DNA from: Deltaproteobacteria bacterium
Lineage (GTDB): Bacteria > CG03 > SLGR01 > JBDRKX01
Reading direction: 5' to 3'
Assembly (NCBI GenBank): GCA_048634875.1
Contig: JAIVZN010000002.1
Location: forward strand, 1 to 57,407
DNA length: 57,407 nucleotides
In this document: one piece after another, positions 1 to 57,407 of the stretch
Numbering within the stretch: position 1 is the stretch's first letter
How the letters are laid out: each line of letters begins with the position of its first letter
Made by a program: the position numbers and the translations under genes
Notes under the pieces: model-generated
What the model saw: the letters and a program-made list of their open reading frames with translations, nothing else
Databases searched by the model: none
What the model was told of the DNA's origin: nothing

Positions 1-323
1 GAAGAATGTTTCTTGATAACATCTTCCTTTGTTACATTATGCCAAATTTGAAAAATTTTTTTATTTTGTTCTACGCCTTGATGTAGAAATGTATCCATTT
101 CAAACGATGTCCAATTTTTATTTAAATATTCCGGTGAAATAATTAATATTCCCGATTTAGATTTATTTATGCCTTCTTCAATTGAATTTAATAATTTCTC
201 TCCCACTTTTAAACTTAACGGGGCATACCAGATATTGAAACCGTGGCTTTTAATAGCACCAGCAATTTCAGTTGCCAAAGCGTTATTTTCTTCAGCATAA
301 GATATAAATGTTTCATATTCCAT
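1..323 (-). CDS. TIR-domain protein; the 3' end runs off the left edge (first 107 codons visible)
   Basis: Hand translation of the reverse strand from the ATG at 323-321 gives MEYETFISYAEENNALATEIAGAIKSHGFNIWYAPLSLKVGEKLLNSIEEGINKSKSGILIISPEYLNKNWTSFEMDTFLHQGVEQNKKIFQIWHNVTKEDVIKKHS. It shows the FISYA start, a G..IW block, the IISPEYL..W..xE (candidate catalytic Glu) block and the KIFQIW block typical of bacterial TIR (TIR_2-like) domains. It is absent from the ORF track because no stop lies inside the window. Confidence 0.75.
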   Translation of the reverse strand, partial: MEYETFISYAEENNALATEIAGAIKSHGFNIWYAPLSLKVGEKLLNSIEEGINKSKSGILIISPEYLNKNWTSFEMDTFLHQGVEQNKKIFQIWHNVTKEDVIKKHS

Positions 324-379
324 TATTTATTTTTTTCTTATAACATTAATTATTAAGTAGATGATGTTATTTTGGAAAA

Positions 380-408
380 AATATACCATTATTTACGTGA
401 AATGTCAA
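380..408 (-). promoter_or_regulatory. Candidate sigma70-type promoter reading toward the TIR gene (Pc-like position)
   Basis: The minus strand reads TTGACA (403-408), a 17-nt spacer, then TATATT (380-385), about 57 nt upstream of the TIR ATG. Confidence 0.4.
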
Positions 409-447
409 TTAAAATGCGAAAAGAGATGCAAAATAATCCTTTTAGGC

Positions 448-476
448 TTGATTTTTCTGCTTTATGATGCTATTAT
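448..476 (+). promoter_or_regulatory. Candidate promoter for intI
   Basis: TTGATT (448-453), a 17-nt spacer, then TATTAT (471-476), about 45 nt upstream of the GTG start at 521. An ATGAT..ATCAT palindrome overlaps the -10. Confidence 0.3.
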
Positions 477-520
477 CATAATTAAATAGATTCTGCATAA
501 TAATAGGTTTGTATTAACAA

Positions 521-1771
521 GTGCGTATTTCCATAAAAAAATTTGAAGAATATCTAAAATCGGTGAGGATAGTTCCAGGAAACAGGATACCGTATTATGT
601 GAGCTGGGTATCCAGGTTTTTTGAATATCTTGGTAAGGAAAATGATGCTTCTGTTAATGCGAATGAGATAGATAAATTTACTCACGAACTGGGCAAAACA
701 TACGAAGAGTGGCAAGTAAATCAGGCAAGAGATGCCATTCGTCTTTATCTTTTCTTCCGCTTGAAGAAATCTAAGACGAATGCTCTCTGGAGTAAAGAGG
801 CTGATAAACAATGGGAAGAAACCAGCGATATGATGGTAAAAGCGCTGCGGTTGCGTCACCGCTCACTGAGTACGGAGAGAACATATCTGGGCTGGGTGAA
901 ACAGTTCCACGCATACCTGAAAGGACTTTCCCCGTATCATCTGGAGAAATCGAACTTTGAGAATTTTATAAGCTACTTGGCAGTTGAGCGGAAAGTCTCC
1001 GCATCAACGCAAAATCAGGCATTTAACGCGATTCTATTCTTCTACCGACACGTACTGGACAAGGAAGTTGGTGAAGTAAAGGGCGCGGTGCGTGCGAAAT
1101 ATAATCGCAGACTCCCGGTTGTGCTTACCAAAAAGGAAATCAATCAAATTTTTGAACAGCTTGATAAAAACGCCCTGTTAATGTGTAGACTCATCTACGG
1201 TTGCGGTCTACGTCTGAAAGAGTGCCTAACTCTCCGGGTGAAAGACATCGATTTTGGACTGAATTGTGTAATCGTCCGTTCGGGAAAAGGTGATAAGGAC
1301 CGCCAGACAGTGCTCCCTGAGAGTCTAAAGAATGAGCTTCAAGAACATTTGGAGAAAGTCCGTGCATTATATGAGAGCGATAGGTCTGATGGTCTTCCAG
1401 GTGTATGTCTGCCGAACGCACTCAATCGAAAATACCCAAACGCTGGCAAAGAGTGGGCATGGCAATGGGTATTCCCGGCACATTCAATCTCAATTGATCC
1501 AATAACTAAGGTCATACGTCGTCATCATGTTCATCCGAGTTCACTGCAGAAGAATTTCAAGCAAGCAGTAATGAGCGCAGAAATTACCAAACGCGCGACG
1601 ATTCACACTCTGCGCCATAGCTTTGCAACGCATCTTCTTGAAGAAGGATATGATATACGAACCATTCAGGAGTTGTTGGGTCATGCAAACCTCCAGACAA
1701 CAATGATATATACACACATAGCCCGGAAAAACAAAATTGGGGTCAAAAGCCCACTTGATAGTTTACAGTAA
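521..1771 (+). CDS. intI: Integron integrase (IntI-type tyrosine recombinase) with an N-terminal extension
   Basis: It aligns by eye to IntI1 across the IntI-specific insertion (LPNALNRKYPNAGKEWAWQWVFP...IRRHHVH). Catalytic residues are present: GLRLKE (Arg), GKGDKDR (Lys), HTLRHSFATHLLE (His-x-x-Arg), LLGH and MIYTHI (Tyr). The start is GTG. The gene is visibly more G+C-rich than its neighbours. Confidence 0.9.
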   Translation: MRISIKKFEEYLKSVRIVPGNRIPYYVSWVSRFFEYLGKENDASVNANEIDKFTHELGKTYEEWQVNQARDAIRLYLFFRLKKSKTNALWSKEADKQWEETSDMMVKALRLRHRSLSTERTYLGWVKQFHAYLKGLSPYHLEKSNFENFISYLAVERKVSASTQNQAFNAILFFYRHVLDKEVGEVKGAVRAKYNRRLPVVLTKKEINQIFEQLDKNALLMCRLIYGCGLRLKECLTLRVKDIDFGLNCVIVRSGKGDKDRQTVLPESLKNELQEHLEKVRALYESDRSDGLPGVCLPNALNRKYPNAGKEWAWQWVFPAHSISIDPITKVIRRHHVHPSSLQKNFKQAVMSAEITKRATIHTLRHSFATHLLEEGYDIRTIQELLGHANLQTTMIYTHIARKNKIGVKSPLDSLQ

Positions 1772-1805
1772 AAACAGTATGAAATGGGGACGTGATTTTT
1801 AAAAT

Positions 1806-1982
1806 TTAACTAATACCCCCCAACTTTCCTAAATATTTTTCCTTCAATTTATCTCCCTGTCTCCATACAGCATATTTATACTTACCCTGGCGGATCCTGA
1901 CATGGCCAGGGTAGTACTCTTCCCCGCTTACAACAATAACTTTCCCGGATTCATCATTAACATAAAAAATATTATCGACCAT
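1806..1982 (-). CDS. Small hypothetical ORF (58 aa)
   Basis: Hand translation gives MVDNIFYVNDESGKVIVVSGEEYYPGHVRIRQGKYKYAVWRQGDKLKEKYLGKLGGIS. It falls below the ORF-track length cut-off, and no clear RBS was seen. Confidence 0.2.
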   Translation of the reverse strand: MVDNIFYVNDESGKVIVVSGEEYYPGHVRIRQGKYKYAVWRQGDKLKEKYLGKLGGIS

Positions 1983-2072
1983 CCCGGTAAAATCCTGGGG
2001 TAATTTTCCCCTAAATGTTTAAATATACTCATCTCTGGAAATTAACTGCATTTTGAAGACACTTTTAAAATA

Positions 2073-2411
2073 TCAGCTTTCTCTTTTTTTGACTACTTTA
2101 ATTTTTAAATTTTTTTTCGCTTTATCAAAAATGATTAAATTATTCCCTTCAATCTTTACAGTTCCTATTATTTGAGTGACATATTGACTACTTTTGACTT
2201 TCTTTTCTCTTTCTGCTATACAGATTTCCGGAGAATCCCCAAGATAAAGAACCCCAAATTCCCCCTGAGTATTATATCTTCCACCATAAGCATAACTTCC
2301 CTTAGTGCTTAACATCTCATTTGAATGTTTTTTGGAAACCAGGCGATAAAACTCTCCGATAATATTCTTAGCTGCAATCTTATTTAATTTGTCTTTTAAA
2401 GAACCAGACAC
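2073..2411 (-). CDS. RES-domain toxin-like protein, apparently C-terminally truncated
   Basis: The GGRYNTQGEFGVLYLGDSPEICIAE block matches the RES-domain GGRWN..G..hYh..s...a.aE signature (Arg and Glu). The protein is only 112 aa, and the downstream Ser-containing part of RES is not visible. It lies directly downstream of an Xre/DUF2384-type antitoxin gene. Confidence 0.6.
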   Translation of the reverse strand: MSGSLKDKLNKIAAKNIIGEFYRLVSKKHSNEMLSTKGSYAYGGRYNTQGEFGVLYLGDSPEICIAEREKKVKSSQYVTQIIGTVKIEGNNLIIFDKAKKNLKIKVVKKRES

Positions 2412-2416
2412 TTAAT

Positions 2417-2802
2417 TTAAGTAGGAATTCCCCATTCAATTTTTCCCAATAATCTTTCCACTTCCATAACTCCGGCAAATCCCTGTTCCATTGTTTCTAT
2501 TGGTGTTTTATTCCCCAGCGCTTCGTTGGGAGTTCTTAACCACTCTCCCTTTTTTTCTTCTTTTATAACTCCATTCATTTTTTCGAAGATTCGATGTAAT
2601 TCTCTAATTCTTCTTAAATCCAGTTCGTGAGGAATATTCTCTCCGTTTTCCCATCTAGCAATAGTTCTTGTACTAACACCAATTATATGGGCCATCTTTT
2701 CCTGGGAACAATTAAGTTCTTCTCTTAAATAATGAGTCTCTTTATCAATTCTTTTAATTGATAATGAGTCTCTTTATCAATTCTTTTAATTGCTACAGTC
2801 AT
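2417..2802 (-). pseudogene. Xre-family / DUF2384-type antitoxin gene disrupted by a 32-bp tandem duplication
   Basis: An ATG at 2802 has a GGAGG 8 nt upstream and reads MTVAIKRIDKETHY, then shifts frame inside the duplicated unit and stops at 2725-2727. The track ORF 2417..2695 (MAHIIGVSTRTIARWENG...) is the remainder in another frame. Removing one 32-bp copy restores a 117-aa ORF with a complete HTH (LREELNCSQEKMAHIIGVSTRTIARWENG). Confidence 0.7.
2729..2792. repeat. Perfect 32-bp tandem duplication (2 copies)
   Basis: The unit ataatgagtctctttatcaattcttttaattg occurs at 2729-2760 and again at 2761-2792. Confidence 0.9.
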
Positions 2803-2826
2803 AGTAAAAACCTCCTTCTATAATAA

Positions 2827-2854
2827 AGTATAACATAAATATAACATTTGTCAA
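2827..2854 (-). promoter_or_regulatory. Candidate promoter/operator of the Xre-RES operon
   Basis: The minus strand reads TTGACA (2849-2854), a 16-nt spacer, then TATACT (2827-2832). The spacer contains the direct repeat ATGTTATA-ttt-ATGTTATA, a possible antitoxin operator. Confidence 0.4.
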
Positions 2855-3152
2855 GACATTTGTCTGATTGTAAAAGTTTTCTCGTCTATTATTTCTATTT
2901 CTTTTTTAAAATCTTCCATTGATAATTTTAAGTATGTCATTGTTTAATTTCTAATTATGTAACTTATAAAATATTCTAAATCGCAATAAGAAAACTCCTC
3001 CAATAAAAGATATGCAAAAGATGAAATCTACATTCGTAATAAAAATCTCTTGAGGAAACAATGCTCTAAGGTTAAAAAATTTTAATCCATTTTTTTTCAT
3101 TAGAATCTAAGAATTCCACATAAAAACACCAAGCTTTGCCACTACTATATCT

Positions 3153-4097
3153 TCAAAGGGAAAAAGAAATAGTAATTCTGTGAGTATCACCAAGAGAGCC
3201 AAAAGGAGCAAAAGAATAATCAAGCCTTAATCCCCAGTATCTCAAACCAAACCCGCCGGCAAAACCAACTGCTTCTCCAAGGCTATCTATATCATATCCA
3301 TATTTATAGCCGGCGCGGAAAGCTACAATCTCTTTTATCCAGTATTCAGCTCCCATAGATACATAGAGAAGCTCGTCAATAATATATTCATTTATGTCGC
3401 AGGCTACAGTTAAACCGTCTAACGGCTTATATGCAGCGCCGGCTTTAAGGTTTAAAGGCAGCGGATCCGCTTCATCTTTAAATTTTACAGCCATTCCAAT
3501 ATTTTGTATGCTGAGCGCTAATGAGAGTTTTTCATTTACAGAATAATAACCACCTGCATCTAACATTACAGAAAACGCGCTTTCCTCATCAATAGTCTGA
3601 TAGATAAATCTTAAGTTTCCGCCAATATCTAAATTCTTTAAAACTGCAGGAACCGCATTTTGCACAGCATAGCAAAGAGAAATCGCTGTATCCATTGCGC
3701 CAAATGTGGGAGGCGAAGATGTTCCGTCCTTGTCATCTACATCCTCAGTACCTCTTTTTTCAATATCTGTAACTCCAAGATAATTTATACCAACTCCAAA
3801 GACACCCTTTCTTAGAGGCATGACCCCGGACAGGCTGCCATAATTAATTGACTGGAAATATTTTAAGTATGTTCCTGAGATTTCTTTATCTTTCAGGTGC
3901 GCAATTCCTGCAGGGTTATAAAATATAGCACTACTATCGTCCGAAACAGCGGAATACGCACCTCCCATGCCAATGGGCCGGGCAGAAGGGTCTATTTTTA
4001 AGAACTGCGCGCCTGTTGTGCCCACGCCTCCTGAATGAGAAATTCCAACTACCCCGGAAACCACCATTATTGCAAGGATTAAATTTAACTTCTTCAT
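3153..4097 (-). CDS. PorV/PorQ-family outer-membrane beta-barrel (T9SS-associated)
   Basis: It has a signal peptide, and an N-terminal GTTGAQFLKIDPSARPIGMGGAYSAVSDDSSAIFYNPAGIA motif characteristic of the PorV/PorQ family. A GGAGG RBS precedes the start. Confidence 0.75.
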   Translation of the reverse strand: MKKLNLILAIMVVSGVVGISHSGGVGTTGAQFLKIDPSARPIGMGGAYSAVSDDSSAIFYNPAGIAHLKDKEISGTYLKYFQSINYGSLSGVMPLRKGVFGVGINYLGVTDIEKRGTEDVDDKDGTSSPPTFGAMDTAISLCYAVQNAVPAVLKNLDIGGNLRFIYQTIDEESAFSVMLDAGGYYSVNEKLSLALSIQNIGMAVKFKDEADPLPLNLKAGAAYKPLDGLTVACDINEYIIDELLYVSMGAEYWIKEIVAFRAGYKYGYDIDSLGEAVGFAGGFGLRYWGLRLDYSFAPFGSLGDTHRITISFSL

Positions 4098-4107
4098 ATC
4101 ATCCTCC

Positions 4108-4170
4108 TCTAAGTTATAAGTTACGGATTACAAATTATAAGTTAACTTATAACCTATAATTTATAACTTA
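4108..4170. repeat. Heptad-built imperfect hairpin, TTATAAG family (copy 1)
   Basis: The sequence is taagttataagttacggattacaaattataagtt|aacttataacctataatttataactta, with a perfect 9+9 palindrome at its centre (4135-4152). It fills the spacer between the giant gene and porV. Confidence 0.7.
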
Positions 4171-7100
4171 CTTAACTATTGCCATCTTTAATGCTTCATC
4201 CATTACAGTATCACCATTAACTTTAGGAATTAATAAATATACACCGCTGGCGCATTTCTCACCGCCATCATTTCTTCCATCCCACCCGGCAAAATAAATA
4301 TATCCGCCATCGCGGGTTTCTTCATTTATTGTTCGGACAAGTTCTCCTGCAATATTGTAAATATAAAACTCAATGTCAGCATTGCTGTCGTATTTTGCAG
4401 GAACATAGTATTTAAGCACTGTTCCTTCTATGGTCTGGGAAGCAGATAAACTGCCATGGTTCTTAAGAGTAACAGTTTTTTCACTTGAATTAAACGGGTT
4501 AGGGAAATTGTATATTCTGAATTTATCGCCTGAATAGCTGTCAGGCCCTGTCTGTTCATAAGGTATTCCGTAAAAAACAGCAAATTTTCCGCTTTGAGTT
4601 ATGGATTGAGCTGAAAAACTACCTCCTGCATCAGCCGAATTTAAATTAGATACTTCAATTGAAACAGTTCCATTTATAGGGTCAATTGTAGTTACTCCTT
4701 CTACAGGTTCCCATTTTTCTAACGATTCATTAAACCGCCTTATATTGACCTTTGAATAAACTTCGCCTATTTTTGCCCTGTCATAAGAAAGATTTAAGGT
4801 TATATTTTTATTTTCATTTATATCAGTATTCTCTAATTTAACCTCATATATTTCACTTATTATATCCTGAATCTCGCCGACTATACTCTCTTTAGAAAAA
4901 ATTAATGAAGCAAAACCGCCAATAGCGCATATTTCAACATCAGCTACTTTTTTACCTGCTGCATCAAAGGCGGATACTATTCCAGCGCTTCCCGGAGCGC
5001 TGATTTCCCGGATAGCGCCAACAGGAATTGTAATATAAGATGAATCTTCGCCTGTGTCGTCAAGTTCAATATCTCCGCCTTTTGCAAAAAATTCATCTAA
5101 TTTAATTTCAACTTTTGTTTTTTTCTTTAAGCTGAAATTAATTTCTGTTGGTTTATAACCATCAAGGTTGCCAACTCCAACATCTATATCAGATGCTTTA
5201 ACCCAGAGAGTGTAATCCTTATCGTCAGATACAGGAATAGAGCATCTCCATATATTTTCTGCGGTAATAGTGGATATGGAGACATCGTGTGCTGTCGAAG
5301 CATCAAAAGATGCGCCTTCTGAATACTTTACATCCGGCGGTAAATATTCCAGCGGCTTAACTGATTCAATATTAAAGGTTACTGAACTTCCACTCACTTT
5401 ATAATTAACATTAAAATCAGGCAGTATATCTGAAAGAACTAAATTATAGCCTGATATTTCTTCACAAGCAGTATGTTCAACTGCATACACTCTCTTTCCG
5501 GGAGCTATAACCCATACCCTGTATTTATGCCCGGTAATCAGGCCGTTAATTTCATAATAACCATTAGAATCACTTATTGCCTGATAAAGCCCGAGAACTT
5601 CATCAGTTGAGTCAATGTCATATGCAACTATTCTTGCTCCTTCATATACTTTAGGGCTTGGAAAATATTGCGAATACACCAGGCCGGATATTGTTTCTTT
5701 TCCTTCAGTTAAACTTATATCCTTAGTATATGTCTTATACTGAGTCATATTAACAGTTACAACTTTTAACGCATAACCTGCTCTTGACGCCTCAATTTGA
5801 TAGTACCCTTTTTCAAGTCCTTTTACTTTATAATTTCCTGAGAAATTGCTGGTAATATTTTTTTCAATTCCTTTTTTCTTAATTATAATTGATGCGCCGG
5901 CAACTAAGTTTCCGCCTGAACTTACCGAACCTGTAATTGTTGCTCCTTCGCCGGCAGACTCGTCAAAGTTTATATTGAATGTTTTTGTTTTTCCCTGCTC
6001 AATATATATCCGGGTTGCATATCTGGGATAATTTGGACTGTATGCAGTTGCCGTATAATTTCCAGGGCGCAGAAACTTAAACTTGTAAGAAGGAGGATAA
6101 TTAATCAGCGCATTTTTTAGCGCAGCTAAATCTCCTTTTTGCGCTGCTTCAATATAAGCTTCTTCTGCATCTATTGTAGCAGGAGGCATTAAAATAGAAA
6201 TTGCAGCAAGTTCTCCTGTATCATTATTATGAAGCATTATATAAGGAATAAGGTTAAAGAATTCATCAAAGTTATTTTTAATTACAAGCATATTTTCCGG
6301 AGTAAATATTTTACTGCCAACAATTGTTCCTCTTAGAACAGTATCAGCGCTCCCTATTACAGCTTTAGGTAAACCAACCAACTGAGTTGTTCCTTCCATT
6401 AATGATTCATCTATAGTTATTCCTTTTTTACAACTAAAAAATATACCCATTGGATTACCAATCCCTGCTTCTGGAGAGTATTCTCTTATTGCACCTGTAT
6501 AAAAATTATATTTACCTGAAGGGACTTTTGAAGGCAACCATCCATCAACAGGATGCCACCCCAAGCCAATTTCCGGCTCATCCATTATTACTTTCTTAAG
6601 ATTATCCGGATTAAGCTTTTCTCCTGCTTTAACACCCATTATACCAATATAGGAATTTTCATCAGCATCAACAAAATATGTTGTTGCTCCGGAAGTTAAA
6701 ACACTATCCATATTTGCATCAGGTAAAACATTTATTATATCTCTTAAATGAATTACAACATTTACTGGTTTTGTTGAAGCCTTTACAGCAACATTATCTA
6801 ATATTCCATCTGTCCATTCTACTAAAATGTTCGTACTCGTAGATTTGGTTATCAGGCAGTATGTTCCTGGAAGCAATCCTTTAATAGAGAATGTCCCGTC
6901 CTTATAAACCTTACCAACACTTAATGAATTAATGCTTTTACCTTTTGCTAATATACCCATTATTAAATATTTATCTTGTTCATATACAGGTTTAAATATC
7001 TCTCCATTTGGCTTTTTTACAATTCCTTTAATTGCGCCTGCTGATGTAACTAAAATTTCAGGTAAAACATAAGTAGTAAGTTCAGGTATTGTTAAATCAG

Positions 7101-9009
7101 CTCTTAAATTTTTTAATCCCTCTGGTAATATCACTCCATATTTTGAACCATTAATTTCAACACGGTATTTTTTATTATTTTCAACATTTAATTCAAATGG
7201 AAAGCTTGTTACTGGACCCTTTATTGATTTAAAATCAGTGTAAGGATCATCTTTATAACAATACACAACTGTTACTGTACTTCCCGGTGAAGGCTGATAC
7301 ATTGCTCCGGCTTGCCACCAGAGTTCCCCATTATCCCAGTCAGTCCACCACATGCCAATTGTTTCTAATGCACCGCCCATCTGTCCTGGAGTTGAACCGT
7401 TCACTGAAAAAATATCTTCTGTTCTTACCTGCTTATGATTCAGTGACACATATGTATCAGGGCCATCCATCATAACAGGTAATTCAAAATCAGCAGTAAA
7501 AGGAAAACGCTTAAAATCTTCCCAGTACTCATGCGCAATTACTGTAATCGGCCACTCAGGTTCAATACCTGTTCCGGATATAAGTTTAATTATTCCTGTA
7601 ATTTTTGCCGGTTGCACAGGTGTCTCATATGGTATATTTACTACAACATAAGTAGATATAACTGTTCCTGACGACGAAAAAACTGTACAGGAACTAAAAA
7701 AAACAGTAACTCTTAAATCATCTCCCTGAGAATCATGGTCTGATTCTCCAGTTGGCAATGTTTCGCCGGGAGTCGGCTCACTTTTACCTGTTTCCCCTGT
7801 ATTATATGTATAAATTCCTTCCTTATAAAAATCAGAGAAAACATCTAAAATATAGTTACCTGGCGCAAGTCCTGTAATCTTAAATTTTCCATCCCTTGAG
7901 TAATAGTCACCCCAGCCTTTTCCTAAATTACTAACCGCAGGTGTGTTTGTATCACCATCAACATCCCAGAAAGATTCATCTCCCCATACATTGACCTTAC
8001 TATTTGGAACTAAACTGCCCCCCATCCTGATTTCACCGGAAATTTTTCCTACAACTTCTTCAAGTGCTGAAAAGGAAAAAATATGCGTATAAGTAGCTGA
8101 AGCAATATAGTATTCTTCTTTTCTTCCTTCATAACCCTGAGCATTTATCAGGAATGTATAAGTATCAGGAGGCACAAAATAATCAACATAAATTCCATAA
8201 TATCCATTTTTGTCAGTCTTTGTGAAAAATCTATTTTCAAAATTGTTCCACACCTCCACGCCTGCATCTACAATGGCGTCTCCACCTGCATCTGTTACAA
8301 TGCCTTTAAAAAGCAAATCTCCTGTTGTCTCTGTCCACTGTAACTCTGGCGGCATTGCTTCAGGACCTGTAAAATCAGCTAAAGGTTCTTCTGTTAACTC
8401 AAATCCTTTATCAACTGCTAAATTTAATTTTGGAGAAAAAACATAAATCATATATCCTTCTCCTAAATTATCAGGAACATTATCAATGTAAATATAAGAA
8501 GTTGTAGAAGCTGCATAAACCACACCAAAAGCAATTTCATCTTTCATCTCCGTATGTGAAATACCTCCGGTAACAATTGTTGGTGCAGAACCGGCAGGTA
8601 AAACAATTTCTGCTTTTATCCGTGTCACATTTTCAAGACCGGGTTTTAAATTTATCTTTCTCTCAATAGTTCCAGTTGTATCACCTTTAACAGGCGCAAA
8701 TGCTTCCCCTGTAACTCCTGCAAATTGATTCTTAATAGTAGGAAAACAACCTTGACTTGAAACAATAAGAAAGTAGTCATTTTTCACATTATTAAGTGTA
8801 AAACTTATTGTTCCGCCAGATGCAGTATATTCTGTCTGTGTTACATTTTCATCAATCTGACCAGTAGATGTAGAAAAATATACTGCTACTACCTGCACTC
8901 CTTCTGTTAGAGTTCCATCAACACGAACTTCAACATTTAAAGTAAATGTCATTGCACTACCCACTGCAAATAATATAACAGCAATAGTACTTAAATATTT
9001 TTTATTCAT
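4168..9009 (-). CDS. Giant secreted surface protein (1613 aa) with CarboxypepD_reg-like repeats and a T9SS-type/FlgD-Ig-like C-terminal sorting domain
   Basis: It has an N-terminal signal/anchor. It contains repeated ...G.V....G..V.GA.V......T.S...G.Y.I..L..G.Y... beta-sandwich modules. The C-terminus is FRIYNFPNPFN...IEFYIYNIAGELVRTI...WDGRNDGGEKCASGVYLL. Confidence 0.8.
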   Translation of the reverse strand: MNKKYLSTIAVILFAVGSAMTFTLNVEVRVDGTLTEGVQVVAVYFSTSTGQIDENVTQTEYTASGGTISFTLNNVKNDYFLIVSSQGCFPTIKNQFAGVTGEAFAPVKGDTTGTIERKINLKPGLENVTRIKAEIVLPAGSAPTIVTGGISHTEMKDEIAFGVVYAASTTSYIYIDNVPDNLGEGYMIYVFSPKLNLAVDKGFELTEEPLADFTGPEAMPPELQWTETTGDLLFKGIVTDAGGDAIVDAGVEVWNNFENRFFTKTDKNGYYGIYVDYFVPPDTYTFLINAQGYEGRKEEYYIASATYTHIFSFSALEEVVGKISGEIRMGGSLVPNSKVNVWGDESFWDVDGDTNTPAVSNLGKGWGDYYSRDGKFKITGLAPGNYILDVFSDFYKEGIYTYNTGETGKSEPTPGETLPTGESDHDSQGDDLRVTVFFSSCTVFSSSGTVISTYVVVNIPYETPVQPAKITGIIKLISGTGIEPEWPITVIAHEYWEDFKRFPFTADFELPVMMDGPDTYVSLNHKQVRTEDIFSVNGSTPGQMGGALETIGMWWTDWDNGELWWQAGAMYQPSPGSTVTVVYCYKDDPYTDFKSIKGPVTSFPFELNVENNKKYRVEINGSKYGVILPEGLKNLRADLTIPELTTYVLPEILVTSAGAIKGIVKKPNGEIFKPVYEQDKYLIMGILAKGKSINSLSVGKVYKDGTFSIKGLLPGTYCLITKSTSTNILVEWTDGILDNVAVKASTKPVNVVIHLRDIINVLPDANMDSVLTSGATTYFVDADENSYIGIMGVKAGEKLNPDNLKKVIMDEPEIGLGWHPVDGWLPSKVPSGKYNFYTGAIREYSPEAGIGNPMGIFFSCKKGITIDESLMEGTTQLVGLPKAVIGSADTVLRGTIVGSKIFTPENMLVIKNNFDEFFNLIPYIMLHNNDTGELAAISILMPPATIDAEEAYIEAAQKGDLAALKNALINYPPSYKFKFLRPGNYTATAYSPNYPRYATRIYIEQGKTKTFNINFDESAGEGATITGSVSSGGNLVAGASIIIKKKGIEKNITSNFSGNYKVKGLEKGYYQIEASRAGYALKVVTVNMTQYKTYTKDISLTEGKETISGLVYSQYFPSPKVYEGARIVAYDIDSTDEVLGLYQAISDSNGYYEINGLITGHKYRVWVIAPGKRVYAVEHTACEEISGYNLVLSDILPDFNVNYKVSGSSVTFNIESVKPLEYLPPDVKYSEGASFDASTAHDVSISTITAENIWRCSIPVSDDKDYTLWVKASDIDVGVGNLDGYKPTEINFSLKKKTKVEIKLDEFFAKGGDIELDDTGEDSSYITIPVGAIREISAPGSAGIVSAFDAAGKKVADVEICAIGGFASLIFSKESIVGEIQDIISEIYEVKLENTDINENKNITLNLSYDRAKIGEVYSKVNIRRFNESLEKWEPVEGVTTIDPINGTVSIEVSNLNSADAGGSFSAQSITQSGKFAVFYGIPYEQTGPDSYSGDKFRIYNFPNPFNSSEKTVTLKNHGSLSASQTIEGTVLKYYVPAKYDSNADIEFYIYNIAGELVRTINEETRDGGYIYFAGWDGRNDGGEKCASGVYLLIPKVNGDTVMDEALKMAIVK

Positions 9010-9086
9010 AATTATCCTCCACTATTAGAACACAAGTCACAAGACTTTATTCTGAATTTTGCCCTGTCATTTTTCAATTTTTAATT

Positions 9087-9130
9087 CCTAATCTCCTAAT
9101 CTCCCAGTCTCCTAATCTCACAATCTCCCA
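9087..9130. repeat. Octamer tandem array (CCTAATCT-like, about 5.5 units)
   Basis: The array reads cctaatct cctaatct cccagtct cctaatct cacaatct ccca. On the coding (minus) strand it reads as RGGAGATT units (SD-like GGAG repeated). Confidence 0.7.
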
Positions 9131-9141
9131 TTTTACATTTT

Positions 9142-10362
9142 TTAATACTGATAGATTATACCAAGAAAATAATTTGAAACTGTATAATTATATTTATAAT
9201 TTGCTTCATATTTCATATTTGAAGAAACAGTTCGCCTGTTAAATTCTGCTGTAACAAAAAAGTTCTCCATAACCGGGTATTTATAGGATATACCAAACCC
9301 ATTATCAGTTTGGCCCACCTTCTCAGTTAAGTAATTTGCGTTTGTATCCTGGGATAAGCGGCTAATATAATGCTTAAGCTCAATTTCCCACCATAGTTTT
9401 AACCGGCTTAAGGAACTACCTGATCCAAGATAAAGTGATACACCGGGCGAAAATTCTGTTGAATAATACGAATAAAAATTTTTAATGAATTTAGCAACAT
9501 TCGCATCAAAAGAATTCTGGTTGGAATTAAAGAACCGTGTCTCGTTTCCAAGTTCAATTGCTGTTCTTTTAAATTTATACTCTAACCCCGCGATGAGTGT
9601 ATTAATAATATCTATTCTTTTATCAGATGAAAATGAACCGTCACTCCGGACAAGAGTCTGGTCTTTATAATTTCGTAAATCAAACCGGCTGGAATAATAA
9701 ACATTTATATAAGCAGTGTAATCTTTCCGTGCTTTTAAGGTCAATGCAATATTGGAATAATTTAAAACATCCTCTCCCGCGTTATTGGATATTTCTGTAT
9801 ATGTCTTGGTATCTATTGAAGTTTCATACTCTTCTTCATAGATTAAAGAAGAGTAATTTGTGAAATTAACATTGTAATAATCGCAAGATAGCGAACAGTC
9901 GTGCTCGTAAATTATCTTTGCGGCTTCTGCTCCAAATAATAATCTGTTGTAGTCAAACAGGCCTTCCCCCCATTTTTCATCATTAGTTTCATTTATGTAA
10001 GATTGCTTGTAGCCAATCCTGCCTTTTAACTTGAAATCTTTAAGTGTATGAATATATTTTATAGTTCCGCCGGATTCAACTGACTGTCGCCTGAGGGTTC
10101 CTCCGCCAGCAAGCTCATGCACATCACTTGTGGAATTGTAATCAATATTAAAAACAGGCACCAGCGCTTTTTTAGGAGAAAAATTTATAACAGGTGAAAA
10201 ATATACACTTAAATTTCCTCCAAAAGAAGAAGGATCATTATCTAAATAATACTGCCCTCCTGAGAGCAGTATATTTGCTACAGAAGTAACCTTCATTCCT
10301 GCATTAACAATTGACACACACAATCCTGTTAAAACAACTAAAATAAATAACAATTTTTTCAT
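9142..10362 (-). CDS. Hypothetical outer-membrane beta-barrel protein
   Basis: The signal peptide is MKKLLFILVVLTGLCVSIVNA. The protein is Y/N/S-rich with alternating beta-strand-like segments and an aromatic C-terminus (...GIIYQY). Confidence 0.5.
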   Translation of the reverse strand: MKKLLFILVVLTGLCVSIVNAGMKVTSVANILLSGGQYYLDNDPSSFGGNLSVYFSPVINFSPKKALVPVFNIDYNSTSDVHELAGGGTLRRQSVESGGTIKYIHTLKDFKLKGRIGYKQSYINETNDEKWGEGLFDYNRLLFGAEAAKIIYEHDCSLSCDYYNVNFTNYSSLIYEEEYETSIDTKTYTEISNNAGEDVLNYSNIALTLKARKDYTAYINVYYSSRFDLRNYKDQTLVRSDGSFSSDKRIDIINTLIAGLEYKFKRTAIELGNETRFFNSNQNSFDANVAKFIKNFYSYYSTEFSPGVSLYLGSGSSLSRLKLWWEIELKHYISRLSQDTNANYLTEKVGQTDNGFGISYKYPVMENFFVTAEFNRRTVSSNMKYEANYKYNYTVSNYFLGIIYQY

Positions 10363-10383
10363 ATTAATTTATCCTTTCTCATT

Positions 10384-10465
10384 AAATCTCCCCTTAATCC
10401 CCCCTTTACTAAAGGGTTAATCCCCCTTCATCCCCCTTTGAAAAAAGGGGGAAAGAGGGGGATTT
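10384..10465. repeat. C5/G5 compound hairpin element (copy 1)
   Basis: The sequence is aaatctccccttaatcccccctttactaaagggttaatcccccttcatccccctttgaaaaaagggggaaagagggggattt. It contains nested CCCTTTA/TAAAGGG and CCCCCTTT/AAAGGGGG stems, and it is G+C-rich in an AT-rich spacer. Confidence 0.65.
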
Positions 10466-10474
10466 GACATTATC

Positions 10475-11935
10475 TTATTCTTCATCAAATGATATTGAGA
10501 GCATTCCTGAATCCAGCAAAAGTTTTGTTGAAAACACTATATCAATATCCCTGTCTCCGAACTCAGAACTCCTGTATTTTCTTTCAAAATTAAGTTTAGA
10601 AAGATAATCCTTAAATGTGCTTCCTATAGAAGAAGAAAAATTATCTTTTAATTCTAACGAGGTCTGGATACTGCCTTCATCATCAATAAGATAATCATCA
10701 ACCTGAAGAACAGTTCCGTCAGCATAAGTATTTTTTATGCGAAGATGAAAAATATCACTTCCACCCGGACGGCTGTAAACCTCTGATATTAAATCACCTG
10801 CATCAGGATAAATTTTATTTTCATCTATATACGCCTCTGCAATATCAGAAAGGGTTTCAACTTTATCAGGGACATCCACACTCCAGAGCTTTTTTCTTGC
10901 TCTCCCGTAACCTTTTATAGAAAACTCATATTTATCAAAATAATGATGCCAGTTGAGGGCGGTATCCTGAATCATATCTCCGCCTGAAGCTTCTTCATTT
11001 ACCTGATCTTTTGTATTTGAAATAACTGAAATTAAATCAGTAAGTATCCACAGGGGCTTTTCCGCTAATTCTGAATAGAACATATCCTTAGTGGCAAGTG
11101 TAAGGTCATCAGGTAGGGTTTCATCAAAAGTAAATAAAATTTTGCCGAAATCAAACCTGTCTTCCCTGCTGTTTAATACAACATATTTAAACTGGTTATC
11201 TTCAGGTCTTACGATATATTCTTCCAGGCGGACCCTGTTACCGCCGGCGTCTATCATGGCTTTACCATTTTCATATTCAGCATTTCTGAGTTCCTCTGAC
11301 GCTCTTGCTAAAACTGCATCTCTTGAGATTTCTTCAAACATTTCCATGCGGGCTTCTCTTTTAGTTTTCTTTTCTTTTCTTTTATTTTCAATATTGAATG
11401 GCTTGGATGGCTTTTTATTCTTTTTTATTATAGAAGTCTCGCCATATAAGAGTAATACTTTTTTCCCTGTTATTATTTCTTTTGCTTCAACGATACCTTC
11501 AAAAACTTCAACTTTTGTAATTTCATCTGATACTGAAACAGAAAAATCAGTTCCTCTAACTGCGCATACTGCCTGAGGAGTTTGTATTATGTAAGACTGT
11601 TTGCCGATAAGTTTCTTTACCTTTGAACGCAGTTTGCCTTTAAAAAAATTCAGGTCTGTTTTATTTTCATTTGCAAGTGTAATTACCATTTCACTGTTCT
11701 CAGCTAAAACAGTACTGTGGCCTGAATGTAAAAAGAGAATTTTTGCATGAGACTTACTCAATGTCTTTAGCTTATCTCCAGCTTTTAATTCCATATCTGC
11801 AAATGCCGCTTGCCACTCATTTAACCTGAAATAAGAAACATCTCCGGTAACTTCAGTTAGTCTTGCTACACCTGCAAAGAGATTACCAATTATAAGTAAT
11901 ACTATAATGCATATAGCAAAAAACTTCTTATTCAT
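10475..11935 (-). CDS. FecR-domain protein with a large uncharacterised C-terminal region
   Basis: FecR-like motifs are present (TGDVSY...W..A...ELKAGDKLKT; AVCAVRGTDFSV). The start was trimmed to MNKKFF (a GGAGGC RBS precedes it, and a signal peptide follows). Confidence 0.7.
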   Translation of the reverse strand: MNKKFFAICIIVLLIIGNLFAGVARLTEVTGDVSYFRLNEWQAAFADMELKAGDKLKTLSKSHAKILFLHSGHSTVLAENSEMVITLANENKTDLNFFKGKLRSKVKKLIGKQSYIIQTPQAVCAVRGTDFSVSVSDEITKVEVFEGIVEAKEIITGKKVLLLYGETSIIKKNKKPSKPFNIENKRKEKKTKREARMEMFEEISRDAVLARASEELRNAEYENGKAMIDAGGNRVRLEEYIVRPEDNQFKYVVLNSREDRFDFGKILFTFDETLPDDLTLATKDMFYSELAEKPLWILTDLISVISNTKDQVNEEASGGDMIQDTALNWHHYFDKYEFSIKGYGRARKKLWSVDVPDKVETLSDIAEAYIDENKIYPDAGDLISEVYSRPGGSDIFHLRIKNTYADGTVLQVDDYLIDDEGSIQTSLELKDNFSSSIGSTFKDYLSKLNFERKYRSSEFGDRDIDIVFSTKLLLDSGMLSISFDEE

Positions 11936-12049
11936 AATTGCCTCCATATTTAAAAAATTATTCTCTACTCCCACATGCCTCATTCCTTTTCTTTTAAACC
12001 TTTCCAATATAATTTTAATTGCAATGAAAATTAATATCTGTGACTTTAA

Positions 12050-13990
12050 TCACAAGAGACCTGTTACTTCATAGACCTGCACAGGTTTTTCTTTTCCCTT
12101 AACTTTAAGAGCCTCAAGTTTTTTGATCTCTACAATATCTTTTACTTCTTCATAGGTGCTCTCACTTATAATTAGCTGTCCGCCTTTGGCATTTTCTTCT
12201 AACCTTGCAGCAAGATTTACATTATCACCAATTACAGTGTAATCAGCAAACTGGTCTGACCCCATATTCCCTACCACTACATCTCCTGTATTTATCCCCA
12301 TTCCAACCCTGATTTTCTCTTTTCCTTCTTTCTCCCATTTTTCCTGTAGCTCGTGAATTTTTTCCTTCATTGCCCACGCGGCTGTAGTTGCAAGCTCCGC
12401 ATGATTTTTTTGTTCAACAGGAGCTCCCCAGACTGCCATAACAGCATCACCGATAAATTTATCTAATGTGCCATGGTATTTAAAAATTATATCTATCATT
12501 TCTGTCAGGTATTCATTTAAAATACTTACTACTTCTTCAGGAGATAGCTTTTCTGACATGGAAGTAAATCCCCTTATATCTGAAAAAAATACAGTTAATC
12601 TTTTTCTTTCTCCACCAAGAGAAATCTGCTCGGGGTGAGAGAGCAGAACATCTACTACCTGCGAAGAAACATATCTTTGAAACATACCTCTTATAACCTT
12701 TTTTTCTTTTTCTTCTCTTGTAAAACTGTATATGGTAATTGCGGCATATGAAAAAATAACTGCTTCAAAAGGATAAAAAGTACTTACAACACAGTTCTTT
12801 TTAAACAAAAGAAAACTTATAAAAAAATAAACCAGCACTAAAAGAATATTTAAAAGGGCTGATGGAATTGCTTTAAACTTTATAGTTATAACTGACGCAA
12901 TTAAACTGACTATTATTATTATTAAGTAATTAATCCATACTGAAACGGGCTTTAAAAAATCCTCTTCAATAATGTTTGATGTGACTGTAGCAAGAACACC
13001 AACCATCGGAAAAAGAGGTGTAAATGGTGTTGGCCGGAGGTCAGATGTTCCTGTTGCAGTAAGACCCACAAATATAATTTTATTTTTTAAATTTTTTAAA
13101 TCTATCTGTGGTGTCCCGCCGGATAGTATGGTATCATGAGAGCCAATTACACTGACAAAAGACGCCATGTTAATATTTTCAGGTTTAAATTCACCGGAAT
13201 GGTTTATTAACATCTGGCACTTTTTATCTACCGGAATTTTTATTATTCTTTCTTTAATTTTTAATACAATATACTTTCCAGGCTTTATTATTATATCTTC
13301 CTTTTTAACACCTAAATAATCCAATGCCGCATAAAATGCCACATTCGGAACAAGATAGTCCCGGTATTGCATAATTAAAGGAATTCTGCGGGTTATACCA
13401 TCTCTGTCCGGTATAGCATTTACATAACCCGATCCGCTGACTGTTAAACTAAAACGGGGTATCGGCATTACTAAATGTTTAACATTTATAAAACAAGCAT
13501 TTTTAAAATCAGCGGCCTTACCTAAACTTATATTCTTTATTAACTGTTCATTTACAGGATGAAGTTCGTCCTTATAACCTCTGATTTTAGCAGTTGATTC
13601 AGGAATACAATAGAAAGGGAAATAAACATTACCCATAAGTGAAGATTGCCCTGCAAGAAGTTCATCGTCACCTGAGTTTTCTTCATCAGGCTCGGTAAAA
13701 AGTATATCAAGAATAATAGAGTGTGGTGAATAGGGTATCATCATGTTTATAAAGGAAGCCATATATGCTCTACGCCAGGGCCATCGTCCAAGAGCTTCAG
13801 GGGAAACACTTTCATCCCCCATTGCTACAAGAAATATTTTATCAGTAGCAGGATTTTCGCCCCTTAAAATAAAACGCCAGTTAAGAAGTTTTAATTCTAA
13901 GGAACTGCCAATATTAAAAATTGAAAGGAGAATTACAAAGAAGGAAATTCCAGCTATAAAAAAGATTAAATTTTTCCTATGGGTTGACAT
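12050..13990 (-). CDS. CHASE2-domain class III adenylate/guanylate cyclase
   Basis: The N-terminal periplasmic region is CHASE2-like and is followed by TM helices. The C-terminal region, RKRLTVFFSDIRGFTSMSEKL...LDKFIGDAVMAVWGAP...GINTGDVVVGNMG, is a class III cyclase catalytic domain. Confidence 0.85.
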   Translation of the reverse strand: MSTHRKNLIFFIAGISFFVILLSIFNIGSSLELKLLNWRFILRGENPATDKIFLVAMGDESVSPEALGRWPWRRAYMASFINMMIPYSPHSIILDILFTEPDEENSGDDELLAGQSSLMGNVYFPFYCIPESTAKIRGYKDELHPVNEQLIKNISLGKAADFKNACFINVKHLVMPIPRFSLTVSGSGYVNAIPDRDGITRRIPLIMQYRDYLVPNVAFYAALDYLGVKKEDIIIKPGKYIVLKIKERIIKIPVDKKCQMLINHSGEFKPENINMASFVSVIGSHDTILSGGTPQIDLKNLKNKIIFVGLTATGTSDLRPTPFTPLFPMVGVLATVTSNIIEEDFLKPVSVWINYLIIIIVSLIASVITIKFKAIPSALLNILLVLVYFFISFLLFKKNCVVSTFYPFEAVIFSYAAITIYSFTREEKEKKVIRGMFQRYVSSQVVDVLLSHPEQISLGGERKRLTVFFSDIRGFTSMSEKLSPEEVVSILNEYLTEMIDIIFKYHGTLDKFIGDAVMAVWGAPVEQKNHAELATTAAWAMKEKIHELQEKWEKEGKEKIRVGMGINTGDVVVGNMGSDQFADYTVIGDNVNLAARLEENAKGGQLIISESTYEEVKDIVEIKKLEALKVKGKEKPVQVYEVTGLL

Positions 13991-14026
13991 ACTAATAAAA
14001 TCATATAAAATTCTTTTTATAAATAC

Positions 14027-14074
14027 AAATCCCCCTGCCCCCCTTTATTTAAAGGGGGGAGTAAGGGGGGATTT
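14027..14074. repeat. C5/G5 compound hairpin element (copy 2)
   Basis: The sequence is aaatccccctgcccccctttatttaaaggggggagtaaggggggatttt. It sits in the divergent spacer between the cyclase and the M48 peptidase. Confidence 0.65.
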
Positions 14075-14084
14075 TCAGACGAAT

Positions 14085-15203
14085 ATGCACCCTGATATAG
14101 ACAAAGAAAAACAAAATATTGCGCGCAGATATTTCTTTACCAAGTTTTATACTGAAAAAGTATCCACATTAGTTTCACTTTTAGCGTTAATCCTGATAAT
14201 TATTTTCGGCGCATCTACTCAACTCTCATTTACCATTAAAAATATCACCTCAAATACATTGCTGTATAGAACTATCTATTTTATAATTTTTTATACTTTT
14301 TTCTTTATACTCTCGTTTCCATTTTCTTACATGAATACTTACAGAACCGAGCATATATATAAATTTTCAAACCAGAACTTTAAAGAATGGTTCATTGACC
14401 AGTTAAAAAATTACGCAGTATCTATTGTGCTTGGCTTGATAATTGTAAACATTTTTTATTTTATTGTTAATCATTCTCCGAACTTCTGGTGGTTCTGGAC
14501 AGGTTTAGCCCTGCTTATATTTTCAGTAATACTACAGTATCTTGCTCCAATCCTCCTCATACCTATCTTCTATAAATCGGAACCGGTTGAAGACAGCATA
14601 TTATGTGAAAAACTTCTTAATCTTGCTGAAAAATCAAAAATAAAAGTAATAGAAGTTTATAAAATCAAATTAAGCCAGAAAACAAAAAAGGCAAATGCTG
14701 CCCTCTCAGGCATAGGTTCTACAAGGAGGATGCTTCTTGGAGATACATTATTAGATAATTATGACCACGGAGAAATTGAAACAGTAATGGCGCATGAACT
14801 TGCCCATCATATCCACAAACATATACCAAAGTTAATTGTTTTCAGCGGAGTTATGACAATTTCAGGGGCATATATTTTACATATTATCCTGCCTTCAATC
14901 TTAAATTATCTAAACTTAGGCAAACTCCATGATATTGCTTCATTTCCGGGACTTATATTAATTACAGGAATATTTTCTTTTATTGCAGGTCCGGTTAACT
15001 CATATCTTTCAAGACTTTTAGAAACTCAGGCTGATGACACAGCAATAAAACTATCCAAGAAACCGGATAAGTTCATATCTACCATGGTAAAATTTGCCAA
15101 CAATTATCTCTCTTTTGCATATCCTCCGAAATGGATAGAATTGCTTGAATATGACCATCCTCCAATAGGCAAACGGGTTCAAAGAGCCCAGCAATTAAAT
15201 TAG
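14085..15203 (+). CDS. M48-family (Ste24/HtpX-like) zinc metallopeptidase, polytopic membrane protein
   Basis: It carries the HELAHHIHKH zincin motif and several N-terminal TM helices. The start was trimmed from the track ORF (13743) to MHPDIDKE, because the upstream part overlaps the cyclase gene on the opposite strand. Confidence 0.8.
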   Translation: MHPDIDKEKQNIARRYFFTKFYTEKVSTLVSLLALILIIIFGASTQLSFTIKNITSNTLLYRTIYFIIFYTFFFILSFPFSYMNTYRTEHIYKFSNQNFKEWFIDQLKNYAVSIVLGLIIVNIFYFIVNHSPNFWWFWTGLALLIFSVILQYLAPILLIPIFYKSEPVEDSILCEKLLNLAEKSKIKVIEVYKIKLSQKTKKANAALSGIGSTRRMLLGDTLLDNYDHGEIETVMAHELAHHIHKHIPKLIVFSGVMTISGAYILHIILPSILNYLNLGKLHDIASFPGLILITGIFSFIAGPVNSYLSRLLETQADDTAIKLSKKPDKFISTMVKFANNYLSFAYPPKWIELLEYDHPPIGKRVQRAQQLN

Positions 15204-15246
15204 GGTTCTTTCTTAAATCAGAAAGAACCTAAATTAGCTTTTTTAT
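15204..15246 (+). terminator. Candidate intrinsic terminator after the M48 gene
   Basis: A 10-bp stem GGTTCTTTCT/AGAAAGAACC has a 6-nt loop, but the T-run (ctttttta) follows only after a 9-nt gap, so it is not canonical. Confidence 0.35.
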
Positions 15247-15308
15247 TGTCAATTTAATATACTATATAGATAAATAGCTAAGAAAATATATAATAGTTGA
15301 AATAAAAT

Positions 15309-16949
15309 ATGAATAGAAAAACAAAAATGTACTGGATGTTAAATAAGACAAAAATTATTGTTATTACAATTGTCGTATTAGTTATTATTTTAGCTATTAT
15401 TGGAATTTCTTCCCTTGAATCTTTTTACAGGAAAATAACCCTTGCCCAGTTGCCGACACAGCTTTTTATGGGAGGAATGCATGCAATGATTTTTGTGTCT
15501 ATGTACCTTCTATTCTTAAGGGGAGGAATCACTAAGATTGCTCAATCTAAAATTAAAGGAGAAAAAGTTAATGTGCGCTGGAACGATGTAATTGGCATTG
15601 ACGAGGTAAAGGAAGAAGCAAAAGAAGTAGTGGAATTGATAAAAGACCGCACAAGGTTAACTAAAATTGGCGGAAAAATATTAAGAGGTTTACTAATGAT
15701 CGGGCCTCCGGGATGCGGAAAAACAATGATGGCTAAAGCTATTGCCACTGAAGCTGATGTACCGTTTATAGCAATGGCTGCAAGTGAGTTTGTAGAAATA
15801 TTTGTCGGGGTAGGTTCAAGCAAGGTAAGAAAACTTTTTAAAAAAGCGCGTATTTTAGCATACGGGTATGGCGCATGTATTATTTTTATTGATGAGTTGG
15901 ATGCTGTTGGAAGGACAAGAAGTTTTTCATTCGGCGGCGGTCAGGAAACAAATAATACCTTAAACCAGCTTTTAGTAGAAATGGACGGCTTAAAAGAAGA
16001 TGATTTGAGTATAATAGTTATCGGCGCTACAAATGCTGCGGAATCTGTGCTTGACAGGGCGCTTCTCAGGCCCGGAAGATTTGACCGGAAATTATATATA
16101 GGAAAACCCGGGTTAGAGGGCCGCGAAAAAATTTTTGAGTATTATATGAGTAAAATTAATTACTCTAAAGAAATTAATATAGCCCGTTTAGCAAGAAAAA
16201 CCGTATATAAAACTCCTGCTGATATAGAGAACATTGTAAAAGAAGCAGCTTTAATAGCTACAAGAGAAGGTAAAGATATTGTAGAATTTAAGGATATTTC
16301 TTCAGCTATGGAGCGTATTGATATGGGGCTCAAACATAAAAGGAAAATGACTGATGAAGAAAGAAAAAAAGTAGCTTATCATGAGGCAGGACATCTTATG
16401 GTGTTGTGTTTTCTGCATCCCACTGACGATGTATTTAAAGCATCAATTATTTCACGAAAGGAAAGTCTTGGCGCAGTATACCATCAGCCAAGAGAAGAAA
16501 TCTTTACAAGTAACAGAAACCGCATCTTAGCTAATATTCAGGCAAGTCTTGGCGGTTATGCAGCAGAAAAACTTGTCTTTGGTGTTACTTCGGATGGAGT
16601 TATGACTGATTTTCAAGGCGCCATGCGGCTTGCCCACACCATGGTATGGCAATTAGGCATGAGCGAGAAGGAGTATTTAGGAGATTACACAGTTATACCT
16701 GAAAGTCAGATATCAGAAGCCCTTAAAGAAACTTTAAATAAAGAAACAGAAAAAATATTTAAAATATGTTACCAGAAAGTAGAAGACCTCTTGAAAAAAG
16801 AGCGCGCCTTATTAGATATATTTGTGCAAAAGTTGCTGGAAAAAGAAGAATTAGAATATGATGAGATTGAACAAATCTTTACATCCTATAAAAAGAAAGA
16901 TACATCGCCAAAAAGTAAAAGAAAATTTATTGCCAAAACCCAAAAATGA
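15309..16949 (+). CDS. ftsH: FtsH-like AAA+ / M41 zinc metalloprotease with a very short extracytoplasmic loop
   Basis: Walker A is GPPGCGKT, Walker B is IIFIDELD, SRH is GATNAAESVLDRALLRPGRFD, and the zinc site is HEAGH. Only about 20 aa separate the two N-terminal TM helices. Confidence 0.8.
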   Translation: MNRKTKMYWMLNKTKIIVITIVVLVIILAIIGISSLESFYRKITLAQLPTQLFMGGMHAMIFVSMYLLFLRGGITKIAQSKIKGEKVNVRWNDVIGIDEVKEEAKEVVELIKDRTRLTKIGGKILRGLLMIGPPGCGKTMMAKAIATEADVPFIAMAASEFVEIFVGVGSSKVRKLFKKARILAYGYGACIIFIDELDAVGRTRSFSFGGGQETNNTLNQLLVEMDGLKEDDLSIIVIGATNAAESVLDRALLRPGRFDRKLYIGKPGLEGREKIFEYYMSKINYSKEINIARLARKTVYKTPADIENIVKEAALIATREGKDIVEFKDISSAMERIDMGLKHKRKMTDEERKKVAYHEAGHLMVLCFLHPTDDVFKASIISRKESLGAVYHQPREEIFTSNRNRILANIQASLGGYAAEKLVFGVTSDGVMTDFQGAMRLAHTMVWQLGMSEKEYLGDYTVIPESQISEALKETLNKETEKIFKICYQKVEDLLKKERALLDIFVQKLLEKEELEYDEIEQIFTSYKKKDTSPKSKRKFIAKTQK

Positions 16950-18262
16950 AATACCTGCCATGGTATCTGTGTTGTCTGTTTTTTTTATCAGCCTGCGCTA
17001 ATCCTACATATCAAGAAAAAAAAATAGCAGAATCTATAAAAAATATAGTAAAAAAAGAATACAAAATTAAAAACATTAAAGTAAAAAGGAGGGGAAATAC
17101 ACTCTGGATTTATGTCCCTGTAGAAAAGCTTGTAGATGAAAACTTTGAGTTAGACAAGGATTCATTAGAGAAAATTGGAGATGTATCCCGCGCAGGTTCC
17201 AGGGTTATCTTCAGTTCTGATTCAAAAGTTAAGTTTATAGCATTATTTGCATATGACCGCTTTGGTATAGAATTAAAAATGATTCGTCATATTGAGGACA
17301 TAAAAAAAGTACAGGCATGGTATATATCATATAGTGATTTTTATAAACGTATGGATATTAATCTCGGGTTTAATCCTGAAATTTTGGGCAAAAAAGTTGT
17401 TAAGAATATTTATACAGATGTTAAAAAAAAACAGGGTAATTTAAATAAATATTTATTTACTAAAACAGATGAAAATATATTCAGTAATCTCCCTGGAAAA
17501 TTTGGGAGTATAAAGAAACTATATTCTTTAAGAATTAGTGAAACCCAGGCACTGATTTACTTAGAAACTATTGCGCCAAATTCCAGGTCACTTTTTCTTG
17601 CTGATGTCTCATTTTTTGATATTTTAAAACAACTGCTTATTTTATATTTAAGTAAAGAAGAAGAAATATTCAAGAATAAAGAAAAGAAAAAAATAAATTT
17701 ACCGGTAATTTCCGGTTACTGGAATTTAATAAAAGAAAGCTGGCCTGAAGAATATAAAGATTATAAAAAAGTAGATGGCTGGGAAAATGAAATTTATGCA
17801 AAGGAAATTGAATTTAAAAAATTTATAGCTGAGCAAATTAAACGAAAGATAAAAAAAAAGTTTGAAGAAAAATATAACGAATGGAAAATAAAGTTTAAAG
17901 AATTAAATGTAATTTTTTTGAGAGATGAAATTTTAGTGACCAGAGAAATTCGTAAATTAAATAAACCGGTTTTTGATGTTGATATTGACCATGAAATAAA
18001 CTTAATTATTGCAAATACAATAAAGAACTACCAGATAAATGATGTTAAAGTTCTTGTCATCGGTAGTCCGAACTGGAAAGAAAGGATTACAATTGAAAAA
18101 GAAAGACTACTTAAACTAAAGCAAAAAAAATGGAAAAGGCTCGTGAAAGAAAAAAAGGCAGGCAGTATAACACTGAAAGATATTTTACTTGATATATTCG
18201 TTCCTGCCTATAACAAACAACAGATAGATAATGGCCAGTCTGAAGAAGATAAAAAAAAGTAA
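16946..18262 (+). CDS. Lys-rich hypothetical lipoprotein
   Basis: A lipobox is present (FFLSAC). A 4-nt overlap (ATGA) with the ftsH-like stop implies co-translation. Confidence 0.5.
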   Translation: MKYLPWYLCCLFFLSACANPTYQEKKIAESIKNIVKKEYKIKNIKVKRRGNTLWIYVPVEKLVDENFELDKDSLEKIGDVSRAGSRVIFSSDSKVKFIALFAYDRFGIELKMIRHIEDIKKVQAWYISYSDFYKRMDINLGFNPEILGKKVVKNIYTDVKKKQGNLNKYLFTKTDENIFSNLPGKFGSIKKLYSLRISETQALIYLETIAPNSRSLFLADVSFFDILKQLLILYLSKEEEIFKNKEKKKINLPVISGYWNLIKESWPEEYKDYKKVDGWENEIYAKEIEFKKFIAEQIKRKIKKKFEEKYNEWKIKFKELNVIFLRDEILVTREIRKLNKPVFDVDIDHEINLIIANTIKNYQINDVKVLVIGSPNWKERITIEKERLLKLKQKKWKRLVKEKKAGSITLKDILLDIFVPAYNKQQIDNGQSEEDKKK

Positions 18263-18267
18263 GAAAA

Positions 18268-19482
18268 TTATTCCGATACATGCCTGTCCATTGCCCTCAA
18301 AAAATTCATATAAACCAGTTGCTGTTCCAACAATATCCTATCCGAGCCAAGCGACCACCATTCTTTAGGTGTAAAGTAAGCAGAAACTTCTGCTTCATCT
18401 CCGTACCTGCCTGCCCACTGTATAAGATGCAGGTTATCAGACTGAGTTAACCTCATTGCAAGGTCAATCAATGTTTTCTTGCCTGTTAATTTTGCTTTAT
18501 TTACTACATGGTGCATCAGGCGGAAAATAGCCTGCTGCGCCCCATTCCCAAAGAAGAACTCCATCCCGCCTGAACCCGCCCATGTAGAACCGAATTCTTT
18601 GACTTCTAACGGAAAACTGTTTTTAGAAAATTTCTTTATTATTTCACTTGGATTATACATTTTTATCTTTCTATGTTTAAGCTCCTGAGGGAGATGTTTT
18701 ATAAATTCAAATATACCCGTATCTTTTTTGTGATGTTCTCCAAAAGTCTCAAAATCCCATCCTAAAAATACAAAATCACCTGCAGCTTCATTTACCCAGT
18801 ATGCATAGTCATCCGCTTTAAGAGGGTATCCTTTCCATGTGCGGTCTGAAAACCTGTATCCGACATCATCACTTAAACTTAAATGCCGGGCTAAAAGTTT
18901 CATTCTCTGACCGGTATGATAATAAAGATGCGTCGGTTCCCTCCATTGTAAAACCCAGTCTCTTCCGTCCATAACTGCTCCTTCAAACCCTAATTTCTGA
19001 AGCGCAAAATACACATCATTTGACATAAACATTTCAGTAGTATCAGTAACAGTTATTTTTTTATTGAATAATTTTTCAAGATAATCTTTAGCCCATTTCA
19101 TTCTTACCATAAAAAGTTCTATGTCAAAATAAAATATGAAACTGTGATATGGCTCCACGCAGACTAATTCCACATTAGGATGCGCAATAAATTTTTTCAG
19201 CAAATCCAACAGCGGCTTATTCCACTGTTTAACCTGTTCAATAAATGAAACAGACATTCCAACAGATATTTTAAACCCTTCATCTAAAAGTTTATTAAAC
19301 TGTTTAATAGCAGGGGTATAACATTCCTTTTCAATTTTATTCAGATAAAACTTATTTAATTCATCATCAAATAAATATTTTTTCATATCCGTTATTTTTG
19401 TCTTGGCCGGTATTACCTCTGCCGGAAGTTTTATCCTCTGCGGCTGGTGTATTACAGTATAAATTGATAAATTCTTTGCCAT
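18268..19482 (-). CDS. Glycoside hydrolase family 57-like protein (alpha-glucan acting)
   Basis: It has an N-terminal HQPQR segment and a WDFETFGEHH motif resembling GH57 alpha-amylase/branching-enzyme signatures. It is adjacent to a GT4 glycosyltransferase. Confidence 0.55.
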   Translation of the reverse strand: MAKNLSIYTVIHQPQRIKLPAEVIPAKTKITDMKKYLFDDELNKFYLNKIEKECYTPAIKQFNKLLDEGFKISVGMSVSFIEQVKQWNKPLLDLLKKFIAHPNVELVCVEPYHSFIFYFDIELFMVRMKWAKDYLEKLFNKKITVTDTTEMFMSNDVYFALQKLGFEGAVMDGRDWVLQWREPTHLYYHTGQRMKLLARHLSLSDDVGYRFSDRTWKGYPLKADDYAYWVNEAAGDFVFLGWDFETFGEHHKKDTGIFEFIKHLPQELKHRKIKMYNPSEIIKKFSKNSFPLEVKEFGSTWAGSGGMEFFFGNGAQQAIFRLMHHVVNKAKLTGKKTLIDLAMRLTQSDNLHLIQWAGRYGDEAEVSAYFTPKEWWSLGSDRILLEQQLVYMNFLRAMDRHVSE

Positions 19483-19514
19483 TTCATTCCTCCATTCGGT
19501 CGTTCACTCCTCTT

Positions 19515-19590
19515 TTAAGGAATGTGGTATGAGGCATGAGGGAGTAGGGAATATCATCTTCCATCTTTCCTTACCTCCTATGTTCCTTAA
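19515..19590. repeat. Heptad-built hairpin, GGAATGWG family (copy 1)
   Basis: The left arm ttaaggaatgtggtatgaggcatgagggagtagggaata is followed by a pyrimidine-rich partner, tcatcttccatctttccttacctcctatgttccttaa. It overlaps the 3' end of the GT4 gene. Confidence 0.6.
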
Positions 19591-20863
19591 TATGCACCAA
19601 TCTTGCCAGTAAGTTACTCTGGATAACATTCTTCCATGAATAAAGTTTTGCTGTAGATTTAGCCTTTTTCCTGATTTCCATATTCCTTTTTGGGCGGCGT
19701 TGAAGAAATTCAATATATGACACTATTTCTTTTGGGTCCTCAGTTTCTAAAACTATTGAGTTTTTAAATGGAATAGCATAATCTTCGCCTGTAGAACCAA
19801 GGAAAGTAATACCTCCGCATGCCATAACCTCAAGTCCAACAAGTCCAAACGGTTCATGTCCGCTATTTGCCAGCACTACATCTGATTCTGCATATATTGG
19901 TTTAAGCAGACTTTCCGACATAAAAGGTATTATATTATAAATATCTGCTTCCGGTACGCAGGTTAATGCTTCTCCAAGGCACGGCATGGTAAGCTTCTTT
20001 AAATGTATATCAACAACTTTTAGCCCTAAATATCTTATCTCATAAAACACTTCTCCTGCAAAAGGCTCAGTTCCGCCTTTCATTATTAAAGCAGGTTTAT
20101 ACCCCTTACTTTTAAGTATGGGAAGAGCGCGGATTGCCATATGCCATCTCTTATCAGGAGAAAATCTTCCTAATTTCAACAATACAATATCTGCTTTTGT
20201 ACTATCGTGAAGAAGATTCTGGTACTTTTTATTTGCCGGAGGCCTGTTAAAGAAATTATCAGGAATGCCATTTGGAATTACAGTAGGGTTTATTCCATAG
20301 TTCCACATCTGGTGTTTCATATATTTACTTACAGTAGTTATATTAGAAACAAAATTAAGCGCTCCCCAGTTAATTCTATGAAATGAGTAAATGTTATTTG
20401 CATTCCATAACATTATGACCTTGTCCCTTAAACCATTATAATGTAAGTGGTTGCTTAAATTAACGACAGCTTGTGCGGTATGCCACTCTTCTGCCATAAC
20501 TACTACTAATTTATTATTAGCAACTGCCGGCCCTACAATATTATCAGTAACATAAGATGGAATGCTCTCATTAAATTCCCGCAGTTTATCTTCTTCCCCG
20601 TCATAAACGCCGCAGGGGTGATACTTACTTATCCACTGGCACCAGCGGTGAATAATTAATTTACCATTTATTTTTTTTTCTAACCCGGGTTTATCAGGAT
20701 CACCTACAAAAAACAGATGAGTAGTATAGCCCATTTTGGCAAGGTTATTACTGAGCCCCCTCACCCTTGTTCCTAATCCACCGCTTAAAGCATAATCATC
20801 GGGGCCTTCAAAAGAAAGTATTACAAATTCTGTACTTTGTGGTGTTATTTTAAATTCAATCAT
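19571..20863 (-). CDS. GT4-family glycosyltransferase (glycogen/sucrose-synthase-like)
   Basis: It has a GT-B fold pattern with C-terminal SGHEPFGLVGLEVMACG (an E-x7-E-like motif). The start was trimmed to MIEFKI, behind a GGGGGG RBS. Confidence 0.75.
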   Translation of the reverse strand: MIEFKITPQSTEFVILSFEGPDDYALSGGLGTRVRGLSNNLAKMGYTTHLFFVGDPDKPGLEKKINGKLIIHRWCQWISKYHPCGVYDGEEDKLREFNESIPSYVTDNIVGPAVANNKLVVVMAEEWHTAQAVVNLSNHLHYNGLRDKVIMLWNANNIYSFHRINWGALNFVSNITTVSKYMKHQMWNYGINPTVIPNGIPDNFFNRPPANKKYQNLLHDSTKADIVLLKLGRFSPDKRWHMAIRALPILKSKGYKPALIMKGGTEPFAGEVFYEIRYLGLKVVDIHLKKLTMPCLGEALTCVPEADIYNIIPFMSESLLKPIYAESDVVLANSGHEPFGLVGLEVMACGGITFLGSTGEDYAIPFKNSIVLETEDPKEIVSYIEFLQRRPKRNMEIRKKAKSTAKLYSWKNVIQSNLLARLVHIKEHRR

Positions 20864-20985
20864 TTTATTCCCCCCCAAAATTTATATATTGAAACTATAA
20901 TTATTTTGTAGGTATTGTCAATAGTATCGTCTATAACAAAATGATAATGTCTGATTTGAGCAAAATAGAAAGGTAAGTATAATTC

Positions 20986-21561
20986 TTAAAATTTAAATAA
21001 TGGCTTTTTTATATATTTTTTTATTTTCTTTTGACCAGACCAGACTATATTGTTATTTTCAAGGTTTATTAAATTAATATCCGCCTGATAATATACGACT
21101 TTTTTTCCGCCTTCTTCATCAACAATAGAGTTTAAAACACCTTTCAGCATAAAATCAGCTCCTGTTTCTCTGCCAAATTCTTTTTTAGATTTTATAGAAG
21201 CCCATTTCCGCATATCTTTTCTCTCATCTCTCACTTCAGCGCGCTCCCCCCGAGAAGCAACAATATCAATGTTACCCGAATTAAGTACGGCTCTCTCAAG
21301 ATCCTTGATAAAAGTCTGGACTTTTATGTGCTCTAATGTCTTATTGTGAACAGTCCCGACTATGATTACAGGTTTTCTTGCAGTTTTTTTATACCACCGG
21401 GTGGAAATACACTGCTCAATAAGCGCCTCGGCCACTAATCTTGAATCAGTATCATTCCATCTGCCTGACAGGTCTATTTGAGAATCTATACTCATTCTTG
21501 TAACTTTACCGGTTGCACAACCGGATAGAAATAAAATAAATAAAACAATTATGAGATTCAT
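20986..21561 (-). CDS. LpoB-like (COG3417) lipoprotein
   Basis: A lipobox is present (LSGC). The segments PVIIVGTVHNKTLEHIKVQTFIKDLERAVLNSG and ...YYQADINLINLENNNIVW resemble the PBP-activator LpoB family. Confidence 0.5.
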   Translation of the reverse strand: MNLIIVLFILFLSGCATGKVTRMSIDSQIDLSGRWNDTDSRLVAEALIEQCISTRWYKKTARKPVIIVGTVHNKTLEHIKVQTFIKDLERAVLNSGNIDIVASRGERAEVRDERKDMRKWASIKSKKEFGRETGADFMLKGVLNSIVDEEGGKKVVYYQADINLINLENNNIVWSGQKKIKKYIKKPLFKF

Positions 21562-21567
21562 AGTCTC

Positions 21568-22470
21568 CTAGTCTCCTAATCTCTTCTTTATTTTTCTTTC
21601 AATAATCTGCTTTTTTCTCTTTTCAATTAATTTTCTCCTTGCAGGAGATTTTTTAGTCCGCTGGGTAATGTACTGTCTTTTTATTTTTGTTATTACCTTT
21701 TTCTTATCTGCAAGATCCTTTTCCAGTATTTCATTTTCCTGTATAAGTTTATCTAATTTCTCTTTTACTGTTTTCTTTTTATCCGGGTCCCTTGTAATGC
21801 GGTACATCTTACCTAAACGAAGTATCTGTATTTTATTTCTCTTTACTGCTCTTAAATTTAAAAATAATTCTCTTTTAAACTTTAAGTGTTTCCATCTGAG
21901 CTCTCTCTTTGCAGTTATTTTTCCTATAACCTTTGCTTTCAAATCCTTGCCGGCTTTTGCCCACTGGTCTTTAGTAACTCTGATTTCCTCAGTATCATCC
22001 TCTCTCTTAAAAGCTACCTCGCCATCAAAAACCTCTACCTCCGCTGTATCCTCTTCTTCATGTATCACAGCAAATTCTGTCCCCCTGACTGCTGCAACTG
22101 CAACAGGTGTTCTTATTTCCATTTCTTCATCAGGAATTTTCTTTACCTTTGCCCTGAGCGATCCATAAATGACATCAAGCGAAGTCTTACTGCCCTTAGA
22201 ATTAATTCCAACCATGGTTTCTTCATTTATCTCCATCTTTTTATTTTCATCAAGGCTCACTTCAGCGTAGGAATTATTTTCAAGTTTTATAACAGCGCCT
22301 TCAGAAACTGCGGTATCTTCTGAAACCTGAATCCATTCAGTTGAGTCTTTCTCTCTAATCTGCACATTTCCTTCTATGTAGATAAAATCCCCTTTAGGAA
22401 TCTGCCCGTCCTCGGCTTTGGCAGAGCTTCCTAAACAAAAAATAAGTAAAACTATAATTACTTTTATCAT
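21568..22470 (-). CDS. FecR-domain protein with a Lys/Arg-rich coiled C-terminal tail
   Basis: It has a signal peptide and a FecR-like core (GNVQIREKDSTEW...EGAVIK...; VAAVRGTEFAV). Confidence 0.65.
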   Translation of the reverse strand: MIKVIIVLLIFCLGSSAKAEDGQIPKGDFIYIEGNVQIREKDSTEWIQVSEDTAVSEGAVIKLENNSYAEVSLDENKKMEINEETMVGINSKGSKTSLDVIYGSLRAKVKKIPDEEMEIRTPVAVAAVRGTEFAVIHEEEDTAEVEVFDGEVAFKREDDTEEIRVTKDQWAKAGKDLKAKVIGKITAKRELRWKHLKFKRELFLNLRAVKRNKIQILRLGKMYRITRDPDKKKTVKEKLDKLIQENEILEKDLADKKKVITKIKRQYITQRTKKSPARRKLIEKRKKQIIERKIKKRLGD

Positions 22471-22492
22471 AATTACCTCCCTCTTACATTTC

Positions 22493-23347
22493 CTATGCTC
22501 TCGGATGATATTTCATATGCATCTCTTTAATATTCCTGCGATTTATATGTGTGTAAATCTGGGTAGTATCTATATTTGAATGACCTAATAATTCCTGTAT
22601 TGTCCTTAAATCTGCTCCATTTTCAAGCAGGTGTGTTGCAAATGTATGACGCAGCGTATGAGGAGCAACTTTCCTTGGAATTCCCGCCTTCAATGAATAC
22701 TTTTTTACAATTTTCCAGATACTTTCTCTTGTTATAAATTTTCCATTTGATTTTGAAAATAGAAAACCGGATGGGAGAATTCTTTTTTCTTCAATATATT
22801 TCCTGAGGAGCTTTAATATATTTTTCCCTACAGGAACAAACCTCTCTTTCATGCCCTTCCCGAGTATCCTGATCCACCCATCATCAAAATCCACATCCTC
22901 TACTTTTAAATTCACCATTTCAGAGACTCTCATTCCTGTAGCGTAAAAAAGTTCAAGCAATAATCTGTCTCTTGAACTCTGGGCTGAATCAATCAATTCG
23001 CCAACCTCTTTTATACTGAGTACAACAGGTAGTTTTAAGGCAAGTTTAGGTGAATCAATATCTTGCGCAGGACTTTCGGGGATAACATCATCTAAAACCA
23101 TGAATTTATAAAAACTCTTAATAGCTGCAAGTTTCCTTGCAACTGAAGCAATAGAGAGCGTATTCCTTCTCATTAATAGGTAATCCATAATATGGTTTCC
23201 AAGTGTTTTGCGGACAGGAATAGACTGTTGTTCTAAATACTGCAGAAATTCGCCAATATCCTTTTCATAAGCTGACAATGTATTTTTAGAATGACCTTTT
23301 TCAACATGGAGGTAATTTAAAAACTTTTTTAATAAGTTATCAGGCAT
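22493..23347 (-). CDS. xerD: Tyrosine recombinase XerC/XerD
   Basis: The N-terminus is FLNYLHVEKGHSKNTLSAYEKDI. Catalytic motifs are ATGMRVSE, GKGMKER, HTLRHTFATHLLE, LLGH and IYTHI. Confidence 0.85.
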   Translation of the reverse strand: MPDNLLKKFLNYLHVEKGHSKNTLSAYEKDIGEFLQYLEQQSIPVRKTLGNHIMDYLLMRRNTLSIASVARKLAAIKSFYKFMVLDDVIPESPAQDIDSPKLALKLPVVLSIKEVGELIDSAQSSRDRLLLELFYATGMRVSEMVNLKVEDVDFDDGWIRILGKGMKERFVPVGKNILKLLRKYIEEKRILPSGFLFSKSNGKFITRESIWKIVKKYSLKAGIPRKVAPHTLRHTFATHLLENGADLRTIQELLGHSNIDTTQIYTHINRRNIKEMHMKYHPRA

Positions 23348-23939
23348 TTAAGTAAATATTATTTTTCTTTTCTTGAGCCACAGTGGTAGGCCCCCCATGA
23401 CCCGGGAATATCTTCACATTATTATCAAGAGTATATATTTTATTTCTGATACTATTTTTAAGTTCCTCGTAATTTCCTCCTGAAAGATCAGTTCTCCCGA
23501 TAGAATTTAAAAATATAGTGTCACCCGAAAATAGCCACCCATTTGTATAAAGAGAAATCCCGCCCGGAGTATGTCCGGGAGTCTGAAGTACCTTAATTCT
23601 TATACTACCCGAAGATATGTATTCACCTTCTCCAACGAGTCTGTCAGGCTGGGCAGGGTTTCCTGCAAAACCAGACCACTGTTCATTTGATAAAATATCC
23701 ACATCATTTTTTCCTAATATAACCTCTGCGCCGGTTTGTTTTTTCACCTCATAGCCTGCGCCTGTATGGTCAGGGTGCGCATGAGTATAAATAATGTGAG
23801 TAACAGGTACTGATAACTCACTTAGCTCTGTTAAAATTCTTTCCCCTTCCCCGCCAGGGTCTATGACAACAGCATTGTTATCGTACAGAATATAACAGTT
23901 TGCAGCAAGTGGGCCTACAATTAAAGTTTTAAGCTTCAT
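23340..23939 (-). CDS. MBL-fold metallo-hydrolase (glyoxalase II-like)
   Basis: It carries the THAHPDH motif, plus downstream His (TPGHTPG) and Asp/His ligands. Confidence 0.85.
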
Positions 23940-24933
23940 CCATTGAAAATACTATCTCTCTTATCTTACCTTCTATTTCTGATGTTAAATCAGGATTACC
24001 CTGCAAGTATTTAATAGTATTAATCTTTCCCTGGGCTAATTGTTCCTTATTGTAAGAGTACCATGTTCCGCTCTTTTCAAGAACCTTTTCTTCAATACCA
24101 ACATCAACCAGACTTCCTTCCATTGATATTCCTTCGCCGTATATAATATCAAATTCAGCAGTTTTAAACGGTGGTGCAACTTTGTTTTTTGCAACTTTTA
24201 CTCTTATTCTGTTGCCTATGATATCTGTCCCTGATTTTATTAAACCGATTTTTCTTATATCCAGCCTGACAGATGAATAGAACTTTAATGCTCTTCCGCC
24301 AGGTGTTGTTTCAGGATTGCCGAACATCACGCCAATTTTTTCTCTTATTTGATTAACAAATATCGTAGTTGTTGTTGATTTTGCAATGGTTGCAGTCAGT
24401 TTTCGGAGAGCCTGTGACATAAGCCGCGCCTGAAGTCCCATATGAGAGTCTCCCATATCACCCTCAAGTTCCGCTTTTGGAACAAGCGCGGCAACACTGT
24501 CTATAACAACAATATCTACAGCGCCGCTTCTAACCAGTGTTTCAGTAACTTCAAGAGCCTGTTCACCATAATCAGGCTGTGAAATTAAAAGATTATCAAC
24601 ATCCACGCCAATCCTTTTTGAGTACTCAGGATCAAGAGCATGTTCTGCATCTATATATGCAGCATTGCCTCCTTTAGCCTGAACATTTGCCACAAGCTCT
24701 AATGAAAGAGTTGTCTTACCTGAAGCTTCAGGGCCGAATATCTCAACAACTTTTCCCCTTGGTACTCCCCCAACTCCAAGAGCTATATCAAGAGTCAGCG
24801 CTCCTGTAGAAATAGCTTCAACTTTCTGACGGTATTTATCATCACCAAGCTTCATTATTGTGCCCCTGCCATATCTTTTTTCTATCTGGTCTACAGCTCT
24901 TCCAAGAGCAACATTCTTTTTATCTTCTGTCAT
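23929..24933 (-). CDS. recA: Recombinase RecA
   Basis: It carries Walker [10 protein letters not shown] and canonical RecA blocks ([43 protein letters not shown]). Confidence 0.97.
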
Positions 24934-24948
24934 TTTCCCTCCTTCTTT

Positions 24949-25058
24949 TTAAGGAATGTGGGAGTAAGGATGAGAGATAAGGGAAGAAAATTTTCTTTCT
25001 TCAGCGAAGCGTTCTTCCATCTTCTATCTTCCCTCTTTCCTCTTTCCTCATTCCTCAC
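24949..25058. repeat. Heptad-built hairpin, GGAATGWG family (copy 2)
   Basis: The left arm is ttaaggaatgtgggagtaaggatgagagataagggaagaaaa. The right arm is ttcttccatcttctatcttccctctttcctctttcctcattcctcac. It sits in the recA/pgpA spacer. Confidence 0.65.
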
Positions 25059-25059
25059 T

Positions 25060-25503
25060 TTATAGTAAGTGTATTATACGCAGTATGAGGTTTGTTAAAA
25101 CTCCTGCGTACAGGTCATCTAACATTATTCCGAGACCGCCGGCAACTATCTGCAGTTTATTCATAGGATAAATTTTCATAATATCAAGAATCCTAAATAT
25201 TATAAACCCTATAATTATAAGACCGATAGATTTTGGTAAAAAAGCCATTGCTACAAAAAATCCCACCATTTCATCTACCACAATTTGAGGAGGGTCTATT
25301 GTCTCCATCATCTCTTCAGTTCTTCCAGCAGTTATCACTCCAATAAAAGTCAGAATTATCAGCATTGTCCAGTAAAATGTAGGTGATACAGGAAGCAGTA
25401 CATAATATATTACTGCAGCAACTATTGTAGCAATTGTACCCGGCGCAGGAAACTTTTCACCTATAAAAAAACCTGTTGCTATAAATCTAATTATCCAGTT
25501 CAT
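25060..25503 (-). CDS. pgpA: Phosphatidylglycerophosphatase A
   Basis: The PGTIATIVA motif, the size and the TM pattern fit the PgpA family. It overlaps pgsA by 4 nt. Confidence 0.8.
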   Translation of the reverse strand: MNWIIRFIATGFFIGEKFPAPGTIATIVAAVIYYVLLPVSPTFYWTMLIILTFIGVITAGRTEEMMETIDPPQIVVDEMVGFFVAMAFLPKSIGLIIIGFIIFRILDIMKIYPMNKLQIVAGGLGIMLDDLYAGVLTNLILRIIHLL

Positions 25504-26033
25504 ATATCCTCCTTAAACAATTCCTTGTTTTCTATTAAATAAACAAAGCCTGAATACACAGTTATTACTGCCGTTAAAACCACGATATATTGTGCCATAT
25601 ATCTAAATTTTCCCGTTATAAACATTAAGAGTATTAAAAATATTGCAGCAAACTGAAATGTTGTCTTGAATTTCCCTGTGTAAGTCGCAGCAATAATTTT
25701 ACCTTTAGATAATGCAAACATTCGCAACCCATTTATAGTAAATTCTCTTGCTATAATCAATATTACTGGCCATGCTTTAACAGACAATTCATCTAATTGA
25801 ACAAAAATTATAAAAGCAGAAGATATAAATAGTTTATCGGCAAGCGGGTCAAGAAACTTGCCAAGATTGGAAACTTCGCTTCTATGCCTTGCAATTTTCC
25901 CGTCTATATAATCAGTTAATGAAGCTATAATAAAAATTATTAATGCTGCTATCTTATAAGAAAACAGGAGGAAAATAACAAATGGTATTATCATTATTAT
26001 TCTGAGCACTGTTAGTTTATTTGCTAAATTCAT
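25500..26033 (-). CDS. pgsA: CDP-diacylglycerol--glycerol-3-phosphate 3-phosphatidyltransferase
   Basis: It carries the CDP-alcohol phosphatidyltransferase motif DYIDGKIAR...GKFLDPLADK. Confidence 0.85.
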   Translation of the reverse strand: MNLANKLTVLRIIMIIPFVIFLLFSYKIAALIIFIIASLTDYIDGKIARHRSEVSNLGKFLDPLADKLFISSAFIIFVQLDELSVKAWPVILIIAREFTINGLRMFALSKGKIIAATYTGKFKTTFQFAAIFLILLMFITGKFRYMAQYIVVLTAVITVYSGFVYLIENKELFKEDI

Positions 26034-26685
26034 TTATAAATTCTATCTCGTTTATCTCACCGACGCTCCCTTCTTTTATATCTATTTTCTGGTATTCATC
26101 CTGGGAACTTTTACGATAATATATATCAATACCTTTTGTGTAACCTATACGGATTTTCAGCGACTTTCCTGCTTTCCAGTATTTTGTTATTCCTGCTTGA
26201 AGTGTAGTTTCATCCACAATTTTATCGTCAATTACAACTTTCACCCATGTTGGTTCAGTTGTAATTCCTTTTACCATAATAAATTCTGGAATAGTATTCT
26301 CAACCGTAACAGTTTTCTTGTATTTTGTCTTAATTATTGATTTATAAGGCAGGTAGTAATGTAATACATATAAAACTAAAATTAAAATAATTAATACTAT
26401 GCCTGTAAAAACAGGTAAAAATTTATTTTTTCTTTTTTGCTTACTTTTACTTTCTAATGGAACAATATTTTCATCTTCAAATATCTCTATGCCATTTACA
26501 GAAATCCCTAAATAATCAGCATAAGTTTTTAAGAAGCTCTTCGCATAAAATTTCCCTGGAAAAATATCAAAATTTCCTTCTTCTAAAGCTCTAAGTTTAG
26601 TAACAGAAATTTTCATCTCCTGAGAAATTTGATTTAATGAAAGCCCCCTTTTTTTTCTTTCCTTTTTTAATTCAATATAATTCAC
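26017..26685 (-). CDS. rodZ: RodZ-like cytoskeleton protein (HTH + TM + C-terminal domain)
   Basis: The N-terminal HTH (RKKRGLSLNQISQEMKISVTKLRALEEGNFD) is followed by ...FPGKFYAKSFLKTYADYLG and then a single TM helix. The start is GTG. Confidence 0.7.
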   Translation of the reverse strand: MNYIELKKERKKRGLSLNQISQEMKISVTKLRALEEGNFDIFPGKFYAKSFLKTYADYLGISVNGIEIFEDENIVPLESKSKQKRKNKFLPVFTGIVLIILILVLYVLHYYLPYKSIIKTKYKKTVTVENTIPEFIMVKGITTEPTWVKVVIDDKIVDETTLQAGITKYWKAGKSLKIRIGYTKGIDIYYRKSSQDEYQKIDIKEGSVGEINEIEFINEFSK

Positions 26686-26702
26686 TTGTAAATAAATCCT
26701 AT

Positions 26703-26890
26703 ATTGAGACCTAAATGATGTTTTTTTTGCGACTTGTGACTTTTTAGTGAAACTATACCGTTAAAAAACTAAAACTTGTTTGAGCCCAACTCTTCATGAA
26801 GAGCTGGGCGAGTTTTTTAGTTTTAGGTATAGTCTCATGTGCCAAAGGCAAAAAGTCTCCGGAGCAAAAAAATATATTTTTAGGGCTCAA
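26703..26890 (-). repeat. Long-hairpin intergenic element X, copy 1 (about 188 nt; the module extends to 26686-26938)
   Basis: It is an imperfect palindrome centred on CTCTTCATGAAGAG (26790-26803), with about 94 nt per arm and outer ends attgagacctaaa...tttagggctcaat. It is near-identical to the reverse complement of 49635-49823. The strand given is the direction of flanking transcription. Confidence 0.85.
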
Positions 26891-26932
26891 TTATTTTTAT
26901 CTCCTTTTGTTAGCTGAAAGCCCATGTCCGTT

Positions 26933-27595
26933 TCACTCAAAATCAAGGATATTCACATCATTGCCTGCCTTAAAACTAAAACAATCATCATTTAAAACAG
27001 GATTTAAGATATAATTTGTAAATATAGTTACTGATTTAAAATTAGGCGCATATACTACTGTCTCCTCTGGAAGATATGTATCAGTATTAAAAAATATAAT
27101 CATATTATCAAAATTATATTCAGTAGAAAGAATGGGGACGGTTCTGATACTTTTCCCATTCTTTCTATTTTCATTTACACTGAGTTTGAAATTTTTTTTC
27201 AAAAGTCCGAATGAGTCTGATGATAGAATCACTGAAGTCGTTACGCCAAGCATATCAATAAAATTATTACTTTTTTGCTTTGTTGCCTGTTTAATCTCAG
27301 GTATGTATGTAAATAAGTATCCATCTGAAAAATAAATTTCCTGTATATGAGGTTTTTGATATATAATTTTAAGATTATCCGGTCTTTTAAAAAAAACCTC
27401 GGCTTTGATAGTTTGCGTACTATCAGCAATAAAAGTATTTTGCTGGAAAGAAAATGAAATTGTTCTCACTTTGCTCATTCTCTCAGTTATCTGCTTAGAT
27501 AACTCCTCTACACTATTACACAGCGCAACCTGCACAATGCAGGATATCAACATAAAATATAAAATATGAATCTTTATCTGTTTAACATTCCTCAT
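26933..27595 (-). CDS. LolA-like outer-membrane lipoprotein carrier
   Basis: It has a signal peptide and the LolA-like pattern (F.Q......G....KRPDNLKIIY..P..QEIYFSDGYLFTY.P). The conserved ftsK-lolA adjacency is present. Confidence 0.6.
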   Translation of the reverse strand: MRNVKQIKIHILYFMLISCIVQVALCNSVEELSKQITERMSKVRTISFSFQQNTFIADSTQTIKAEVFFKRPDNLKIIYQKPHIQEIYFSDGYLFTYIPEIKQATKQKSNNFIDMLGVTTSVILSSDSFGLLKKNFKLSVNENRKNGKSIRTVPILSTEYNFDNMIIFFNTDTYLPEETVVYAPNFKSVTIFTNYILNPVLNDDCFSFKAGNDVNILDFE

Positions 27596-29670
27596 GTGCG
27601 TAAATTTCTCAGGTATTCTTCAGACACAAGTACTTCTCTGCCTTTAACACCTCCATCATTGCTTATAATACCGTTAGCTTCCATCTTATCAATGATTCGG
27701 GCTGCGCGGTTATAACCAATACTTAGACGACGCTGTAAAAGCGATGTAGATGCCTTTTTTAATCTTATAACCGTCTCTACTGCTCTCGGGTATATTTCAT
27801 CTTTATAATCAATCTCCGCCTCATTTTTTTTAAATTTATCCTGCAGTTTAAGTCCGGGCACATATCCATAATTTAAATTCTTTAAATACTCAACAACTGC
27901 TTCTACTTCCTTTCTTGAAATGAAACATCCCTGTAATCTTTCAGCTAAAGGAAGTTCAGTTGCAAGATACAGCATATCGCCTTTGCCAAGTAGTTTTTCT
28001 GCGCCATTTGAATCTAATATTGTCCTGGAATCTACTCCGCTTAACACATTAAAAGCAATTCTTGCAGGAAGATTTGCCTTTATAATACCGGTTATTATAT
28101 CTACTGACGGTCTCTGAGTAGCAAGTACAAGGTGTATCCCTACAGCTCTTGCCATCTGCGCAATTCTGACTATTGCAATTTCAACTTTATCTTTAGCTAC
28201 AACCATCAGGTCAGCAAGTTCATCAATAACTACTACAATACGGGGAAGTTTTTTATTACTTTCCACTATTTTATTATATGCATCTATATTTGCTACATTG
28301 TTTTTTGAAAGAATGTCATACCTTTCATCCATTTCAAGTGTAACAGCCTGAAGCATCTTAACCGCCTTATTGCTGTTCGTAATAACTTCTGAATCTAAAT
28401 GAGGTATGCCATTATATACAGGCAGTTCAACTCTTTTTGGATCTATAAACAGAAACCTGACATCTTCGGGTGAGGATTTAAAAAGTATACTGTTAATAAG
28501 TGCGTGTATTGCTATGCTTTTTCCCGACCCGGTTGCGCCGGCAAGTAAAAGATGAGGCATATCGGAAAGATCTACTATTTTAAAATCACCATCCACAGAC
28601 TTCCCGAGGCAGTAAGGTAAATTTGCAGTATTAGATTTAAATTTACCTGATTCAATTAAAGTCTTTATATATACTGTTTCCTGTTGTATTGCAGGAACTT
28701 CAACGCCGACAGCAGCTTTGCCGGGTATGGGAGTAAGAAGCCGGACTGTTTTTGCCTCAAGCGCCATTGCGATATTTGAATCTAAATTTCTGATACGCGA
28801 TAGTTTTATATCCGGGGGGAGCGTAACCTCGTAACGGGTGGTTGCAGGCCCTATCAACACTCCTGATATACGAGCCGAAATACCAAAGTTTGCCAGAACT
28901 TCTATTAATTTTTCACCTCTTTTATTTTCTTCGTCTTTCTTTAACTTTATCCGCGGTTGAACATTTAAGAGGTCTAACGGTATTGCATAATCAACCTTTT
29001 CGGGAATTGTGGCAGGCCGATTATCGGACGCTCGGGCTTTGTTTAAATCAGCCGAGCAAGCTCGGCCACTGTCGGGGCCTGATTTATCAAGCCCTCGTGC
29101 CGGATAATCTTTTATATGTTTTTTTTTGACTTTCTTTTCTACTTTAGTTACAACCCGGGGCTTTTTTATTTTAGATTTCTTCGGTAATTTTATTAAAAAC
29201 AAAACAACTTTTTTAATGGAAACATCTGCCATAAGAATTAATGCTATCAATACAAGCGCAGTAGAAATAATGTATGCCCCAACTTTCCCAAAAGTAATCT
29301 GTATGATAACATCACTGGAAAAATCGCCTAATATTCCACCACTGCCTTCTGAAATTATGTGTAAAAGGATACTCCCGCCAAGAATAATCATTACCAATCC
29401 GGCGCACATTGAGTACTTAAACGGAAACTTTTTGTGGCGGATTTCTGTAATAGCCCACCAGATAAGAACAACTGGTACTATATAACATATATACCCGAGG
29501 AACTCTTTAAGGCTTCCGGAAAGCACTGCTCCTACAGCTCCCACATATTTTTTATCAGGTGTCAATATGAAGGCAAATATCAAAATTATAGAGAACGCCA
29601 GTAAAATGATTCCAGTAATATCCTTTTTTTTTGTAGAATCTTTTATATTTTTCTTACTTTCAACTTTCAA
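27592..29670 (-). CDS. ftsK: DNA translocase FtsK
   Basis: It has N-terminal TM helices, a low-complexity linker, the motor domain (Walker A GATGSGKS; VVVIDELADLM) and a C-terminal gamma wHTH (LLQRRLSIGYNRAARIID). The only available start is a TTG inside a heptamer repeat. Confidence 0.95.
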   Translation of the reverse strand: MKVESKKNIKDSTKKKDITGIILLAFSIILIFAFILTPDKKYVGAVGAVLSGSLKEFLGYICYIVPVVLIWWAITEIRHKKFPFKYSMCAGLVMIILGGSILLHIISEGSGGILGDFSSDVIIQITFGKVGAYIISTALVLIALILMADVSIKKVVLFLIKLPKKSKIKKPRVVTKVEKKVKKKHIKDYPARGLDKSGPDSGRACSADLNKARASDNRPATIPEKVDYAIPLDLLNVQPRIKLKKDEENKRGEKLIEVLANFGISARISGVLIGPATTRYEVTLPPDIKLSRIRNLDSNIAMALEAKTVRLLTPIPGKAAVGVEVPAIQQETVYIKTLIESGKFKSNTANLPYCLGKSVDGDFKIVDLSDMPHLLLAGATGSGKSIAIHALINSILFKSSPEDVRFLFIDPKRVELPVYNGIPHLDSEVITNSNKAVKMLQAVTLEMDERYDILSKNNVANIDAYNKIVESNKKLPRIVVVIDELADLMVVAKDKVEIAIVRIAQMARAVGIHLVLATQRPSVDIITGIIKANLPARIAFNVLSGVDSRTILDSNGAEKLLGKGDMLYLATELPLAERLQGCFISRKEVEAVVEYLKNLNYGYVPGLKLQDKFKKNEAEIDYKDEIYPRAVETVIRLKKASTSLLQRRLSIGYNRAARIIDKMEANGIISNDGGVKGREVLVSEEYLRNLRT
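29021..29104. repeat. Cluster of short GC-rich palindromes embedded in the ftsK linker
   Basis: The palindromes are CCGATTATCGG (within 29021-29047), GCCGAGCAAGCTCGGC (29061-76) and GGGCCTGATTTATCAAGCCC (29085-29104). The last two recur in the glyA/upp spacer (49536-51 and 49863-82). Confidence 0.7.
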
Positions 29671-29683
29671 CTTTCAACTTTTT
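29656..29683. repeat. Heptanucleotide tandem repeat (ACTTTCA x3 plus a partial unit) at the ORF71/ftsK junction
   Basis: The sequence is actttca actttca actttca acttttt. It contains both the ORF71 stop (29660-62) and the ftsK TTG start (29668-70). Confidence 0.85.
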
Positions 29684-29875
29684 TACTATTATCTTCCAAC
29701 TGTCTTTTTCTAATTCCACCAGTCCCTCTTTCATAAGTCCTCCAATGGCAAGCAGAAGTTCCGTTCCTTTACATTCAAGGTGGAGTTTTAAATCTACCAG
29801 TTCAACTCTTTCATTTATCTCGAGGAAATCCTTAACTCTGTCTCTCAACTTACTAACATGAGAATTAATGGACAT
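29660..29875 (-). CDS. Hypothetical 71-aa protein (possible wHTH); it may be a detached N-terminal segment of FtsK
   Basis: The ORF ends ...VKKLKVES*, while FtsK begins MKVESKK. The two frames differ by one 7-nt repeat unit. Confidence 0.4.
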   Translation of the reverse strand: MSINSHVSKLRDRVKDFLEINERVELVDLKLHLECKGTELLLAIGGLMKEGLVELEKDSWKIIVKKLKVES

Positions 29876-30321
29876 TATAGGTTTTCTATTTTATAAATAG
29901 GCTGGTTTACTTTTACGGGAGAACCATTTTCAATAAGAATTTCCAATATTCTGCAATGCCGTTCAACCTGAACTTCATTCATAAGTTTCATTGCTTCAAT
30001 TATACATACTGTAGTTCCTATCATTATCTCATCATTTTCTTTTACAAAAGGCTCAGCATTAGGGGAAGGTGACCTGTAAAATACTCCATTCATTGGAGAT
30101 CTAATGTACTGGGCTGTATCTTCTTCTTTTTTCTCTTCTTCAGCAACTTTGGATTCAACTGAAGTGAAAACCGGAGAAGTATCATCCCGCCTGCGAAGTA
30201 TTATTTTGAAATCATCTATCTCTTCCCAGATAATTTCCTGAAGGTTCTCTTCAAGCATTATCTCATACACCTTTTTGGCAAACTTTTTAATTTGTATATT
30301 TGAAGACTTCTTCTTATTCAC
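29875..30321 (-). CDS. accB: Biotin carboxyl carrier protein of acetyl-CoA carboxylase
   Basis: It carries the biotinyl-lysine motif CIIEAMKLMNEV. The start is GTG. Confidence 0.85.
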   Translation of the reverse strand: MNKKKSSNIQIKKFAKKVYEIMLEENLQEIIWEEIDDFKIILRRRDDTSPVFTSVESKVAEEEKKEEDTAQYIRSPMNGVFYRSPSPNAEPFVKENDEIMIGTTVCIIEAMKLMNEVQVERHCRILEILIENGSPVKVNQPIYKIENL

Positions 30322-30341
30322 CCGTAAATAAACTCCTTAAT

Positions 30342-30448
30342 ATGAGTCCTAAATGATGCATTTTTTGCGAGCTTTAAGACTTTTTAAGTGAAACTATGCC
30401 GTAAAAAAACTAAAACTTGTTTGAGCGTTAGCGAGTTTTTTAGTTTCA
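30342..30448 (-). repeat. Long-hairpin element X, copy 3 (one arm truncated)
   Basis: The sequence is gagtcctaaatgatgcattttttgcgagctttaagactttttaagtgaaactatgccgtaaaaaaactaaaacttgtttgagcgttagcgagttttttagtttca. The partner arm is cut off at the pnp stop codon. Confidence 0.75.
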
Positions 30449-30452
30449 TCTC

Positions 30453-32531
30453 CTAATCTCCCTCTAACGCTTTAGACCTGCTCAACTTTATTTTCCCCCT
30501 GTCATCTATTCCCAAACATTTTACTTTAACTTTGTCTCCAACATTTAAAATGTCAGTTACCTTATTTACTCTATAATCAGCCAGTTCAGATATATGCACA
30601 AGCCCTTCCTTACCGGGAAGTATTTCTACAAAAGCGCCAAAATCTAAGACATTTTTAACCGTTCCTTCATATACTTTTCCGGCTTCTGCATCAGTTGTGC
30701 ATAATGTTACCATTTCTACAGCTTTATCTAAATTCTCCTTTGAACAGGCACTTATAGACACTACCCCTGTATCATCTACTTCTATTACAGCGTCTGTAGT
30801 TTCCTGTATGGATTTAATGTTTTTACCACCAGGACCTATCAATAAACCTATTTTTTTAGGATCTATTGTTATGTTTACCATCTGGGGAGCATATTGCGAT
30901 AAACTTTCCCTGGGTTCTGATATCACTTTTTCAATTTCTCTGAGAGTTCCAAGCCCGGCATTTTTTGCCTGATGGAGTGCTCTTGTCAGTACCTCTTTAC
31001 TTATACCACTGACTTTTATATCCATCTGAATAGCAGTTATACCATTTTTAGTACCCGCAACTTTAAAATCCATATCACCTGCATAGTCCTCATCACCCAA
31101 CATATCAGTTAATACTACATCTCCAATTATACCCATTCCAACACCTACGACAATATCTTTCATAGGCACTCCTGCATCCATCAGTGCAATAGAACCTGCG
31201 CAAATTGTCGCCATTGATGATGAGCCGTTTGATTCTAAAATATCCGATACTAATCTTATGGTATATGGAAATTTTTCCTTATCAGGAAGAAATGGAGCAA
31301 TAGCTTTTTCTGCAAGTAAACCATGCCCTATTTCTCTTCTACCAACACCTCTTTCAGGTTTTACCTCTCCAACTGAATACGGCGGAAAATTATAATGGAG
31401 CATAAAATTTTTCTTGTATTCACCTGAGAGCGCATCCATTATCTGCTGGTCCCTGTTATTACCAAGAGTAACAACACAAAGGGATTGTGTTTCTCCCTTT
31501 GTAAACAGGCCCGAGCCATGAGTTCGCGGAAGAAGCCCGTTAGAACAGCTTATTTGCCTTAATTCATCAGGCTTTCTCCCATCAACTCTTATTCCTTCTT
31601 CTATCACTAACTTCCTCAACAACTCTTTCTCTAATTTATTTATAATCAGATTTATCTGTGCGGTTTTTTCTTCATCCTCTTCAACTTCAATAAAATTACC
31701 TAAAACCTCTTCTTTTATATTACCTAACTTTTTTGAGCGTTCAGCTTTTGATAATGCGCCTTTAAAGACCTCGTACATCTTTGAAGCAGCAAAATCAGCT
31801 ATCTTGTTCTTTAATTCGTCGTCAACTTCAGGCGGAGTAAAAGTAATTTTCTCTTTGCCTGCCTTCTTGACAATATTTTGCTGAAACTTCACAATTTTTT
31901 CAATTACAGCTTTTGCTATATCTAATGCCCCTAAAATAGTATCTTCAGAAACTTCAGATGATTTACCCTCTAACATAACTATTCCGGATTCTTTACCTGC
32001 AATAACTAAATCAATTTCACTCTTTTCTAACTCCTGAAAAGTCGGATTAATGATAAACTTGTCTTCAATTTTGCCAATTCTAACTGCGCCAACAGGGCCA
32101 TCAAATGGAACTGAAGATAAACTAACTGCGCAGCTTCCGCCAATCATTGCAGGTATGTCAGTATCATTTTCACCATCTATGGATAAAACAGTTACCATTA
32201 CCTGCACCTCGTCCTGATAACCTTCAGGAAAAAGAGGACGAATTGGACGGTCTATTAACCTTGATGTTATTATTTCTTTTTCCTGGGGCCTGCCCTCTCT
32301 CTTAAAAAATCCTCCGGGTATCTTCCCTGCCGCATAAGTTCTTTCCCTGTAATCAACCATAAGAGGGAAAAACCCGGCATTTCTTTTTGATTCAGATGCG
32401 CAGCATGTAGCAAGCACAACAGTCCCCCCATAAGTTACTTTCACTGCTCCAGCAGCCTGACGCGCAAGTTCGCCTGTCTCAATTATTAATTCTCTGCCAT
32501 TTACTTCTATTTTTTCAACAATTTTTTCCAT
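30453..32531 (-). CDS. pnp: Polyribonucleotide nucleotidyltransferase (PNPase)
   Basis: The architecture is two RNase PH domains plus KH plus S1, with canonical PNPase blocks throughout. Confidence 0.97.
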   Translation of the reverse strand: MEKIVEKIEVNGRELIIETGELARQAAGAVKVTYGGTVVLATCCASESKRNAGFFPLMVDYRERTYAAGKIPGGFFKREGRPQEKEIITSRLIDRPIRPLFPEGYQDEVQVMVTVLSIDGENDTDIPAMIGGSCAVSLSSVPFDGPVGAVRIGKIEDKFIINPTFQELEKSEIDLVIAGKESGIVMLEGKSSEVSEDTILGALDIAKAVIEKIVKFQQNIVKKAGKEKITFTPPEVDDELKNKIADFAASKMYEVFKGALSKAERSKKLGNIKEEVLGNFIEVEEDEEKTAQINLIINKLEKELLRKLVIEEGIRVDGRKPDELRQISCSNGLLPRTHGSGLFTKGETQSLCVVTLGNNRDQQIMDALSGEYKKNFMLHYNFPPYSVGEVKPERGVGRREIGHGLLAEKAIAPFLPDKEKFPYTIRLVSDILESNGSSSMATICAGSIALMDAGVPMKDIVVGVGMGIIGDVVLTDMLGDEDYAGDMDFKVAGTKNGITAIQMDIKVSGISKEVLTRALHQAKNAGLGTLREIEKVISEPRESLSQYAPQMVNITIDPKKIGLLIGPGGKNIKSIQETTDAVIEVDDTGVVSISACSKENLDKAVEMVTLCTTDAEAGKVYEGTVKNVLDFGAFVEILPGKEGLVHISELADYRVNKVTDILNVGDKVKVKCLGIDDRGKIKLSRSKALEGD

Positions 32532-32552
32532 AATATATCCTTTATGTTTGTC

Positions 32553-32822
32553 CTACTTTCTCAAATTTAATTTTTTAATAACTTCATTATACTTTTCTTC
32601 GTTTTTCTTTTTAATGTATCTAAGTAATTTCCTCCTGCGTGATACTAATTTTAACAAACCATAACGAGAGTGAAAATCCTTTTTATAGGTATTCATATGC
32701 GTGGTAAGACTTTTTATCCTTTCTGTAAGAACGGCAATCTGTACCTCCGGCGAACCGGTATCCTTATCATCTCTCTGATAATCCTTTATAACCTCTGTTT
32801 TTTTTTCTTTTGTTATAGACAA
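32553..32822 (-). CDS. rpsO: 30S ribosomal protein S15
   Basis: The 89-aa protein contains [16 protein letters not shown]...KKD.HSRRGLL, and the classical rpsO-pnp pairing is present. Confidence 0.95.
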
Positions 32823-32868
32823 TTTTTCCTCCTTTTTTATTTTTTAATTTAGTTTTTTTCTTAACATG

Positions 32869-33047
32869 AGTCCTGGAAATGTATTTTGAGTGACTTCAGT
32901 ACTTTTAGCAAATGATATGGCATAGAAAAAACTCAAACTGTCTGAGGCTGACTTATAGAGGCAGCCGAGTTTTTGAGTTTCAGGCATATCATTGCGTGCC
33001 GTAAGGCAAAAGTACTGCGGAACGAACAAATTCATTTTCTGGACTCT
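32869..33047 (-). repeat. Long-hairpin element X, copy 4 (divergent variant)
   Basis: The sequence is gagtcctggaaatg...agtacttttagcaaatgatatggcatagaaaaaactcaaac...ggctg-acttatagag-gcagcc...gtttttgagttt...ggcatatcattgc...aaaagtact...cattttctggactc. The helix order matches copies 1/2, with both strands of several helices changed. Confidence 0.7.
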
Positions 33048-34320
33048 ATGCGGCATAGGTTCTATTCCTGCCTTCCTGTTTTGCTTTGTACAGAGCATCA
33101 TCAGCTTTTTTAATTATATCTTGAGAGTAGACCCCGTCATCAGGATATGCAGAAATCCCTGCACTTACATGAACTCCGATATTACCTCCAATCTTTCTTT
33201 CAATTAAATCCACCCTTATTCTTTCACCAACAACCATGGCATCCTTTTTTGCGGTTTCAGGCAACAGTATTACAAATTCGTCGCCGCCATACCTTGCAAC
33301 AGCATCTGATTCCCTGACAGTTTTCTTTAAATGAAGTGACACTTTTACCAAAAGTTCATCACCTATAAGGTGCCCGTAAGTATCATTTATATCCTTAAAA
33401 TTATCAACATCAATCATTATAAGAGAGAAATTAAGATCATATCTCTGCGCCCTGCTTAATTCTATCTGCATGCGTTCCTGGAAATATCTATGATTGTAAA
33501 GACCTGTAAGGCCATCTGTAACTGAAAGAAGCTGTGTCTTTTTATAAAGAAGCGTATTTTCTATTGCAACAGCCGAGTGGTTGGCAAAAGTAGCAAGAAG
33601 TCTTCTTGAACTATTTGAAAACTCTTTAGCAGGTTTATTTTTTGTGACTATTATTGCACCGGCTATATTATCTCTTGATCTGAGCGGCGCACACAATGTA
33701 CTTCTTACTGTTTCAGACATACTTTCCAGTGATATGATTTCATCTTTTTCAGACCATCCGGGCAGCTTTTCAGACGCTTTATCAAGCAGGATACCTTCAA
33801 TATCATCCTGAATTCCCCAGTTAGATTTTATCTCCCACTCATGTGTCGTTTCATCAAATAGTATTATAATCCCCCCTTCTGCTGATACGCTCTTAACACA
33901 TGAAGATAATATTAAAACCATAAGTTCATCAAGCCCTATATTTGAAGTAATTCTCTGCGAAACCCGGTGAAGTTCAACCTGTATCTGTCTTTCCATAAGG
34001 ATACTGCTTAAAAGCTGTGAAGTAAAATCACCCATAATTTCAATTTTTTTGCCTTTTACTTTTCTCATAAGAGTTTTTTGAAGCTTATAATCATCCGTAA
34101 GGTTTAGAACTGCATCAGGCAGCTCGGTATCTGCTATATACTTTACCCAATCTGAATCTGTCTTTATCCCAAGTCTCTGGGCAAGTTTAATTCCTGAAGC
34201 ATTGGAATTTTTATCAATAACTGCTATGATATCATAAGCATCATCCTCATAAAGGATTTCAATTGTCGCAAGACCTCTTCTTCCGCCGCCAATAATTAAA
34301 ATCTGTTTATTCTTATTCAT
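33046..34320 (-). CDS. GAF-domain diguanylate cyclase (GGDEF) with an N-terminal Rossmann-like domain
   Basis: The N-terminus is ILIIGGGRRG, a GAF-like region occupies the middle, and the C-terminus is LTGLYNHRYF...DVDNFKDINDTYGH..GD..L...RYGGDEFVILL. Confidence 0.85.
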   Translation of the reverse strand: MNKNKQILIIGGGRRGLATIEILYEDDAYDIIAVIDKNSNASGIKLAQRLGIKTDSDWVKYIADTELPDAVLNLTDDYKLQKTLMRKVKGKKIEIMGDFTSQLLSSILMERQIQVELHRVSQRITSNIGLDELMVLILSSCVKSVSAEGGIIILFDETTHEWEIKSNWGIQDDIEGILLDKASEKLPGWSEKDEIISLESMSETVRSTLCAPLRSRDNIAGAIIVTKNKPAKEFSNSSRRLLATFANHSAVAIENTLLYKKTQLLSVTDGLTGLYNHRYFQERMQIELSRAQRYDLNFSLIMIDVDNFKDINDTYGHLIGDELLVKVSLHLKKTVRESDAVARYGGDEFVILLPETAKKDAMVVGERIRVDLIERKIGGNIGVHVSAGISAYPDDGVYSQDIIKKADDALYKAKQEGRNRTYAA

Positions 34321-34329
34321 TATTTTAAA

Positions 34330-34368
34330 TTAGGTAATGGGTATTAGGTTCCCATTCCCCATTATTAG
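34330..34368. repeat. Heptad-built hairpin (TAATGGG type)
   Basis: The sequence is ttaggtaatgggtattagg|ttcccattccccattattag, located in the GGDEF/ribF spacer. Confidence 0.55.
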
Positions 34369-34391
34369 TTTACTTGTATGAAAGTATGATG

Positions 34392-35291
34392 TCAACTCTG
34401 TCTAATCTCATTTATATCCTGTTGTATTCTTTCATTTAATTCTTTAAGGTTCTTAAATTTTTCAGGTTCTCTTATTTTTCTTATTAATTTTGCTCCATAT
34501 ATATCTTTTTCCATTCCCTGTTTGTAATTAAATAAATGAATTTCTATTTGAAACGGTTTGCTCTGAAGTTTGCTATTCGAAACATGACCGATAAAACAGG
34601 CGCCGCTGACTATATCTCTCTGATTTTTAAATAAAGCCGCTGAGCTAAATACACCTAATGGTAAAAGCTTTTCCATTGCAACTTTAAAATTTATTGTCGG
34701 GTATCCGATCTTCCTTCCTATACCTCTGCCTGAAGTAGTATGTCCGGTAAAAAAATAATTTCTACCTAAAAGCGTACTGGCAAGTTCAATTTTTCCAGCT
34801 ACAATTAACTCTCTAATATATGATGAGGATACTTTTTTCCCATCTAATTTTTTCAGGCCAGCTACCACCAATTCAAATTTTTTACTTACATATTTTCCTA
34901 ATGTTTTGATATCGCCGCATCTGTTCTTCCCAAACTTAAAATCTTCTCCTATAACTAAACAATGAGTATTTAGTTTCTTAAAAAGAAAACTCTCTACAAA
35001 TTCCTCTTGACCCCAGTCCTTCCAGTCTTTATCATTTTTTAGAATAATTGCCCGTTTAAAACCTGCTTTTTCAAACAGATGTAATTTTTCTTCATTTGTT
35101 GTTAAAAGTTCTCTCTTTTTAGTAACAGGTTCAAATGTAATCACTGTAGGTTCTAATTTGAATTTATTTGAAATATCTATTGTCTTACAGACAATCTTCT
35201 GATGACCTATATGAAACCCGTCAAAAACTCCTATTGTAACAGCCTGCTTCTTTTTAAGTTTTACATTTTTATAATTATCAATTACTTCCAA
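34392..35291 (-). CDS. ribF: Bifunctional riboflavin kinase / FMN adenylyltransferase
   Basis: The N-terminal segment is GVFDGFHIGHQ, and the C-terminal riboflavin kinase segment is GRGIGRKIGYPTINF...IEIHLF. Confidence 0.9.
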   Translation of the reverse strand: MEVIDNYKNVKLKKKQAVTIGVFDGFHIGHQKIVCKTIDISNKFKLEPTVITFEPVTKKRELLTTNEEKLHLFEKAGFKRAIILKNDKDWKDWGQEEFVESFLFKKLNTHCLVIGEDFKFGKNRCGDIKTLGKYVSKKFELVVAGLKKLDGKKVSSSYIRELIVAGKIELASTLLGRNYFFTGHTTSGRGIGRKIGYPTINFKVAMEKLLPLGVFSSAALFKNQRDIVSGACFIGHVSNSKLQSKPFQIEIHLFNYKQGMEKDIYGAKLIRKIREPEKFKNLKELNERIQQDINEIRQS

Positions 35292-36154
35292 TTAAATACT
35301 CTCCTCAATTTAAAACTTCCATTAACTTTTTCTGCTAATGCCAGCAGCTTAAAATCAGGTGAATATACTCCAAATGTATTTTCTTCTGTTTTTCCGGAAA
35401 CTTCAATAATATCATTTGCTGTAAAGCATATACCATATGGAATACCACAAGCAGATTTACTGTCAACAATAATATGTGGAAAATTCAACATTGCGTCATT
35501 TATATCTCTGAAACCCCTGTACCAGTCTTTTCCCTCCGGTTGAACCGCTTCCTCCAATCTAAAACCATTAACATCTGTTCTAACTAAATCTTTAAGGTAA
35601 CCTTCTGTTCCTAATTTACGCGCTATATCTACTGATAGAGTTCTTATATATGTACCTGATGAACAAGTTACAGCAAATTTAACTAAAGGCGAAGTATATT
35701 GCATAAGTCTTATATCAAAAATCCGCGTTTCCTGAATTCTTTTTGGCGGTATCTTACCATTCCTTTTAATACTGTAAAAAGTCTTTCCATGATATTTTTT
35801 AGCGGAATACTGCGGAACTTCGTGGATATAAGTACCTTTAAATTCTTTTAATGTTTCTTCAATTTCTTCTTTTTGAAATTCAACATCCTCGCATTTTTCA
35901 ATTTCACCACCGCTATCCAATGTAGTAGATTTCCATCCAAGTTCCACCACAGCTTCGTAAGTCTTGTTTCCCTTCATAAATAACTCAAATGCTTTGCACG
36001 CTTCACCAAGTAATATTATTAAAACACCTTTTGCTTCAAGATCAAGTGTTCCCGCATGACCTGCCCTGCGACTTCCTGAAATTTTTTTCAGGGTATCTGC
36101 CACTTTAAAGGAGGACCATCCCTTAGGCTTATTTACATTGACAATTCCGTCCAT
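35282..36154 (-). CDS. truB: tRNA pseudouridine(55) synthase
   Basis: It carries GIVNVNKPKGWSSF...AGHAGTLD (catalytic Asp) and GTYIRTL. It sits in the truB-ribF synteny. Confidence 0.9.
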   Translation of the reverse strand: MDGIVNVNKPKGWSSFKVADTLKKISGSRRAGHAGTLDLEAKGVLIILLGEACKAFELFMKGNKTYEAVVELGWKSTTLDSGGEIEKCEDVEFQKEEIEETLKEFKGTYIHEVPQYSAKKYHGKTFYSIKRNGKIPPKRIQETRIFDIRLMQYTSPLVKFAVTCSSGTYIRTLSVDIARKLGTEGYLKDLVRTDVNGFRLEEAVQPEGKDWYRGFRDINDAMLNFPHIIVDSKSACGIPYGICFTANDIIEVSGKTEENTFGVYSPDFKLLALAEKVNGSFKLRRVFNWK

Positions 36155-36164
36155 AATTTCATTT

Positions 36165-36226
36165 TAGATTTATTGATTGACAATTTGGTAATTGATTTCA
36201 ATCTACAATCGTCAATCTACAATCTA
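36165..36226. repeat. Heptad-built hairpin (CAATCTA type)
   Basis: The sequence is tagatttattgattgacaatttggtaattga|tttcaatctacaatcgtcaatctacaatcta. It overlaps the nrnA stop codon. Confidence 0.55.
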
Positions 36227-37245
36227 TCTAATTCCTTCTCCACAGCATCCAAGACTTTTCTTTTAACTTCTTTAAATTCACCTTTTATCAAACATCCTTC
36301 TGCATTGTGGTGTCCCCCTCCGCCAAAATGATTTGCTATCTTATTAACATTTACACCACCTTTAGAACGAAACGAAACTTTTATACCATCTAAGCCGGGT
36401 ATCTTTCTAAACAATATCCCAACTTCCACTCCCTTTATATTACGCGCAAAATTTATAACACCCTCTAAATCTTCAATAGAGGCACCCGTAGTTTGAAACA
36501 TTTCAGGGGTCACTGTTATATATCCAACTCTTTTAGAATTAGTCAGGGTTAAAGATTCTATTGCTTTTGATACAAGCCTGAGACCCTCTATTTCACTGTT
36601 TCTGTATATAAGGGTAGATACTTTTTGAGGAGAAATAAATTTATCAATCAGCCCGGCAGCAATTAAGTGAGATTGAGGGGTTGTATTATCTTCCTGAAAT
36701 TTATCTGTGTCAGTTACAATTCCAATATATATACAGAGAGCAAGGTCATAATCAAACTCAATATTCATCTGAGACGCTATATTAAAAATTAACTCGCAGA
36801 CAGAAGAACTCTTCGGTTTAACATAATTAATATCGCCAAACTCATGATTTAACTGGTGATGGTCAATGTTTATAATTGTCCGAGCCGATGTCAACAGACC
36901 CGATAGCCCTTCAATTCTCTTTTTGTCAGAACAATCAAGTACAAACCCGATATCTTTAGTAGGACAGGCATCTTGCCTGTCAGTAGTATCACCTCCAAAT
37001 GCAGTTTTAATCTTATCTATTCCTTTCAGGAAACTATAAACTCTCGGCAAAGCACTCGGAGAAATAACTTCTACATCTAAACCGAGTTTCCTTAAGATAT
37101 GATACATTGCAAGCGCCCCTCCAATTGCATCGCCATCAGGCCGCGGATGCATTGTAACAAAAGCGCTCTTTGAATTTTCTATCACATTTATAATTTTTGA
37201 GATAATATTTCTATCTTCAACCGGTATATCTAAATTAAGTTTCAT
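36217..37245 (-). CDS. nrnA: DHH/DHHA1 phosphoesterase, NrnA-like oligoribonuclease / pAp phosphatase
   Basis: It carries the HPRPDGDAIGG, DHH (INIDHHQ) and GGGGHHNA motifs. Confidence 0.8.
   Translation of the reverse strand: MKLNLDIPVEDRNIISKIINVIENSKSAFVTMHPRPDGDAIGGALAMYHILRKLGLDVEVISPSALPRVYSFLKGIDKIKTAFGGDTTDRQDACPTKDIGFVLDCSDKKRIEGLSGLLTSARTIINIDHHQLNHEFGDINYVKPKSSSVCELIFNIASQMNIEFDYDLALCIYIGIVTDTDKFQEDNTTPQSHLIAAGLIDKFISPQKVSTLIYRNSEIEGLRLVSKAIESLTLTNSKRVGYITVTPEMFQTTGASIEDLEGVINFARNIKGVEVGILFRKIPGLDGIKVSFRSKGGVNVNKIANHFGGGGHHNAEGCLIKGEFKEVKRKVLDAVEKELDRL
36958..36986. repeat. 19-bp GC-rich palindrome with 5-bp direct flanks, in-frame inside nrnA
   Basis: The sequence is agtag|gacaggcatcttgcctgtc|agtag. 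The same 19-mer is intergenic at 47176-47194. The palindrome plus one flank is 24 nt and encodes DRQDACPT. Confidence 0.75.
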
Positions 37246-37248
37246 CCT

Positions 37249-37629
37249 TCAACTTTCTATCTTCCATCTTCTATCTTCCTCGCTGTCCCTTATTTTTTTA
37301 AATATCATTTCTAAATGTTGCGCTTTTTCAGGAGTATCATCATATATCATTTGTATCTTTGGTATATACCTTAACACAGCTTCTTCAGCAAGCCTGCATC
37401 TCAGGAACTTATGCATCTGTATAATTGTGTTTTTTTGTTTTTGAATATCCTTCTTTCCACCTATCAGCGAGAAATACACCTTAGCGATACTCAGGTCTGT
37501 AGTTACTTCAACATCAGTAACAGTAACTATACCCATTTTAGGATCAGAAATTTCCTGAGATAATATTTTTCCTAAAATTTGTTTTATTAAACTTGATACC
37601 TTTTGCGTTCGCCTACTTTTTTTCAACAA
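37249..37629 (-). CDS. rbfA: Ribosome-binding factor A
   Basis: RbfA family blocks are present (R..KV...I...L...I...DP....VTVT.VEVT.DL..AKVYFS). The start is TTG, behind AAGGGGG. Confidence 0.9.
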   Translation of the reverse strand: MLKKSRRTQKVSSLIKQILGKILSQEISDPKMGIVTVTDVEVTTDLSIAKVYFSLIGGKKDIQKQKNTIIQMHKFLRCRLAEEAVLRYIPKIQMIYDDTPEKAQHLEMIFKKIRDSEEDRRWKIES

Positions 37630-37902
37630 AAACCCCCTTGCTCATAAATACCAATTCAGGATACTTTTTTAAGATCAAAGAACTTTTTTGAAAAAGCTGC
37701 TGAATAGATTTTTTATCCCGGCATACTCCGCATATACCTAATTCTCCAACGCATGTAGCAATTCCTGATAATTAACTTCTGATACAGAAAGATTAAGGGT
37801 TGCTTTAAGCCTGTCTTTGATACTGTTTAAATATTTTCGCTTTTCTTTAAGACTTCGTATGCCAGGCAGGTAAATCTCTATCCGTTCAACACCTATAAAC
37901 AT
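37613..37902 (-). pseudogene. DUF503 (YlxP-like) gene with a 1-nt frameshift
   Basis: The frame from the ATG at 37902 reads MFIGVERIEIYLPGIRSLKEKRKYLNSIKDRLKATLNLSVSEVNYQELLHALEN*. The expected continuation, ...VGELGICGVCRDKKSIQQLFQKSSLILKKYPELVFMSKGVFVEKK*, is open in another frame and ends overlapping the rbfA start. The total span is 290 nt (3n+2). The ORF track shows no ORF of 60 aa or more here. Confidence 0.6.
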
Positions 37903-37911
37903 CCGTTTACT

Positions 37912-37992
37912 TTAAGGAATGTGAGACTATGAATGATGGATGAAGGAAGAAAATTTATTCCCTATTCCCTCATGCCTCATTCCTCATTCCTG
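37912..37992. repeat. Heptad-built hairpin, GGAATGWG family (copy 3)
   Basis: The sequence is ttaaggaatgtgagactatgaatgatggatgaaggaagaaaat|ttattccctattccctcatgcctcattcctcattcctg, located in the infB/DUF503 spacer. Confidence 0.65.
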
Positions 37993-37995
37993 TTT

Positions 37996-39744
37996 TCATT
38001 GAGCTTCTTCTAAAGTTCTTTTTCTTTTTTCTAATTGGAAACTTTCTATTATATCTCTAACTTTTACATCATTAAAATTATCTATGTTGATGCCACACTC
38101 ATAACCCTGATTTACTTCAGCAACATCATTCTTAAATCTCTTAAGTGCCGCTATACTTCCCACATATACAATTTTTGAATCCCTTAATACTCTAACCTGT
38201 GCTTTTCGTAAAACTTGTCCATTTATAACATTACATCCTGCAATGGTTCCCACTCTTGAAATAATATATATTCTTTTAACCTCAGCCTGTCCAAGTGTAA
38301 TTTCACTTTCTTCAGGTTCAAGCATTCCTTCAAGAGATTTTTTAATATCATCAATAATTTCGTATATAACTCTATAATTTCTTATCTGAACCCCTTCACA
38401 TTCCGCTTCTTTCATAATTCCGCCGCTTGTAGATATATTAAAACTTATTATTATGGCATTAGAAGCAGATGCAAGCATTATATCTTTTCTCGTTACTGCT
38501 CCAACCCCACTATGAATTATCTTCAAAGCTACTTCTTCTATCTGTAATTTTATCAATGCATCTTTTATTGCTTCAAGCGAGCCGGTTACATCTGTTTTAA
38601 GTATTATTCTAAGCTCTTTGTTCTCCTCGCCAAGCAGTTGTTTCTGTAAATCCTCCAGAGTAACCTGTCCGGATTGAGAAACTTCGTCTTTCTGTATCTT
38701 AAGTTTTCGTTTTCCTACAATTTCTCTTGCAGAAATTTTATCTTCAACAACATTCAGAATATCTCCTGTCATAGCAAGTCCCTCAAATCCAAGAATTCTT
38801 ACAGGGGTTGATGGACCGGCTATTTTCAATCTCAGGGAAGCTTCATCAGTCATAGCCTTTACCTTGCCTGAAACAGTACCGCATACAAATGAATCCCCTA
38901 TTTTAAGAGTGCCTTCAGTTACTACAATTGTTCCTGTCGGCCCGGTTTGTTTATCAAGTTCCGTCTCAATAACAATGCCCTTTACAGGACCATCAATGGG
39001 AGCTTTTAATTCCAGCATCTCTGCCTGAAGAAGAATCATCTCAAGAAGTTCATCTACATGTTGATTCTTTTTAGCAGAAATTTCAATTGCAATAACATCG
39101 CCTCCCCAGTTTTCAGTTAAAATACCATGGTGCGAAAGCTGAGTGCGAACTTTTTCAGCATCAAACTCAGGAAGGTCCATTTTATTAATTGCCACTATAA
39201 TTGGCACATCTGCAGCTTTTGCATGGTTTATTGCTTCAATTGTCTGCGGCATAACACCGTCATCGCCGGCAATAACTAATACCACTATATCTGTAATCCG
39301 GGCGCCTCTTGCTCTCATCGCAGTAAATGCTTCATGCCCAGGAGTATCTATAAATACAATTGAACCCTTACCCTTTAAATCAACCTTGCATGCGCCTATA
39401 TGTTGAGTTATACCACCGCTTTCGCGGGCAATTACATTTGTATGCCTTATTGTGTCAAGAAGCTGGGTTTTCCCATGATCTACATGTCCCATTACAGTCA
39501 CTACAGGAGAACGGGGGATAATGTCTCTTCTTATCTGTTCTACTTGAACTTCTTCCTTTATTTCAGGTTTCGGCTCTTGTTTCTGCTCCTTAAAACTTTC
39601 TTTAATTAGCCCGGCTTCTTCTTCAGTTACAGATGAAACATGAGATTTCGCCTTTATACCAAGCTCCTTAGCTTCTTCTAATATTATTTTATAATCCCTA
39701 TCCAGATCCTGAGCTAATTTATATATTCTGATTTTATTTGTCAT
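37996..39744 (-). CDS. infB: Translation initiation factor IF-2 (short N-terminal form)
   Basis: The G domain carries [13 protein letters not shown] and NKMD, and canonical C-terminal IF-2 domains follow. Confidence 0.97.
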
Positions 39745-40987
39745 TTTTCCTCTTTATAGACTCTATAATTTTTAGAGCTGTCTTTTTGCCTATACCGGGA
39801 ATAGAAGTAATTGAATCCAATCCACTCTCCCTAATCTTTTGAATACTGTTTATCCCGTTTTTTATCAGCAGTCCTGCAATTTTTTCCCCAACACCAGGTA
39901 AATTCTTTATCTCAACGATATCCTCCTGGAGAGGTTCCTTTTTCTGGATATCTCTGAGCTGAGATCCAGACTGGATATCCATATGCCAGTTCGTAAGGCG
40001 AGCAGCAAGGCGGACATTCTGTCCGCTTTTTCCTATTGCAAGTGAAAGCATCTCATCAGAAACAACAATTCTTGCTTCTTTCTTCGTTTCATCAACAATG
40101 GCAATCTCTTCCACTTTTGCAGGACTTAATGAATTTGCAAGATATTCCTTAATATCATCGGAATACTTTATGAGGTCCATTCGCTCGCCGCCAAGTTCAT
40201 TAATAACAGACTGAACTCTCACTCCATTTATGCCAACGCAGGCTCCAATGGGATCTACTCTGGGATTATGACTCAAAACAGCTACTTTACAACGAATACC
40301 CGGATCTCTAACTATTTTCACTATTTCCACAACCCCATCTGCAACCTCGGGTACTTCTAATTTAAACAATTCCGCAACAAATCCGGGATGGGTTCTTGAC
40401 ACAAGTATTTTCGAACCCCTGGTACCTTTTGAAACTTCAACAATATACAATTTTATATTATCACCTCTGGCAAGCCTCTGACTCTTAATCTGTTCCCTCT
40501 CAGGCAGGATTGCTTCAGCCTTTCCTATCTCAATAATATATGTTTTGCCTGTTGAGCGATACACTGTACCTGTCAGTAATTCGCCTTCTTTTGCTTTATA
40601 TTCATTGTAAACATTCTCCCGTTCGTTTTCCCTCATTTTTTGAATAATAATTTGTTTTGCAGTTTGAGCTGCTATTCTTGCGAATTTATCAGCAGAAATT
40701 TCAACTTGAATTTTGTCGCCTAACTGAACTGAAGAATCAATTGTAAGAGCAGAAATCTTATCTATATCTCTCTCTGCATCTACAACTTTTTTCACTACAT
40801 TTTTCTCAACAAATACTCTCAACTTACCCGATTCTCTATCAATGTGTGCATTGTAATTAAGACCCTGAGATACACCATGTTTCTTGAAAGCAGATGTTGA
40901 AGCACTCTCTATCATGGAAATCAGTTCTTCACTCGGGATTCCTTTTTCTTTCTCTATTTGTTCTAATATTGATTTCAAATTTTCCAT
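39734..40987 (-). CDS. nusA: Transcription termination/antitermination factor NusA
   Basis: The architecture is an N-terminal domain, S1, two KH domains and a C-terminal HhH repeat. It overlaps infB by 11 nt. Confidence 0.97.
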   Translation of the reverse strand: MENLKSILEQIEKEKGIPSEELISMIESASTSAFKKHGVSQGLNYNAHIDRESGKLRVFVEKNVVKKVVDAERDIDKISALTIDSSVQLGDKIQVEISADKFARIAAQTAKQIIIQKMRENERENVYNEYKAKEGELLTGTVYRSTGKTYIIEIGKAEAILPEREQIKSQRLARGDNIKLYIVEVSKGTRGSKILVSRTHPGFVAELFKLEVPEVADGVVEIVKIVRDPGIRCKVAVLSHNPRVDPIGACVGINGVRVQSVINELGGERMDLIKYSDDIKEYLANSLSPAKVEEIAIVDETKKEARIVVSDEMLSLAIGKSGQNVRLAARLTNWHMDIQSGSQLRDIQKKEPLQEDIVEIKNLPGVGEKIAGLLIKNGINSIQKIRESGLDSITSIPGIGKKTALKIIESIKRKNDK

Positions 40988-41436
40988 TATATTTTAACCT
41001 TTAAACTTGCCTTAGCAATATTATCCACAGGTACAACTTTATGGATTCCTTCTCTGTCCTGGATTACAATGTTTCCTTCATTTACTTCAAGGACTTTTCC
41101 TTCCCATACCTGGGAATTATCAATTGTACTTAATTTAATATCTTTATTCATACACTTTTCAAAGTCTTCTTTAGTTTTTAACTGTCTGTCAAGTCCTGGC
41201 GAAGAAACTTCCAATGAATATGAATGTTCCAAAATATCAGGGTGTCTGTCAAACTCGTAGTTTAAGTGCCGGGAAATACTGCCCAAATCATCTATTGTTA
41301 TGCCGCCTTCTTTATCAGCAAAAACCTGCAGGAACCATCTGGAACCTTTTTTACCATATTTTAAATCTACAAACTCGTAACCCATATCTTCTATTTCCGA
41401 TTTAACTATATTAATCAATTCCTGTGTAATACTCAT
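40987..41436 (-). CDS. rimP: Ribosome maturation factor RimP
   Basis: MSITQELINIVKSEIEDMGYEFVDLKY...LEVSSPGLDRQL matches RimP. The start was trimmed to the ATG at 41436. Confidence 0.85.
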   Translation of the reverse strand: MSITQELINIVKSEIEDMGYEFVDLKYGKKGSRWFLQVFADKEGGITIDDLGSISRHLNYEFDRHPDILEHSYSLEVSSPGLDRQLKTKEDFEKCMNKDIKLSTIDNSQVWEGKVLEVNEGNIVIQDREGIHKVVPVDNIAKASLKVKI

Positions 41437-41443
41437 AATTATT

Positions 41444-41469
41444 AAAAAATGTGGCAACTACTGCCACAT
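41444..41469 (-). terminator. Terminator-like leader hairpin 8 nt upstream of the rimP start (candidate attenuator)
   Basis: The minus strand reads ATGTGGCA-GTAGT-TGCCACAT followed by TTTTT, then AATAATT-ATG. Confidence 0.45.
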
Positions 41470-41508
41470 TATTTATATTGTATAACATATTTTATAATCT
41501 TTTTCAAG

Positions 41509-41533
41509 TTGCCTTGACAGTTTGTCAAGGCAA
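41509..41533. promoter_or_regulatory. Perfect 11-bp-arm palindrome upstream of the rimP operon
   Basis: The sequence is ttgccttgaca-gtt-tgtcaaggcaa. It lies just upstream of a possible TTGAAA-17-TATACA promoter (41479-41507, minus strand). It could be an operator or the 3' hairpin of the hydrolase gene. Confidence 0.3.
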
Positions 41534-41591
41534 TTTAGAAATGTCCTGTTTTCTGCAAAATAAAAACTTCCTCTTTTCAGTCCGAACAGGA

Positions 41592-42443
41592 TTACAGCAT
41601 ACTTGAAATAAAAGAATCTAAACCAGCTTCATATTGTTCTGCTGATATAATAAATCCTTCATTGTGTGAACCTCTAATTTCAAGAAATTGTTTTGGTTCT
41701 ACTGCTGCTGCAAATAATTTACACCCGTGGTTAAATGGTATTATTTCGTCATCCCTGCTGTGCACAATCAGAACAGGACAACTTATTTTGCGAAGATATT
41801 GCATGGTATCGTAGTTAAACCGGGATAACAATCTAACTGGAATGAAGGGATAAAGTTCTCTACCAATATCATAAATAGAGGTAAATGCAGATTCTATGAT
41901 AAGCGCTTTCACTGTGTGATCCTGCGCAAGCCATGCAGCAATAGAACCCCCAACAGACCTGCCGAAAACAATGATTTCAGATGGAGACACTTTTTTCTCC
42001 TGAACAAGGTATTGCCATGCTGCTTCCGCATCAAGATATGTGCCCTGCTCTCGTGGTTTTCCTTCACTCTGACCATAACCACGGTAGTCAAATATAAAAG
42101 TACTTAACCCGAGCCGGTAAAATGTATGAATAGAATCCAGGCGATGCGAGATATTGCCTGCATTTCCATGACAGAACAAAACTACTCCCCTTGATTCTTT
42201 AGCTGGAATAAACCAGCCCGATAATTTTACTTCATCTGCTGTCTTGAAAAAGACAGTTTCATACTGAAGCCCTATCTCAGCAGGAGTTGCTATTATTCCT
42301 GCTTGAGGAAAATAAATAAAACGAGCTTGAGAAACACAGAAATAAAGCAGAACAAAAATGGAAAAGCCCATGGCGCCAATAATAAAAAATCGGACTATAA
42401 ACCAGATTTTCTGTACAAATATACTCAATTCATCTCCTTTCAA
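41592..42443 (-). CDS. Alpha/beta-fold hydrolase (membrane-anchored serine hydrolase)
   Basis: It has an N-terminal TM helix, the HGNAGN oxyanion region, the nucleophile elbow GRSVGG, and downstream D...H (SRDDEII...GSHN). Confidence 0.8.
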   Translation of the reverse strand: MKGDELSIFVQKIWFIVRFFIIGAMGFSIFVLLYFCVSQARFIYFPQAGIIATPAEIGLQYETVFFKTADEVKLSGWFIPAKESRGVVLFCHGNAGNISHRLDSIHTFYRLGLSTFIFDYRGYGQSEGKPREQGTYLDAEAAWQYLVQEKKVSPSEIIVFGRSVGGSIAAWLAQDHTVKALIIESAFTSIYDIGRELYPFIPVRLLSRFNYDTMQYLRKISCPVLIVHSRDDEIIPFNHGCKLFAAAVEPKQFLEIRGSHNEGFIISAEQYEAGLDSFISSML

Positions 42444-42506
42444 AGCAAACTTTGCCGCTACATTTCTGCATACAAGTTTATATAATAAATGATTATATCA
42501 AAAAAT

Positions 42507-42534
42507 TTGACTTTTGAAAGCAAATTAATATAAT
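42507..42534 (+). promoter_or_regulatory. Candidate rplM promoter that would give a near-leaderless mRNA
   Basis: TTGACT (42507-12), a 16-nt spacer, then TATAAT (42529-34). The ATG lies 8 nt after the -10, and no SD is present. Confidence 0.4.
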
Positions 42535-42542
42535 CAAAAGCA

Positions 42543-43004
42543 ATGTATAAGAGAATTTGGTACAAAATAAATGCGGAGAATAAAACTCTGGGACGCCTTG
42601 CAACCAGAGCTGCGTGTATTCTTATGGGTAAAAACAATGCTGCTTTTGCGAGGCATGAAGACAAGGGTGACTTTCTTATAATTACAAATGCTGAAAAAGT
42701 AAGAGTAACCGGAAACAAGGAGAAAAATAAAAAGTATTTTATAGTTTCTAAATACCCGGGAAACAGTAAATTCGTAAGTTATGATAATATGAAAAAGAAA
42801 AAACCGGAATATATAATACATCATGCTGTTAAAGGAATGTTACCTAAGAACAAACTCGCTAACAGGATGATTACAAGGCTTAAAGTTTACGCTGGCAGTG
42901 TTCACCCACATCACGCACAGGAACCAATAAATTTAGATGAAGGAGCGAGTTTAGAAAGAGGAGTGAACAACCGAATGGAGCAAATAAATGGCAAGAATGA
43001 ATGA
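42543..43004 (+). CDS. rplM: 50S ribosomal protein L13
   Basis: WYKINAENKTLGRLATRAACILMGKN... are canonical L13 blocks. Confidence 0.95.
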   Translation: MYKRIWYKINAENKTLGRLATRAACILMGKNNAAFARHEDKGDFLIITNAEKVRVTGNKEKNKKYFIVSKYPGNSKFVSYDNMKKKKPEYIIHHAVKGMLPKNKLANRMITRLKVYAGSVHPHHAQEPINLDEGASLERGVNNRMEQINGKNE

Positions 43005-43389
43005 AATTAATGCAGTTGGCAGAAGAAAAACGTCTGTTGCCCGAGTATATATGTTTACAGGAAAAGATAAAGAAATTATTGTAAATAAGAAACCCTTGGA
43101 AGAATATTTTAATCACAGCATGGGCATTATAAAAGAAACAATGAGTCCATTTAAGATATTAGGAATAGAAAACGATTGTCTTATTAAGATAAATGTAAAG
43201 GGTGGTGGAAAAAATGGACAGGCCGGAGCAATTAAACTTGGAATTTCCAGAGTACTTGCGCAACTTGATGAAAAAACCAGAAAAATACTCCGTGCAAACG
43301 GATTTCTCACCCGTGACGCAAGAATGGTAGAAAGGAAAAAAATAGGTAAGCACAAAGCCCGCAAGGGTATTCAATATTCAAAGAGATAA
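42988..43389 (+). CDS. rpsI: 30S ribosomal protein S9
   Basis: GRRKTSVARV...GGGKNGQAGAIKLGISRAL...ARMVERKKIGKHKARKGIQYSKR matches canonical S9. Confidence 0.95.
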   Translation: MARMNEINAVGRRKTSVARVYMFTGKDKEIIVNKKPLEEYFNHSMGIIKETMSPFKILGIENDCLIKINVKGGGKNGQAGAIKLGISRVLAQLDEKTRKILRANGFLTRDARMVERKKIGKHKARKGIQYSKR

Positions 43390-43390
43390 C

Positions 43391-44335
43391 ATGCGCCAGA
43401 GAAGGATTACAGGAGCAGTTGTTATAATCCTGCTTCTAACTTCAATAGTTTCAAGCATTTATTTAGCACTTCAACAAAAAATTTCAAAAACTATAATTCC
43501 CATAAAAATAGAAACTATTTCTTTATCTAAAAAGCCTTCCATAGGTGTTGTTGAAATTTATGGTCCAATCTATTCGCCATTTGAAGAAAGCGGCTTTATA
43601 TCCCAGTCTAATTTACAGGAAATTCTGGATACCTTAAAAAAATTCAGGGAAGAAAAAAAAATAAAGGCAGTTATTTTAAGAATTAATAGTCCTGGGGGAA
43701 CAATTGGCGCTGTTCAGGAAATAAACCAGGAAATTCACAGATTAAAGAAAGCAGGCAAACCGGTGGTAGCTTCTGTATCTGATTTAGCTGCTTCAGGAGG
43801 CTACTATATTGCCTCAGTGTGCAATGAAGTTGTGGCAAACAGCGGAAGCATAATTGGAAGTATCGGTGTTATTTTTACATCTTCGGATTTCTCCGGATTA
43901 ATGAAGAAACTTGGAGTAAATATGGAGATAATAAAAAGCGGGCCGTATAAAGATGTAGGTTCTTTTCACCGTCCGTTCAGCAGAGACGAGAAAAAGTTTT
44001 TGCAGGAACTTATTGATGATGCCTACAAGCAATTTGTTACTGTTGTAAGTAACGGCAGAAATCTTCCTGTAGATACAGTAAAGAAACTTGCCAAGGGACA
44101 ATTATATACAGGGAGACGCGCAAAAGAATTAAATCTTGTAGATACGCTTGGAGATTTTGTAACAGCAAAGAAGAGGACTGAGGAGCTTGCCGGCATAAAA
44201 GATGCAAGATTAGTAAAACAACCGCATTATTTAGGATGGAAAAATATACTTAAACTTTTAAACCAGAAAAGATCTCTTTCAAATATCTTAGGCAGAGACA
44301 AATTTACAGGCATAGCATATATCTATAAACCTTAA
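43391..44335 (+). CDS. sppA: Signal peptide peptidase SppA, 36K type (S49)
   Basis: It carries INSPGGTIGA...AASGGYYIA (catalytic Ser) and IKSGPYKD. Confidence 0.85.
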   Translation: MRQRRITGAVVIILLLTSIVSSIYLALQQKISKTIIPIKIETISLSKKPSIGVVEIYGPIYSPFEESGFISQSNLQEILDTLKKFREEKKIKAVILRINSPGGTIGAVQEINQEIHRLKKAGKPVVASVSDLAASGGYYIASVCNEVVANSGSIIGSIGVIFTSSDFSGLMKKLGVNMEIIKSGPYKDVGSFHRPFSRDEKKFLQELIDDAYKQFVTVVSNGRNLPVDTVKKLAKGQLYTGRRAKELNLVDTLGDFVTAKKRTEELAGIKDARLVKQPHYLGWKNILKLLNQKRSLSNILGRDKFTGIAYIYKP

Positions 44336-44902
44336 ATGGGAATTTTTTTAAACTTTATAGCTTCCCCTGAAGAAACAATCCATAAAATTTCAAGGAAAGA
44401 TTTAGGATACAGCAGTTTTTTAATTTTAATTCTTGCTTATATTTCCAGCGCCGGAGGATTCGCGCTTTTCTGCGGCATACCTTCCAATGTTCTTATATAT
44501 TCGCTGACCTGGGGACTTGTGATAAAATTAATCCTGTCAGTTTTTGGTATTTTATTAATTACTGCATTGTATCATTATTTTGCAGGAGTTTTTGGAGGAA
44601 ACGGCAACCCTGTTAGATTATTTAAAGCCCTGCCGTACAGCTTCATACCTTATTGTTTTGTTGCTCCAATAATATTAATATTAAAAGCATTTGCCGGTGG
44701 AGCAGAATGGATTATCTGGCCTATTTTTGTACTGCTGGTTTTCTGGATGGCAAGACTGCAATTAAAAATAATAAATTATTTCTATGGCTTAACTGTGGTT
44801 AACTCGTTTGTTGTTTTTATTCTGCCATGGATTATAATTGCAGGTTTAACAACTTTAGTACCGATGATTTTAGGGATAAGTATTTTAATGTTTATCTTAT
44901 GA
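44336..44902 (+). CDS. Yip1-domain-like polytopic membrane protein
   Basis: It has five predicted TM helices. The assignment by pattern alone is weak. Confidence 0.45.
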   Translation: MGIFLNFIASPEETIHKISRKDLGYSSFLILILAYISSAGGFALFCGIPSNVLIYSLTWGLVIKLILSVFGILLITALYHYFAGVFGGNGNPVRLFKALPYSFIPYCFVAPIILILKAFAGGAEWIIWPIFVLLVFWMARLQLKIINYFYGLTVVNSFVVFILPWIIIAGLTTLVPMILGISILMFIL

Positions 44903-45906
44903 GTGAAAAAATAAAAGTTTCTGTTATTGGAGCAAGTGGTTTTACAGGAAGAGAACTTCTTAAACTTCTATCTAAACATGAAAAAGTAAAATTAGATATT
45001 CTGTTTTCAAGAACTTATGCAGGCAGGGATATAGCAGATATACATCCGTCTTTAAAAGGGATAATTTCAAAAAGAGTAAGCGATGATATTCCCCAAAGTA
45101 ATGATGTTGTCTTCCTTGCTCTGCCACATACAAAATCATTAAATTTTATGCCTCGGTTAATTAAAAATAACAGACTGGTTATTGACCTGTCAGCAGATTA
45201 TAGATTCAAAGATATAGAAAATTATAAAAAATGGTATGGCATTGAACACAGTGATGAGGAGAATCTTAAAAAAGCTGTGTATGGTATTCCTGAGATTAAC
45301 AGGAATGAGATAAAAAATGCAGCATTAATAGCAAATCCGGGCTGTTATGCAACAGCAGTAATACTCTCAGTTTATCCATTACTGAAGGAAGGCATAATAA
45401 ATTCAACTGTATATGTTGATGCAAAATCAGGAATATCCGGCGCGGGCAAAAAACTTGATTCTGAATACCTCTTTACAAAAAGATATGAAAATATAACCCC
45501 TTATAAGGTCAATTCACACCGCCACATGGGGGAAATAATGGAGTTTTTAAATGAAAAAAAAATAAATCTTGTCTTCTGTCCACACCTTATTCCTGTGAAT
45601 CGCGGGATACTTTCAAATACATATACAAAGATAAATAAGAATTTAAACATAGAAGATATAAGAAATATTTTTTTAAAGTATTATGAAAATGAACATTTTA
45701 TAAATATATGTGAACCAAATGTTTTTCCTGAAATAAGTGAAGTTAATTTTACAAATAACTGTAATATTGGCATAAGTTTTAACCACGAAACAGGAGATAT
45801 TGTAGTAATATCAGCTATTGACAATCTTATAAAGGGTGCTTCAGGGCAAGCTGTTCAGAACATGAATATAGCTCTCGGCTTTGAAGAAACTTCCGGACTC
45901 ACATAA
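44899..45906 (+). CDS. argC: N-acetyl-gamma-glutamyl-phosphate reductase
   Basis: It carries VSVIGASGFTGRELLKLL, and the catalytic Cys lies in NPGCYATA. The start was trimmed to MSEKIKV (ATGA overlap with the upstream gene). Confidence 0.93.
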   Translation: MSEKIKVSVIGASGFTGRELLKLLSKHEKVKLDILFSRTYAGRDIADIHPSLKGIISKRVSDDIPQSNDVVFLALPHTKSLNFMPRLIKNNRLVIDLSADYRFKDIENYKKWYGIEHSDEENLKKAVYGIPEINRNEIKNAALIANPGCYATAVILSVYPLLKEGIINSTVYVDAKSGISGAGKKLDSEYLFTKRYENITPYKVNSHRHMGEIMEFLNEKKINLVFCPHLIPVNRGILSNTYTKINKNLNIEDIRNIFLKYYENEHFINICEPNVFPEISEVNFTNNCNIGISFNHETGDIVVISAIDNLIKGASGQAVQNMNIALGFEETSGLT

Positions 45907-45927
45907 TAATGCAAAATGACAAATTAA

Positions 45928-45993
45928 CATTGCGAGCGCGAGCGTTGCAATCCCATGAGATTGTTTCGGTTGCTTTGCTCCCACGCAATGACG
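45928..45993. repeat. CATTGCG...CGCAATG palindromic spacer element
   Basis: The sequence is cattgcgagcgcgagcgttgcaatcccatgagattgtttcggttgctttgctcccacgcaatgacg. It is G+C-rich and sits in the argC/argJ spacer. Confidence 0.5.
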
Positions 45994-46000
45994 AAAAAAA

Positions 46001-47152
46001 ATGAAATTCCCATCCGGCTTTTGCATAACCAGTATAAAAGGAGAAAAAAATGATTTTGGCTTGATATTTGCCCCGCTTGGTATGAAAACAGCAGGTATGT
46101 TTACAACAAATTCCTGCCCTGCACATCCAGTTAAATTTTCAAGAGATACAATAAAAAACCCCGTGCATAAAGCAATACTCGTTAATAAGGGGAGTGCAAA
46201 TTCTGCTACAGGCAATGAAGGAAAAAAGCATTTAAAAAATTTAGTAGCAGAAGTTTGCAACGGCCTTGTAATTGGCAAGGAGGAGGTACTTGTTGCATCA
46301 ACAGGTGTAATAGGAAAACAACTGCAATATACAGATTCAGAAATAAACAGGTTAATTGAAAAAAAAGAAAGAGTGGAACCTGATAATTTTGCCCAGGCAA
46401 TTATGACTACGGACACCTGCAAAAAGGTTGTAACAGAAAGTTTTGAAATAGATGGAAAAGAAGTAATAATAACCGGGATTGCAAAAGGTTCCGGAATGAT
46501 TGCGCCTGATTTAGCAACTATGCTTGCATTTATCCTTACAGATGTAAGAATGGAAAAAGAAGCGCTTCAAGCTGCGCTTAAAAGGGCTGCTGATATCAGT
46601 TTTAACTGTTTGAACATTGACGGCGAGACAAGTACAAATGACAGCGTATTCCTTGCAGCGTCAGGAACTGCTCGGAACCGTTCTTTTGGTCAACAAGGAG
46701 AACATTTTGACATATTTTATAAGAGCCTGAAAAAGGTTTGTATTTTGCTTGTAGAGAAACTTACCGGAGATGGCGAAGGAGCAACAAAATTTATAAAAAT
46801 TAACATACGGGGCGCAGTCAATGAAGATAGCGCAAAGAAAGCTGCAAATGCAATAGCAGTTTCACCTCTATGCAAGATTGCTTTTTACGGCGCATCTCCA
46901 AACTGGGGAAGAATAATCTCAGCGCTTGGCGCTGCCCGGATAAAGTTTAGAGTGGAAAATTTCAGCCTGTATATTAACAGCATACCATGGGTAAAAAAAG
47001 GTATACCTCAAAATACAGAACCTGTAAAAAAGGCTTTAGAAAACAGGCAGTATGAAATTAACATACATTTAAATTCAGGAAATAAAAAAGCCTCTTTATA
47101 TACCTGTGATTTCAGCCCGGAGTATGTAAAAATTAACGCGCATTATTCGTAG
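46001..47152 (+). CDS. argJ: Bifunctional ornithine acetyltransferase / N-acetylglutamate synthase
   Basis: The autoprocessing site is PDLATMLAFILTD, with ArgJ blocks throughout. Confidence 0.93.
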   Translation: MKFPSGFCITSIKGEKNDFGLIFAPLGMKTAGMFTTNSCPAHPVKFSRDTIKNPVHKAILVNKGSANSATGNEGKKHLKNLVAEVCNGLVIGKEEVLVASTGVIGKQLQYTDSEINRLIEKKERVEPDNFAQAIMTTDTCKKVVTESFEIDGKEVIITGIAKGSGMIAPDLATMLAFILTDVRMEKEALQAALKRAADISFNCLNIDGETSTNDSVFLAASGTARNRSFGQQGEHFDIFYKSLKKVCILLVEKLTGDGEGATKFIKINIRGAVNEDSAKKAANAIAVSPLCKIAFYGASPNWGRIISALGAARIKFRVENFSLYINSIPWVKKGIPQNTEPVKKALENRQYEINIHLNSGNKKASLYTCDFSPEYVKINAHYS

Positions 47153-47194
47153 TGAAACGGACATGGGCTTTGTGTGACAGGCATCTTGCCTGTC
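47153..47194 (+). repeat. Post-stop motif TGAAACGGACATGGGCTT plus the 19-bp palindrome GACAGGCATCTTGCCTGTC
   Basis: The TGAAACGGACATGRGCTT motif recurs at 49593-49612 and, on the minus strand, at 26913-26938. It is always in the sense orientation of the upstream gene; two copies lie at the stop codon and the 49593 copy lies about 60 nt downstream of it. The palindrome (47176-94) recurs inside nrnA. Confidence 0.7.
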
Positions 47195-47198
47195 AGGA

Positions 47199-47275
47199 TT
47201 ATAAGTTATAAGTGATAAGTTATAGGTGAAATTATAAAAAATAACTCATAATTTATAACTCGTAACTCATAATTT
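47199..47275. repeat. Heptad-built hairpin, TTATAAG family (copy 2)
   Basis: The sequence is attataagttataagtgataagttataggtgaa...ataactcataatttataactcgtaactcataa. Confidence 0.7.
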
Positions 47276-47295
47276 TTTATAGTAGCTATTTACAG

Positions 47296-47823
47296 TTGAA
47301 CAAAAAGATAAAAAAGGCAGCGGGAATTTTAAATAACCATGGAGTGGTTATTATTCCAACAGATACTGTCTATGGTATAGCCACGCTTTTAGGAAATAAA
47401 AAAGGTATCAAACGAATATATAAAATAAAAAAAAGGAAACTGCATAAACCTTTAGCAATATTAATTCCTTCCATTAACTGGGTATGGAAATGGGTTGAAA
47501 AGACGAAGAATTTAGTTGAATTATGCGAAAATTACTGGCCGGGAGCAACAACACTTATAATGAAAACTATAGATAAGAAAGTTATTGGCCTCCGAATGCC
47601 TGACTATAAACCGGTCATTGAAATCATGAGTATAACAGGGCCCTTATGCGCAACAAGTGCAAATATATCAGGAAAAAGGGCGCCTGTATCAACAGAAGAT
47701 ATTCCCGAGAAAATAAAGCAAGCCTGCGATCTAATTATAGATTTTCCGCTTCTGCGCCCATCTGGGAAACCATCAAAGGTAATTGATACAAGAAATAAAA
47801 GTTTAAAGGTAATCAGGGGGTGA
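47296..47823 (+). CDS. tsaC: L-threonylcarbamoyladenylate synthase (TsaC/YwlC, Sua5-YciO-YrdC domain)
   Basis: It carries IIPTDTVYGIA...KKRKLHKPLAIL...TSANISG. The start is TTG. Confidence 0.85.
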   Translation: MNKKIKKAAGILNNHGVVIIPTDTVYGIATLLGNKKGIKRIYKIKKRKLHKPLAILIPSINWVWKWVEKTKNLVELCENYWPGATTLIMKTIDKKVIGLRMPDYKPVIEIMSITGPLCATSANISGKRAPVSTEDIPEKIKQACDLIIDFPLLRPSGKPSKVIDTRNKSLKVIRG

Positions 47824-48311
47824 ATTTACAAAAAATTACTTTTGTCTGCACAGGGAACACATGCAGAAGCGTGATGGCTGAAAAAACTTTTGAAAAACTT
47901 ATAAAAGAGACGGCTTTAAAAAATATTGAAGTTGATTCAGCTGGGACACATGCTATGCCTTATTATAGTATTTTTGGCGATTTAAAGGATGTGATGGATG
48001 AAAATGAGATAGACTACTCCGGTCACATGCCAAAAATGATTGATAAAAATATCATAAAGAGTTCAAATCTTGTATTTGTAATGACTGAAGCTCACAAGGA
48101 AGAAATTAATCACAGGTTCAGGCATTATAAAAATAAAGTTTTTCTTTTAAGTGAGTATGTAAACGGGAAAGGAAAAGATATTTCAGATCCAATAGGTATG
48201 GGTAAAGAGGCTTACAGAGAATCGTTTAAAGAAATAAGCAGATATCTTGAAAAGTTAGTGGAGAAATTAACAAAGAATGAGGGAGTGATTAACAATGAGT
48301 CTAAAGAATAA
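47820..48311 (+). CDS. Low-molecular-weight protein Tyr/Arg phosphatase (YwlE-like)
   Basis: It carries the P-loop CTGNTCRS and a downstream DP motif (ISDPIG). Confidence 0.85.
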
Positions 48312-49533
48312 TGATAGAGAAATTTTTGAGGCTATACAGAAAGAAAGAGAACGCCAGCAAAATTACTTAGAGATGATAGCATCAGAGAACTACACGTCTC
48401 TGGCTGTACTTCAGGCTATGGGAAGCCATCTGACAGATAAGTACGCAGAGGGGTATCCGGGAAAGAGATATTATGGCGGATGTGAATATGTGGATATTGC
48501 AGAAACATTGGCTATACAGAGAGCTAAAAAAATATTTGGCTCGGAGCATGTAAATGTACAGCCTCACTCAGGAACACAGGCAAATATTGCTTCGTATTTA
48601 GCTCTTCTTAATATAGGGGATACAATAATGGGCATGGACCTGTCCTGCGGCGGGCATTTAACTCACGGGCACCCGTTAAACTTCAGCGGAAAATACTTTA
48701 ATGTTGTTTCTTATGGCGTAAACAAGGACAGTGAAAGAATAGATTATGAAGAAGTAAAAAATATTGCGCGAAAAGAAAAACCAAAATTAATAATATGCGG
48801 GGCTTCTGCTTATTCAAGAACTATTGATTTTAAGAAGTTCAGGGAAATTGCTGATGAAGTTAATGCTTATTTACTTGCAGATATTGCCCATATAGCAGGA
48901 CTTGTGGCAAAAGGGTTACACATGGATCCTGTCCCCTACTCGGACATTGTAACTACAACAACCCATAAGACTTTAAGAGGGCCCAGAGGCGGTATGATAA
49001 TGTGTAAGGAAAAATACGCTGCCGATATAGATCGTTCTGTTTTCCCGGGTAATCAGGGCGGCCCGTTAATGCATGTAATCGCAGCTAAAGCTGTGTGTTT
49101 TAAAGAGGTATTAAGCGATAATTTTACAGATTATATAAAAAGAGTTGTTGAAAACTGCAAAGTTCTTGCAGAGGAATTAAAAAATAACAGTATCAAATTG
49201 GTAACAGGAGGAACAGATAATCATCTTATTTTAATTGATTTAAGACCCTTAAATATTACCGGAAAGGATGCTGAAAAACTGATGCAGGAAGCAGGGATTG
49301 TTGCAAATAAGAACACAATACCTTATGATCCCGAGAAACCGTTTATTGCATCCGGCTTGAGATTAGGCACTCCAATATTAACAACACGGGGAATGGGTGT
49401 AGGGGAGATAAAAAAAATTGCAGAATTAATTACTGATGTGCTAAAAAAACAGGACGGTAACACGGTTTCCTCTGTCAGAAAAGAAGTATTAAAATTGTGT
49501 AAAAAGTTTCCACTTAATCAGTTGAAAATGTAG
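48295..49533 (+). CDS. glyA: Serine hydroxymethyltransferase
   Basis: It carries LIASENYTS, the PLP Lys in [14 protein letters not shown], and canonical SHMT blocks. Confidence 0.97.
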
Positions 49534-49634
49534 TGGCCGAGCTTGCTCGGCGTGGTAGGAGATTAAGAGATTGGGGTGTAAGTGATGAAGAATGAAACGG
49601 ACATGAGCTTCTCTCGCAAAAGCGGATGAAAATA

Positions 49635-49823
49635 ATTGAGCCCTAAAAATGTATTTTGTTGCTCCAGAGACTTTTTGCCTTTGGCACATGAAACTATGCC
49701 TAAAACTAAAAAACTCCCCAGCCCCTGCACGCAGGAGCTGGGTCAAACAAGTTTTAGTTTTTTAACGCCATAGTTTCATTAAAAAATCACAAGTCGCAAA
49801 AAATGCATCATTTAGGTCTCAAT
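49635..49823 (+). repeat. Long-hairpin element X, copy 2 (inverted relative to copy 1; the module extends to 49593-49905)
   Basis: The sequence is attgagccctaaaaatgtattttgttgctccagagactttttgcctttggcacatgaaactatgcctaaaactaaaaaactcccc...gggtcaaacaagttttagttttttaacgccatagtttcattaaaaaatcacaagtcgcaaaaaatgcatcatttaggtctcaat. Confidence 0.85.
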
Positions 49824-49909
49824 TCGACGCCTACGCAAAATTGTAGAGCCTTGATTTTGTAGGGGCTTGATTTATCAAGCCCGATAAAGGATTTATTTAC
49901 GAGTGTAAG

Positions 49910-50545
49910 ATGAATAAAGTAAATATAGTTAAACATCCGCTGATACAGGATAAGCTGACAAGACTGAGAGATGTCAATACAAAAAGCAGGGATTTCAGGG
50001 CATTATTAAAAGAATTATCTGCGCTGATGGCATTTGAAGTAACAAAAGATTTAAATACAACCAAAGTCCATGTGAGGACTCCGCTTGATACGGAAGCAGA
50101 TGGAGTTGTAGTTGAACATTACCAGATTGCTCTTATCCCTATACTTCGCGCAGGTATTGGTATGGTAAATGGAGTTCTTGAAGTTATTCCCCAGGCAAGG
50201 GTTGGACATATTGGCATATACAGGGACCCTGATACACTGAAAGCAGTTAAATATTACCAGAAACTTCCTTTGAATATAGATAGATGTCAGTTAGTAATAC
50301 TGATTGATCCCATGCTTGCAACGGGCCATACCATGGTTGCCACTTTAAATATCTGCAAGGAGATGGGAGCAAAAAATTTAAGAATAATGTGTTTAGTTGC
50401 AGCGCCTGAAGGAATTAATGAAGTTAAAAAATACTATAAAGATATTCCAATATTTACTGCAGCAGTAGATGAGTGTCTGAATGAGCATGGCTATATTCTG
50501 CCGGGTTTAGGTGATGCAGGAGACAGGATATTTGGCACCAAGTAA
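49910..50545 (+). CDS. upp: Uracil phosphoribosyltransferase
   Basis: It carries the PRPP-binding site LIDPMLATGHT and the C-terminal YI.PGLGDAGDR.FGT. Confidence 0.95.
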   Translation: MNKVNIVKHPLIQDKLTRLRDVNTKSRDFRALLKELSALMAFEVTKDLNTTKVHVRTPLDTEADGVVVEHYQIALIPILRAGIGMVNGVLEVIPQARVGHIGIYRDPDTLKAVKYYQKLPLNIDRCQLVILIDPMLATGHTMVATLNICKEMGAKNLRIMCLVAAPEGINEVKKYYKDIPIFTAAVDECLNEHGYILPGLGDAGDRIFGTK

Positions 50546-50662
50546 GTTATGAGTTACGAGTTATGAATTATAATAAAAGTTATAAGTTACAAATTATAAA
50601 TTATAAGTTAAATACTCATAACTCTTCACCTATAACTTATCACTCATCACTTATAACTTATT
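50543..50662. repeat. Heptad-built hairpin, TTATAAG family (copy 3, inverted relative to copy 2)
   Basis: The sequence is taagttatgagttacgagttatgaattataataaaagttataagttacaaattataaattataagttaaatactcataactcttcacctataacttatcactcatcacttataactta. Its reverse complement shares AAGTTATAAGTGA(TGAGTGA)TAAGTTATAGGTGAA and ATAACTCGTAACTCATAA with copy 2. Confidence 0.7.
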
Positions 50663-50665
50663 GAT

Positions 50666-51682
50666 ATGTATTTTGAATTTTATCTGTTTGCTTTTATTAC
50701 GGCAATTTTTCTGTCACTTCTCTTTACTCCCATAGTAGGAGCTCTTGCTATTAGATTTAATGCTGTTGATAAACCATCAGGAAGAAAAATCCATAGAAAA
50801 GAGAGACCTCTCTGGGGCGGCATAGCTGTATTTGTCGGGATTTTTGGAACAGTATTTATTTTAAAAAGCGTAAATTCGGATTTCAGGGCACTTCTTTACA
50901 GCAATTCTTCCCATCTTTTAAAATTGTTTGAAGGCATCATAGTAGGTGCAATTGTAATTACTATTTTAGGAATCTTTGATGATTTAAAAAGTGTTGCACC
51001 AACAACAAAACTGCTCGGACAGATTATAGCCAGTATGATTGTAATACAATACGGTATAAGGATAAAAGGATTCAGTCTCCCGTTTACCTCCTCTTATTTT
51101 GAGGTTCCGCTTTATGCAGGCATTGTAATTACAGTGCTCTGGATTTTAATTTTTATAAATTCAATAAATTTATTAGACGGGGTTGACGGATTATCGACAG
51201 GAGTTATGGCCATTGCGACATTTATTTTTTTTGTTATTTCTTTTTACCAGTTCAATGTTCAAAATGATCCGCTGATAGTAGACAGGCTGAAGCTTGGAGC
51301 TCTCATCAGTCTGGTTCTTTCTGGCAGTTGTATTGGATTTTTAAAATTTAATTTTCCGCCGGCAAAAATATTCTTAGGAGATTCAGGCAGTCTTCTGTTA
51401 GGATTTATGGCAGGTGTAATTACTATAACCGGAATCTTAAAAATAGCAGCTACAGTTACATTAATAATACCATTAATAATCTTTGGTTTCCCTATTGTAG
51501 ACGCAATTTTTTCTTTTGTGAGGAGGATATTTAAAAAAAAATCATTTATGGAAGCTGACAGGGATCATCTGCATCACAGACTCCTGTACAAACGCGGCTG
51601 GAATGCCAGAAAAGTGGTTATTAGAATATATATCATAACTTTTCTCTTAGGGGCAGTTGCAATTATAATTACAATGCTATGA
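50666..51682 (+). CDS. wecA: MraY/WecA-family (GT4 polyprenyl-phosphate) UDP-HexNAc-1-phosphate transferase
   Basis: It has 10-11 TM helices and carries the motifs DD.K, NSINLLDGVDGL and FLGDSGS. Confidence 0.8.
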   Translation: MYFEFYLFAFITAIFLSLLFTPIVGALAIRFNAVDKPSGRKIHRKERPLWGGIAVFVGIFGTVFILKSVNSDFRALLYSNSSHLLKLFEGIIVGAIVITILGIFDDLKSVAPTTKLLGQIIASMIVIQYGIRIKGFSLPFTSSYFEVPLYAGIVITVLWILIFINSINLLDGVDGLSTGVMAIATFIFFVISFYQFNVQNDPLIVDRLKLGALISLVLSGSCIGFLKFNFPPAKIFLGDSGSLLLGFMAGVITITGILKIAATVTLIIPLIIFGFPIVDAIFSFVRRIFKKKSFMEADRDHLHHRLLYKRGWNARKVVIRIYIITFLLGAVAIIITML

Positions 51683-51724
51683 GGAAGCGAACGCATGCCT
51701 AAGCATAGAGGAGTGAGCGACTGA

Positions 51725-52870
51725 ATGTCTAAAAAAATTGTTATAGTATTTGGCACAAGACCTGAAGCAATAAAAATGGCCCCTGTGGTTGACGGGCTTA
51801 AAAAAAATAAAAATTTTATTTTAAAAACAGTTGTAACAGGACAGCACCGCAAAATGCTTGACCAGGCACTTGCTTTTTTTAATATAAAACCTGATTATGA
51901 TTTAAATATAATGCTCTCTTCACAGTCCCTTCACATGGTAATTTCAAAATGTATTACAGGTTTAAGGGATATTTACGAAAAAGAAAAACCTGATATTGTT
52001 TTAGTTCACGGGGACACAACAACAACACTTGGCGCTGCCCTTGCTTCTTACTACAGCAGTATCCCTGTAGGGCATGTAGAGGCAGGCTTAAGGTCATCGG
52101 ATGTTTTTAATCCATTTCCAGAGGAGCAGAACAGGCGGTTAACAGATGCCCTGTGTACATACCACTTTGCTCCCACACTGAAAAATAAAGAGAATCTGTT
52201 AAAAGAAAATATCTGTAAAAAAAATATTTTTGTAACAGGAAATACAGTAATAGATACTTTACTTGAAACTGCCCGGAAAAAAAGTAAACCTGAAAATGAA
52301 ATTTTAAGAAATATCGCGCCATCAAGGAAAGTTGTTCTTGTTACTGCTCACAGGAGAGAAAACTTTGGTAATCCTTTAAAAGAAATATGCAGAGGATTGA
52401 AAAAATTAAGCGAAGAATTTAAAGATGTAGATTTTATCTACCCCCTGCATTTAAACCCCAATGTAAAAAACCCGGTAGAAAAACTACTAAAAAAAAGTAA
52501 AAATTTCATGTTAATACCGCCTGTTTCATATCCTGATATGGTATGGTTGATGAAAAGATGCTATTTTTGTTTTACAGATTCAGGCGGAATTCAGGAAGAA
52601 GCCCCTTCATTAGGTAAACCTGTCTTTGTTTTAAGAAAGGTAACAGAAAGACCTGAAGCTGTTGCGTCAGGGACAGTTAAAGTAATTGGAACAGATTCTA
52701 ACAGGATATATAGATGGGGCAAGAAATTATTAACTGACAATAAAGTTTATGAAAATTTTTCAAAAGCTGTAAATCCATACGGTGACGGTAAAGCAAGCAA
52801 AAGAATAATTAATATTATTGAATATAAATTTGATTTCATAAAGAAAAAACCACGGGAATGGAAAATGTAG
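51725..52870 (+). CDS. wecB: UDP-N-acetylglucosamine 2-epimerase (non-hydrolysing)
   Basis: It carries VFGTRPEAIKMAPV, VHGDTTT, HVEAGLRS and DSGGIQEEAPSLGKPV. Confidence 0.93.
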   Translation: MSKKIVIVFGTRPEAIKMAPVVDGLKKNKNFILKTVVTGQHRKMLDQALAFFNIKPDYDLNIMLSSQSLHMVISKCITGLRDIYEKEKPDIVLVHGDTTTTLGAALASYYSSIPVGHVEAGLRSSDVFNPFPEEQNRRLTDALCTYHFAPTLKNKENLLKENICKKNIFVTGNTVIDTLLETARKKSKPENEILRNIAPSRKVVLVTAHRRENFGNPLKEICRGLKKLSEEFKDVDFIYPLHLNPNVKNPVEKLLKKSKNFMLIPPVSYPDMVWLMKRCYFCFTDSGGIQEEAPSLGKPVFVLRKVTERPEAVASGTVKVIGTDSNRIYRWGKKLLTDNKVYENFSKAVNPYGDGKASKRIINIIEYKFDFIKKKPREWKM

Positions 52871-52874
52871 CTCT

Positions 52875-53798
52875 TTAGATAAAACTCTCTACTGTTTTTT
52901 TCATTCCTTCCTTAAAATCAACTTCTACCCTGTATCCTAATAATTTTTCAGCTTTTGAAATGTCTGCCTGAGTATGACGCACATCACCGGACCGGGGAGG
53001 CTGATACTCAAACGAAACTTCTTTCCCGGTGTTTTCTAATATCTCCCTGGCAACATCTAAAACACTGTAACGATTGTTACACGCAATATTAAACACTTCT
53101 CCTGATATATTTTCTGCCTCTGCCGCTAATAGATTAGCATTTACAACATTCTTTACATAGGTAAAATCCCTTGATTGTTTTCCGTCGCCATGAACTGTAA
53201 GAGGTTTATTTTCCATTGCCTGTTTTATAAATATTGGCACAACTGCGGCGTATTTCGACTCAGGACTTTGTCTTGGCCCGAATACATTAAAGTACCTTAA
53301 ACTTACAGTCTCTAATCCAAAAGTATGTGAAAAAGCCCTGCAATAATGCTCACCTGTAAGTTTTGAAACAGCATAAGGTGAAATTGGAAGCGGTCTTTGT
53401 ATTTCTTCCTTTGGAAGCTTCCTGGTATCGCCATATGCAGAAGATGATGATGCATATACAAACTTCTTTACTCCCCCTTCTCTTGCAGCAATAAGCAGAT
53501 TTAATGTACCGTTAATATTAACATCATTGGTGGAAACAGGGTCATCTACAGACCTTGGCACTGAACGAAGCGCAGCCTGATGTAAAACATAATCGCACTT
53601 CTTACATAATTCATTCATTAAATCAATGTCCCTGATATCCCCTTCAACTAATTCTATATCACTAATTACACTGCTAAGATTATCTCTATTTCCAGTTGAA
53701 AAATTATCAACTACAATAACTTCTTTTCCTTTTTTTAGAAGGTCATCAACAATATGAGAACCTATAAACCCGGCTCCTCCTGTAACTAAATATTTCAT
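52875..53798 (-). CDS. NAD-dependent nucleotide-sugar epimerase (WbpP/TviC-like SDR)
   Basis: It carries GGAGFIGSH and the catalytic YAVSK. It is paired with a TviB/WbpO-like dehydrogenase. Confidence 0.85.
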   Translation of the reverse strand: MKYLVTGGAGFIGSHIVDDLLKKGKEVIVVDNFSTGNRDNLSSVISDIELVEGDIRDIDLMNELCKKCDYVLHQAALRSVPRSVDDPVSTNDVNINGTLNLLIAAREGGVKKFVYASSSSAYGDTRKLPKEEIQRPLPISPYAVSKLTGEHYCRAFSHTFGLETVSLRYFNVFGPRQSPESKYAAVVPIFIKQAMENKPLTVHGDGKQSRDFTYVKNVVNANLLAAEAENISGEVFNIACNNRYSVLDVAREILENTGKEVSFEYQPPRSGDVRHTQADISKAEKLLGYRVEVDFKEGMKKTVESFI

Positions 53799-55132
53799 TA
53801 TATCCTCACTACTTTTGCTTTACCTTTTAATCTTAGAGTAACTCCCCGGCAGTCAACCACTGCTTTTGATTCTTTAAGCATTTTAATATAATCAAATTTT
53901 TCATGTGCTGTCACTATTACAACACAATCATATTCATTATAGTTTATTCTGTTATAAGAAATTCTTTTTACACCTGAAAAACTTCTCGCATAGGGATCGG
54001 TAAAAAACACCGAGGCGCTTAAATTCTTGAGTCTATCTACAATATCAAAGGCTGGAGATTCTCTTAAATCGCCTACATTTTTTTTGTAGCTTACACCCAT
54101 TAGAAGTATCTTAGAATCTTTCACACATTTTTTATTTTCATTTAAAACTTTACTTATCTTTTCAACCACATACCCAGGCATTAACCTGTTTATTTCTTCT
54201 GCATAATCTATAAAACGGGGATAGAATAAATGGCTCTTTGCCTTCCATGCAAGAAACTGCGGGTCAACAGGTAAACAGTGCCCGCCAAGCCCGGGCCCCG
54301 GGTAAAACGGCATGAATCCAAATGGTTTTGTTGCCGCTGCCCTGATTATATTCCAGATATCAAGATTAAGTCTGCCACAGAGCATTGCCAACTCATTTAT
54401 AAGGCCAATATTTACCGCTCTGAAAGTATTTTCAATTAACTTAACCATTTCTGCTTCTTCACATGAATTGACCGTTATTACCTTATCTACAACCTGCGCA
54501 TATACTTCCTCTGCAAGATTGAGTGATTTTTTATCAATACCGCCAACAATCTTAGGAGTATTTTTTATTCCATAAAACTCATTACCCGGATCAACCCGCT
54601 CTGGAGAAAAAGCAACAAAAACATCTACCCCGCCTTTAAACCCTTTTTCTTCAAACTTAGGCAACAATATCTCTCTTGTAGTACCAGGATAAGATGTAGA
54701 TTCAAGTACCACAAGTGTGCTTTCAGAAAGATTATTTGATACTTTTTCTGATGCTTCAATAATAAAAGACAAATCCGGTTCACGCGTCTTTCTAAGTGGC
54801 GTAGGAACGCATATTATTATTACATCCTGATTCTTAATTCCACTGTACCTGATTGTTGGAACAAATTTTTTATCTTTTATAATTTTAACAATATCCTCTC
54901 TGGAGACATCTTCAATGTAAGATTTACCTTCTTTTAGACTGCTGACTTTCTCATTTGAAACATCTACCCCTGTAACTTTAAATCCTGCCCTCGCAAACTC
55001 AACAGCAAGCGGCAGTCCTACATAACCCAAACCAATAATACAAATATTCGCCTTTTTAGTGAGAATCTTTTTCTTTAAAGCTTCATATCTCATAACTGCT
55101 CCCGTATAACTTTTCTGCTTCTCTCCATACAT
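53798..55132 (-). CDS. Nucleotide-sugar (UDP-HexNAc) 6-dehydrogenase, TviB/WbpO/WecC-like
   Basis: The N-terminus is IIGLGYVGLP and the catalytic Cys lies in GLGGHCLPVDP. The true start may be the internal MRYEALKK (about 55093). Confidence 0.88.
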   Translation of the reverse strand: MYGEKQKSYTGAVMRYEALKKKILTKKANICIIGLGYVGLPLAVEFARAGFKVTGVDVSNEKVSSLKEGKSYIEDVSREDIVKIIKDKKFVPTIRYSGIKNQDVIIICVPTPLRKTREPDLSFIIEASEKVSNNLSESTLVVLESTSYPGTTREILLPKFEEKGFKGGVDVFVAFSPERVDPGNEFYGIKNTPKIVGGIDKKSLNLAEEVYAQVVDKVITVNSCEEAEMVKLIENTFRAVNIGLINELAMLCGRLNLDIWNIIRAAATKPFGFMPFYPGPGLGGHCLPVDPQFLAWKAKSHLFYPRFIDYAEEINRLMPGYVVEKISKVLNENKKCVKDSKILLMGVSYKKNVGDLRESPAFDIVDRLKNLSASVFFTDPYARSFSGVKRISYNRINYNEYDCVVIVTAHEKFDYIKMLKESKAVVDCRGVTLRLKGKAKVVRI

Positions 55133-55634
55133 TTAATTGATTATCTTTAAATCCATTATCTTCTGGCGCAGTGTTAAATACAACAGACGCTGTAGCGGCA
55201 AAGCTTGTTTTTTTATCTATCTTCATTATTTTTACATTCTCCAATTTAAGTGAGTCCAACACAAGTTCAGTTATATCTGAAAGTTCGCCAGATCCTAATA
55301 TTATGAAATTTCTTCTTCCACTGGTGTATTTTTCAAAAGCAAAATCCGTAATTTTTCCCTTTAACCTGTTTATAACAGAAAAACTTCTTTTCATAAACTT
55401 ATAAGACTTATGCGCTTTCTCTCTTAATCCCCGTGGAGTAATAATATACTTCATTTTTTTTGCATTCAAACAACTGACTTTTATATATCCCTCTTTAATA
55501 AGACGGTTAACTAATATGTTGGTAAGTCCAAGAGACCGTCCAATATCTCTTGCAATATCTCTTTGAGATATATGCGGGTTTTTGTAAATACTATCTATTA
55601 CTTTTAATTCTTTTGAATTTATATTATTGTTCAT
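55083..55634 (-). CDS. Winged-helix (MarR-like) regulator with a C-terminal Rossmann-like domain
   Basis: The N-terminal region ISQRDIARDIGRSLGLTNILVNRLIKEGYI fits an HTH. It sits at the head of the sugar-nucleotide gene pair. Confidence 0.5.
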   Translation of the reverse strand: MNNNINSKELKVIDSIYKNPHISQRDIARDIGRSLGLTNILVNRLIKEGYIKVSCLNAKKMKYIITPRGLREKAHKSYKFMKRSFSVINRLKGKITDFAFEKYTSGRRNFIILGSGELSDITELVLDSLKLENVKIMKIDKKTSFAATASVVFNTAPEDNGFKDNQLNVWREAEKLYGSSYEI

Positions 55635-55644
55635 TTTTTGAACA

Positions 55645-55673
55645 ATAATATGAAATTATTCTTCTTATGTCAA
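55645..55673 (-). promoter_or_regulatory. Candidate promoter of the wHTH gene (short or absent leader)
   Basis: The minus strand reads TTGACA (55668-73), a 17-nt spacer, then TATTAT (55645-50). The ATG lies 10 nt after the -10, and no SD is present. Two further TTGAC(A/G) repeats lie upstream. Confidence 0.4.
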
Positions 55674-55779
55674 GTTGTTGCGTCAATTTGCTGTCAATGA
55701 AGTCTTGCCCGCGCCTCCCTTTCCACTGCTTTCATTTCTGCGTTCCCAATACAACAAAACTCCTCACCTGTTTCATCCC

Positions 55780-56217
55780 TTAATCCACTTTTTTCTGTTC
55801 TCCCCTGTCCTCTCTCCCGCCGCTGTATTCTTTACCTTCTATAACAGCATCTGTTCTGTCAATGCCATACCCTTTTTCTTTGCCTTCTCCGGGTTTGCAC
55901 AGGCTTTCTCCACCCTTGAGCGTTCCATTAAGAATCCTGCTTACCACATCATCTATACTTCCTGATATTCCAAGCATAGCTTTTATACCTGACTCGCTAA
56001 AAAGACCCTGAGCCCGCATTCCCATTCCACCAGCAATAATATATTCCACTCCTTTTCCTCCTAAAAACTCAGGCAAATACCCGGGATGATGTCCAGGATT
56101 CTCAACAACCTCTTTGCCCGCCAATTTATCTCCGTCAACTTCCACGATTGTAAAAAGCGGACATCTCCCAAAATGAGCAGAAACTTCATTGCCGTCAGTT
56201 GAAATTGCAATTTTCAT
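55780..56217 (-). CDS. NifB/NifX-family (dinitrogenase FeMo-cofactor-binding fold) protein
   Basis: MKIAISTDGNEVSAHFGRCPLFTIVEV...GVEYIIAGGMGMRAQGLF..SGIK matches the family pattern. Confidence 0.8.
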   Translation of the reverse strand: MKIAISTDGNEVSAHFGRCPLFTIVEVDGDKLAGKEVVENPGHHPGYLPEFLGGKGVEYIIAGGMGMRAQGLFSESGIKAMLGISGSIDDVVSRILNGTLKGGESLCKPGEGKEKGYGIDRTDAVIEGKEYSGGREDRGEQKKVD

Positions 56218-56451
56218 AAAAACCTCCTATTCCCATTTAACGTATTGTCAAAAACTTTAGCCAAAATTTTTGGCATTTCCTATCCTAAATCTTTACCCCG
56301 GCCCGTTACAACGGGCTGTCCTCTGGATAAATTTTTCTATTGAAAAATTTAGGTTAAATTCGCATATAAGCATATCAACTGCCTTTGTTCCTAAATATAT
56401 ACAACAGGAGGCAGCTTTTTGTCAACTGCCTCCTGTTAGTTCATCCTGCTT

Positions 56452-56835
56452 TTATTTATCTTTAGCAGCCACCTTTTCAAGAGTCTTTATGCGTTCCTGA
56501 ATTTCATCCAGTTCCTGTTTGAGATATTCGCTCTCTTTTTTGAGAGCTTCTGCTTCCTGCTCGGGAGCCATCTCTACCGGACCATAATACGGCACCGCGC
56601 CTCCCCATGCAGGCAATCCGCTTGCTGCCCTTGCCCATCCGGGCTGACCGGTTGCGTAATACCAGTTTCTCCGACCGCGACCGCCACCACGGCCGCCACT
56701 TGCACCGCGACCAACAAATCCTCTCCCGGGGATCTGATTCATATATCCGGGTACTGGATAACCAGCGCAATATCCTACTGCTCTTCCTGTCATTGGCCCC
56801 ATACCTCCAGGACCTGTTCCGTCTCCTCTTGGCAT
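56452..56835 (-). CDS. DUF5320-family protein (Gly/Pro/Arg-rich N-terminus, C-terminal coiled coil)
   Basis: The N-terminus is MPRGDGTGPGGMGPMTGRAVGYCAGY.... The start was trimmed to this Met, behind a GAGGAGGTG RBS. Confidence 0.75.
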   Translation of the reverse strand: MPRGDGTGPGGMGPMTGRAVGYCAGYPVPGYMNQIPGRGFVGRGASGGRGGGRGRRNWYYATGQPGWARAASGLPAWGGAVPYYGPVEMAPEQEAEALKKESEYLKQELDEIQERIKTLEKVAAKDK

Positions 56836-56899
56836 CTTAATCACCTCCTCTCTTTTTTATCTATTTACCCTGTTAGTATTATATATCCCCTCCATATTA

Positions 56900-56928
56900 A
56901 TGATACTAATTATCATTATCATTGTCAA
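56900..56928 (-). promoter_or_regulatory. Candidate promoter of the DUF5320/NifX-like operon
   Basis: The minus strand reads TTGACA (56923-28), a 17-nt spacer, then TATCAT (56900-05). Confidence 0.4.
56902..56920 (-). promoter_or_regulatory. Fur-box-like operator
   Basis: The minus strand reads GATAATGATAATTAGTATC, which matches 17 of 19 positions of the classical GATAATGATAATCATTATC. It lies between -35 and -10. Confidence 0.4.
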
Positions 56929-57131
56929 GTTTTTAGGACATATATAACCTTTAAAAAAAGAAATTTCAGAGGATACTTTAAGAAAGATGTGCGGGAAGAG
57001 AGTGCGAAGCACTCAAAAAAAATTTTCCAAAAATGTGGAAAACTCTGTATGGTGGCACCAACTTCTGTTAGAACGAACTTATTTTGAACAACTTGTTGCA
57101 TAATCTCCTTGTTTAAAATTAACTACTATAT

Positions 57132-57407
57132 TTATGAAAATATTTCCTTTGTGAAACACCAGTCATATCCATAAGCTTTTTTGCGATATCCATATCCTGT
57201 TGTACATGGTTTGCGTAAACAAACGGCACTAATTGATGAAACACAATTCATATTTTTAGCTTTACCATTTTCTACTAGCCACTTTGCTGCTGCATGCTGA
57301 CTTGGAAATACTCTTAAAATTTCCCCCGACTGTAAATCTATCATACAAACTTCTTTACTTGTTTTCGCTGCGGCAGCTTTAGCTCTTTTTTGTGCATTGG
57401 CTTGCGC
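57132..57407 (-). CDS. Partial ORF (5' end outside the window) with a phage/homing-endonuclease-type C-terminal DNA-binding module
   Basis: The frame stays open to the window edge (AQANAQKRAKAAAAKTSKEVC precedes the track Met). The segment IDLQSGEILRVFPSQHAAAKWL...ISAVCLRK..TTGYGY fits the v.D..tGe....F.S...AA...g....I...c.......GY pattern of NUMOD/IENR-like modules. Confidence 0.4.
   Translation of the reverse strand, partial: AQANAQKRAKAAAAKTSKEVCMIDLQSGEILRVFPSQHAAAKWLVENGKAKNMNCVSSISAVCLRKPCTTGYGYRKKAYGYDWCFTKEIFS

Follow-up and report, generated by a model that had tools for sequence, protein, structure and literature searches.

A TGA-flanked repeat family at the translation starts of about 50 genes in a 1.85-Mb bacterial genome

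The start codons of rodZ, accB and about 50 other genes lie within the invariant right terminus of a family of nested repeats that carry no genes, and we consider it probable that this family is a selfish element which inserts at TGA and rebuilds a start codon and an SD, without forming a regulon. A preliminary description of the window (the whole stretch of DNA analysed, 57,407 nt) had placed the shared string at three genes, where the actual family has about 60 copies in the 1.85-Mb genome. Its proposal of a repeat-borne, portable SD-spacer-start unit was borne out at the genes named above; at upp the unit sits one start-stop pair upstream of the ATG. The family would be a large, clean case of a selfish repeat serving as the translation start region of about 3% of the genome's genes.

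Anatomy of the family and its copies in the window

The constant right end, M, consists of TWAAGGAKTTTATTTAC followed by RR and RTG; the right terminus of the unit is TWAAGGAKTTTATTTAC plus RRR. A unit runs from the left end AACGGACAT through a GC hairpin (Y), a palindrome of about 190 nt (X, often present) and sometimes a nested REP (Z, occasional) to M. No inverted relationship exists between the outer termini, AACGGACAT... and ...TTTATTTACRRR; terminal inverted repeats are confined to the inner module X (TTGAGCCC...GGTCTCAA), which is flanked by TAA triplets. Thirty-four copies of at least 170 nt could be aligned end to end, with common termini and variable or deleted middles. Deletion derivatives always retained both termini, and in the smallest units, Y-M, the only hairpin is the one near the left end. 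An X-less Y-M copy at C20:15525, 58 nt plus TGA by hand count, resembles an empty site of X, and tandem Y-X-M arrays were observed on C10, C24, C41, C64 and C132. Units in the genome's contigs do not exceed about 310 nt, and a long autonomous copy was not found among them; as the assembly (97% complete) is divided into 163 contigs, an autonomous copy or a mobilising gene could be missing from it.

At rodZ, the string ATAGGATTTATTTACAAGTG-AAT was confirmed at 26683-26702 of the minus strand in the gene-strand reading. M (26683..26703, minus strand; TATAGGATTTATTTACAA plus GTG at 26683-26685) is the right terminus of the repeat here and comprises an AGGA resembling an SD and, after a spacer of 11 nt, the start codon of rodZ. 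Upstream on the same strand lie X (26704..26890), a palindromic inverted repeat with a central GC hairpin and a predicted fold of -72.9 kcal/mol (z = -4.9), Y (26891..26932), made up of the left terminus AACGGACATG, a short GC hairpin and ACAAAAGGAGATAAAAATAA, and the left-flank TGA (26933..26935), which doubles as the stop of a LolA-like frame (26933..27595) and closes a frame of 228 codons. The GTG of M had been proposed as the start of rodZ (26017..26685, minus strand, 222 aa), and the sequence agrees: it is the first start in the frame, with none upstream, HTH_25 occupies residues 6-62 of a protein that also carries RodZ_C, and the N-terminal length of RodZ in relatives is equal within about one residue.

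The accB string TTAAGGAGTTTATTTACGGGTG-AAT was likewise confirmed in the gene-strand reading, at 30319-30340 of the minus strand, within an M at 30319..30341 that reads ATTAAGGAGTTTATTTACGG plus GTG (30319-30321). This GTG, also assigned earlier as the start, is again the first start of its frame, with none upstream, and opens accB (29875..30321, minus strand), a biotin carboxyl carrier protein of 148 aa with Biotin_lipoyl at residues 73-145. The copy is truncated: the right half of X (30342..30445, minus strand) is joined directly to the left flank GATGA|AAC, which lies a few bases after the pnp stop (30453-30455).

On the plus strand, AAAGGATTTATTTACGAGTG-TAAG-ATG-AAT was found at 49886-49912 as described. 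The copy begins with the left-flank TGA (49593-49595) and Y (together 49593..49635), continues with X (49636..49822), in which the central hairpin is followed by GAGTTTTTTA and which reads as a terminator on the opposite strand, the one terminator-like hairpin encountered, and then carries Z (49823..49885), a 63-nt nested insert with the GTAG-tagged palindrome GTAGGGGCTTGATTTATCAAGCCC. In M (49886..49908) a TAA comes directly after the GTG (49903-49905), giving a start-stop pair that ends 1 nt before the ATG at 49910, which is the actual start of upp, as had been read before. This ATG is the gene's own, 7 nt after the first base of M's GTG; upp (49910..50545, plus strand) encodes a uracil phosphoribosyltransferase of 211 aa with the UPRTase domain at residues 7-210. 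To the right the copy is flanked by TGT instead of TGA, and a string of about 12 nt (GTGTAAG..ATGAA) is present on both sides, placing this copy outside the 3-bp rule described below. The string had been said to follow X directly; this is so at rodZ and not at upp, where Z intervenes, and the accB copy has only the right half of X. Z is present in eight copies genome-wide, and the Z-M junction of upp recurs at seven other places.

Within the window the core TTTATTTACRRGTG matched exactly at rodZ, accB and upp only, and with up to two mismatches at nine places, against 3.5 expected. The 19-mer given in the preliminary description, allowing up to three mismatches, had three matches (0.12 expected), one of which (505-523) is a weak match elsewhere in the window; the rodZ copy was missed because its SD part is one base shorter. 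Across the genome the core has 29 exact copies, with about equally many more in which ATG replaces GTG. The X end has 63 matches: 6 of them are left ends in reverse, M lies within 24 nt of 51, and at 42 a start codon follows TTATTTAC at a distance of 0-4 nt. About 17 genes are preceded by M with no recognisable X, Y or Z upstream.

Gene starts, TGA flanks and strain differences

A genome-wide search for M beside start codons, one of the checks proposed with the preliminary description, revealed that at 36 of the 51 repeat-linked copies the RTG of M begins a reading frame of 60 codons or more; of the remaining 15, 14 are followed after 7-250 nt by the start of a gene on the same strand. The 42 M-adjacent start codons include 28 with no earlier start in a frame of 100 codons or more, compared with 1.8% of all RTG in the genome (binomial p = 4e-39). 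Pfam families were recognised in 55 of the 57 proteins scanned, a set of 63 frames to which upp was added by hand and from which 7 were left out as 1-mismatch motif matches lacking repeat context, likely due to chance (two on C1, one each on C15, C16, C29, C38 and C99). By hand count, 32 of the 56 proteins starting at the RTG of M have a domain model whose match begins within residues 1-12 and no later than model position 4, for example HU, Ugd and IspF at residue 1, MTHFR at residue 2, and PGK, SurE, TatD, NDK and PyrH at residue 4. The N-termini of PyrH and TsaD align codon for codon with those of relatives.

The M-linked genes span aminoacyl-tRNA synthetases, glycolysis and nucleotide, cofactor, envelope and repair functions, among them alaS, proS, cysS, pgk, pyrH, ndk, hup and rodZ. 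Their start codons are GTG in 24 and ATG in 24, compared with GTG at 150 of 912 gene starts overall, and their second codon, always A-initial, is AAA in 41 of 48 (157 of 912 overall), which accounts for the excess of GTG-AAA starts that gene callers return for this genome. In the remaining 864 genes the distance from SD to start is 5-7 nt and TTTATTTAC is absent; the SD of M, 11-12 nt from the start, lies at the far edge of the genome's usual range. The 16S rRNA tail is canonical (GGATCACCTCCTTTCT). RNA run X17, consisting of contigs only, has no piece on the copies in 25500-45400 and is silent on expression, 5′ ends and processing.

TGA borders the element on both sides. T, G and A occupy positions +4 to +6 after TTATTTAC in 51, 51 and 48 of 51 copies, and a left-flank TGA is present in 33 of 50 matches, a set defined without using the flank; by our reading most of the other 17 left-end matches are not elements. 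The purine before the left TGA often differs from that before the right TGA within one copy. Orientation relative to TGA is fixed, the outer unit occurring almost only one way round, so the TGA pair, often TGAA, may represent a 3-4-bp target duplication or a TGA target together with a TGA at the element's own end, two states that look the same in the sequence. With TGA at both ends, the contribution of the repeat may be limited to SD, spacer and the initial purine of the start codon, the TG-A coming from a duplicated target. In the TAAGGAG and TAAAGGA variants of M, as read from the sequences, the TAA and the RTG share a frame.

In 10 of 33 copies an upstream frame of 80 codons or more ends at the left TGA, compared with 1.9% of all TGA (p = 4e-10), and frames opened at the left RTG end after 4-16 codons. 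In relatives, an NTGA overlap joins the tsf stop to the pyrH start in 7 of 12 and tsaD to the gene preceding it in 6 of 12; here an element stands at exactly that point in both cases.

A related strain is represented by a 9352-nt contig of run X2, which differs at 20 letters within the 654-nt piece 26029-26682 (about 97% identical). In this contig 26923 follows immediately on 26682, so that 240 nt of M, X and the Y hairpin are absent at rodZ; M is retained at accB (piece 26923-30380). The rodZ site of the contig is not cleanly empty and reads ...TGAAACGGACATG|AAT, a remainder which suggests a deletion derivative or a footprint and not the pre-insertion state. The same contig carries 61 extra letters at the pgsA start (record positions 4140-4200, between the pieces 25500-26032 and 26029-26682); the start ATGAA (26029..26033, minus strand) is an empty target in our genome, and the near-identical strain has TGAA (26029-26032) at both junctions. 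Copies thus appear to have been gained or lost recently between strains.

A search of 30 other genomes, ranging from the same family to the same domain, did not find the rodZ copy (301 nt). A 20-mer of the X core had one match in a collection of genome contigs and five in a collection of metagenome contigs, all confined to the 20-mer and ascribed to chance, in two public collections that may not show records near the genome itself. Relatives of Upp found by protein search are distant (at most 57% identical). As judged from these genomes and collections, the family is probably lineage-specific.

Probable insertion at TGA and its alternatives

We infer how the element inserts, use of the SD and start of M by ribosomes, and transcriptional read-through from upstream. 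The unit would insert in fixed orientation between two copies of TGA, often TGAA. Every RTG-A start and every NTGA stop/start overlap contains TGA, so a landing there would spare both genes. The left TGA would still stop the upstream gene, or the old start would be left making a peptide of 4-16 codons, while the last purine of the element and the right TGA would rebuild an RTG start in the original frame. The AAGGAG of the element, 11-12 nt upstream, would offer an SD in place of the lost native SD or translational coupling, and copies landing elsewhere in genes would be lost. A bolder version has the family specialised on the 4-nt stop/start overlaps of operons, where it would separate translationally coupled genes and repay the host with an SD and a rebuilt start. 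The X hairpin would in addition draw the left TGA and the right RTG-A towards each other at the base of its stem, so that terminating ribosomes could bridge about 250 nt and start again; coupling would be preserved by what amounts to ribosome shunting in a bacterium. We regard this version as improbable.

No transposase that could be linked to the M/X/Y family was found in the genome's contigs. The single Y1 (IS200/RAYT-like) gene of the genome (C5:6916-7251) is flanked by a different repeat of its own, of the GAATGGGGACGGTTCTGATAC type with 27 copies, and was rejected on this account as the mover of the M family. The contigs also gave no match to TnpB, IS110 or DDE_Tnp_1, the last being the DDE family covered, and no small GIY-YIG gene, the sole GIY-YIG match being a UvrC-like gene. 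The Y2 search had no match here and none in the control genomes either. As the outer unit is devoid of terminal inverted repeats, the family is not an ordinary DDE-type MITE.

The missing transposase and terminal inverted repeats also fit a course of events without transposition, in which M and its upstream modules are a copied promoter, 5′ UTR and start, akin to REP2, spread by recombination or gene conversion between short RTGAAA identities. RRRTGAAA-like strings at both ends, left flanks that often hold older M-like sequence and the tandem arrays are in its favour, as is the precedent of REP2 and Borrelia IR, described in passages of PMC3184786 as carrying promoter, RBS and ATG fused to ORFs. 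Such copying nonetheless seems unlikely to us, because a consensus scan found no sigma-70-like promoter in the two copies covered, those of rodZ and upp (in a lineage whose promoter types may differ), the junctions are base-exact at unrelated genes, the 61-nt gain flanked by TGAA lies at a site that is empty here, and deletion derivatives keep both termini, as expected of ends needed for movement. That the motif is simply the organism's best ribosome-binding region, arisen separately at each gene, is extremely improbable: the canonical 16S rRNA tail does make AAGGAG a good SD, but the starts of the other 864 genes with SD-like sequences show shorter spacing and no TTTATTTAC, and M is continuous with 100-250 nt more of repeat in 51 copies. 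These two observations contradict convergence, and it was rejected.

The preliminary description had envisaged a host regulon, with a common 5′ context next to a large hairpin allowing joint control of translation through hiding of the SD and start or through an M-binding factor. About 50 genes do share one identical initiation region, and in some copies, such as that of pyrH, spacer and start are predicted to base-pair with the left base of the X stem (GUAAAUAA with UUAUUUAC); in the predicted folds the spacer is unpaired with a mean probability of 0.39. When X was folded together with the RBS, as had been suggested, the SD was predicted to be more open than in controls, with an unpaired probability of 0.68 in 21 full copies versus 0.42-0.46 in control genes, which does not support an SD hidden by the hairpin. 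Coordinated control also fits poorly with a functionally mixed set of unrelated housekeeping genes, a rodZ copy that is dispensable in a strain about 97% identical, the failure to find the family in 30 relatives and some 15 repeat-linked copies that start no gene. Rfam returned only chance-level rows (E 0.58-0.96) and no family match. A regulon is therefore very unlikely.

Insertion at TGA, the reading we favour, indicates how mobile DNA could persist in tightly packed operons without killing them, and M would be a portable SD-spacer-start module of natural origin. The lesson for annotation is that unrelated genes can have identical 5′ ends without being regulated together.

Comparison with known repeats

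A full-text literature search yielded no paper on the M family or on such repeats in Elusimicrobia. Bacterial MITEs of the IS5 family, IS1031 group, have a 3-bp TNA target duplication. The present family resembles them in being small and non-coding, with a flanking 3-bp repeat of the T-N-A type (TGA, and TGAA around the 61-nt gain), internal deletion derivatives and terminal inverted repeats on the inner X; it differs in that the M-bearing outer unit has no terminal inverted repeats and takes nearly a single orientation to TGA, and no parent IS is found in the assembly. With REP/REPIN-RAYT and IS200/IS605 it shares GC hairpins near the ends, strand-specific placement by a short fixed sequence, one Y1 transposase gene in the genome and the GTAG-tagged palindromes (Z) nested in the family. 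However, Y, X and M have no GTAG tag, and the Y1 gene stands beside its own repeat, so the RAYT gene is neither flanked by this repeat nor matched by its tag. IS200/IS605-type elements insert strand-specifically beside a fixed target of 3-5 nt, make no target duplication and have subterminal hairpins at both ends. Here the orientation to TGA is fixed, the TGA pair may or may not be a duplication, and the minimal Y-M unit has its hairpin on the left only. Pneumococcal BOX elements, in the relevant part of PMC3049150, can supply start codons, without an SD, and MITEAba12 is described in part of PMC6382973 as having terminal start codons with potential fusion to neighbouring genes.

By analogy, the closest known cases appear to be mycobacterial MIRUs and Neisseria REP2. 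MIRUs are small repeats which, as a review (PMC12548453) puts it, appear to insert at start codons inside operons with gene expression spared, and the 4-nt stop/start overlap is involved there as at the NTGA junctions here, where 10 of 33 left TGAs are upstream stops and relatives have NTGA at pyrH and tsaD. MIRUs keep expression through an internal ORF translationally coupled at -4 spacing, whereas the element described here has in-frame stops, no ORF running through to overlap both flanking genes, and an SD instead; they are also tandem units of 46-100 bp, compared with a nested hairpin element of about 60-290 nt.

Neisseria REP2 and Borrelia IR-A/IR-B are described, in passages of a review (Delihas 2011, PMC3184786), as repeats with promoter, RBS and ATG fused to ORFs. 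The likeness extends to dispersed units of about 120-150 bp that contain stem-loops and lie directly upstream of ORFs, and to an RBS and initiation codon inside the repeat, fused to unrelated genes (PMC3184786). The same arrangement was found here, on the evidence of 36 of 51 frames, N-terminal domains and N-termini that align with relatives. The same passages describe REP2 with a promoter, in contrast to none in two copies here by consensus scan, with co-regulated, contact-induced genes, in contrast to mixed housekeeping genes, and at 14-26 genes, compared with about 50. Compared by description and not by sequence, REP2 further differs from the present family in the TGA flanks, the landings in stop/start overlaps, the nested modules and the strain polymorphism seen here. 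The spread of repeat-borne starts, REP2 among them, is an old question; for this family, the flanks, the uninterrupted junctions of relatives and the differences between strains, all directly demonstrated along with the anatomy and positions of the copies, point to insertion at TGA.

Start-bearing repeats in the window and the genome

Exact matches to the core TTTATTTACRRGTG in the window were confined to the three sites named in the preliminary description, before rodZ (26683-26702) and accB (30319-30340) on the minus strand and before upp (49886-49912) on the plus strand. Its claim that the motif GTG starts rodZ and accB was borne out, that codon being the first start codon in both frames; the HTH domain of RodZ begins at residue 6 (Pfam), so no later rodZ start is credible. 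Its reading of upp also held, with TAA directly after the motif GTG and the gene start at the ATG at 49910. The placement of the motif directly after the palindrome X required qualification, since a 63-nt module intervenes at upp and accB has just half of X. The right flank at upp is TGT, and ~12 nt recurs on both sides. At 49903-49912 the repeat before upp makes a minimal start-stop pair, GTG TAA, 1 base 5' of the real ATG, and this pair could be a restart site.

The whole genome (1.85 Mb in 163 contigs, 35.8% G+C; the window is contig C2) contained 29 exact core copies and a roughly equal number with ATG replacing GTG, and ...CATCATTTAGGTCTCAAT preceded nearly all core copies. BLAST with the three window copies as queries returned 117, 106 and 62 matching segments, and end-to-end alignment held for 34 copies with a length of 170 nt or more. 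From the left flank RTGA, the unit comprises module Y (AACGGACATG, a short GC hairpin of variable sequence and conserved pairing, and ACAAAAGSRGATGAAAATAA), module X (TTGAGCCC...GGTCTCAA, a long palindrome of ~190 nt with a variable central GC hairpin) and the start-bearing module M (TWAAGGAKTTTATTTAC followed by RR, RTG and AAA). Both termini were retained in deletion derivatives missing the hairpin, half of X or the whole of X, and a search from the X ends found X solely within the Y...M frame, with no solitary X. At 8 places module Z, a GTAG-tagged palindrome with its flanks, is nested within M and has TAAAGG on either side. The left foot of X carries GTAAATAA/GAAAATAA, which the M spacer TTTATTTAC repeats in inverted form, indicating that M belongs to an extended stem in which the Shine-Dalgarno sequence (SD) is an unpaired insert.

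Two sites showed other arrangements. At 47154-47230 of the window, where X and M would stand after the left terminus GAAACGGACATG, there is another palindrome, GACAGGCATCTTGCCTGTC, with arrays of 7-nt units; the left terminus is thus joined with modules other than these two. At C73:3811 (plus strand) there is a solitary Y with neither X nor M. A 419-codon frame closes with TGA on one side of it and a gene opens with ATGAAA on the other; the AAAAGGG of this Y lies just 1 nt before the ATG, leaving this gene start without usable SD spacing.

Gene starts at module M

The link between motif and gene starts, originally described at three genes, extended to the genome when the test was anchored on X ends instead of the motif. 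This gave 63 hits, 6 of which were left ends in reverse reading; M lay within 24 nt in 51/63, and a start codon stood 0-4 nt past TTATTTAC in 42. At least 100 codons were opened by 28 of these 42, compared with the 1.8% of all genome RTG (ATG or GTG) that are the first start of a frame of that length (p = 4e-39); when any opening of 100 codons is counted, the genome-wide share of RTG is 14.4%. Counted from the motif, 51 copies had X, Y or Z context and 36 opened at least 60 codons (X 29/40, Z 6/8, Y 1/3). Among the short-frame repeat-linked copies, 14/15 were followed 7-250 nt downstream by the start of a frame of 80 codons or more on the same strand, in some cases behind a second, tandem unit, so that repeat orientation is locked to the next gene. 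A further 17 exact M copies without recognisable X, Y or Z context also open genes.

Pfam families were assigned to 55 of the 57 proteins scanned. The M-started proteins included AlaRS, ProRS, CysRS, PGK, PFK, PyrH, NDK, HU, IspF and SurE, as well as TatD, Asd, AroA, RibBA, MetF, TrpC, NadC, RNase HII, Ugd and TsaD; the M-linked genes are functionally mixed and housekeeping. By hand count, 32/56 M-RTG proteins have a Pfam domain model whose match starts within residues 1-12 and at a model position no higher than 4.

M differs from the organism's general start region. The 864 other genes with an SD-like start have a G-rich SD peak at -12 to -8 and a spacing peak of 5-7 nt, and TTTATTTAC is absent from their start regions, whereas SD spacing is 11-12 nt in 42/48 M-linked genes. 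M-linked start codons comprise 24 GTG and 24 ATG (GTG 150/912 in the genome overall), AAA is the second codon in 41/48 (157/912 overall), and the second codon begins with A without exception in the 48 genes. The 16S rRNA tail is canonical. The repeat-borne start region is a real feature.

The preliminary description had suggested that the hairpin might occlude the SD. X is predicted to form a stable hairpin (z = -4.9), but the predicted folds do not support occlusion, with a mean unpaired probability for the SD of 0.68 in 21 full copies vs 0.42-0.46 in 40 control genes. In the same copies the spacer appeared mostly paired (0.39) and the start was similar to controls (0.39 vs 0.45).

Flanks, relatives and a model of insertion

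Past TTATTTAC, the sequence reads R, N, R, then T (51/51), G (51/51) and A (48/51). Left termini, defined independently of the flank by GGACAT, the GC hairpin and CAAAAG, gave 50 hits, 33 of them preceded by TGA-AAC; by our reading, the majority of the remaining 17 are not elements. The 33 copies have A (23), G (9) or T (1) as the base 5' of the left TGA, and the purines before the left and right TGA were frequently unlike within a single copy, so the right-hand purine looks element-borne. In 10/33 copies an upstream frame of 80 codons or more terminates at the left TGA, whereas 1.9% of all TGA close such a frame (p = 4e-10), and the old start remaining at the left flank opens just 4-16 codons. 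One left terminus lies inside another X, at that X's own CATGAAAC. At ~1231 of contig C35 (plus strand), a left terminus is directly 3' of a tRNA-3'-end-like sequence, ...TTCGAATCCCACCTTCGGCACCA|TGAAAC.

In 12 relatives the pyrH start aligned codon for codon with the GTG of this genome (MKYKR...), and the tsf stop overlapped it as NTGA in 7/12, 1 further relative not being scorable; here, tsf ends ...CAT TGA|AACGGACAT and pyrH starts 178 nt on at ...ACGG GTG AAA. For tsaD, 6/12 relatives showed the same preceding gene overlapping it as NTGA and 4/12 an 11-28-nt gap (2/12 not scorable); here, the preceding frame ends AGG TGA|AACGG and tsaD begins past a 207-nt unit. In relatives, the stop codon preceding rodZ lies 2-17 nt 5' of the ATG, with NTGA overlap in none. 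TsaD itself (C65:1518-2585; locus L045, 401-1468) aligned to relatives as two separate segments (residues 1-121 and 159-355), indicating an in-frame insert of ~37 residues without counterpart in 13 relatives, which may be another within-gene repeat.

Near-identical DNA was found in sequencing runs labelled cold-seep and marine-sediment metagenomes. A 9352-nt contig from run X2 differs at 20 positions across the 654-nt piece 26029-26682 (~97% identity) and fuses window 26682 directly to 26923; the sequence at rodZ in the X2 strain is therefore ...GAGTGAAACGGACATG|AATTAT..., in which M, X and the Y hairpin are missing, ATG replaces GTG and AACGGACA is retained between two TGAs. The strain also retains M at accB and has 61 additional letters at the start of pgsA, bounded on both sides by window 26029-26032 (TGAA of ATGAAT). 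The equal length suggests that this gain is an X-less Y-M unit plus TGA (58 + 3 = 61 nt, counted on copy C20:15525). Other small strain-variable repeats adjoin gene starts at 34329-34365 (37 nt, missing from the X2, X3 and X4 contigs), 36155-36228 (74 nt, missing from X4) and 37907-37992 (86 nt, with 77 different letters in its place in X4).

Oriented integration at TGA(A) is the most likely reading. The unit would insert in a single orientation, the left TGA copy would continue to terminate the upstream gene, and the element's last purine and the right TGA would re-form RTG-A in frame, with the SD provided by the element's AAGGAG. Such insertion with a rebuilt start would explain the GTG excess, the invariant A at +4, the exact N-termini, the NTGA landings and the fixed orientation; M alone at about 17 genes, the TGT flank and ~12-nt recurrence at upp, the confinement of X to the Y...M frame and the AACGGACA retained at rodZ in the X2 strain stay unaccounted for. 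For the flanking TGAs, the sequence fits either a 3-bp duplication or a TGA target joined to an element-end TGA. No sigma-70-like promoter was present in the two copies scanned, so transcription probably enters by read-through from upstream, and a terminator-like signal at the X centre occurs on the opposite strand only, so that the reverse orientation would be selected against.

In the 163 contigs, searches for TnpB, IS110, DDE_Tnp_1 and small GIY-YIG genes, and for a long version of the element, were all negative, as was a Y2 search, which also gave no match in any control genome. The sole Y1 (IS200/RAYT-like) transposase gene (C5:6916-7251; locus L143, 1183-1866; minus strand, 227 aa) has inverted copies of a GAATGGGGACGGTTCTGATAC-type repeat on either side; this repeat is its own family, with 27 genome copies, many of them hairpin doublets.

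Relation to known repeats

A full-text literature search found no description of the present family. In the Delihas review (PMC3184786), Neisseria REP2 (120-150 bp, 26 copies) and Borrelia IR elements are repeats with promoter, RBS and ATG fused to ORFs, and the question of REP2/IR spread is raised. According to a 2025 review (PMC12548453), start codons appear to be the insertion sites of MIRUs, with a within-repeat ORF coupled at -4 spacing. The present family shares its outcome with REP2 and its landing place with MIRUs. Supplying an SD with no through-ORF sets it apart from both, as do its TGA flanks, nesting and scale.

Follow-up and report, generated by a model that had tools for sequence, protein, structure and literature searches.

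Among the described small palindromic repeats, those closest to the element analyzed here are ERIC (also IRU; 127 bp) and YPAL of Yersinia (168 bp), non-coding imperfect palindromes that form a single long stem-loop, lie in transcribed intergenic regions of operons, are co-transcribed with orientation-dependent effects, and are known to be mobile from the comparison of empty and filled sites (PMC2229807). The Correia (NEMIS) elements of Neisseria, of 107-155 bp, are abundant palindromes located beside genes, whose transcripts form RNase III-sensitive hairpins and can alter the expression of the neighboring genes, whereas the Rickettsia palindromic elements (RPE) represent palindromic insertions tolerated where essential genes survive (PMC2229807). 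Small repeats of this kind are usually viewed as junk or, if well-folded and covarying, as candidate RNA genes; the family described below folds strongly and displays compensatory change, yet its elements are plainly missing from close relatives.

Within the 57,407-nt stretch of DNA that was analyzed (hereafter, the window), four copies of 135-313 nt (c1 to c4) and one related unit probably constitute a lineage-specific family of small, non-autonomous, mosaic MITE/ERIC/BIME-like insertions in one species of Elusimicrobiota. Like ERIC and YPAL, the element is a small long-hairpin palindrome that resides inside operons and shows filled and empty sites. The initial annotation of this DNA had placed four copies in four intergenic spacers, one of them truncated (c3), and all of this holds: a strict core pattern matches exactly these four sites, with a chance expectation of 0, and the flanking genes are indeed those for LolA, RodZ, PNPase, an AccB-like protein, a GGDEF protein, S15, SHMT and UPRTase. 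A search of the 57-kb window with nhmmer --max yielded no further copy. Copies c1 to c4 are confined to 23 kb, the remaining 34 kb of the window being free of them; approximately 58 kb of the sister lineage contains only two decayed copies and one variant.

Table 1. Positions of the element copies, their parts and flanking repeats in the window.
Feature	Junction	Positions	Strand	Sequence or remark
Copy c1, full unit	lolA/rodZ	26686..26931	(-)	
c1 5' module	lolA/rodZ	26893-26931	(-)	ACGGACATGGGCTTTCAGCTAACAAAAGGAGATAAAAAT
c1 hairpin	lolA/rodZ	about 26702-26892	(-)	AATT on both flanks
c1 3' module	lolA/rodZ	26686-26701	(-)	TAGGATTTATTTACAA
c1 direct repeat, upstream copy	lolA/rodZ	26932..26936	(-)	GTGAA; includes lolA stop TGA (26935-26933)
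c1 direct repeat, downstream copy	lolA/rodZ	26681..26685	(-)	GTGAA; includes rodZ start GTG (26685-26683)
Copy c3, truncated	pnp/accB	30322..30456	(-)	
c3 downstream repeat	pnp/accB	30321-30317	(-)	GTGAA; includes accB start codon
Copy c4, divergent	GGDEF gene/rpsO	32868..33046	(-)	hairpin without terminal modules
Related unit	argJ/sua5 (yrdC)	47157..47295	(+)	different interior
Flanks of related unit	argJ/sua5 (yrdC)	47152-47156; 47296-47300	(+)	GTGAA; TTGAA (= sua5 start codon)
Copy c2, full unit	glyA/upp	49597..49909	(+)	
c2 5' module	glyA/upp	49597-49633	(+)	
c2 hairpin	glyA/upp	about 49634-49824	(+)	
c2 apex, antisense, intrinsic-terminator-like	glyA/upp	49717..49742	(-)	consensus scan
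c2 extra 63-nt segment	glyA/upp	49825-49887	(+)	contains small hairpin
c2 3' module	glyA/upp	49888-49909	(+)	
c2 flanks	glyA/upp	49592-49596; 49910-49914	(+)	ATGAA; second = upp start codon

The full unit is larger than the hairpin alone and has the layout 5'-ACGGACATG...GATRAAAATAAT-hairpin-ATTAAGGAGTTTATTTACRR-3'. Its 5' module (ACGGACATG ... CAAAAGGRGATRAAAATAAT) is followed by the fold-back hairpin of about 190 nt, which is bounded by AATT-GAGNCC and GGNCTC-AATT, and by a conserved 3' module, (A)AGGA(G)TTTATTTACRR, which was absent from the initial description; this module comes directly after the hairpin in c1 and c3, and after the extra 63 nt in c2. The outer termini of the full unit are asymmetric, that is, ACGGACATG... 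and ...TTTATTTACRR are not inverted repeats, whereas the hairpin alone has terminal inverted repeats (TGAGNCCTAAA/TTTAGGNCTCA). The sequence RTGAAACGGACATG is present at every full unit, and TTTATTTACRRGTG has three exact matches, each at a copy. The motif TGAAACGGACATG, to which homology had been noted to extend outward, is present and has a third occurrence at 47152-47170, at the head of the argJ/sua5 unit; rather than a loose extension, however, it consists of a flanking repeat, (R)TGAA, and the 5' end of the unit, ACGGACATG. On either side of the unit lies a 5-nt direct repeat, RTGAA, whose downstream copy includes the start codon of the next gene. This repeat is found on both sides at four sites, with the variable first base being equal at three of the four (G/G, A/A and A/A; the fourth is G/T), and, instead of being a true target-site duplication, could combine a fixed target with an end encoded by the element.

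The individual copies depart from this plan in different ways. Copy c3 has no 5' arm; of the 5' module it preserves the tail, TTAGGAGATGAAA, from which the pnp stop codon TAG derives, and its core, 3' arm and 3' module (AAGGAGTTTATTTACGG) are still in place. The PNPase C-terminus and stop codon are element-derived, which resembles an RPE fusion; RPE, however, are inserted in-frame within coding sequences, whereas here the insertions are located at gene boundaries, with translation signals replaced rather than a peptide added. The argJ/sua5 unit has the same termini as the full units (ACGGACATGGGCTTT ... AGCTATTTACAG), and its interior consists of a mini-palindrome (GACAGGCATCTTGCCTGTC) and a heptamer-repeat palindrome. 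Copy c4 lacks the modules and is not located at a start codon; it begins with the G of the GGDEF gene's stop codon, TAG.

These features distinguish the element from the described families. ERIC, from another phylum, shows no apparent sequence relationship to it and is set apart by description, having short terminal inverted repeats, a TA duplication and both orientations, in contrast to the asymmetric termini, the start-codon RTGAA and the Shine-Dalgarno-bearing 3' module found here. Correia elements, with terminal inverted repeats of 24-26 bp, a TA duplication and an IHF site, differ in ends and target. No IHF-type motif or promoter-like site was detected inside c1-c4, the sole promoter-like match being at 47174-47202 in the argJ/sua5 unit; an IHF-site reading of TCAAACAAGTT was rejected as a misfit to WATCAANNNNTTR when compared by eye. 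An integron attC site was rejected as well: the core CTCAAAC ... GTTTKAG does not fit RYYYAAC ... GTTRRRY, and the neighbors are syntenic housekeeping genes.

Comparison of the orthologous junctions in relatives places the insertions at a shallow evolutionary depth. The host is an Elusimicrobiota MAG, and two further assemblies of the same lineage carry identical copies; matches to the terminal genes extend the sequence covered by only about 1.4 kb. The sister lineage, at 94-98% nucleotide identity to the window, lacks c1, c2 and c4; in particular, c2 is absent in three independent sister assemblies (contigs L104, L105 and L106), the lolA/rodZ junction contains only GAGTGAAACGGACATGAATTAT (GTGAA-ACGGAC-ATGAA), and the c4 site is occupied by an unrelated A-rich palindrome. 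At pnp/accB, the two lineages have an ancestral insertion in common but differ in its internal deletion, the sister copy retaining its outer helix and its two modules and missing the interior, and at argJ/sua5 contig L104 carries a long hairpin with a c2-type apex. The sister lineage also has an extra copy at rbfA/nrnA, with ATGAA(AC) on both flanks and a remnant of the 3' module in the left flank; the corresponding window site is empty, and ATGAAAC occurs there only once, as the start of nrnA. In the distant relatives (68-80% protein identity), gene order is kept, with the genes overlapping or about 30 nt apart (the c4 site being a spacer of roughly 30 nt); there is no copy in approximately 61 kb, and all syntenic junctions are empty.

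The empty junctions in the sister lineage and in the distant relatives indicate that these are young insertions rather than conserved RNA genes. At rbfA/nrnA and glyA/upp, the whole module-hairpin-module unit is present or absent together. The "empty" c1 and c2 sites of the sister lineage read TGAA-N(3-7)-TGAA, a sequence that would fit the ancestral state as well as a footprint or the remnant of a deletion, leaving gain versus loss uncertain at lolA/rodZ and glyA/upp. Overall, the aligned junctions show copies that have apparently been gained, lost and eroded by internal deletions within 2-6% sequence divergence. Of the options raised in the initial annotation, an ERIC/MITE-like element is the one supported by these data, namely, by filled versus empty sites at 94-98% identity, empty sites in distant relatives and differing internal deletions.

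As originally described, a single long hairpin is the predicted fold of each full copy, with energies of -65.9, -63.0 and -58.6 kcal/mol (z-scores of -8.6, -7.0 and -5.7), and none of 200 shuffles folds as well as c1, c2 or c4. In the alignment of these three copies, pairing is observed in 91.7% of the cells. The compensatory changes that had been reported between the copies are real overall: 19 of the 69 pairs are changed on both sides, compared to 7.1 +/- 2.1 in shuffles (0 of 500 reach 19) and 0-4 in slid controls. The particular instance of the c1 and c2 apices does not stand, because the c2 apex recurs in an otherwise unrelated hairpin of the sister lineage, with one C-G to T-A double change; by their sequences, the two apices are swapped mini-palindromes and not a product of in-situ compensatory evolution. 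The two strands fold comparably (sense, -64.4, -61.6 and -52.0 kcal/mol; antisense, -63.9, -70.1 and -60.7 kcal/mol), and a test for the G-U strand asymmetry expected of a sense RNA detected none, with few G-U pairs on either strand. Equal folding of the strands and the scarcity of G-U pairs indicate that what the covariation preserves is a palindrome of the DNA, with no RNA-specific signal; the hairpin is kept as such a palindrome, with an exchangeable mini-palindrome at its tip.

As the initial annotation had it, each of the four copies points in the direction in which its flanking genes are transcribed, and the same applies to the six known independent insertion sites (6/6). The sense strand carries translation signals. 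In c1 and c3, a Shine-Dalgarno sequence provided by the 3' module precedes the regenerated start codon by 11 nt; in c2, the distance to the ATG is 18 nt, which is too far. Owing to the upstream repeat, the former start site stands at the head of a mini-ORF of 4-17 codons; in c1, this repeat also preserves the stop codon of the upstream gene. Predictions for the folded transcript gave an accessibility of the Shine-Dalgarno sequence and of the start codon that was either low or uninformative. On the antisense strand, the GC-rich apical stem is followed by GAGTTTTTT, and c1 and c2 also have a T-run past the whole hairpin. The c2 antisense apex consists of an 11-bp stem with 8 GC pairs and a 4-nt loop, followed by GAGTTTTTTA; in the antisense reading of the c1, c3 and c4 apices, the same GAGTTTTT(T) comes afterwards. 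Thus, the antisense strand reads as a predicted intrinsic terminator, with read-through likewise predicted for the sense strand. Taken together, the start codon in the repeat, the Shine-Dalgarno sequence of the 3' module and the predicted antisense terminator suggest a simple structural reason for the orientation lock, in that one strand bears the signals for translation and the opposite strand a terminator. The lock appears to be better explained by this asymmetric design of the element, so that a role of the sense RNA need not be invoked, although the element may have an RNA-level side effect on operon transcripts.

Searches beyond the window agree with the original view that the element is not a described family, given the lack of Rfam, plasmid or phage matches. 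Covariance models of Rfam release 15 gave 0 window matches at the gathering score, the only matches to c1 being at chance level (E of at least 0.96). The element turned up in none of the literature searches, whether by sequence string or by topic; the strict core pattern had 0 matches in JGI metagenomes, and the core pattern had 0 matches in viral contigs. In JGI data, the 5'-module pattern retrieved one contig, L112, which has the module without the hairpin. A looser pattern, AAACTMAAAAACTCN{5,35}TCARACA, was run against a genome collection, where the matches listed are mostly due to chance in AT-rich genomes and do not include the host genome. Among these matches, a core of about 40-45 nt, CCTAAAACTMAAAAACTC-(exchangeable palindromic apex)-CTCAAACAGTT.GAGTTT.TT.ACGG, 21 positions of which are forced by the search pattern, is common to the element, to multi-copy repeat families of Flavobacterium and Gracilibacteria, and to one locus in a gammaproteobacterial MAG. 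No recurrent neighbor proteins were found around the Flavobacterium copies.

The alternative that gives the hairpin a function of its own in the transcript, either as an evolved cis-acting sense RNA (involved in intercistronic processing, stability or translational coupling) or as a structured ncRNA family, was among the options originally raised. It would be compatible with the very stable folds, the compensatory changes, the orientation consistent with transcription and the position within operons, which implies that the element must be co-transcribed; furthermore, ERIC and Correia elements affect mRNA fate in an orientation-dependent manner (PMC2229807). We nevertheless consider this alternative highly improbable and the corresponding proposal not supported by the data: the orthologous junctions lack the element in every relative examined, with polymorphism already at 94-98% identity, no Rfam family matches, folding of the antisense strand is equally good or better, with few G-U pairs on both strands, copies tolerate being without an entire arm (c3) or without the interior (pnp/accB in the sister lineage), and the apex is an exchangeable palindrome. 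Only slightly less improbable is the suggestion that the elements are domesticated rather than merely tolerated, being kept as useful one-way terminators or insulators against antisense or convergent transcription. The antisense GC-rich stem followed by a T-run is what such a function would call for, and, among the matches listed, 21 of 24 core-sharing hairpin repeats of Flavobacterium and Gracilibacteria have a converging gene on the terminator-like side, a count that is built on crude ORF calls. In the window, however, there is no gene whose transcription would enter a copy from the antisense side, the terminator activity is a prediction from sequence, and the absence of c1, c2 and c4 from the sister lineage implies that the copies are dispensable, which argues against domestication.

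An insertion origin leaves the question of what constitutes the mobile unit. Conceivably, only the hairpin moves, as a MITE with terminal inverted repeats (TGAGNCCTAAA/TTTAGGNCTCA ends) that is mobilized by a DDE transposase and generates an AT or AATT duplication, in which case the modules would be a separate carrier or co-copied flanking sequence and RTGAA would be incidental. Copy c4, a hairpin without modules, fits this possibility, as do the clear terminal inverted repeats, the AATT flanks in c2 and in both sister copies, and the occurrence of the same modules around different interiors at argJ/sua5, as expected of hairpins nested in a carrier. Yet, AATT is itself palindromic and may merely extend the stem, the c4 flanks (ATA and ATG) form no clean duplication, and the filled-versus-empty comparison at rbfA/nrnA and glyA/upp involves the module-hairpin-module unit as one; the module-bearing copies may share a single carrier-plus-hairpin ancestor, which would leave c4 as the only independent hairpin insertion. 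On balance, movement of the hairpin alone seems unlikely. The outer termini of the full unit not being inverted repeats, a classical mechanism of DDE-transposase MITEs does not fit that unit.

Under the preferred reading, that of a mosaic insertion family, the unit would insert at, or be tolerated only at, RTGAA start codons in tight operon junctions. Through the upstream repeat, the old start site would pass to a mini-ORF, and the 3' module would provide the new Shine-Dalgarno sequence for the regenerated start codon, as seen for c1 and c3. Given the antisense stem and T-runs, an insertion in the reverse orientation would end transcription of the operon and provide no ribosome-binding site; presumably, only the observed orientation survives. 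As for the source of mobility, no transposase or other mobilizing gene could be linked to the element, and no RAYT or TnpA gene was seen in roughly 115 kb of the two lineages; an IS91-family (Y2) gene in sister contig L104 is unsupported as a candidate mobilizer, being unlinked and having no termini in common with the element. HUH single-strand transposases yield mosaics of palindromes, nested or in tandem, without outer terminal inverted repeats and with a fixed short sequence by one end. The element resembles REP/BIME (RAYT) and IS200/IS605-derived elements in being an exchangeable mosaic of small palindromes that lacks outer terminal inverted repeats, but its hairpin is far longer than that of REP, and the flanking pentanucleotide stands at either end, unlike in IS200/IS605 elements, which generate no duplication. 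The asymmetric ends and the fixed RTGAA 5' of the left end would fit an HUH-type derivative, whereas the right pentamer resembles a duplication and no Y1 transposase was seen. A bolder proposal, to which we assign a rather low probability, is that the family represents an undescribed mobile type that targets RTGAA start codons without terminal inverted repeats, with the hairpin core belonging to a cross-phylum class of mobile one-way terminator hairpins. Such an element would be built for compatibility with operons, ceding the old ribosome-binding site to a mini-ORF, regenerating the start codon and bringing its own Shine-Dalgarno sequence.

If the association with start codons and the donation of Shine-Dalgarno sequences hold genome-wide, the family would be an unusually neat case of a selfish insertion that is harmless in tightly coupled operons, and a natural source of rewired intercistronic regions, with new starts, new ribosome-binding sites and altered C-termini, changes exemplified here by PNPase, RodZ and AccB. 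In the annotation of MAGs, spurious ORFs and altered gene starts are to be expected at element junctions. The ORFs inside the copies are short and not conserved from copy to copy, and a concatenated six-frame peptide query compiled from these spurious ORFs had no match; a 45-aa small ORF that is open in c1 and c2 is closed in c4 and, with the apex region not conserved as protein, was rejected. When rodZ is read from the c1-side GTG, the HTH domain of RodZ begins at residue 6.

Alignment of the four intergenic stretches singled out by the initial annotation shows that they are mutually related: c1 between lolA and rodZ, c2 between glyA and upp, the truncated c3 between pnp and accB, and c4, which consists of the hairpin only, between a GGDEF gene and rpsO. 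A strict core pattern (AAACTMAAAAACTC-N(5-35)-TCARACA-(N)-GTTTKAGTTTT) matches exactly these four sites, with 0 matches expected by chance, and a profile search with all filters off found no further copy in the 57-kb window. The guessed flanking genes were confirmed at all four junctions (LolA/RodZ, PNPase/AccB-like, GGDEF/S15 and SHMT/UPRTase). As described initially, c1, c2 and c4 each fold into one long imperfect hairpin (-65.9, -63.0 and -58.6 kcal/mol; z = -8.6, -7.0 and -5.7, respectively). In the alignment of these three copies, standard pairs account for 91.7% of the cells, and the compensatory changes noticed by eye hold up: 19 of the 69 pairs show double-sided changes with pairing kept, compared to 7.1 +/- 2.1 in column shuffles (0 of 500 reach 19) and 0-4 in slid-partner controls. 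Rfam contains no family that matches the hairpin at the gathering score, in line with the earlier failure to recognise a described family, and relaxed thresholds yielded chance-level matches only; plasmid and phage collections contain no match to the element.

The PNPase sequence places the window in Elusimicrobiota. Identical copies are also present in GCA_048634415.1 and GCA_030601005.1, two assemblies from this lineage with 98.6-99.8% identity, which excludes an assembly artefact. We compared the window with about 58 kb from a sister lineage with 94-98% DNA identity, found via an Upp search followed by cluster look-ups (NODE_653 and NODE_408 of ENA ERZ25746724, together with further contigs from Logan and ENA), and with five contigs of more distant relatives (68-80% protein identity). 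The relatives retain the gene orders GGDEF-rpsO-pnp-accB-x-ftsK-lolA-rodZ and argJ-sua5-x-glyA-upp with tight junctions (overlapping genes at lolA/rodZ and pnp/accB, and ~30 nt between GGDEF and rpsO) and contain no copy of the element in ~61 kb.

The sister lineage carries decayed copies at some of the sites. At glyA/upp, c2 and its flanking modules are missing in three independent assemblies, the sister reading ...GAAGAATGAA-AA-ATGAATAAT and the window ...GAAGAATGAA[ ACGGACATGAGC ... TTTATTTACGAGTGTAAG ]ATGAATAAAG. At lolA/rodZ, the sister retains solely GAGTGAAACGGACATGAATTATATTG, which corresponds to the window sequence after removal of GGCTTT...ACAAGTG; the ends of this deletion share a TG microhomology. 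At pnp/accB, the sister holds the tail of the 5' module, the outermost helix only (TGAGCCCTAAAAATG/CATCATTTAGGACTCA) and the 3' module, and c3 in the window lacks the 5' arm; the two copies go back to a single ancestral insertion that later underwent a different internal deletion in each lineage, and in both lineages PNPase owes its C-terminus and stop codon to the element. In place of c4, the sister has an unrelated A-rich palindrome at GGDEF/rpsO. Conversely, the sister rbfA/nrnA junction, empty in the window (GAAGG-ATGAAAC-TTAAT), carries an internally deleted copy with both modules; the left repeat of this copy is immediately preceded by a 3'-module remnant, suggestive of a tandem insertion of two units. 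Gain, loss and erosion of the element family thus occur within the span of a few percent of sequence divergence, which rules out a conserved RNA gene at these sites; of the readings offered initially, that of a mobile, MITE/ERIC-like palindrome stands.

It is clear from these comparisons that the mobile unit extends beyond the hairpin. At its 5' end, ACGGACATG precedes a variable stretch of 10-25 nt and an A-rich linker, CAAAAGGRGATRAAAATAAT; the hairpin is bounded by AATT-GAGNCC ... GGNCTC-AATT; and ATTAAGGAGTTTATTTAC with two purines after it forms the 3' end. There is no inverted-repeat relationship between the outer ends, and the pentamer RTGAA flanks the unit on either side (see the table). 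At every site with a right pentamer, the gene that follows (rodZ, upp, nrnA, sua5 or accB) has its start codon within it, and the lolA stop codon falls within the left pentamer of c1. The 3' modules of c1 and c3 carry AGGA or AAGGAG 11 nt upstream of the start codon; in the more distant relatives, the corresponding genes have their ribosome-binding sites within the upstream gene. The motif TGAAACGGACATGRGCTT, previously described as an outward extension of the homology, is present, although not as a mere extension: it consists of the flanking repeat and the 5' end of the unit. The motif occurs a third time at 47152, where it stands at the head of a complete argJ/sua5 unit. This unit has the same termini and a different interior: the window has a heptamer-repeat palindrome there, and the sister a long hairpin with a c2-type apex. 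The c4 hairpin has no modules and adjoins the GGDEF stop codon. In c2, an extra 63-nt segment with its own small hairpin (GGGCTTGATTTATCAAGCCC) separates the main hairpin from the 3' module, leaving the Shine-Dalgarno sequence of the module too distant from the upp start codon.

Coordinates of the element copies, flanking pentamers and other features
Feature	Location	Left pentamer	Right pentamer
c1, lolA/rodZ	26686-26931 (-)	GTGAA	GTGAA
c2, glyA/upp	49597-49909 (+)	ATGAA	ATGAA
c2 extra segment	49825-49887		
c3, pnp/accB	30322-30456 (-)	lost	GTGAA
c4, GGDEF/rpsO	32868-33046 (-)		
argJ/sua5 unit	47157-47295 (+)	GTGAA	TTGAA
argJ/sua5 promoter-like match	47174-47202, sense strand		
Sister rbfA/nrnA unit		ATGAA	ATGAA
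Flavobacterium/Bacteroidota core loci	L015, L016, L020, L025, L030, L039, L043, L049, L054, L056, L059, L060, L062, L067, L071, L078, L082, L087, L088		
Gracilibacteria core loci	L011, L013, L024, L052, L053, L058		
Gammaproteobacterial core locus	L019 6280-6351		
Tandem 7-8-nt repeats	9078-9135, 21558-21583, 25014-25058, 37247-37291; sister L110 1-115		
TTATAAG-type palindromes	50546-50665 (upp/glycosyltransferase), 47199-47277, 4110-4170		
19-nt mini-palindrome	36963-36981 (nrnA/DHH coding), 47176-47194 (argJ/sua5)		
Window left end	1-3100		
Tyrosine recombinase	521-1771		
RES/Xre pair	2073-2695		
Sister sequence after PorV	L113 from ~17260		
Sister IS91-family insertion	L104 11653-15232; window equivalent 51683-51724		
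Sister REP-like insert, glyA/upp	L104 ~9880-9950		
Sister REP-like insert, lolA	L110 ~9715-9810		
~28-nt unit at glyA stop	GCA_048634415.1, L101 7399-7439; window 49529-49545		
Metagenome 5'-module match	L112 (JGI Ga0265292_1025232) 1758-1804		
IS701-like transposase ORF	L112 230-1456 (-)		

The hairpin is a DNA palindrome and not demonstrably an RNA structure. The antisense strands fold as well as or better than the sense strands (-63.9, -70.1 and -60.7 vs -64.4, -61.6 and -52.0 kcal/mol), G-U pairs are rare on both strands, and the compensatory changes are mostly full Watson-Crick swaps, which can stem from selection on either strand or from copying or repair of the palindrome. The apical stems of c1 and c2 do differ in sequence, as noted initially; this difference, however, is a swapped mini-palindrome, the c2 apex being found again, with a single C-G to T-A double change, in the sister argJ/sua5 hairpin, the arms of which are unrelated.

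The uniform orientation reported for c1-c4 relative to the flanking genes was borne out and extends to all six independent insertion sites, including argJ/sua5 and the sister rbfA/nrnA (two-sided binomial p about 0.03). We infer that two features of the sequence explain this bias without an RNA function. The Shine-Dalgarno-bearing module would precede the regenerated start codon in this orientation only; the opposite strand reads a GC-rich apex followed by GAGTTTTT(T) and, in c1 and c2, the whole hairpin followed by ATTATTTT, and a consensus scan flagged the antisense c2 apex as terminator-like. With these features, a reversed insertion within an operon would be polar. The same kind of scan detected no promoter-like site within c1-c4, so the operons must read through them, and found a 9/12 promoter-like match in the argJ/sua5 unit. 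Prediction of Shine-Dalgarno accessibility in the folded transcript was uninformative.

The full unit lacks terminal inverted repeats, yet is flanked by a 5-nt repeat. Because the variable first base of this repeat is the same on the left and right at three of the four sites, the pattern favours a true target duplication. Alternatively, the repeat may represent a fixed target plus an element-encoded end, as produced by HUH transposases. No transposase linked to the element was detected in the window or the sister sequence; the IS91-family Y2 gene in a 3.6-kb sister island was considered as a mobiliser and is unsupported as such, having no termini in common with the element. The hairpin alone may also be a separate element with terminal inverted repeats nested in a carrier, a reading consistent with c4 as the sole free-standing hairpin.

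The closest known elements are the bacterial MITE-like palindromes ERIC/IRU, YPAL, Correia/NEMIS and RPE, which are co-transcribed 100-200-bp long stem-loops with orientation-dependent effects on mRNA and with mobility shown via empty and filled sites (PMC2229807); the mosaic REP/BIME systems are also close. The present element differs in having asymmetric termini, a start codon embedded in the flanking repeat, a donated ribosome-binding site and an exchangeable apex; we therefore regard it as a variant within the MITE-like kind that belongs to no named family.

A loose-pattern genome scan identified dispersed repeats, in varied contexts and without a match in Rfam, that share a core of ~40-45 nt with the window hairpin (CCTAAAACTMAAAAACTC-[variable self-complementary apex]-CTCAAACAGTT.GAGTTT.TT.ACGG). 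Among the matches listed, these comprise a multi-copy hairpin repeat of ~245 nt in Flavobacterium (at least 20 copies), one of ~85 nt in Gracilibacteria (at least 6 copies) and one locus in a gammaproteobacterial MAG. Judging from crude ORF calls, 21 of 24 copies have a gene converging on their terminator-like strand. The search pattern forces 21 of the common core positions, and ~12 further positions agree between the Flavobacterium and window elements; the common core may reflect common descent, horizontal spread or convergence on a terminator design.

Several other repeats and inserts were noticed. Tandem 7-8-nt repeats with Shine-Dalgarno-like content (GGAGATTA, GGAAGAT and similar, gene strand) lie directly upstream of start codons; at rbfA/nrnA, the sister has a much longer array. 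A second palindrome family consists of TTATAAG-type heptamers. The sister lacks its 120-nt copy downstream of upp, the two genes overlapping there, so this copy, too, is a recent insertion. A 19-nt mini-palindrome, GACAGGCATCTTGCCTGTC, occurs twice in the window; its nrnA copy is also present in the sister, with one mismatch. A tyrosine recombinase and a RES/Xre toxin-antitoxin pair mark the left end of the window as a probable integrated island; the sister has DUF2281, purU and rnf genes in its place after PorV. The 3.6-kb sister insertion, missing from the window, encodes the Y2 transposase (Zn_Tnp_IS91 + Y2_Tnp) and several small ORFs. Two REP-like inserts are sister-specific, a GTCATTGCGAG...CTCGCAATGAC palindrome in the glyA/upp spacer and a GGGGGA/TCCCCC-type palindrome in the 5' end of lolA. 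A ~28-nt unit at the glyA stop codon (GCAAGCTCGGCCACTACAGTAAAATATC, reverse strand) is tandem in GCA_048634415.1 and not in the window. The sole metagenome match to the 5' module (ATGAAACGGACATG...GATGAAAATAAT) is without the hairpin, and an IS701-like transposase ORF starts ~300 nt away from it.

Follow-up and report, generated by a model that had tools for sequence, protein, structure and literature searches.

In the DNA analysed here, a stretch of 57,407 nt that we call the window, the linker of FtsK contains a G+C-rich patch that is very probably (at roughly 80%) a small cluster of GTAG-tagged repetitive extragenic palindromes (REPs) lying in the ftsK reading frame at a place that tolerates them. 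REPs are palindromes of 20-50 nt that follow a GTAG tetranucleotide, occur in inverted pairs and are tied to tnpA_REP genes (PMC8266576). On this reading, selfish hairpin repeats would have spread into a central gene of cell division, in a genome that is small and A+T-rich and comes from an uncultured phylum. Singlets, dimers and groups of REPs lying wholly within open reading frames of known proteins have been described by Di Nocera et al. 2013 (PMC3733652). Because intragenic REPs are already documented, the ftsK case adds an instance to a phenomenon that is known.

The composite block in the FtsK linker

The ftsK coding sequence occupies 27592..29670 on the minus strand, as judged from its open reading frame and translation, its homologs and its Pfam domains, and it encodes a protein of 692 aa. 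The domains are 4TM (residues 42-156), a linker, alpha (231-326), motor (335-523) and gamma (623-682), and homologs in Elusimicrobiota MAGs are annotated as DNA translocase FtsK. Exact look-ups with the FtsK and Upp proteins gave no match; by a cluster look-up, FtsK falls in a 90% cluster that contains P0121. Sequence, GC, folding and a three-allele alignment together place the whole composite block at 29019..29109, with no strand specified, which corresponds to FtsK residues ~188-218, between FtsK_4TM and FtsK_alpha. The peptide YPARGLDKSGPDSGRACSADLNKARASDNRPATIPEK, part of the FtsK translation, holds the residues that the block encodes, and this stretch of the linker does not align among orthologs. 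The GC content is 57% at 29000-29099 versus 35.6% for the whole window, which bears out the G+C-rich patch of the original prediction. That prediction also described three palindromes in a row, at positions that proved 10 nt too high; they lie at 29017-27, 29051-66 and 29075-94. Two of them, P1 and P2, are solid and recurring, while the first in the row, CCGATTATCGG, is not significant, and an additional, partly deleted REP unit is present.

P2 is a family-A REP at 29071..29094 on the plus strand, with a GTCG tail followed by the hairpin GGGCCTGAT-TT-ATCAAGCCC. Its palindrome GGGCCTGATTTATCAAGCCC (29075-29094) forms a 9-bp stem with a 2-nt loop, in which the one stem mismatch is a G.U pair in the mRNA, and the REP encodes GLDKSGP(D). 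P1 is a family-B REP at 29051..29070 on the minus strand, where its sequence is AGTGGCCGAGC-TT-GCTCGGC. Its palindrome GCCGAGCAAGCTCGGC (29051-29066) has a 7-bp stem and a 2-nt loop, and the REP encodes SGRACSA. The GTAG tail of P1 is shortened to ACAG and lies directly against the P2 tail, so that the tails are inside (a "TT dimer"). Positions 29031..29050 hold, on the plus strand, a spacer and what is left of a third REP, P4, which is the inverted unit that normally accompanies P1. P4 was recognised from the three-allele alignment and from the indels in the read layout: 12 nt are gone in the window and 3 nt in strain L001, and in strain L243 the sequence GCAAGCTTTGCCAC is still present on the coding strand.

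On the coding strand the order is thus a family-A REP (hairpin, then tail), a tail-to-tail family-B REP, a spacer of 9-13 nt and the inverted family-B partner, with the tails inside for P2 and P1 and outside for P1, spacer and P4. As far as the sequence allows us to judge, P1 and P4 make up a REPIN/BIME-like inverted dimer whose second unit is mostly deleted in the window. The block has the inverted dimer or cluster layout of BIMEs, REPINs, and HH and TT dimers. Within it the tails overlap or are cut, with CTAC followed directly by AGTGG, and the FtsK copies in the window have no intact GTAG tail.

An imperfect 17-bp inverted repeat brackets the block, with arms at 29019-29035 (GATTATCGGACGCTCGG) and 29093-29109 (CCTCGTGCCGGATAATC). 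Compared with shuffles, the block folds with its outer arms paired at z -3.0 in the window and z -4.8 in L001, where the arms pair perfectly over 7+5 bp; in the window they pair imperfectly. The palindrome CCGATTATCGG at 29017..29027 (strand unspecified) is part of the left arm. We rejected it as a repeat module, as 5 of 100 shuffles reach its count and neither the window nor 1.6 Mb of related loci contains it again. The left part (29005-29050) has no significant match in the window or in 241 fetched loci, and the REP families do not account for the G+C-rich stretch at 29010-29030 or for the bracketing repeat. Despite the bracketing repeat the block does not qualify as a MITE, which would have terminal inverted repeats, a target-site duplication and further copies of the complete unit in the genome: the window contains the composite block once, with P1 and P2 recurring separately, and no target-site duplication was noticed in the flanks. 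A scan for intrinsic terminators (a G+C-rich hairpin followed by a T-run) gave nothing at the ftsK block or the two intergenic REPs, a promoter scan gave no signal at the REPs, and Rfam covariance models at gathering score matched no known structured RNA anywhere in the window. Metatranscriptome contigs from the same sample cover parts of the ftsK 5' region and none reaches the block.

Copies in the window and REP families in public sequences

A recurrence of both palindromes had been predicted, and both have a second copy between glyA and upp. Positions 29051-29070 are the exact reverse complement of 49532-49551 (20/20, BLAST E 6.6e-6 within the window), a match that begins inside the glyA stop codon. 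This second copy is a family-B REP at 49530..49551 on the plus strand with the full tail, GTAG-TG-GCCGAGCTTGCTCGGC, and the TAG of its tail is the glyA stop. The other copy is a family-A REP upstream of upp at 49843..49882, also on the plus strand, which consists of GTAG (49859-62) and a hairpin (49863-82) preceded by the half-copy GTAGAGCCTTGATTTT (49843-58); here 29074-29094 matches 49862-49882 at 20 of 21 positions. Half-site arrays resembling this one are also found in loci L007, L009 and L036. P1 and P2 each have just two copies in the window, half of them genic, and none of 100 dinucleotide-preserving shuffles reached the match count of either. The two units in the glyA-upp spacer are separated by 310 nt, and the orientation of P1 to P2 is opposite to that in ftsK. 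P1, P2 and the third REP type described below (P3) all have the size (20-50 nt) and the stem-loop of REPs. The GTAG tail is present in the intergenic P1 (49530), the intergenic P2 (49859) and the genic P3 (36959), and the P3 copy at 47175 has GTGT.

The two palindromes are far from unique to these two loci, since both belong to families seen hundreds of times in public sequences. The core of family A (consensus GTAG-GGGCTTGATTTATCAAGCCC, from 137 copies in other genomes among the matches listed) was found in at least 119 stretches of species-representative genomes, compared with ~9 expected by chance on our own estimate. The hosts include Omnitrophota, Aminicenantes, Atribacterota, Elusimicrobia, Nitrospirota, Thermodesulfobacteriota, Chloroflexota and others. 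Among the matches listed, 117 of 137 copies have GTAG on one side, 107 of the 113 that could be oriented have the TT loop, and about 110 of 140 lie in stop-to-stop frames of <120 codons, which makes ~80% of these clearly extragenic. Most of the matches in long stop-to-stop frames are not genic either, since they precede the probable start codon or fall in ORFs that are not plausible, and one in a 2666-codon frame (L039) looks like an antisense artefact. Family-A hairpins that lie next to each other have compensatory changes in their stems, such as GTAGGGGTCGGATTTATCCGACCC. An all-against-all clustering of ORFs gave no recurrent gene beside the family-A REPs.

For family B (GTAG-TG-GCCGAGCTTGCTCGGC), a scan of metagenomes with the 20-mer returned at least 120 stretches. 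Among the matches listed, GT precedes 118 of 126 metagenome copies, giving GTAGTGGCCGAGCTTGCTCGGC with the GTAG tail, and an inverted partner ending in ...CCACTAC lies within 70 nt in 44 of the 126. The partner next to P1 in metagenomes reads ...GCAAGCTTTGCCACTAC and is of the same kind as P4, and the dimer of P1 with GGCAAAGCAAGCTTTGCCACTAC recurs there. Several exact family-B matches are plain coding sequence (VVAELAR in AroA-like and aminotransferase-like ORFs), so not every match is a REP. Both families are multi-copy in other genomes, and the contigs that carry these 20-24-mers range from 31 to 73% GC across many phyla. Given that the families are seen hundreds of times, almost always extragenic and ending in GTAG, we take them to be bona fide intergenic repeat modules, that is, REPs. 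The exact sequences of these REPs were not found in the searchable literature.

Probable insertion and later decay, from strains and relatives

Among the four ftsK alleles recovered from this species the length differences are 0, +9 or +12 nt, and the frame is kept in all of them. This supports the suggestion that intergenic modules had entered the linker with the reading frame preserved: all four alleles are open, with indels of 9 and 12 nt. The block is present in L001, L243 and P0123, and in Logan contigs of four cold-seep or sediment runs, and no contig of these assemblies skips it. Over 4.2 kb the identity between the window and L001 is 98.7%, and 9 of their 46 substitutions, together with a 9-nt indel, are inside the 94-nt block. 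The expected number of substitutions in the block is 1.0, for a Poisson p of about 1e-6 by our own arithmetic, and the density is ~10-fold higher than in the flanks. The P2 tail is GTCG in the window, GTAG in L001 and GTAA in L243. In P1 the TT loop of the window is inverted to AA in L001, a loop seen elsewhere in 1 of 126 family-B copies among the matches listed. The P1 and P2 stems are kept in all four alleles, with the P2 stem perfect in L001 and imperfect in the window. Our comparison has shown that the later evolution of the block resembles that of free, hairpin-prone DNA, with an open frame as the sole constraint. The alleles record tail loss, loop inversion and stepwise unit deletion, always in multiples of three, and could serve as a compact natural experiment on FtsK linker tolerance and hairpin-driven mutation.

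Quasipalindrome or hairpin-templated mutagenesis (template switching) is known from the E. coli literature, and the 2-nt loop inversion and the perfectly paired P2 stem and outer arms that separate L001 from the window resemble it. What we have here is a mutational signature between natural alleles, so the direction and the mechanism are our reading of it.

The relatives L241 and L242 have FtsK proteins 64-66% identical to that of the window, the same gene order and tight spacers. Their linkers are lysine-rich and without the block sequences, and there is no GTAG hairpin in the 22 and 16 kb of their syntenic DNA; that the linker cannot be aligned with these different linkers agrees with the original prediction. 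We found no ftsK allele with an empty site, and nothing between 97% and 66% FtsK identity. Since no empty site was found and the linker does not align, we infer an insertion for ftsK, whereas the nrnA-like gene of the window is the one place where an insertion is shown.

That gene (36217..37245, minus strand, Pfam DHH and DHHA1) carries the third REP type, P3, in-frame at 36959..36981 on the plus strand, as GTAG-GACAGGCA-TCT-TGCCTGTC. The palindrome has an 8-bp stem and a 3-nt loop and encodes TDRQDACPT. Compared with the solved homolog TM1595, the protein has a 10-residue insertion at P3, and the syntenic ortholog in L241 has a 9-residue gap that MAFFT places at GGDTTDRQD. Judged by these alignments, P3 is a clean 9-codon in-frame insertion, a precedent in the same genome for the ftsK case. 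An intergenic P3 copy, TGACAGGCATCTTGCCTGTCA (family D20), with the tail GTGT, is found at 47175..47195 on the plus strand, downstream of the ORF at 46001..47152.

Origin of the block and relation to known repeats

The units may have arrived by the single-strand, hairpin-guided cut-and-paste or copy of a RAYT/TnpA_REP transposase, or by recombination with another REP cluster. Survival in a division gene would then have been possible only for a frame-preserving, stop-free insertion in a disordered linker, and the ~30 encoded residues (GLDKSGPDSGRACSADLNKA...) would be a neutral passenger. Because their GTAG tails are mutated or truncated, the FtsK copies would now be immobile fossils. REPs of this kind usually flank a cognate RAYT/TnpA_REP gene, which encodes a Y1 HUH transposase, in an arrangement called a REPtron. 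A motif screen for Y1/RAYT found no candidate in the window. Over 1.57 Mb it found two ORFs, both Pfam Y1_Tnp and neither in the window. In the metagenome contig L140 a GTAG hairpin directly precedes the ORF, which itself contains two family-B REPs, and the ORF in L028 is flanked by a different palindrome. As no RAYT transposase was seen, the mechanism of mobilisation is one that we infer.

The lack of a RAYT candidate in the window would also fit an alternative, which we consider unlikely, in which the REPs entered ftsK by recombination or gene conversion with an intergenic cluster or by template switching between hairpins during replication and no RAYT-type transposase was involved. The cut and overlapping tails in ftsK do look like a junction and not like two complete units, and the changes in L001 (the loop from TT to AA, the perfect P2 stem and outer arms) are typical of hairpin-templated switching. 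However, the partners in the window are arranged differently, in both spacing and orientation, which leaves no visible donor of the same architecture, and Y1_Tnp genes adjoin these REP families elsewhere, as in L140. It is very improbable, in turn, that the resemblance is due to chance, composition or assembly to begin with. The sequences are short (16-20 nt), there are two copies of each in the window, and the assemblies of one sample break at the block. Against this, the shuffles never reach the observed counts, the block occurs in at least 4 independent assemblies with allele-specific differences, which already refutes an assembly artefact, and a family-wide GTAG tail and loop orientation cannot be chance.

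The hairpins could also have been kept for a function in ftsK, as an mRNA structure that pauses ribosomes once the four transmembrane helices have been made, or as a DNA or RNA site that uncouples the expression of anchor and motor. This would fit with the folding of the block beyond its shuffles, the persistence of the P1 and P2 stems in all four alleles, and the fact that the single change in the P2 stem of the window still allows a G.U pair in the mRNA. The site just after 4TM would suit co-translational membrane insertion, where the pausing is our own suggestion. We nevertheless think such a function quite unlikely. The block collects substitutions about ten times more densely than its flanks, the third hairpin is undergoing stepwise deletion, and the relatives with the same gene order lack the hairpins altogether. 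Moreover, the same sequences occur hundreds of times in unrelated settings across many phyla, mostly between genes, and no terminator- or promoter-like signal goes with them.

The units share with the GTAG REPs, BIMEs and REPINs and their RAYT/TnpA_REP (E. coli, Pseudomonas, Stenotrophomonas, Marinomonas) a 7-9 bp stem, a 2-3 nt loop and an unpaired GTAG. They also share inverted dimers with tails outside or inside, compensatory stem variants and, in other genomes, a mostly extragenic location, often just after stop codons. The tail adjoins the hairpin in families A and C, as in the REPs of S. maltophilia, and is 2 bases off in family B, as in REP-Mb and GTAG-1/2 of Marinomonas. What differs is the host, which here is an uncultured member of the Elusimicrobiota living in cold-seep or marine sediment. 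Intragenic GTAG REPs are mostly dimers or groups that add 20-30 residues and have been suggested to lie in linkers or loops (PMC3733652). The FtsK trimer of ~30 residues and the nrnA singlet of 9 residues fit with the intragenic GTAG/CGTC REPs that Di Nocera et al. 2013 described in Opitutus terrae, Thauera, Thioalkalivibrio and others. Their list of target genes does not include FtsK, nor is it mentioned in the text and supplements as available (PMC3733652). In contrast to that study, the population alleles here show decay after insertion with frame-preserving indels.

Rickettsia palindromic elements (RPEs) are likewise selfish palindromes that lie in-frame in working genes and add a peptide, which makes them a functional analogy. 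The RPE families are specific to Rickettsia and the classic RPE-1 has a length of about 100-150 bp, and membership of the RPEs is ruled out for our units, which are GTAG hairpins of 20-25 nt in an Elusimicrobiota MAG. The RPEs (Ogata et al. 2000) are cited in PMC3733652, where RPE-1 is called "longer" and the shorter RPE-4 and RPE-6 are placed in CGTC-tagged families.

Blocks like this one put odd G+C-rich peptides in annotated proteins and break metagenome assemblies, as happened in one sample. The identical REP sequences across phyla are what we consider most worth following. It is possible, and we say so tentatively, that two REP families that are base-identical over 20-24 nt are common to a dozen or more phyla of anoxic sediments and groundwater, on contigs with 31 to 73% GC. 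This would mean that a REP/RAYT system, or the code by which it recognises its targets, is either transferred between phyla or conserved among them, and that it repeatedly writes short peptide cassettes in-frame into core proteins. If true, this spread would be at odds with the prevailing picture of REPIN-RAYT systems as lineage-specific and mostly vertically inherited, as given in bioRxiv 10.1101/2022.05.22.493013. The candidate cassettes are GLDKSSPY, SGRACSA and TDRQDACPT, in linkers or loops of FtsK, NrnA, a CheA-like kinase and PriA, and a Y1 transposase gene likewise has a REP pair inside it.

The G+C-rich patch of the FtsK linker

The original prediction was that intergenic repeat modules had colonised the linker of ftsK while keeping its reading frame. 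The gene (27592..29670, minus strand) is an open reading frame of 692 aa whose best homologs are DNA translocases FtsK from Elusimicrobiota MAGs, and the block in question (29019..29109, residues ~188-218) lies in the linker between the Pfam domains FtsK_4TM (residues 42-156) and FtsK_alpha (231-326), with the motor (335-523) and gamma (623-682) domains further on. The predicted linker peptide is found in the translation, and the patch is indeed G+C-rich (57% in the 100 nt of 29000-29099 vs 35.6% over the 57-kb window). All three predicted palindromes exist, each 10 nt lower than had been placed (29017-27, 29051-66 and 29075-94). The first of them, CCGATTATCGG, is no commoner than chance, with no further copy found, and is part of one arm of an inverted repeat that brackets the block. 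The match counts of the other two were reached in 0 of 100 dinucleotide-preserving shuffles. Their spacer copies were recovered as well: 29051-29070 and 49532-49551, the latter near the glyA stop, are exact reverse complements, and 29074-29094 agrees with 49862-49882 at 20 of 21 positions.

Assignment to GTAG REPs and anatomy of the block

We named the REP types of the window family A (hairpin P2), family B (P1) and family C (P3, GTAG-GACAGGCATCTTGCCTGTC). When public genomes, one per species, were scanned with the family-A query GGGCYTGATWWATCARGCCC, at least 119 stretches matched against about 9 expected by chance, as estimated from the pattern information and the database size. The matches listed span Omnitrophota, Aminicenantes, Atribacterota, Elusimicrobia, Thermodesulfobacteriota, Nitrospirota, Chloroflexota and others; among them GTAG flanks one side of the palindrome in 117 of 137 copies, and 107 of the 113 copies read in the GTAG orientation have a TT loop. 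Family A is often in an inverted pair with a second hairpin of like design (GTAGGGGTCGGATTTATCCGACCC and GTAGGGGTTCGATTTATCGAACCC are examples), the stems differing by compensatory changes. The family-B query AGTGGCCGAGCWWGCTCGGC matched at least 120 stretches in metagenome contigs of 36-73% GC. Among the matches listed GT precedes the core in 118 of 126 copies, so the family-B unit reads GTAG-TG-GCCGAGCTTGCTCGGC, and an inverted partner ending in CCACTAC, typically GGCAAAGCAAGCTTTGCCACTAC, lies no more than 70 nt away in 44 of the 126. Far from being unique to two loci, both families recur in many phyla.

Such features define REPs, which are palindromes of 20-50 nt after a conserved GTAG, mostly intergenic, in inverted pairs and associated with tnpA_REP/RAYT (PMC8266576). 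The GTAG-tagged superfamily includes some families whose tail abuts the stem and others with two extra bases between (PMC3733652). The exact sequences of the present REPs had no match in the searchable literature. Identical 20-24-nt cores of families A and B are seen in MAGs assigned to at least 12 phyla on contigs of 31-73% GC (L002-L240). Half-REPs, GTAGGGGCTTGATTnATCT in tandem arrays, adjoin full family-A REPs in the window (49843-49858) and in the public loci L007, L009, L036 and L070, which suggests that copying aborted or slipped at the hairpin. In several MAGs, mostly Omnitrophota (L015, L029, L045, L057, L064), a conserved CAGACTGTGTCATAAT resembling an extended -10 promoter element stands directly 5' of GTAG in family-A dimers, and some of these dimers may lie at the 5' ends of transcripts.

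The block was aligned between the window and two same-species strains, L001 (from GCA_030601005.1; 98.7% identical to the window over 4.2 kb) and L243 (a Logan contig, 97-99% identical). On the coding strand it begins with a family-A hairpin, GGGCTTGATAAATCA(G/A)GCCC, followed by a tail (L001, CTAC; window, CGAC; L243, TTAC). Adjoining this tail is a family-B unit, AGTGGCCGAGC(TT/AA)GCTCGGC, with its own tail truncated to ACAG and a spacer, TGATTTAAAC, on its 3' side. The third unit is AAGGCAAGCTTTGCCAC in L243, a 14/14 match to the usual family-B partner, and has lost 3 nt in L001 and 12 nt in the window and in P0123, another allele of the species. From this order of units, the block is a family-A REP placed tail-to-tail with a family-B inverted dimer, a 'grouped' trimer in the nomenclature of PMC3733652. 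The inverted repeat around it is imperfect and 17 bp long, with 7+5 perfectly paired bp in L001, and is assignable to no repeat family; nesting of REP dimers in palindromic targets is on record (PMC3733652).

Decay among strains and origin of the block

Of the 46 substitutions between the window and L001, 9 fall within the 94-nt block, as does a 9-nt indel; 1.0 substitution is expected there (Poisson p ~1e-6). Three length alleles occur at 29034-38 (0, +9 and +12 nt), and every indel is a multiple of three. The family-B loop of the window is TT, the canonical form, and that of L001 is AA, seen in 1 of the 126 copies listed elsewhere; the family-A stem and outer arms pair perfectly in L001 and imperfectly in the window. 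Intrastrand template switching in hairpins produces a 2-nt loop inversion together with perfectly paired stems and arms. We infer that the differences between L001 and the window are what such switching yields, the direction of change being deduced. Read in REP orientation, the family-A tail of L001 is an intact GTAG; those of the window (GTCG) and of L243 (GTAA) differ from it and from each other, which suggests independent decay. With any mutation of GTAG, E. coli TnpA_REP no longer binds or cleaves (PMC8266576); by analogy, the FtsK copies are probably immobile. Taken together, the substitution excess, the frame-keeping indels and the tail and loop changes point to a peptide under relaxed constraint, a reading frame under strong constraint and a locally unstable DNA structure.

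We consider it likely, at a probability of about 0.8, that a REP cluster entered the ftsK linker and then stayed as a neutral in-frame passenger; the predicted colonisation is supported. As membership of these families suggests, a RAYT would mobilise the REPs. A motif screen finds no Y1 transposase in the window. On a metagenome contig (L140, Ga0114919_10087285) a Pfam-confirmed, IS200/RAYT-like Y1_Tnp ORF (1456-1997) lies just downstream of a GTAG hairpin, and its coding sequence contains two inverted family-B REPs (1632-1653 and 1794-1815), with its length unchanged relative to the Pfam profile. Recombination or template switching in place of transposition is a live variant of this mechanism. 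The decay pattern, and the occurrence of these sequences in a great many unrelated contexts, speak against a function in ftsK whereby mRNA structure would pause translation once the transmembrane segment has been made.

Resemblance by chance or through an assembly artefact is excluded by the shuffles and by independent assemblies. The block is present in contigs of four cold-seep or sediment runs and in the cluster members P0121-P0123, none of which skips it. One cold-seep run (X1) has two alleles in a single sample (window 28956-29109); there the assembly is split at precisely the block, leaving contigs of 171 and 474 nt. Metagenome assemblies are fragmented by the REP block.

REPs within genes and other spacer repeats

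The linker is unalignable among FtsK orthologs and is not conserved; in relatives at 52-66% identity it is lysine-rich, about as long or longer, and free of the block sequences. The FtsK relatives found include none between 97% and 66% identity and no empty-site allele, so that insertion into ftsK is deduced. The syntenic relatives L241 (22 kb) and L242 (16 kb) conserve gene order, have very short spacers and lack GTAG hairpins, the one hit being a false positive within conserved coding sequence. A clean insertion case comes from the same window, where a family-C REP (36959-36981; an intergenic copy lies at 47175-47195) is in-frame in an nrnA-like DHH/DHHA1 gene (36217..37245, minus strand). 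It encodes TDRQDACPT; the L241 ortholog has a 9-residue gap here, and measured against Thermotoga TM1595 the insertion is of 10 residues. Elsewhere, an in-frame family-A doublet (…CRGRIYPTRSGGLDKSSPY…) abuts the N-terminal side of the H-kinase_dim (dimerisation) domain in a CheA-like kinase (L113 3-791, minus strand), and a family-B unit (…CRASSATT…) is within the PriA_C domain of PriA (L231 3-1688). By direct translation, family A has 3 of its 6 reading frames open, with GLDKSSPY, RGLIYQA and GLINQAP as recurrent peptides, from which stop-free in-frame insertions would not be rare events.

GTAG and CGTC REPs inside genes of several species have already been reported, related there to Rickettsia RPEs and possibly neutral when in linkers or loops (PMC3733652). 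The FtsK block is a further instance of these documented intragenic REPs; FtsK is not among the targets named in that paper's main text or in the supplements examined. What goes beyond this literature is the host phylum, the allele series documenting decay and the breadth of phyla with identical REP sequences.

The genome also has other spacer repeats. An element of ~240 nt in the lolA-rodZ spacer (26686-26932; also at 49617-49823 and 30343-30426) has a 207-nt core, of which the glyA-upp spacer holds a reverse-complement copy at 86% identity. The element is shared by the window and L001 and missing from L243, in which the rodZ ATG is 8 nt past the lolA stop. Its end, AGGATTTATTTACAAGTG, provides the rodZ GTG start in the window and also lies 5' of upp; its left-end motif, TGAAACGGACATGRGCTT, is shared at 47155 and 49593. 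A+T-rich short tandem or interspersed repeats (TCCTAATC octamers, CTTCC-rich units and AAGTTATAAGTTA units) fill further spacers (9078-9135, 25008-25058, 47199-47277 and 50544-50660), in contrast to the very tight spacers of L241 and L242.

Follow-up and report, generated by a model that had tools for sequence, protein, structure and literature searches.

A palindrome within nrnA of an Elusimicrobiota genome is probably an old, in-frame copy of a GTAG-tagged REP family

The gene nrnA of the Elusimicrobiota MAG studied here contains a short GC-rich palindrome, and the locus raises the question of what kind of element this is and how it came to lie in frame within a housekeeping gene. The window analyzed was the whole stretch of DNA, 57,407 nucleotides in length. 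The palindrome, GACAGGCATCTTGCCTGTC (36963-36981), stands between two AGTAG repeats (36958-36962 and 36982-36986) in the context ...ctttAGTAG GACAGGCATCTTGCCTGTC AGTAGtatc..., and the gene reads through it as ...GGDTT DRQDACPT KDIGF.... An identical 19-mer is located at 47176-47194, 24 nt past the argJ stop codon (47150-47152). The first-pass annotation had described the identical copies, the AGTAG on both sides of the nrnA copy, and the in-frame peptide, all of which were verified in the sequence, and had proposed a small mobile element with a 5-bp target-site duplication. In our reading (probability approximately 0.85), both copies belong to a GTAG-tagged REP (repetitive extragenic palindrome) family with a 23-nt unit, and the nrnA copy is an old, decaying insertion that has been tolerated in frame. 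The palindrome is a known kind of small bacterial repeat, and the observation is real but ordinary. The coordinates of the features are collected in Table 1.

Table 1. REP copies, their host genes, and the neighboring direct repeat in the window.
Feature	Position	Strand	Description
ftsK	27592-29670	minus	linker hosts one family B and one family C copy
REP family B, copy 2	29051-29069	minus	GTGG head overlaps the hairpin; in frame in the variable ftsK linker, encodes ...SGRACSA...
REP family C, decayed	29071-29094	plus	head GTCG (GTAG in sister strain L121), hairpin GGGCCTGATTTATCAAGCCC; in the ftsK linker
nrnA, host gene	36217-37245	minus	DHH/DHHA1 phosphoesterase, 342 aa; insert = residues 89-96, in the loop preceding strand 97-103
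REP family A, copy 1	36959-36981	plus	GTAG head 36959-36962, 8-bp stem/3-nt loop hairpin 36963-36981; antisense to nrnA; gene strand encodes DRQDACP(T)
Right-hand AGTAG	36982-36986	plus	direct repeat of 36958-36962; candidate origins: pre-existing gene sequence, microhomology, coincidence
REP family A, copy 2	47172-47194	plus	decayed head GTGT 47172-47175 (GTAG in sister strain L126), hairpin 47176-47194; intergenic, 24 nt past the argJ stop
REP family B	49530-49551	plus	GTAG head 49530-49533, its TAG = glyA stop codon; then tg and hairpin GCCGAGCTTGCTCGGC 49536-49551
REP family C, intact	49859-49882	plus	GTAG head, 9-bp stem/2-nt loop hairpin GGGCTTGATTTATCAAGCCC; intergenic, between glyA and upp

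The 19-mer is made up of an 8-bp perfect stem and a 3-nt loop, and as gene-strand RNA the nrnA hairpin had a folding energy of −12.5 kcal/mol (z = −4.5). No match to the 19-mer was obtained in dinucleotide-preserving shuffles (n = 100), and a chance origin of the two exact copies was therefore ruled out. Rfam gave no matches across the whole window at gathering thresholds. Both copies in the window are singletons, not doublets.

The exact 19-mer was found in at least 120 stretches of species-representative genomes, approximately 4 matches being expected by chance for a 19-mer in the same scan. The earlier reading as a small mobile palindromic element was supported in that the repeat belongs to a dispersed family. 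Sorted by record title, the matches listed comprised 40 cyanobacterial, 26 verrucomicrobial, 17 planctomycete, 16 Caldilinea, 15 deltaproteobacterial, and 6 other stretches, and the taxa carrying the 19-mer include Cyanobacteria, Verrucomicrobiota, Planctomycetota, Chloroflexota, and Deltaproteobacteria. The core is 100% identical in at least six phyla, among them the present 35% GC lineage. The 19-mer is multi-copy in other genomes, where inverted doublets and tandem arrays are common; inverted doublets were seen in Caldilinea and cyanobacteria. Three Nostoc genomes (L013, L041, and L087) also carry the 19-mer. Small dispersed repeats of cyanobacteria, hairpins of about 20-30 nt with signs of spread within genomes, were reportedly described by Elhai and colleagues in Genome Research in 2008.

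Identity between unrelated MAGs, a perfect palindrome, and a GC-rich composition amid an AT-rich genome could also point to an assembly or sequencing artifact, e.g., an adapter or a chimeric join. However, five independently assembled contigs (NCBI, ENA, and Logan) carry the nrnA insert with independent point mutations, and the 19-mer is present in genomes of cultured isolates (e.g., Oscillatoria PCC 10802, Tychonema, and Dolichospermum). An artifact was rejected on these two grounds, and the GTRG head and the in-frame location in genes also speak against it; its probability is close to nil.

The nature of the left repeat was examined in the flanks of the 153 copies found elsewhere, among the matches listed. 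In 128 of the 153, GTAG (78 copies) or GTGG (50 copies) adjoined the 5' side of the hairpin at 0 nt, always on the strand with the loop TCT, and the 3' flank was unconserved. Such a tetranucleotide is the hallmark of GTAG-tagged REPs, which are associated with RAYT/TnpA-REP enzymes. Because of this head, the left AGTAG in nrnA is read as part of the REP and not as a target-site duplication; its GTAG lies at 0 nt from the hairpin, in the canonical orientation. The rival reading, a new tiny transposable palindrome that duplicates 5 bp (AGTAG) of its target and prefers or selects in-frame insertion, draws on the direct repeats that exactly flank the nrnA copy and are kept, the right-hand one included, in all sister strains, and on the sum of hairpin and one flank, which is 24 nt or 8 codons. 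Among the matches listed, however, 5-bp flank identity was found in 1 of the 153 copies, where it is explained by a neighboring repeat, and 4-bp identity in 3 of the 153. Nor is there a duplication at the second copy in the window (GTGT...AGGA), and in sister strain L126 this copy is an exact GTAG + hairpin unit between unrelated flanks, again without duplication. Under the refuting condition set in the first-pass annotation itself, the AGTAG pair is thus not a family-wide signature, and the fixed-length target-site duplication of MITEs and classical transposons was absent. As for the supposed in-frame preference, purifying selection alone would yield surviving in-frame copies. We regard a target-site duplication as very unlikely.

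The right AGTAG most likely belonged to the gene before the insertion, or is a product of local microhomology. Alternatively, GTAG-hairpin-A-GTAG may be a footprint left by RAYT-type integration, one REP unit (GTAG + hairpin + A, or else hairpin + A + GTAG) having been placed beside a pre-existing GTAG in nrnA and the target having been chosen by cleavage-site recognition or by microhomology. By a rough estimate from base composition, a GTAG would lie 0-3 nt from the hairpin's 3' end by chance in about 1-3% of cases, which makes the GTAG found here, ≤1 nt away, improbable as a coincidence. Moreover, IS200/IS605 relatives insert beside a specific short target without duplication. The GTAG has been proposed as a guide to the choice of cleavage site (PMC8266576). 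On the other hand, RAYTs cleave CT or CA in vitro, not GTAG (PMC8266576), GTRG occurred at the same offset in none of the 153 other copies among the matches listed, save one explained by a neighboring repeat, and no empty site was found in metagenome contigs. Such a footprint is therefore considered unlikely, and the mechanism of RAYT-driven REP dissemination is itself still unknown (PMC8266576). CT was enriched at −7/−6 from the hairpin (23 of 124 non-redundant copies, compared with 3 to 15 at the other tabulated upstream positions), which may hint at RAYT cleavage there.

Alignment of NrnA orthologs, by which the earlier claim of a lineage-specific insertion was checked, supported an in-frame insertion of a small palindromic repeat in this lineage. 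The DRQDACPT segment was absent from all 33 aligned orthologs (33/33), and the nearest ortholog outside the species cluster (P0002, 68% identity) also lacked it. As to the proposed insert size of 24 nt, or 8 codons, the alignment to PDB 5O1U has an 8-residue gap at this position, but the window NrnA is 9 residues longer than its orthologs at the insert site and a 27-nt insertion (9 aa) fitted slightly better, which also weighs against the duplication reading. The repeated AGTAG/ACT makes the exact boundaries ambiguous. The empty-site allele, which would fix them, had no matches in metagenome contigs (pattern TTTGGAGGTGATN{0,6}AAAGATATCGGGTT, with 24-, 27-, and 30-nt insertion models) and the protein database contained no NrnA relatives between 94% and 68% identity. 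In the AlphaFold model of NrnA (mean pLDDT 92), the sole segment below 50 was residues 85-92, a coil ahead of strand 97-103, and the insert is predicted to occupy a disordered loop of the DHH domain. The strand just after the insert carries a DxD metal-binding motif.

The insertion is old, all sampled strains of the species cluster having it. In the strains at 96.6% and 98.6% DNA identity, the stem of the nrnA copy carries the substitutions GCC>GAC and TGT>TAT, which are uncompensated and nonsynonymous, and the mutated hairpins fold at −5.7 and −6.3 kcal/mol versus −12.5 kcal/mol in the window. Since such uncompensated point mutations accumulate, neither the hairpin nor the peptide seems to be maintained in nrnA, and to judge from these sequences the insert looks like a tolerated relic. 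The intergenic copy has decayed as well: its head reads GTGT, L127 has a C>A change in the stem, and L126 has lost 1 nt of the loop. Selection on the hairpin for mRNA regulation in the nusA-infB-rbfA-nrnA-truB operon, or on the eight residues as an enzyme-altering loop, would accord with the stability of the hairpin, with the effects of transcribed REPs on mRNA stability (PMC3733652), and with the retention of the insert in every sampled strain. It is difficult to reconcile with the halved folding energy in two sister lineages, with the predicted disorder of the loop, and with the occurrence of the same peptide in unrelated proteins simply as REP translation (see below), and is judged extremely unlikely.

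The tolerated REP copy in nrnA is accompanied in the window by two more GTAG/GTGG-tagged families of GC-rich hairpins (B and C), and each of the three families has two copies in the 57 kb (A 2, B 2, C 2). Classical REPs reach hundreds per genome. Several REP types per genome are typical of REP-bearing genomes. In metagenome contigs, the 16-mer core of family B had GTRG 0-2 nt upstream in 58 of 134 copies. The family C copy in ftsK is one base from the family B copy and their heads are face to face, an arrangement termed a 'TT' dimer by Di Nocera (PMC3733652). The linker is poorly conserved, and the ortholog L254 shows a 9-residue gap in it.

The family A REP was also found in frame elsewhere, in UvrA (two copies, L040), NAD-dependent DNA ligase LigA (L065), GlnRS (L106, inside a 53-residue insertion relative to PDB 5BNZ), a fucosidase (L059), RecG (L110), and a kinase (L039). 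The L065 LigA has only 2 extra residues compared with E. coli LigA and for this reason was not counted as a clean insertion; the copy may overlap a pre-existing loop instead of adding 8 residues. Five of the six frames of the family A REP are free of stop codons. DRQDACPT occurred nine times across eight loci with an in-frame REP, the same peptide being present in unrelated proteins because it is the translation of the REP.

The assignment was compared with published descriptions of REPs. The search rule of GTAG/GTGG 0-2 nt 5' of a fully paired 7-20 bp stem with a 2-5 nt loop (PMC6006769) agrees with the 8-bp stem and 3-nt loop and with the head of the nrnA copy; at the intergenic copy, the head reads GTGT in the window and GTAG in L126. 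The basal filter of at least three G/C in the first four stem positions does not accommodate the stem base GACA, with two G/C, but this filter is a search heuristic derived from 66 families, most of them proteobacterial, and does not express a biochemical requirement (Quentin et al. 2018, PMC6006769). The REP positions in the window are typical, i.e., 24 nt past argJ, overlapping the glyA stop, and in a B/C dimer.

GTAG REPs have been reported in Proteobacteria, Cyanobacteria, Chloroflexi, and PVC bacteria, with which the phylum range of the 19-mer agrees (PMC3733652). As described there, the head is immediately followed by a short perfect hairpin (stem 6-9 bp, loop 2-3 nt), the repeats occur as singletons, inverted dimers, and arrays with several families per genome, and they lie just 3' of ORFs, at times supplying the TAG stop (here of glyA). 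Unlike in these listings, the phylum here is Elusimicrobiota and the host gene is nrnA. The 19-mer core had no match in the accessible text and supplements of PMC3733652 (24 families), and a literature string search for the core sequence returned unrelated eukaryotic papers only. In-frame intragenic GTAG REPs have been known since 2013 from uvrA, DNA ligase, tRNA synthetases, and truB (Di Nocera, De Gregorio & Rocco 2013, BMC Genomics 14:522, PMC3733652) and were described again in 2018 (PMC6006769), and the novelty implied by the first-pass annotation was accordingly not sustained.

The same architecture, 23 nt consisting of GTAG, an 8-bp perfect palindrome, and a 3-nt loop, is seen in REPSm/SMAG of Stenotrophomonas maltophilia, which is associated with a group 3 RAYT, whereas the stem and loop sequences of family A differ (Corneloup et al. 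2021, NAR 49:6982, PMC8266576). Group 3 RAYTs are found mainly in xanthomonads and pseudomonads (PMC8266576). REPSm is recognized as a folded single strand, and its cleavage needs the loop bases and a perfect stem (PMC8266576); the mutated sister-strain copies would for that reason be dead substrates. In subclass 2.4 tnpA-REP genes, REPs likewise lie inside a coding gene with the frame intact, where the protein is peripheral and variable (Quentin et al. 2018, BMC Genomics 19:475, PMC6006769). Those REPs are of 'long' or 'double-foot' types and sit in the gene of the RAYT itself, whereas the REP in nrnA is of the short type and its host encodes a housekeeping phosphoesterase.

The palindrome had also been likened to Rickettsia palindromic elements (RPEs), which are palindromic repeats that sit within housekeeping genes without breaking the frame and are tolerated at the protein surface. 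RPE-1 is about 100-150 bp long; to our knowledge, RPEs have no dedicated transposase and are restricted to Rickettsia. The nrnA element is set apart from them by its 23-nt unit, its GTAG tag, and its Elusimicrobiota host. The comparison was nonetheless apt, as RPE-4 and RPE-6 are short elements of a sister, CGTC-tagged REP superfamily, RPE-1 being a 'longer palindromic insertion' (PMC3733652). Within-genome spread of very small (about 20-30 nt) hairpin repeats is also known from REPINs (Bertels & Rainey 2011, PLoS Genet, PMC3116915), which the inverted 19-mer doublets of Caldilinea and cyanobacteria look like.

A RAYT gene was searched for in several ways. With a regular expression for the HUH...Y motif, the window and 1.68 Mb of other loci yielded no RAYT, only false positives (a GDP-mannose dehydratase in L054 and the kinase in L039). 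In the 1.68 Mb of DNA, no tblastn match to E. coli RayT had an E value below 2. Y1_Tnp was not among the Pfam matches of the ten otherwise unassigned ORFs in the window. These ORFs contained a TIR domain, a tyrosine integrase, a RES/Xre pair, and housekeeping domains. REPtrons, in which the RAYT gene is flanked by REPs, can be lost (PMC3733652), and a link of family A to a RAYT is suggested by the sequence signature together with the literature.

The following history accounts for the nrnA locus. An ancestor of the Elusimicrobiota species cluster gained one REP in nrnA, antisense to the gene, as a 24- or 27-nt insertion that kept the frame and added DRQDACPT to a loop of the DHH domain. Its survival may be attributed to the 3n length, the five stop-free frames out of six, and a loop tolerant of extra residues. 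The REP family is generally regarded as mobile. By analogy with published systems, it would have been spread by a RAYT/TnpA-REP enzyme of the HUH-Y1 type, which would bind the folded single-stranded hairpin and the GTAG, cleave at a nearby CT or CA, and carry out strand transfer.

With the assignment to REPs, the nrnA insertion is a dated, decaying relic and not an active element, and GTAG-tagged REPs extend to Elusimicrobiota, a phylum absent from the published surveys compared. For annotation, intragenic short GC-rich palindromes in AT-rich uncultured lineages can be REP copies, and the recurring peptides encoded by family A (DRQDACPT, GQASCLS, RTGILPV, TGKMPVL, and QARCLSY) are not protein motifs. 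If the RAYT-type footprint were true, nrnA would hold a rare natural record of a REP target and joint structure, and the direct GTAG repeat would be relevant to the mechanism of REP spread, which is still unsolved. One REP core is common, base for base, to very distant phyla, and its identity in at least six of them would point to cross-phylum spread of a single REP/RAYT specificity.

The extra residues AFGGDTTDRQDACPTKD were present only in the window NrnA protein (compared with, e.g., SIPSG-KKD) when it was aligned with 33 orthologues of 37–68% identity to it, all of which showed a 9-residue gap at this position. The best solved relative (PDB 5O1U) had an 8-residue gap there, and the nearest relative outside the species cluster (P0002, 74% DNA identity) was without the insert. 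The relatives of the host ORF bear the name NrnA in Elusimicrobiota MAGs, and the gene lies in a rimP-nusA-infB-rbfA-nrnA-truB-ribF array. In the AlphaFold model, built on the orthologue alignment (mean pLDDT 92), pLDDT fell below 50 only at residues 85–92, a coil just before strand 97–103; the insert occupies residues 89–96. Removal of 24 nt left the loop 1 residue longer than in most orthologues, and removal of 27 nt matched their loop length exactly; the boundaries cannot be read from the sequence because ACT/AGTAG is repeated. On these alignments, the nrnA palindrome is a lineage-specific in-frame insertion of a small palindromic repeat, as the first-pass annotation had proposed for an 8-aa segment. 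Elsewhere in the protein, codon 316 reads within GGGGHHNAEGC, in the DHHA1 GGGH motif region, where four near-identical proteins of the cluster (P0001, P0121, P0122 and P0123), like all 33 orthologues, have A, S or G; the window residue thus reflects a substitution private to this strain or else an error in sequencing.

The inserted site reads ctttAGTAG-GACAGGCATCTTGCCTGTC-AGTAGtatc in the window, so that the flanking AGTAG on both sides, as well as the identical intergenic copy of GACAGGCATCTTGCCTGTC (argJ stop 24 nt before), were confirmed as annotated. The 19-mer, designated family A, forms a perfect 8-bp stem with a 3-nt loop (−12.5 kcal/mol on the nrnA gene strand, z = −4.5), and no match was obtained in 100 dinucleotide-preserving shuffles of the window, even with 3 mismatches allowed. 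In nrnA, the hairpin follows GTAG directly (0 nt) and in the canonical orientation; for the intergenic copy, the head is GTGT in the window vs GTAG in one sister strain.

Features of the window and their positions
Feature	Position	Strand	Remark
nrnA	36217–37245	minus	342 aa, DHH and DHHA1 domains
nrnA codon 316	about 36298–36300	minus	
Family A in nrnA	36963–36981		with both AGTAG, 36958–36986
Family A, intergenic	47176–47194		inside 5' part of ~230-nt element
Family B, GCCGAGCTTGCTCGGC	49536–49551	plus	with head, 49530–49551; TAG of GTAG head is glyA stop codon
Family B, second copy	29051–29069	minus	inside ftsK
Family C, GGGCTTGATTTATCAAGCCC	49859–49882		intact
Family C, decayed copy	29071–29094		inside ftsK
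ftsK	27592–29670	minus	hosts B/C pair, 29051–29094
~230-nt element	26686–26932	minus	
~230-nt element	49597–49830	plus	
~230-nt element, partial	30322–30452		
~230-nt element, first ~20 nt	47153–47172		
8-nt periodic arrays	37905–37995, 24940–25060, 47196–47280, 19513–19567, 50544–50611, 4111–4145, 9078–9135		degenerate, intergenic
TIR-domain ORF fragment	3–326		left end
Tyrosine recombinase	521–1771		left end; N-terminal SAM-like domain
RES/Xre pair	2073–2695		left end; truncated RES toxin adjoins Xre/MbcA-type antitoxin

One genome per species was scanned for the exact 19-mer, and at least 120 stretches matched (chance expectation in that collection, ~4 occurrences). By record title, the matches listed comprised Cyanobacteria (40 stretches), Verrucomicrobiota (26), Planctomycetota (17), Caldilinea of the Chloroflexota (16, from two MAGs, 15 of them from one), Deltaproteobacteria (15) and other groups (6). 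Copies were oriented by the asymmetric loop before their flanks were compared. Among the 153 copies in the matches listed, the tetranucleotide directly upstream was GTAG in 78 and GTGG in 50, and the downstream flank showed no conservation. Many copies formed inverted doublets 7–10 nt apart or tandem arrays with a period of 23 or 26. The GTRG-headed (GTAG or GTGG) 19-mer fits the published definition of a repetitive extragenic palindrome (REP; Quentin et al., PMC6006769), and its architecture is exactly that of the biochemically studied REPSm of S. maltophilia (Corneloup et al. 2021, PMC8266576). Di Nocera et al. (2013, PMC3733652) reported GTAG-tagged REPs from Proteobacteria, Cyanobacteria, Chloroflexi and the PVC superphylum, where they occur singly, as head-head or tail-tail dimers, or in clusters. 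The exact 19-mer also occurred in five IMG/VR contigs (L129–L133), twice in three of them, which may be prophage or host-derived fragments. In the Caldilinea MAG DYPX01, tandem arrays were observed in two loci (L043, 1172–1346, period 26, spacer GTATTTG; L108, 560–700, period 23, spacer TCAA); the GTAG head was kept by the outermost unit alone, which suggests that the arrays were amplified locally, through slippage or duplication, rather than built by insertion unit by unit.

Among the matches listed, 36 of 157 copies in other genomes were deep within long stop-free frames (minimum 200 codons, with 40 or more codons on each side of the copy). Host genes of six listed loci were confirmed by Pfam: UvrA (L040, two copies), NAD-dependent DNA ligase (L065, where the excess over E. 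coli LigA at the REP site is 2 residues only), GlnRS (L106, in an inserted segment of 53 residues that PDB 5BNZ lacks), alpha-L-fucosidase (L059), RecG (L110), and a Ser/Thr kinase-AAA-GAF-histidine kinase protein (L039). The peptide of the NrnA insert, DRQDACPT, is the reverse-strand translation GAC AGG CAA GAT GCC TGT CCT ACN and occurred nine times in eight loci among the matches listed (twice in L040). The remaining open frames encode GQASCLS, RTGILPV, TGKMPVL and QARCLSY; the sixth holds the TAG of the head and, among the matches listed, was used only with a mutated head (L034). Copies of this REP that lie in frame within genes are common, and such cases have already been published: REPs "entirely located within ORFs" were reported in uvrA, DNA ligase, tRNA synthetases and truB, most numerously in the verrucomicrobium Opitutus terrae (Di Nocera et al., PMC3733652). 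Given these reports, the implied novelty was not upheld. The insert extends a known kind of element to a phylum and a host gene that are new for it; the reading as a small palindromic repeat inserted in frame is right and the novelty reading is not.

A search of the 35% GC window for GTRG followed by a perfect hairpin within 2 nt yielded two more GC-rich families, B and C. The 16-nt B core had GTRG 0–2 nt upstream in 58 of 134 copies in metagenome contigs (chance ~2%), and a stop codon supplied by the head, as at glyA, was described by Di Nocera et al. (PMC3733652). The B/C pair lies one base apart with heads facing, in frame within a variable ftsK linker. In 32 kb from two Elusimicrobiota loci that are more distant, families A, B and C were all absent. 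Neither the window nor any of the fetched loci yielded a RAYT gene (REP-associated HUH-Y1 enzyme); the RAYT link and the copy number in the source genome would rest on the REP signature and the literature.

Other repeats were also observed. The ~230-nt element is intergenic, begins TGAAACGGACATGRGCTT, at or just past stop codons, and has a long hairpin in its interior (GAAACTATGCC...GGCATAGTTTC); it had no Rfam match and resembles a MITE or else a structured module of a 3' UTR. At the three sites where folding gave a hairpin, the 8-nt arrays (units such as AGGAATGA, TTATAAGT and TCCTAATC) supplied both arms, which were long and imperfectly paired (about −20 to −38 kcal/mol, z near −3), and no hairpin was obtained on folding at 9.1 kb; arm sequences varied between sites and sister strains, with the periodicity kept. 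The TIR, recombinase and RES/Xre ORFs at the left end may mark the border of an integrated island or a defence island.

The nrnA insert was present in 4/4 other contigs of the same 90% protein cluster (independent NCBI, ENA and Logan assemblies). Within it, GCC>GAC was found in a lineage with 96.6% nrnA gene identity and TGT>TAT in one with 98.6%; both are nonsynonymous, neither is compensated, and the mutated hairpins folded at −5.7 and −6.3 kcal/mol. Corneloup et al. (PMC8266576) found RAYT cleavage to be almost lost with a mismatch in the middle of the stem, so these sister-strain copies would be dead RAYT substrates. The intergenic copy is decaying likewise (altered head, stem C>A and 1-nt loop deletion, in different strains). 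No empty-site allele was detected in a sequence scan of the metagenome contig collection, and neither selection on the hairpin or peptide (five cluster contigs compared) nor recent mobility of the nrnA copy (sister strains compared) was apparent. Judging from these alleles, it is an old, decaying relic.

The AGTAG pair had been taken for a 5-bp target-site duplication, which was rejected: the REP head is part of the left AGTAG. In the 153 copies from the matches listed, flank identity over 5 bp was seen once and over 4 bp three times, and in the sole 5-bp case (L011) the flank match comes from a variant of a neighbouring repeat that related cyanobacteria also have. The window intergenic copy is without a flank repeat; at the corresponding site of a sister strain (L126), compared with two other copies of the ~230-nt element, exactly GTAG plus the hairpin replaces ~6 nt, with unrelated flanks. 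The right-hand AGTAG in nrnA is accordingly an isolated feature. The chance of GTAG 0–3 nt from the hairpin end is 1–3% (a rough estimate from base composition), so coincidence may not fully account for the right-hand AGTAG; a GTAG pre-existing at the target, or microhomology, is perhaps involved. There is a small residual possibility that the direct GTAG repeat in nrnA is the record of the integration of a single REP unit.
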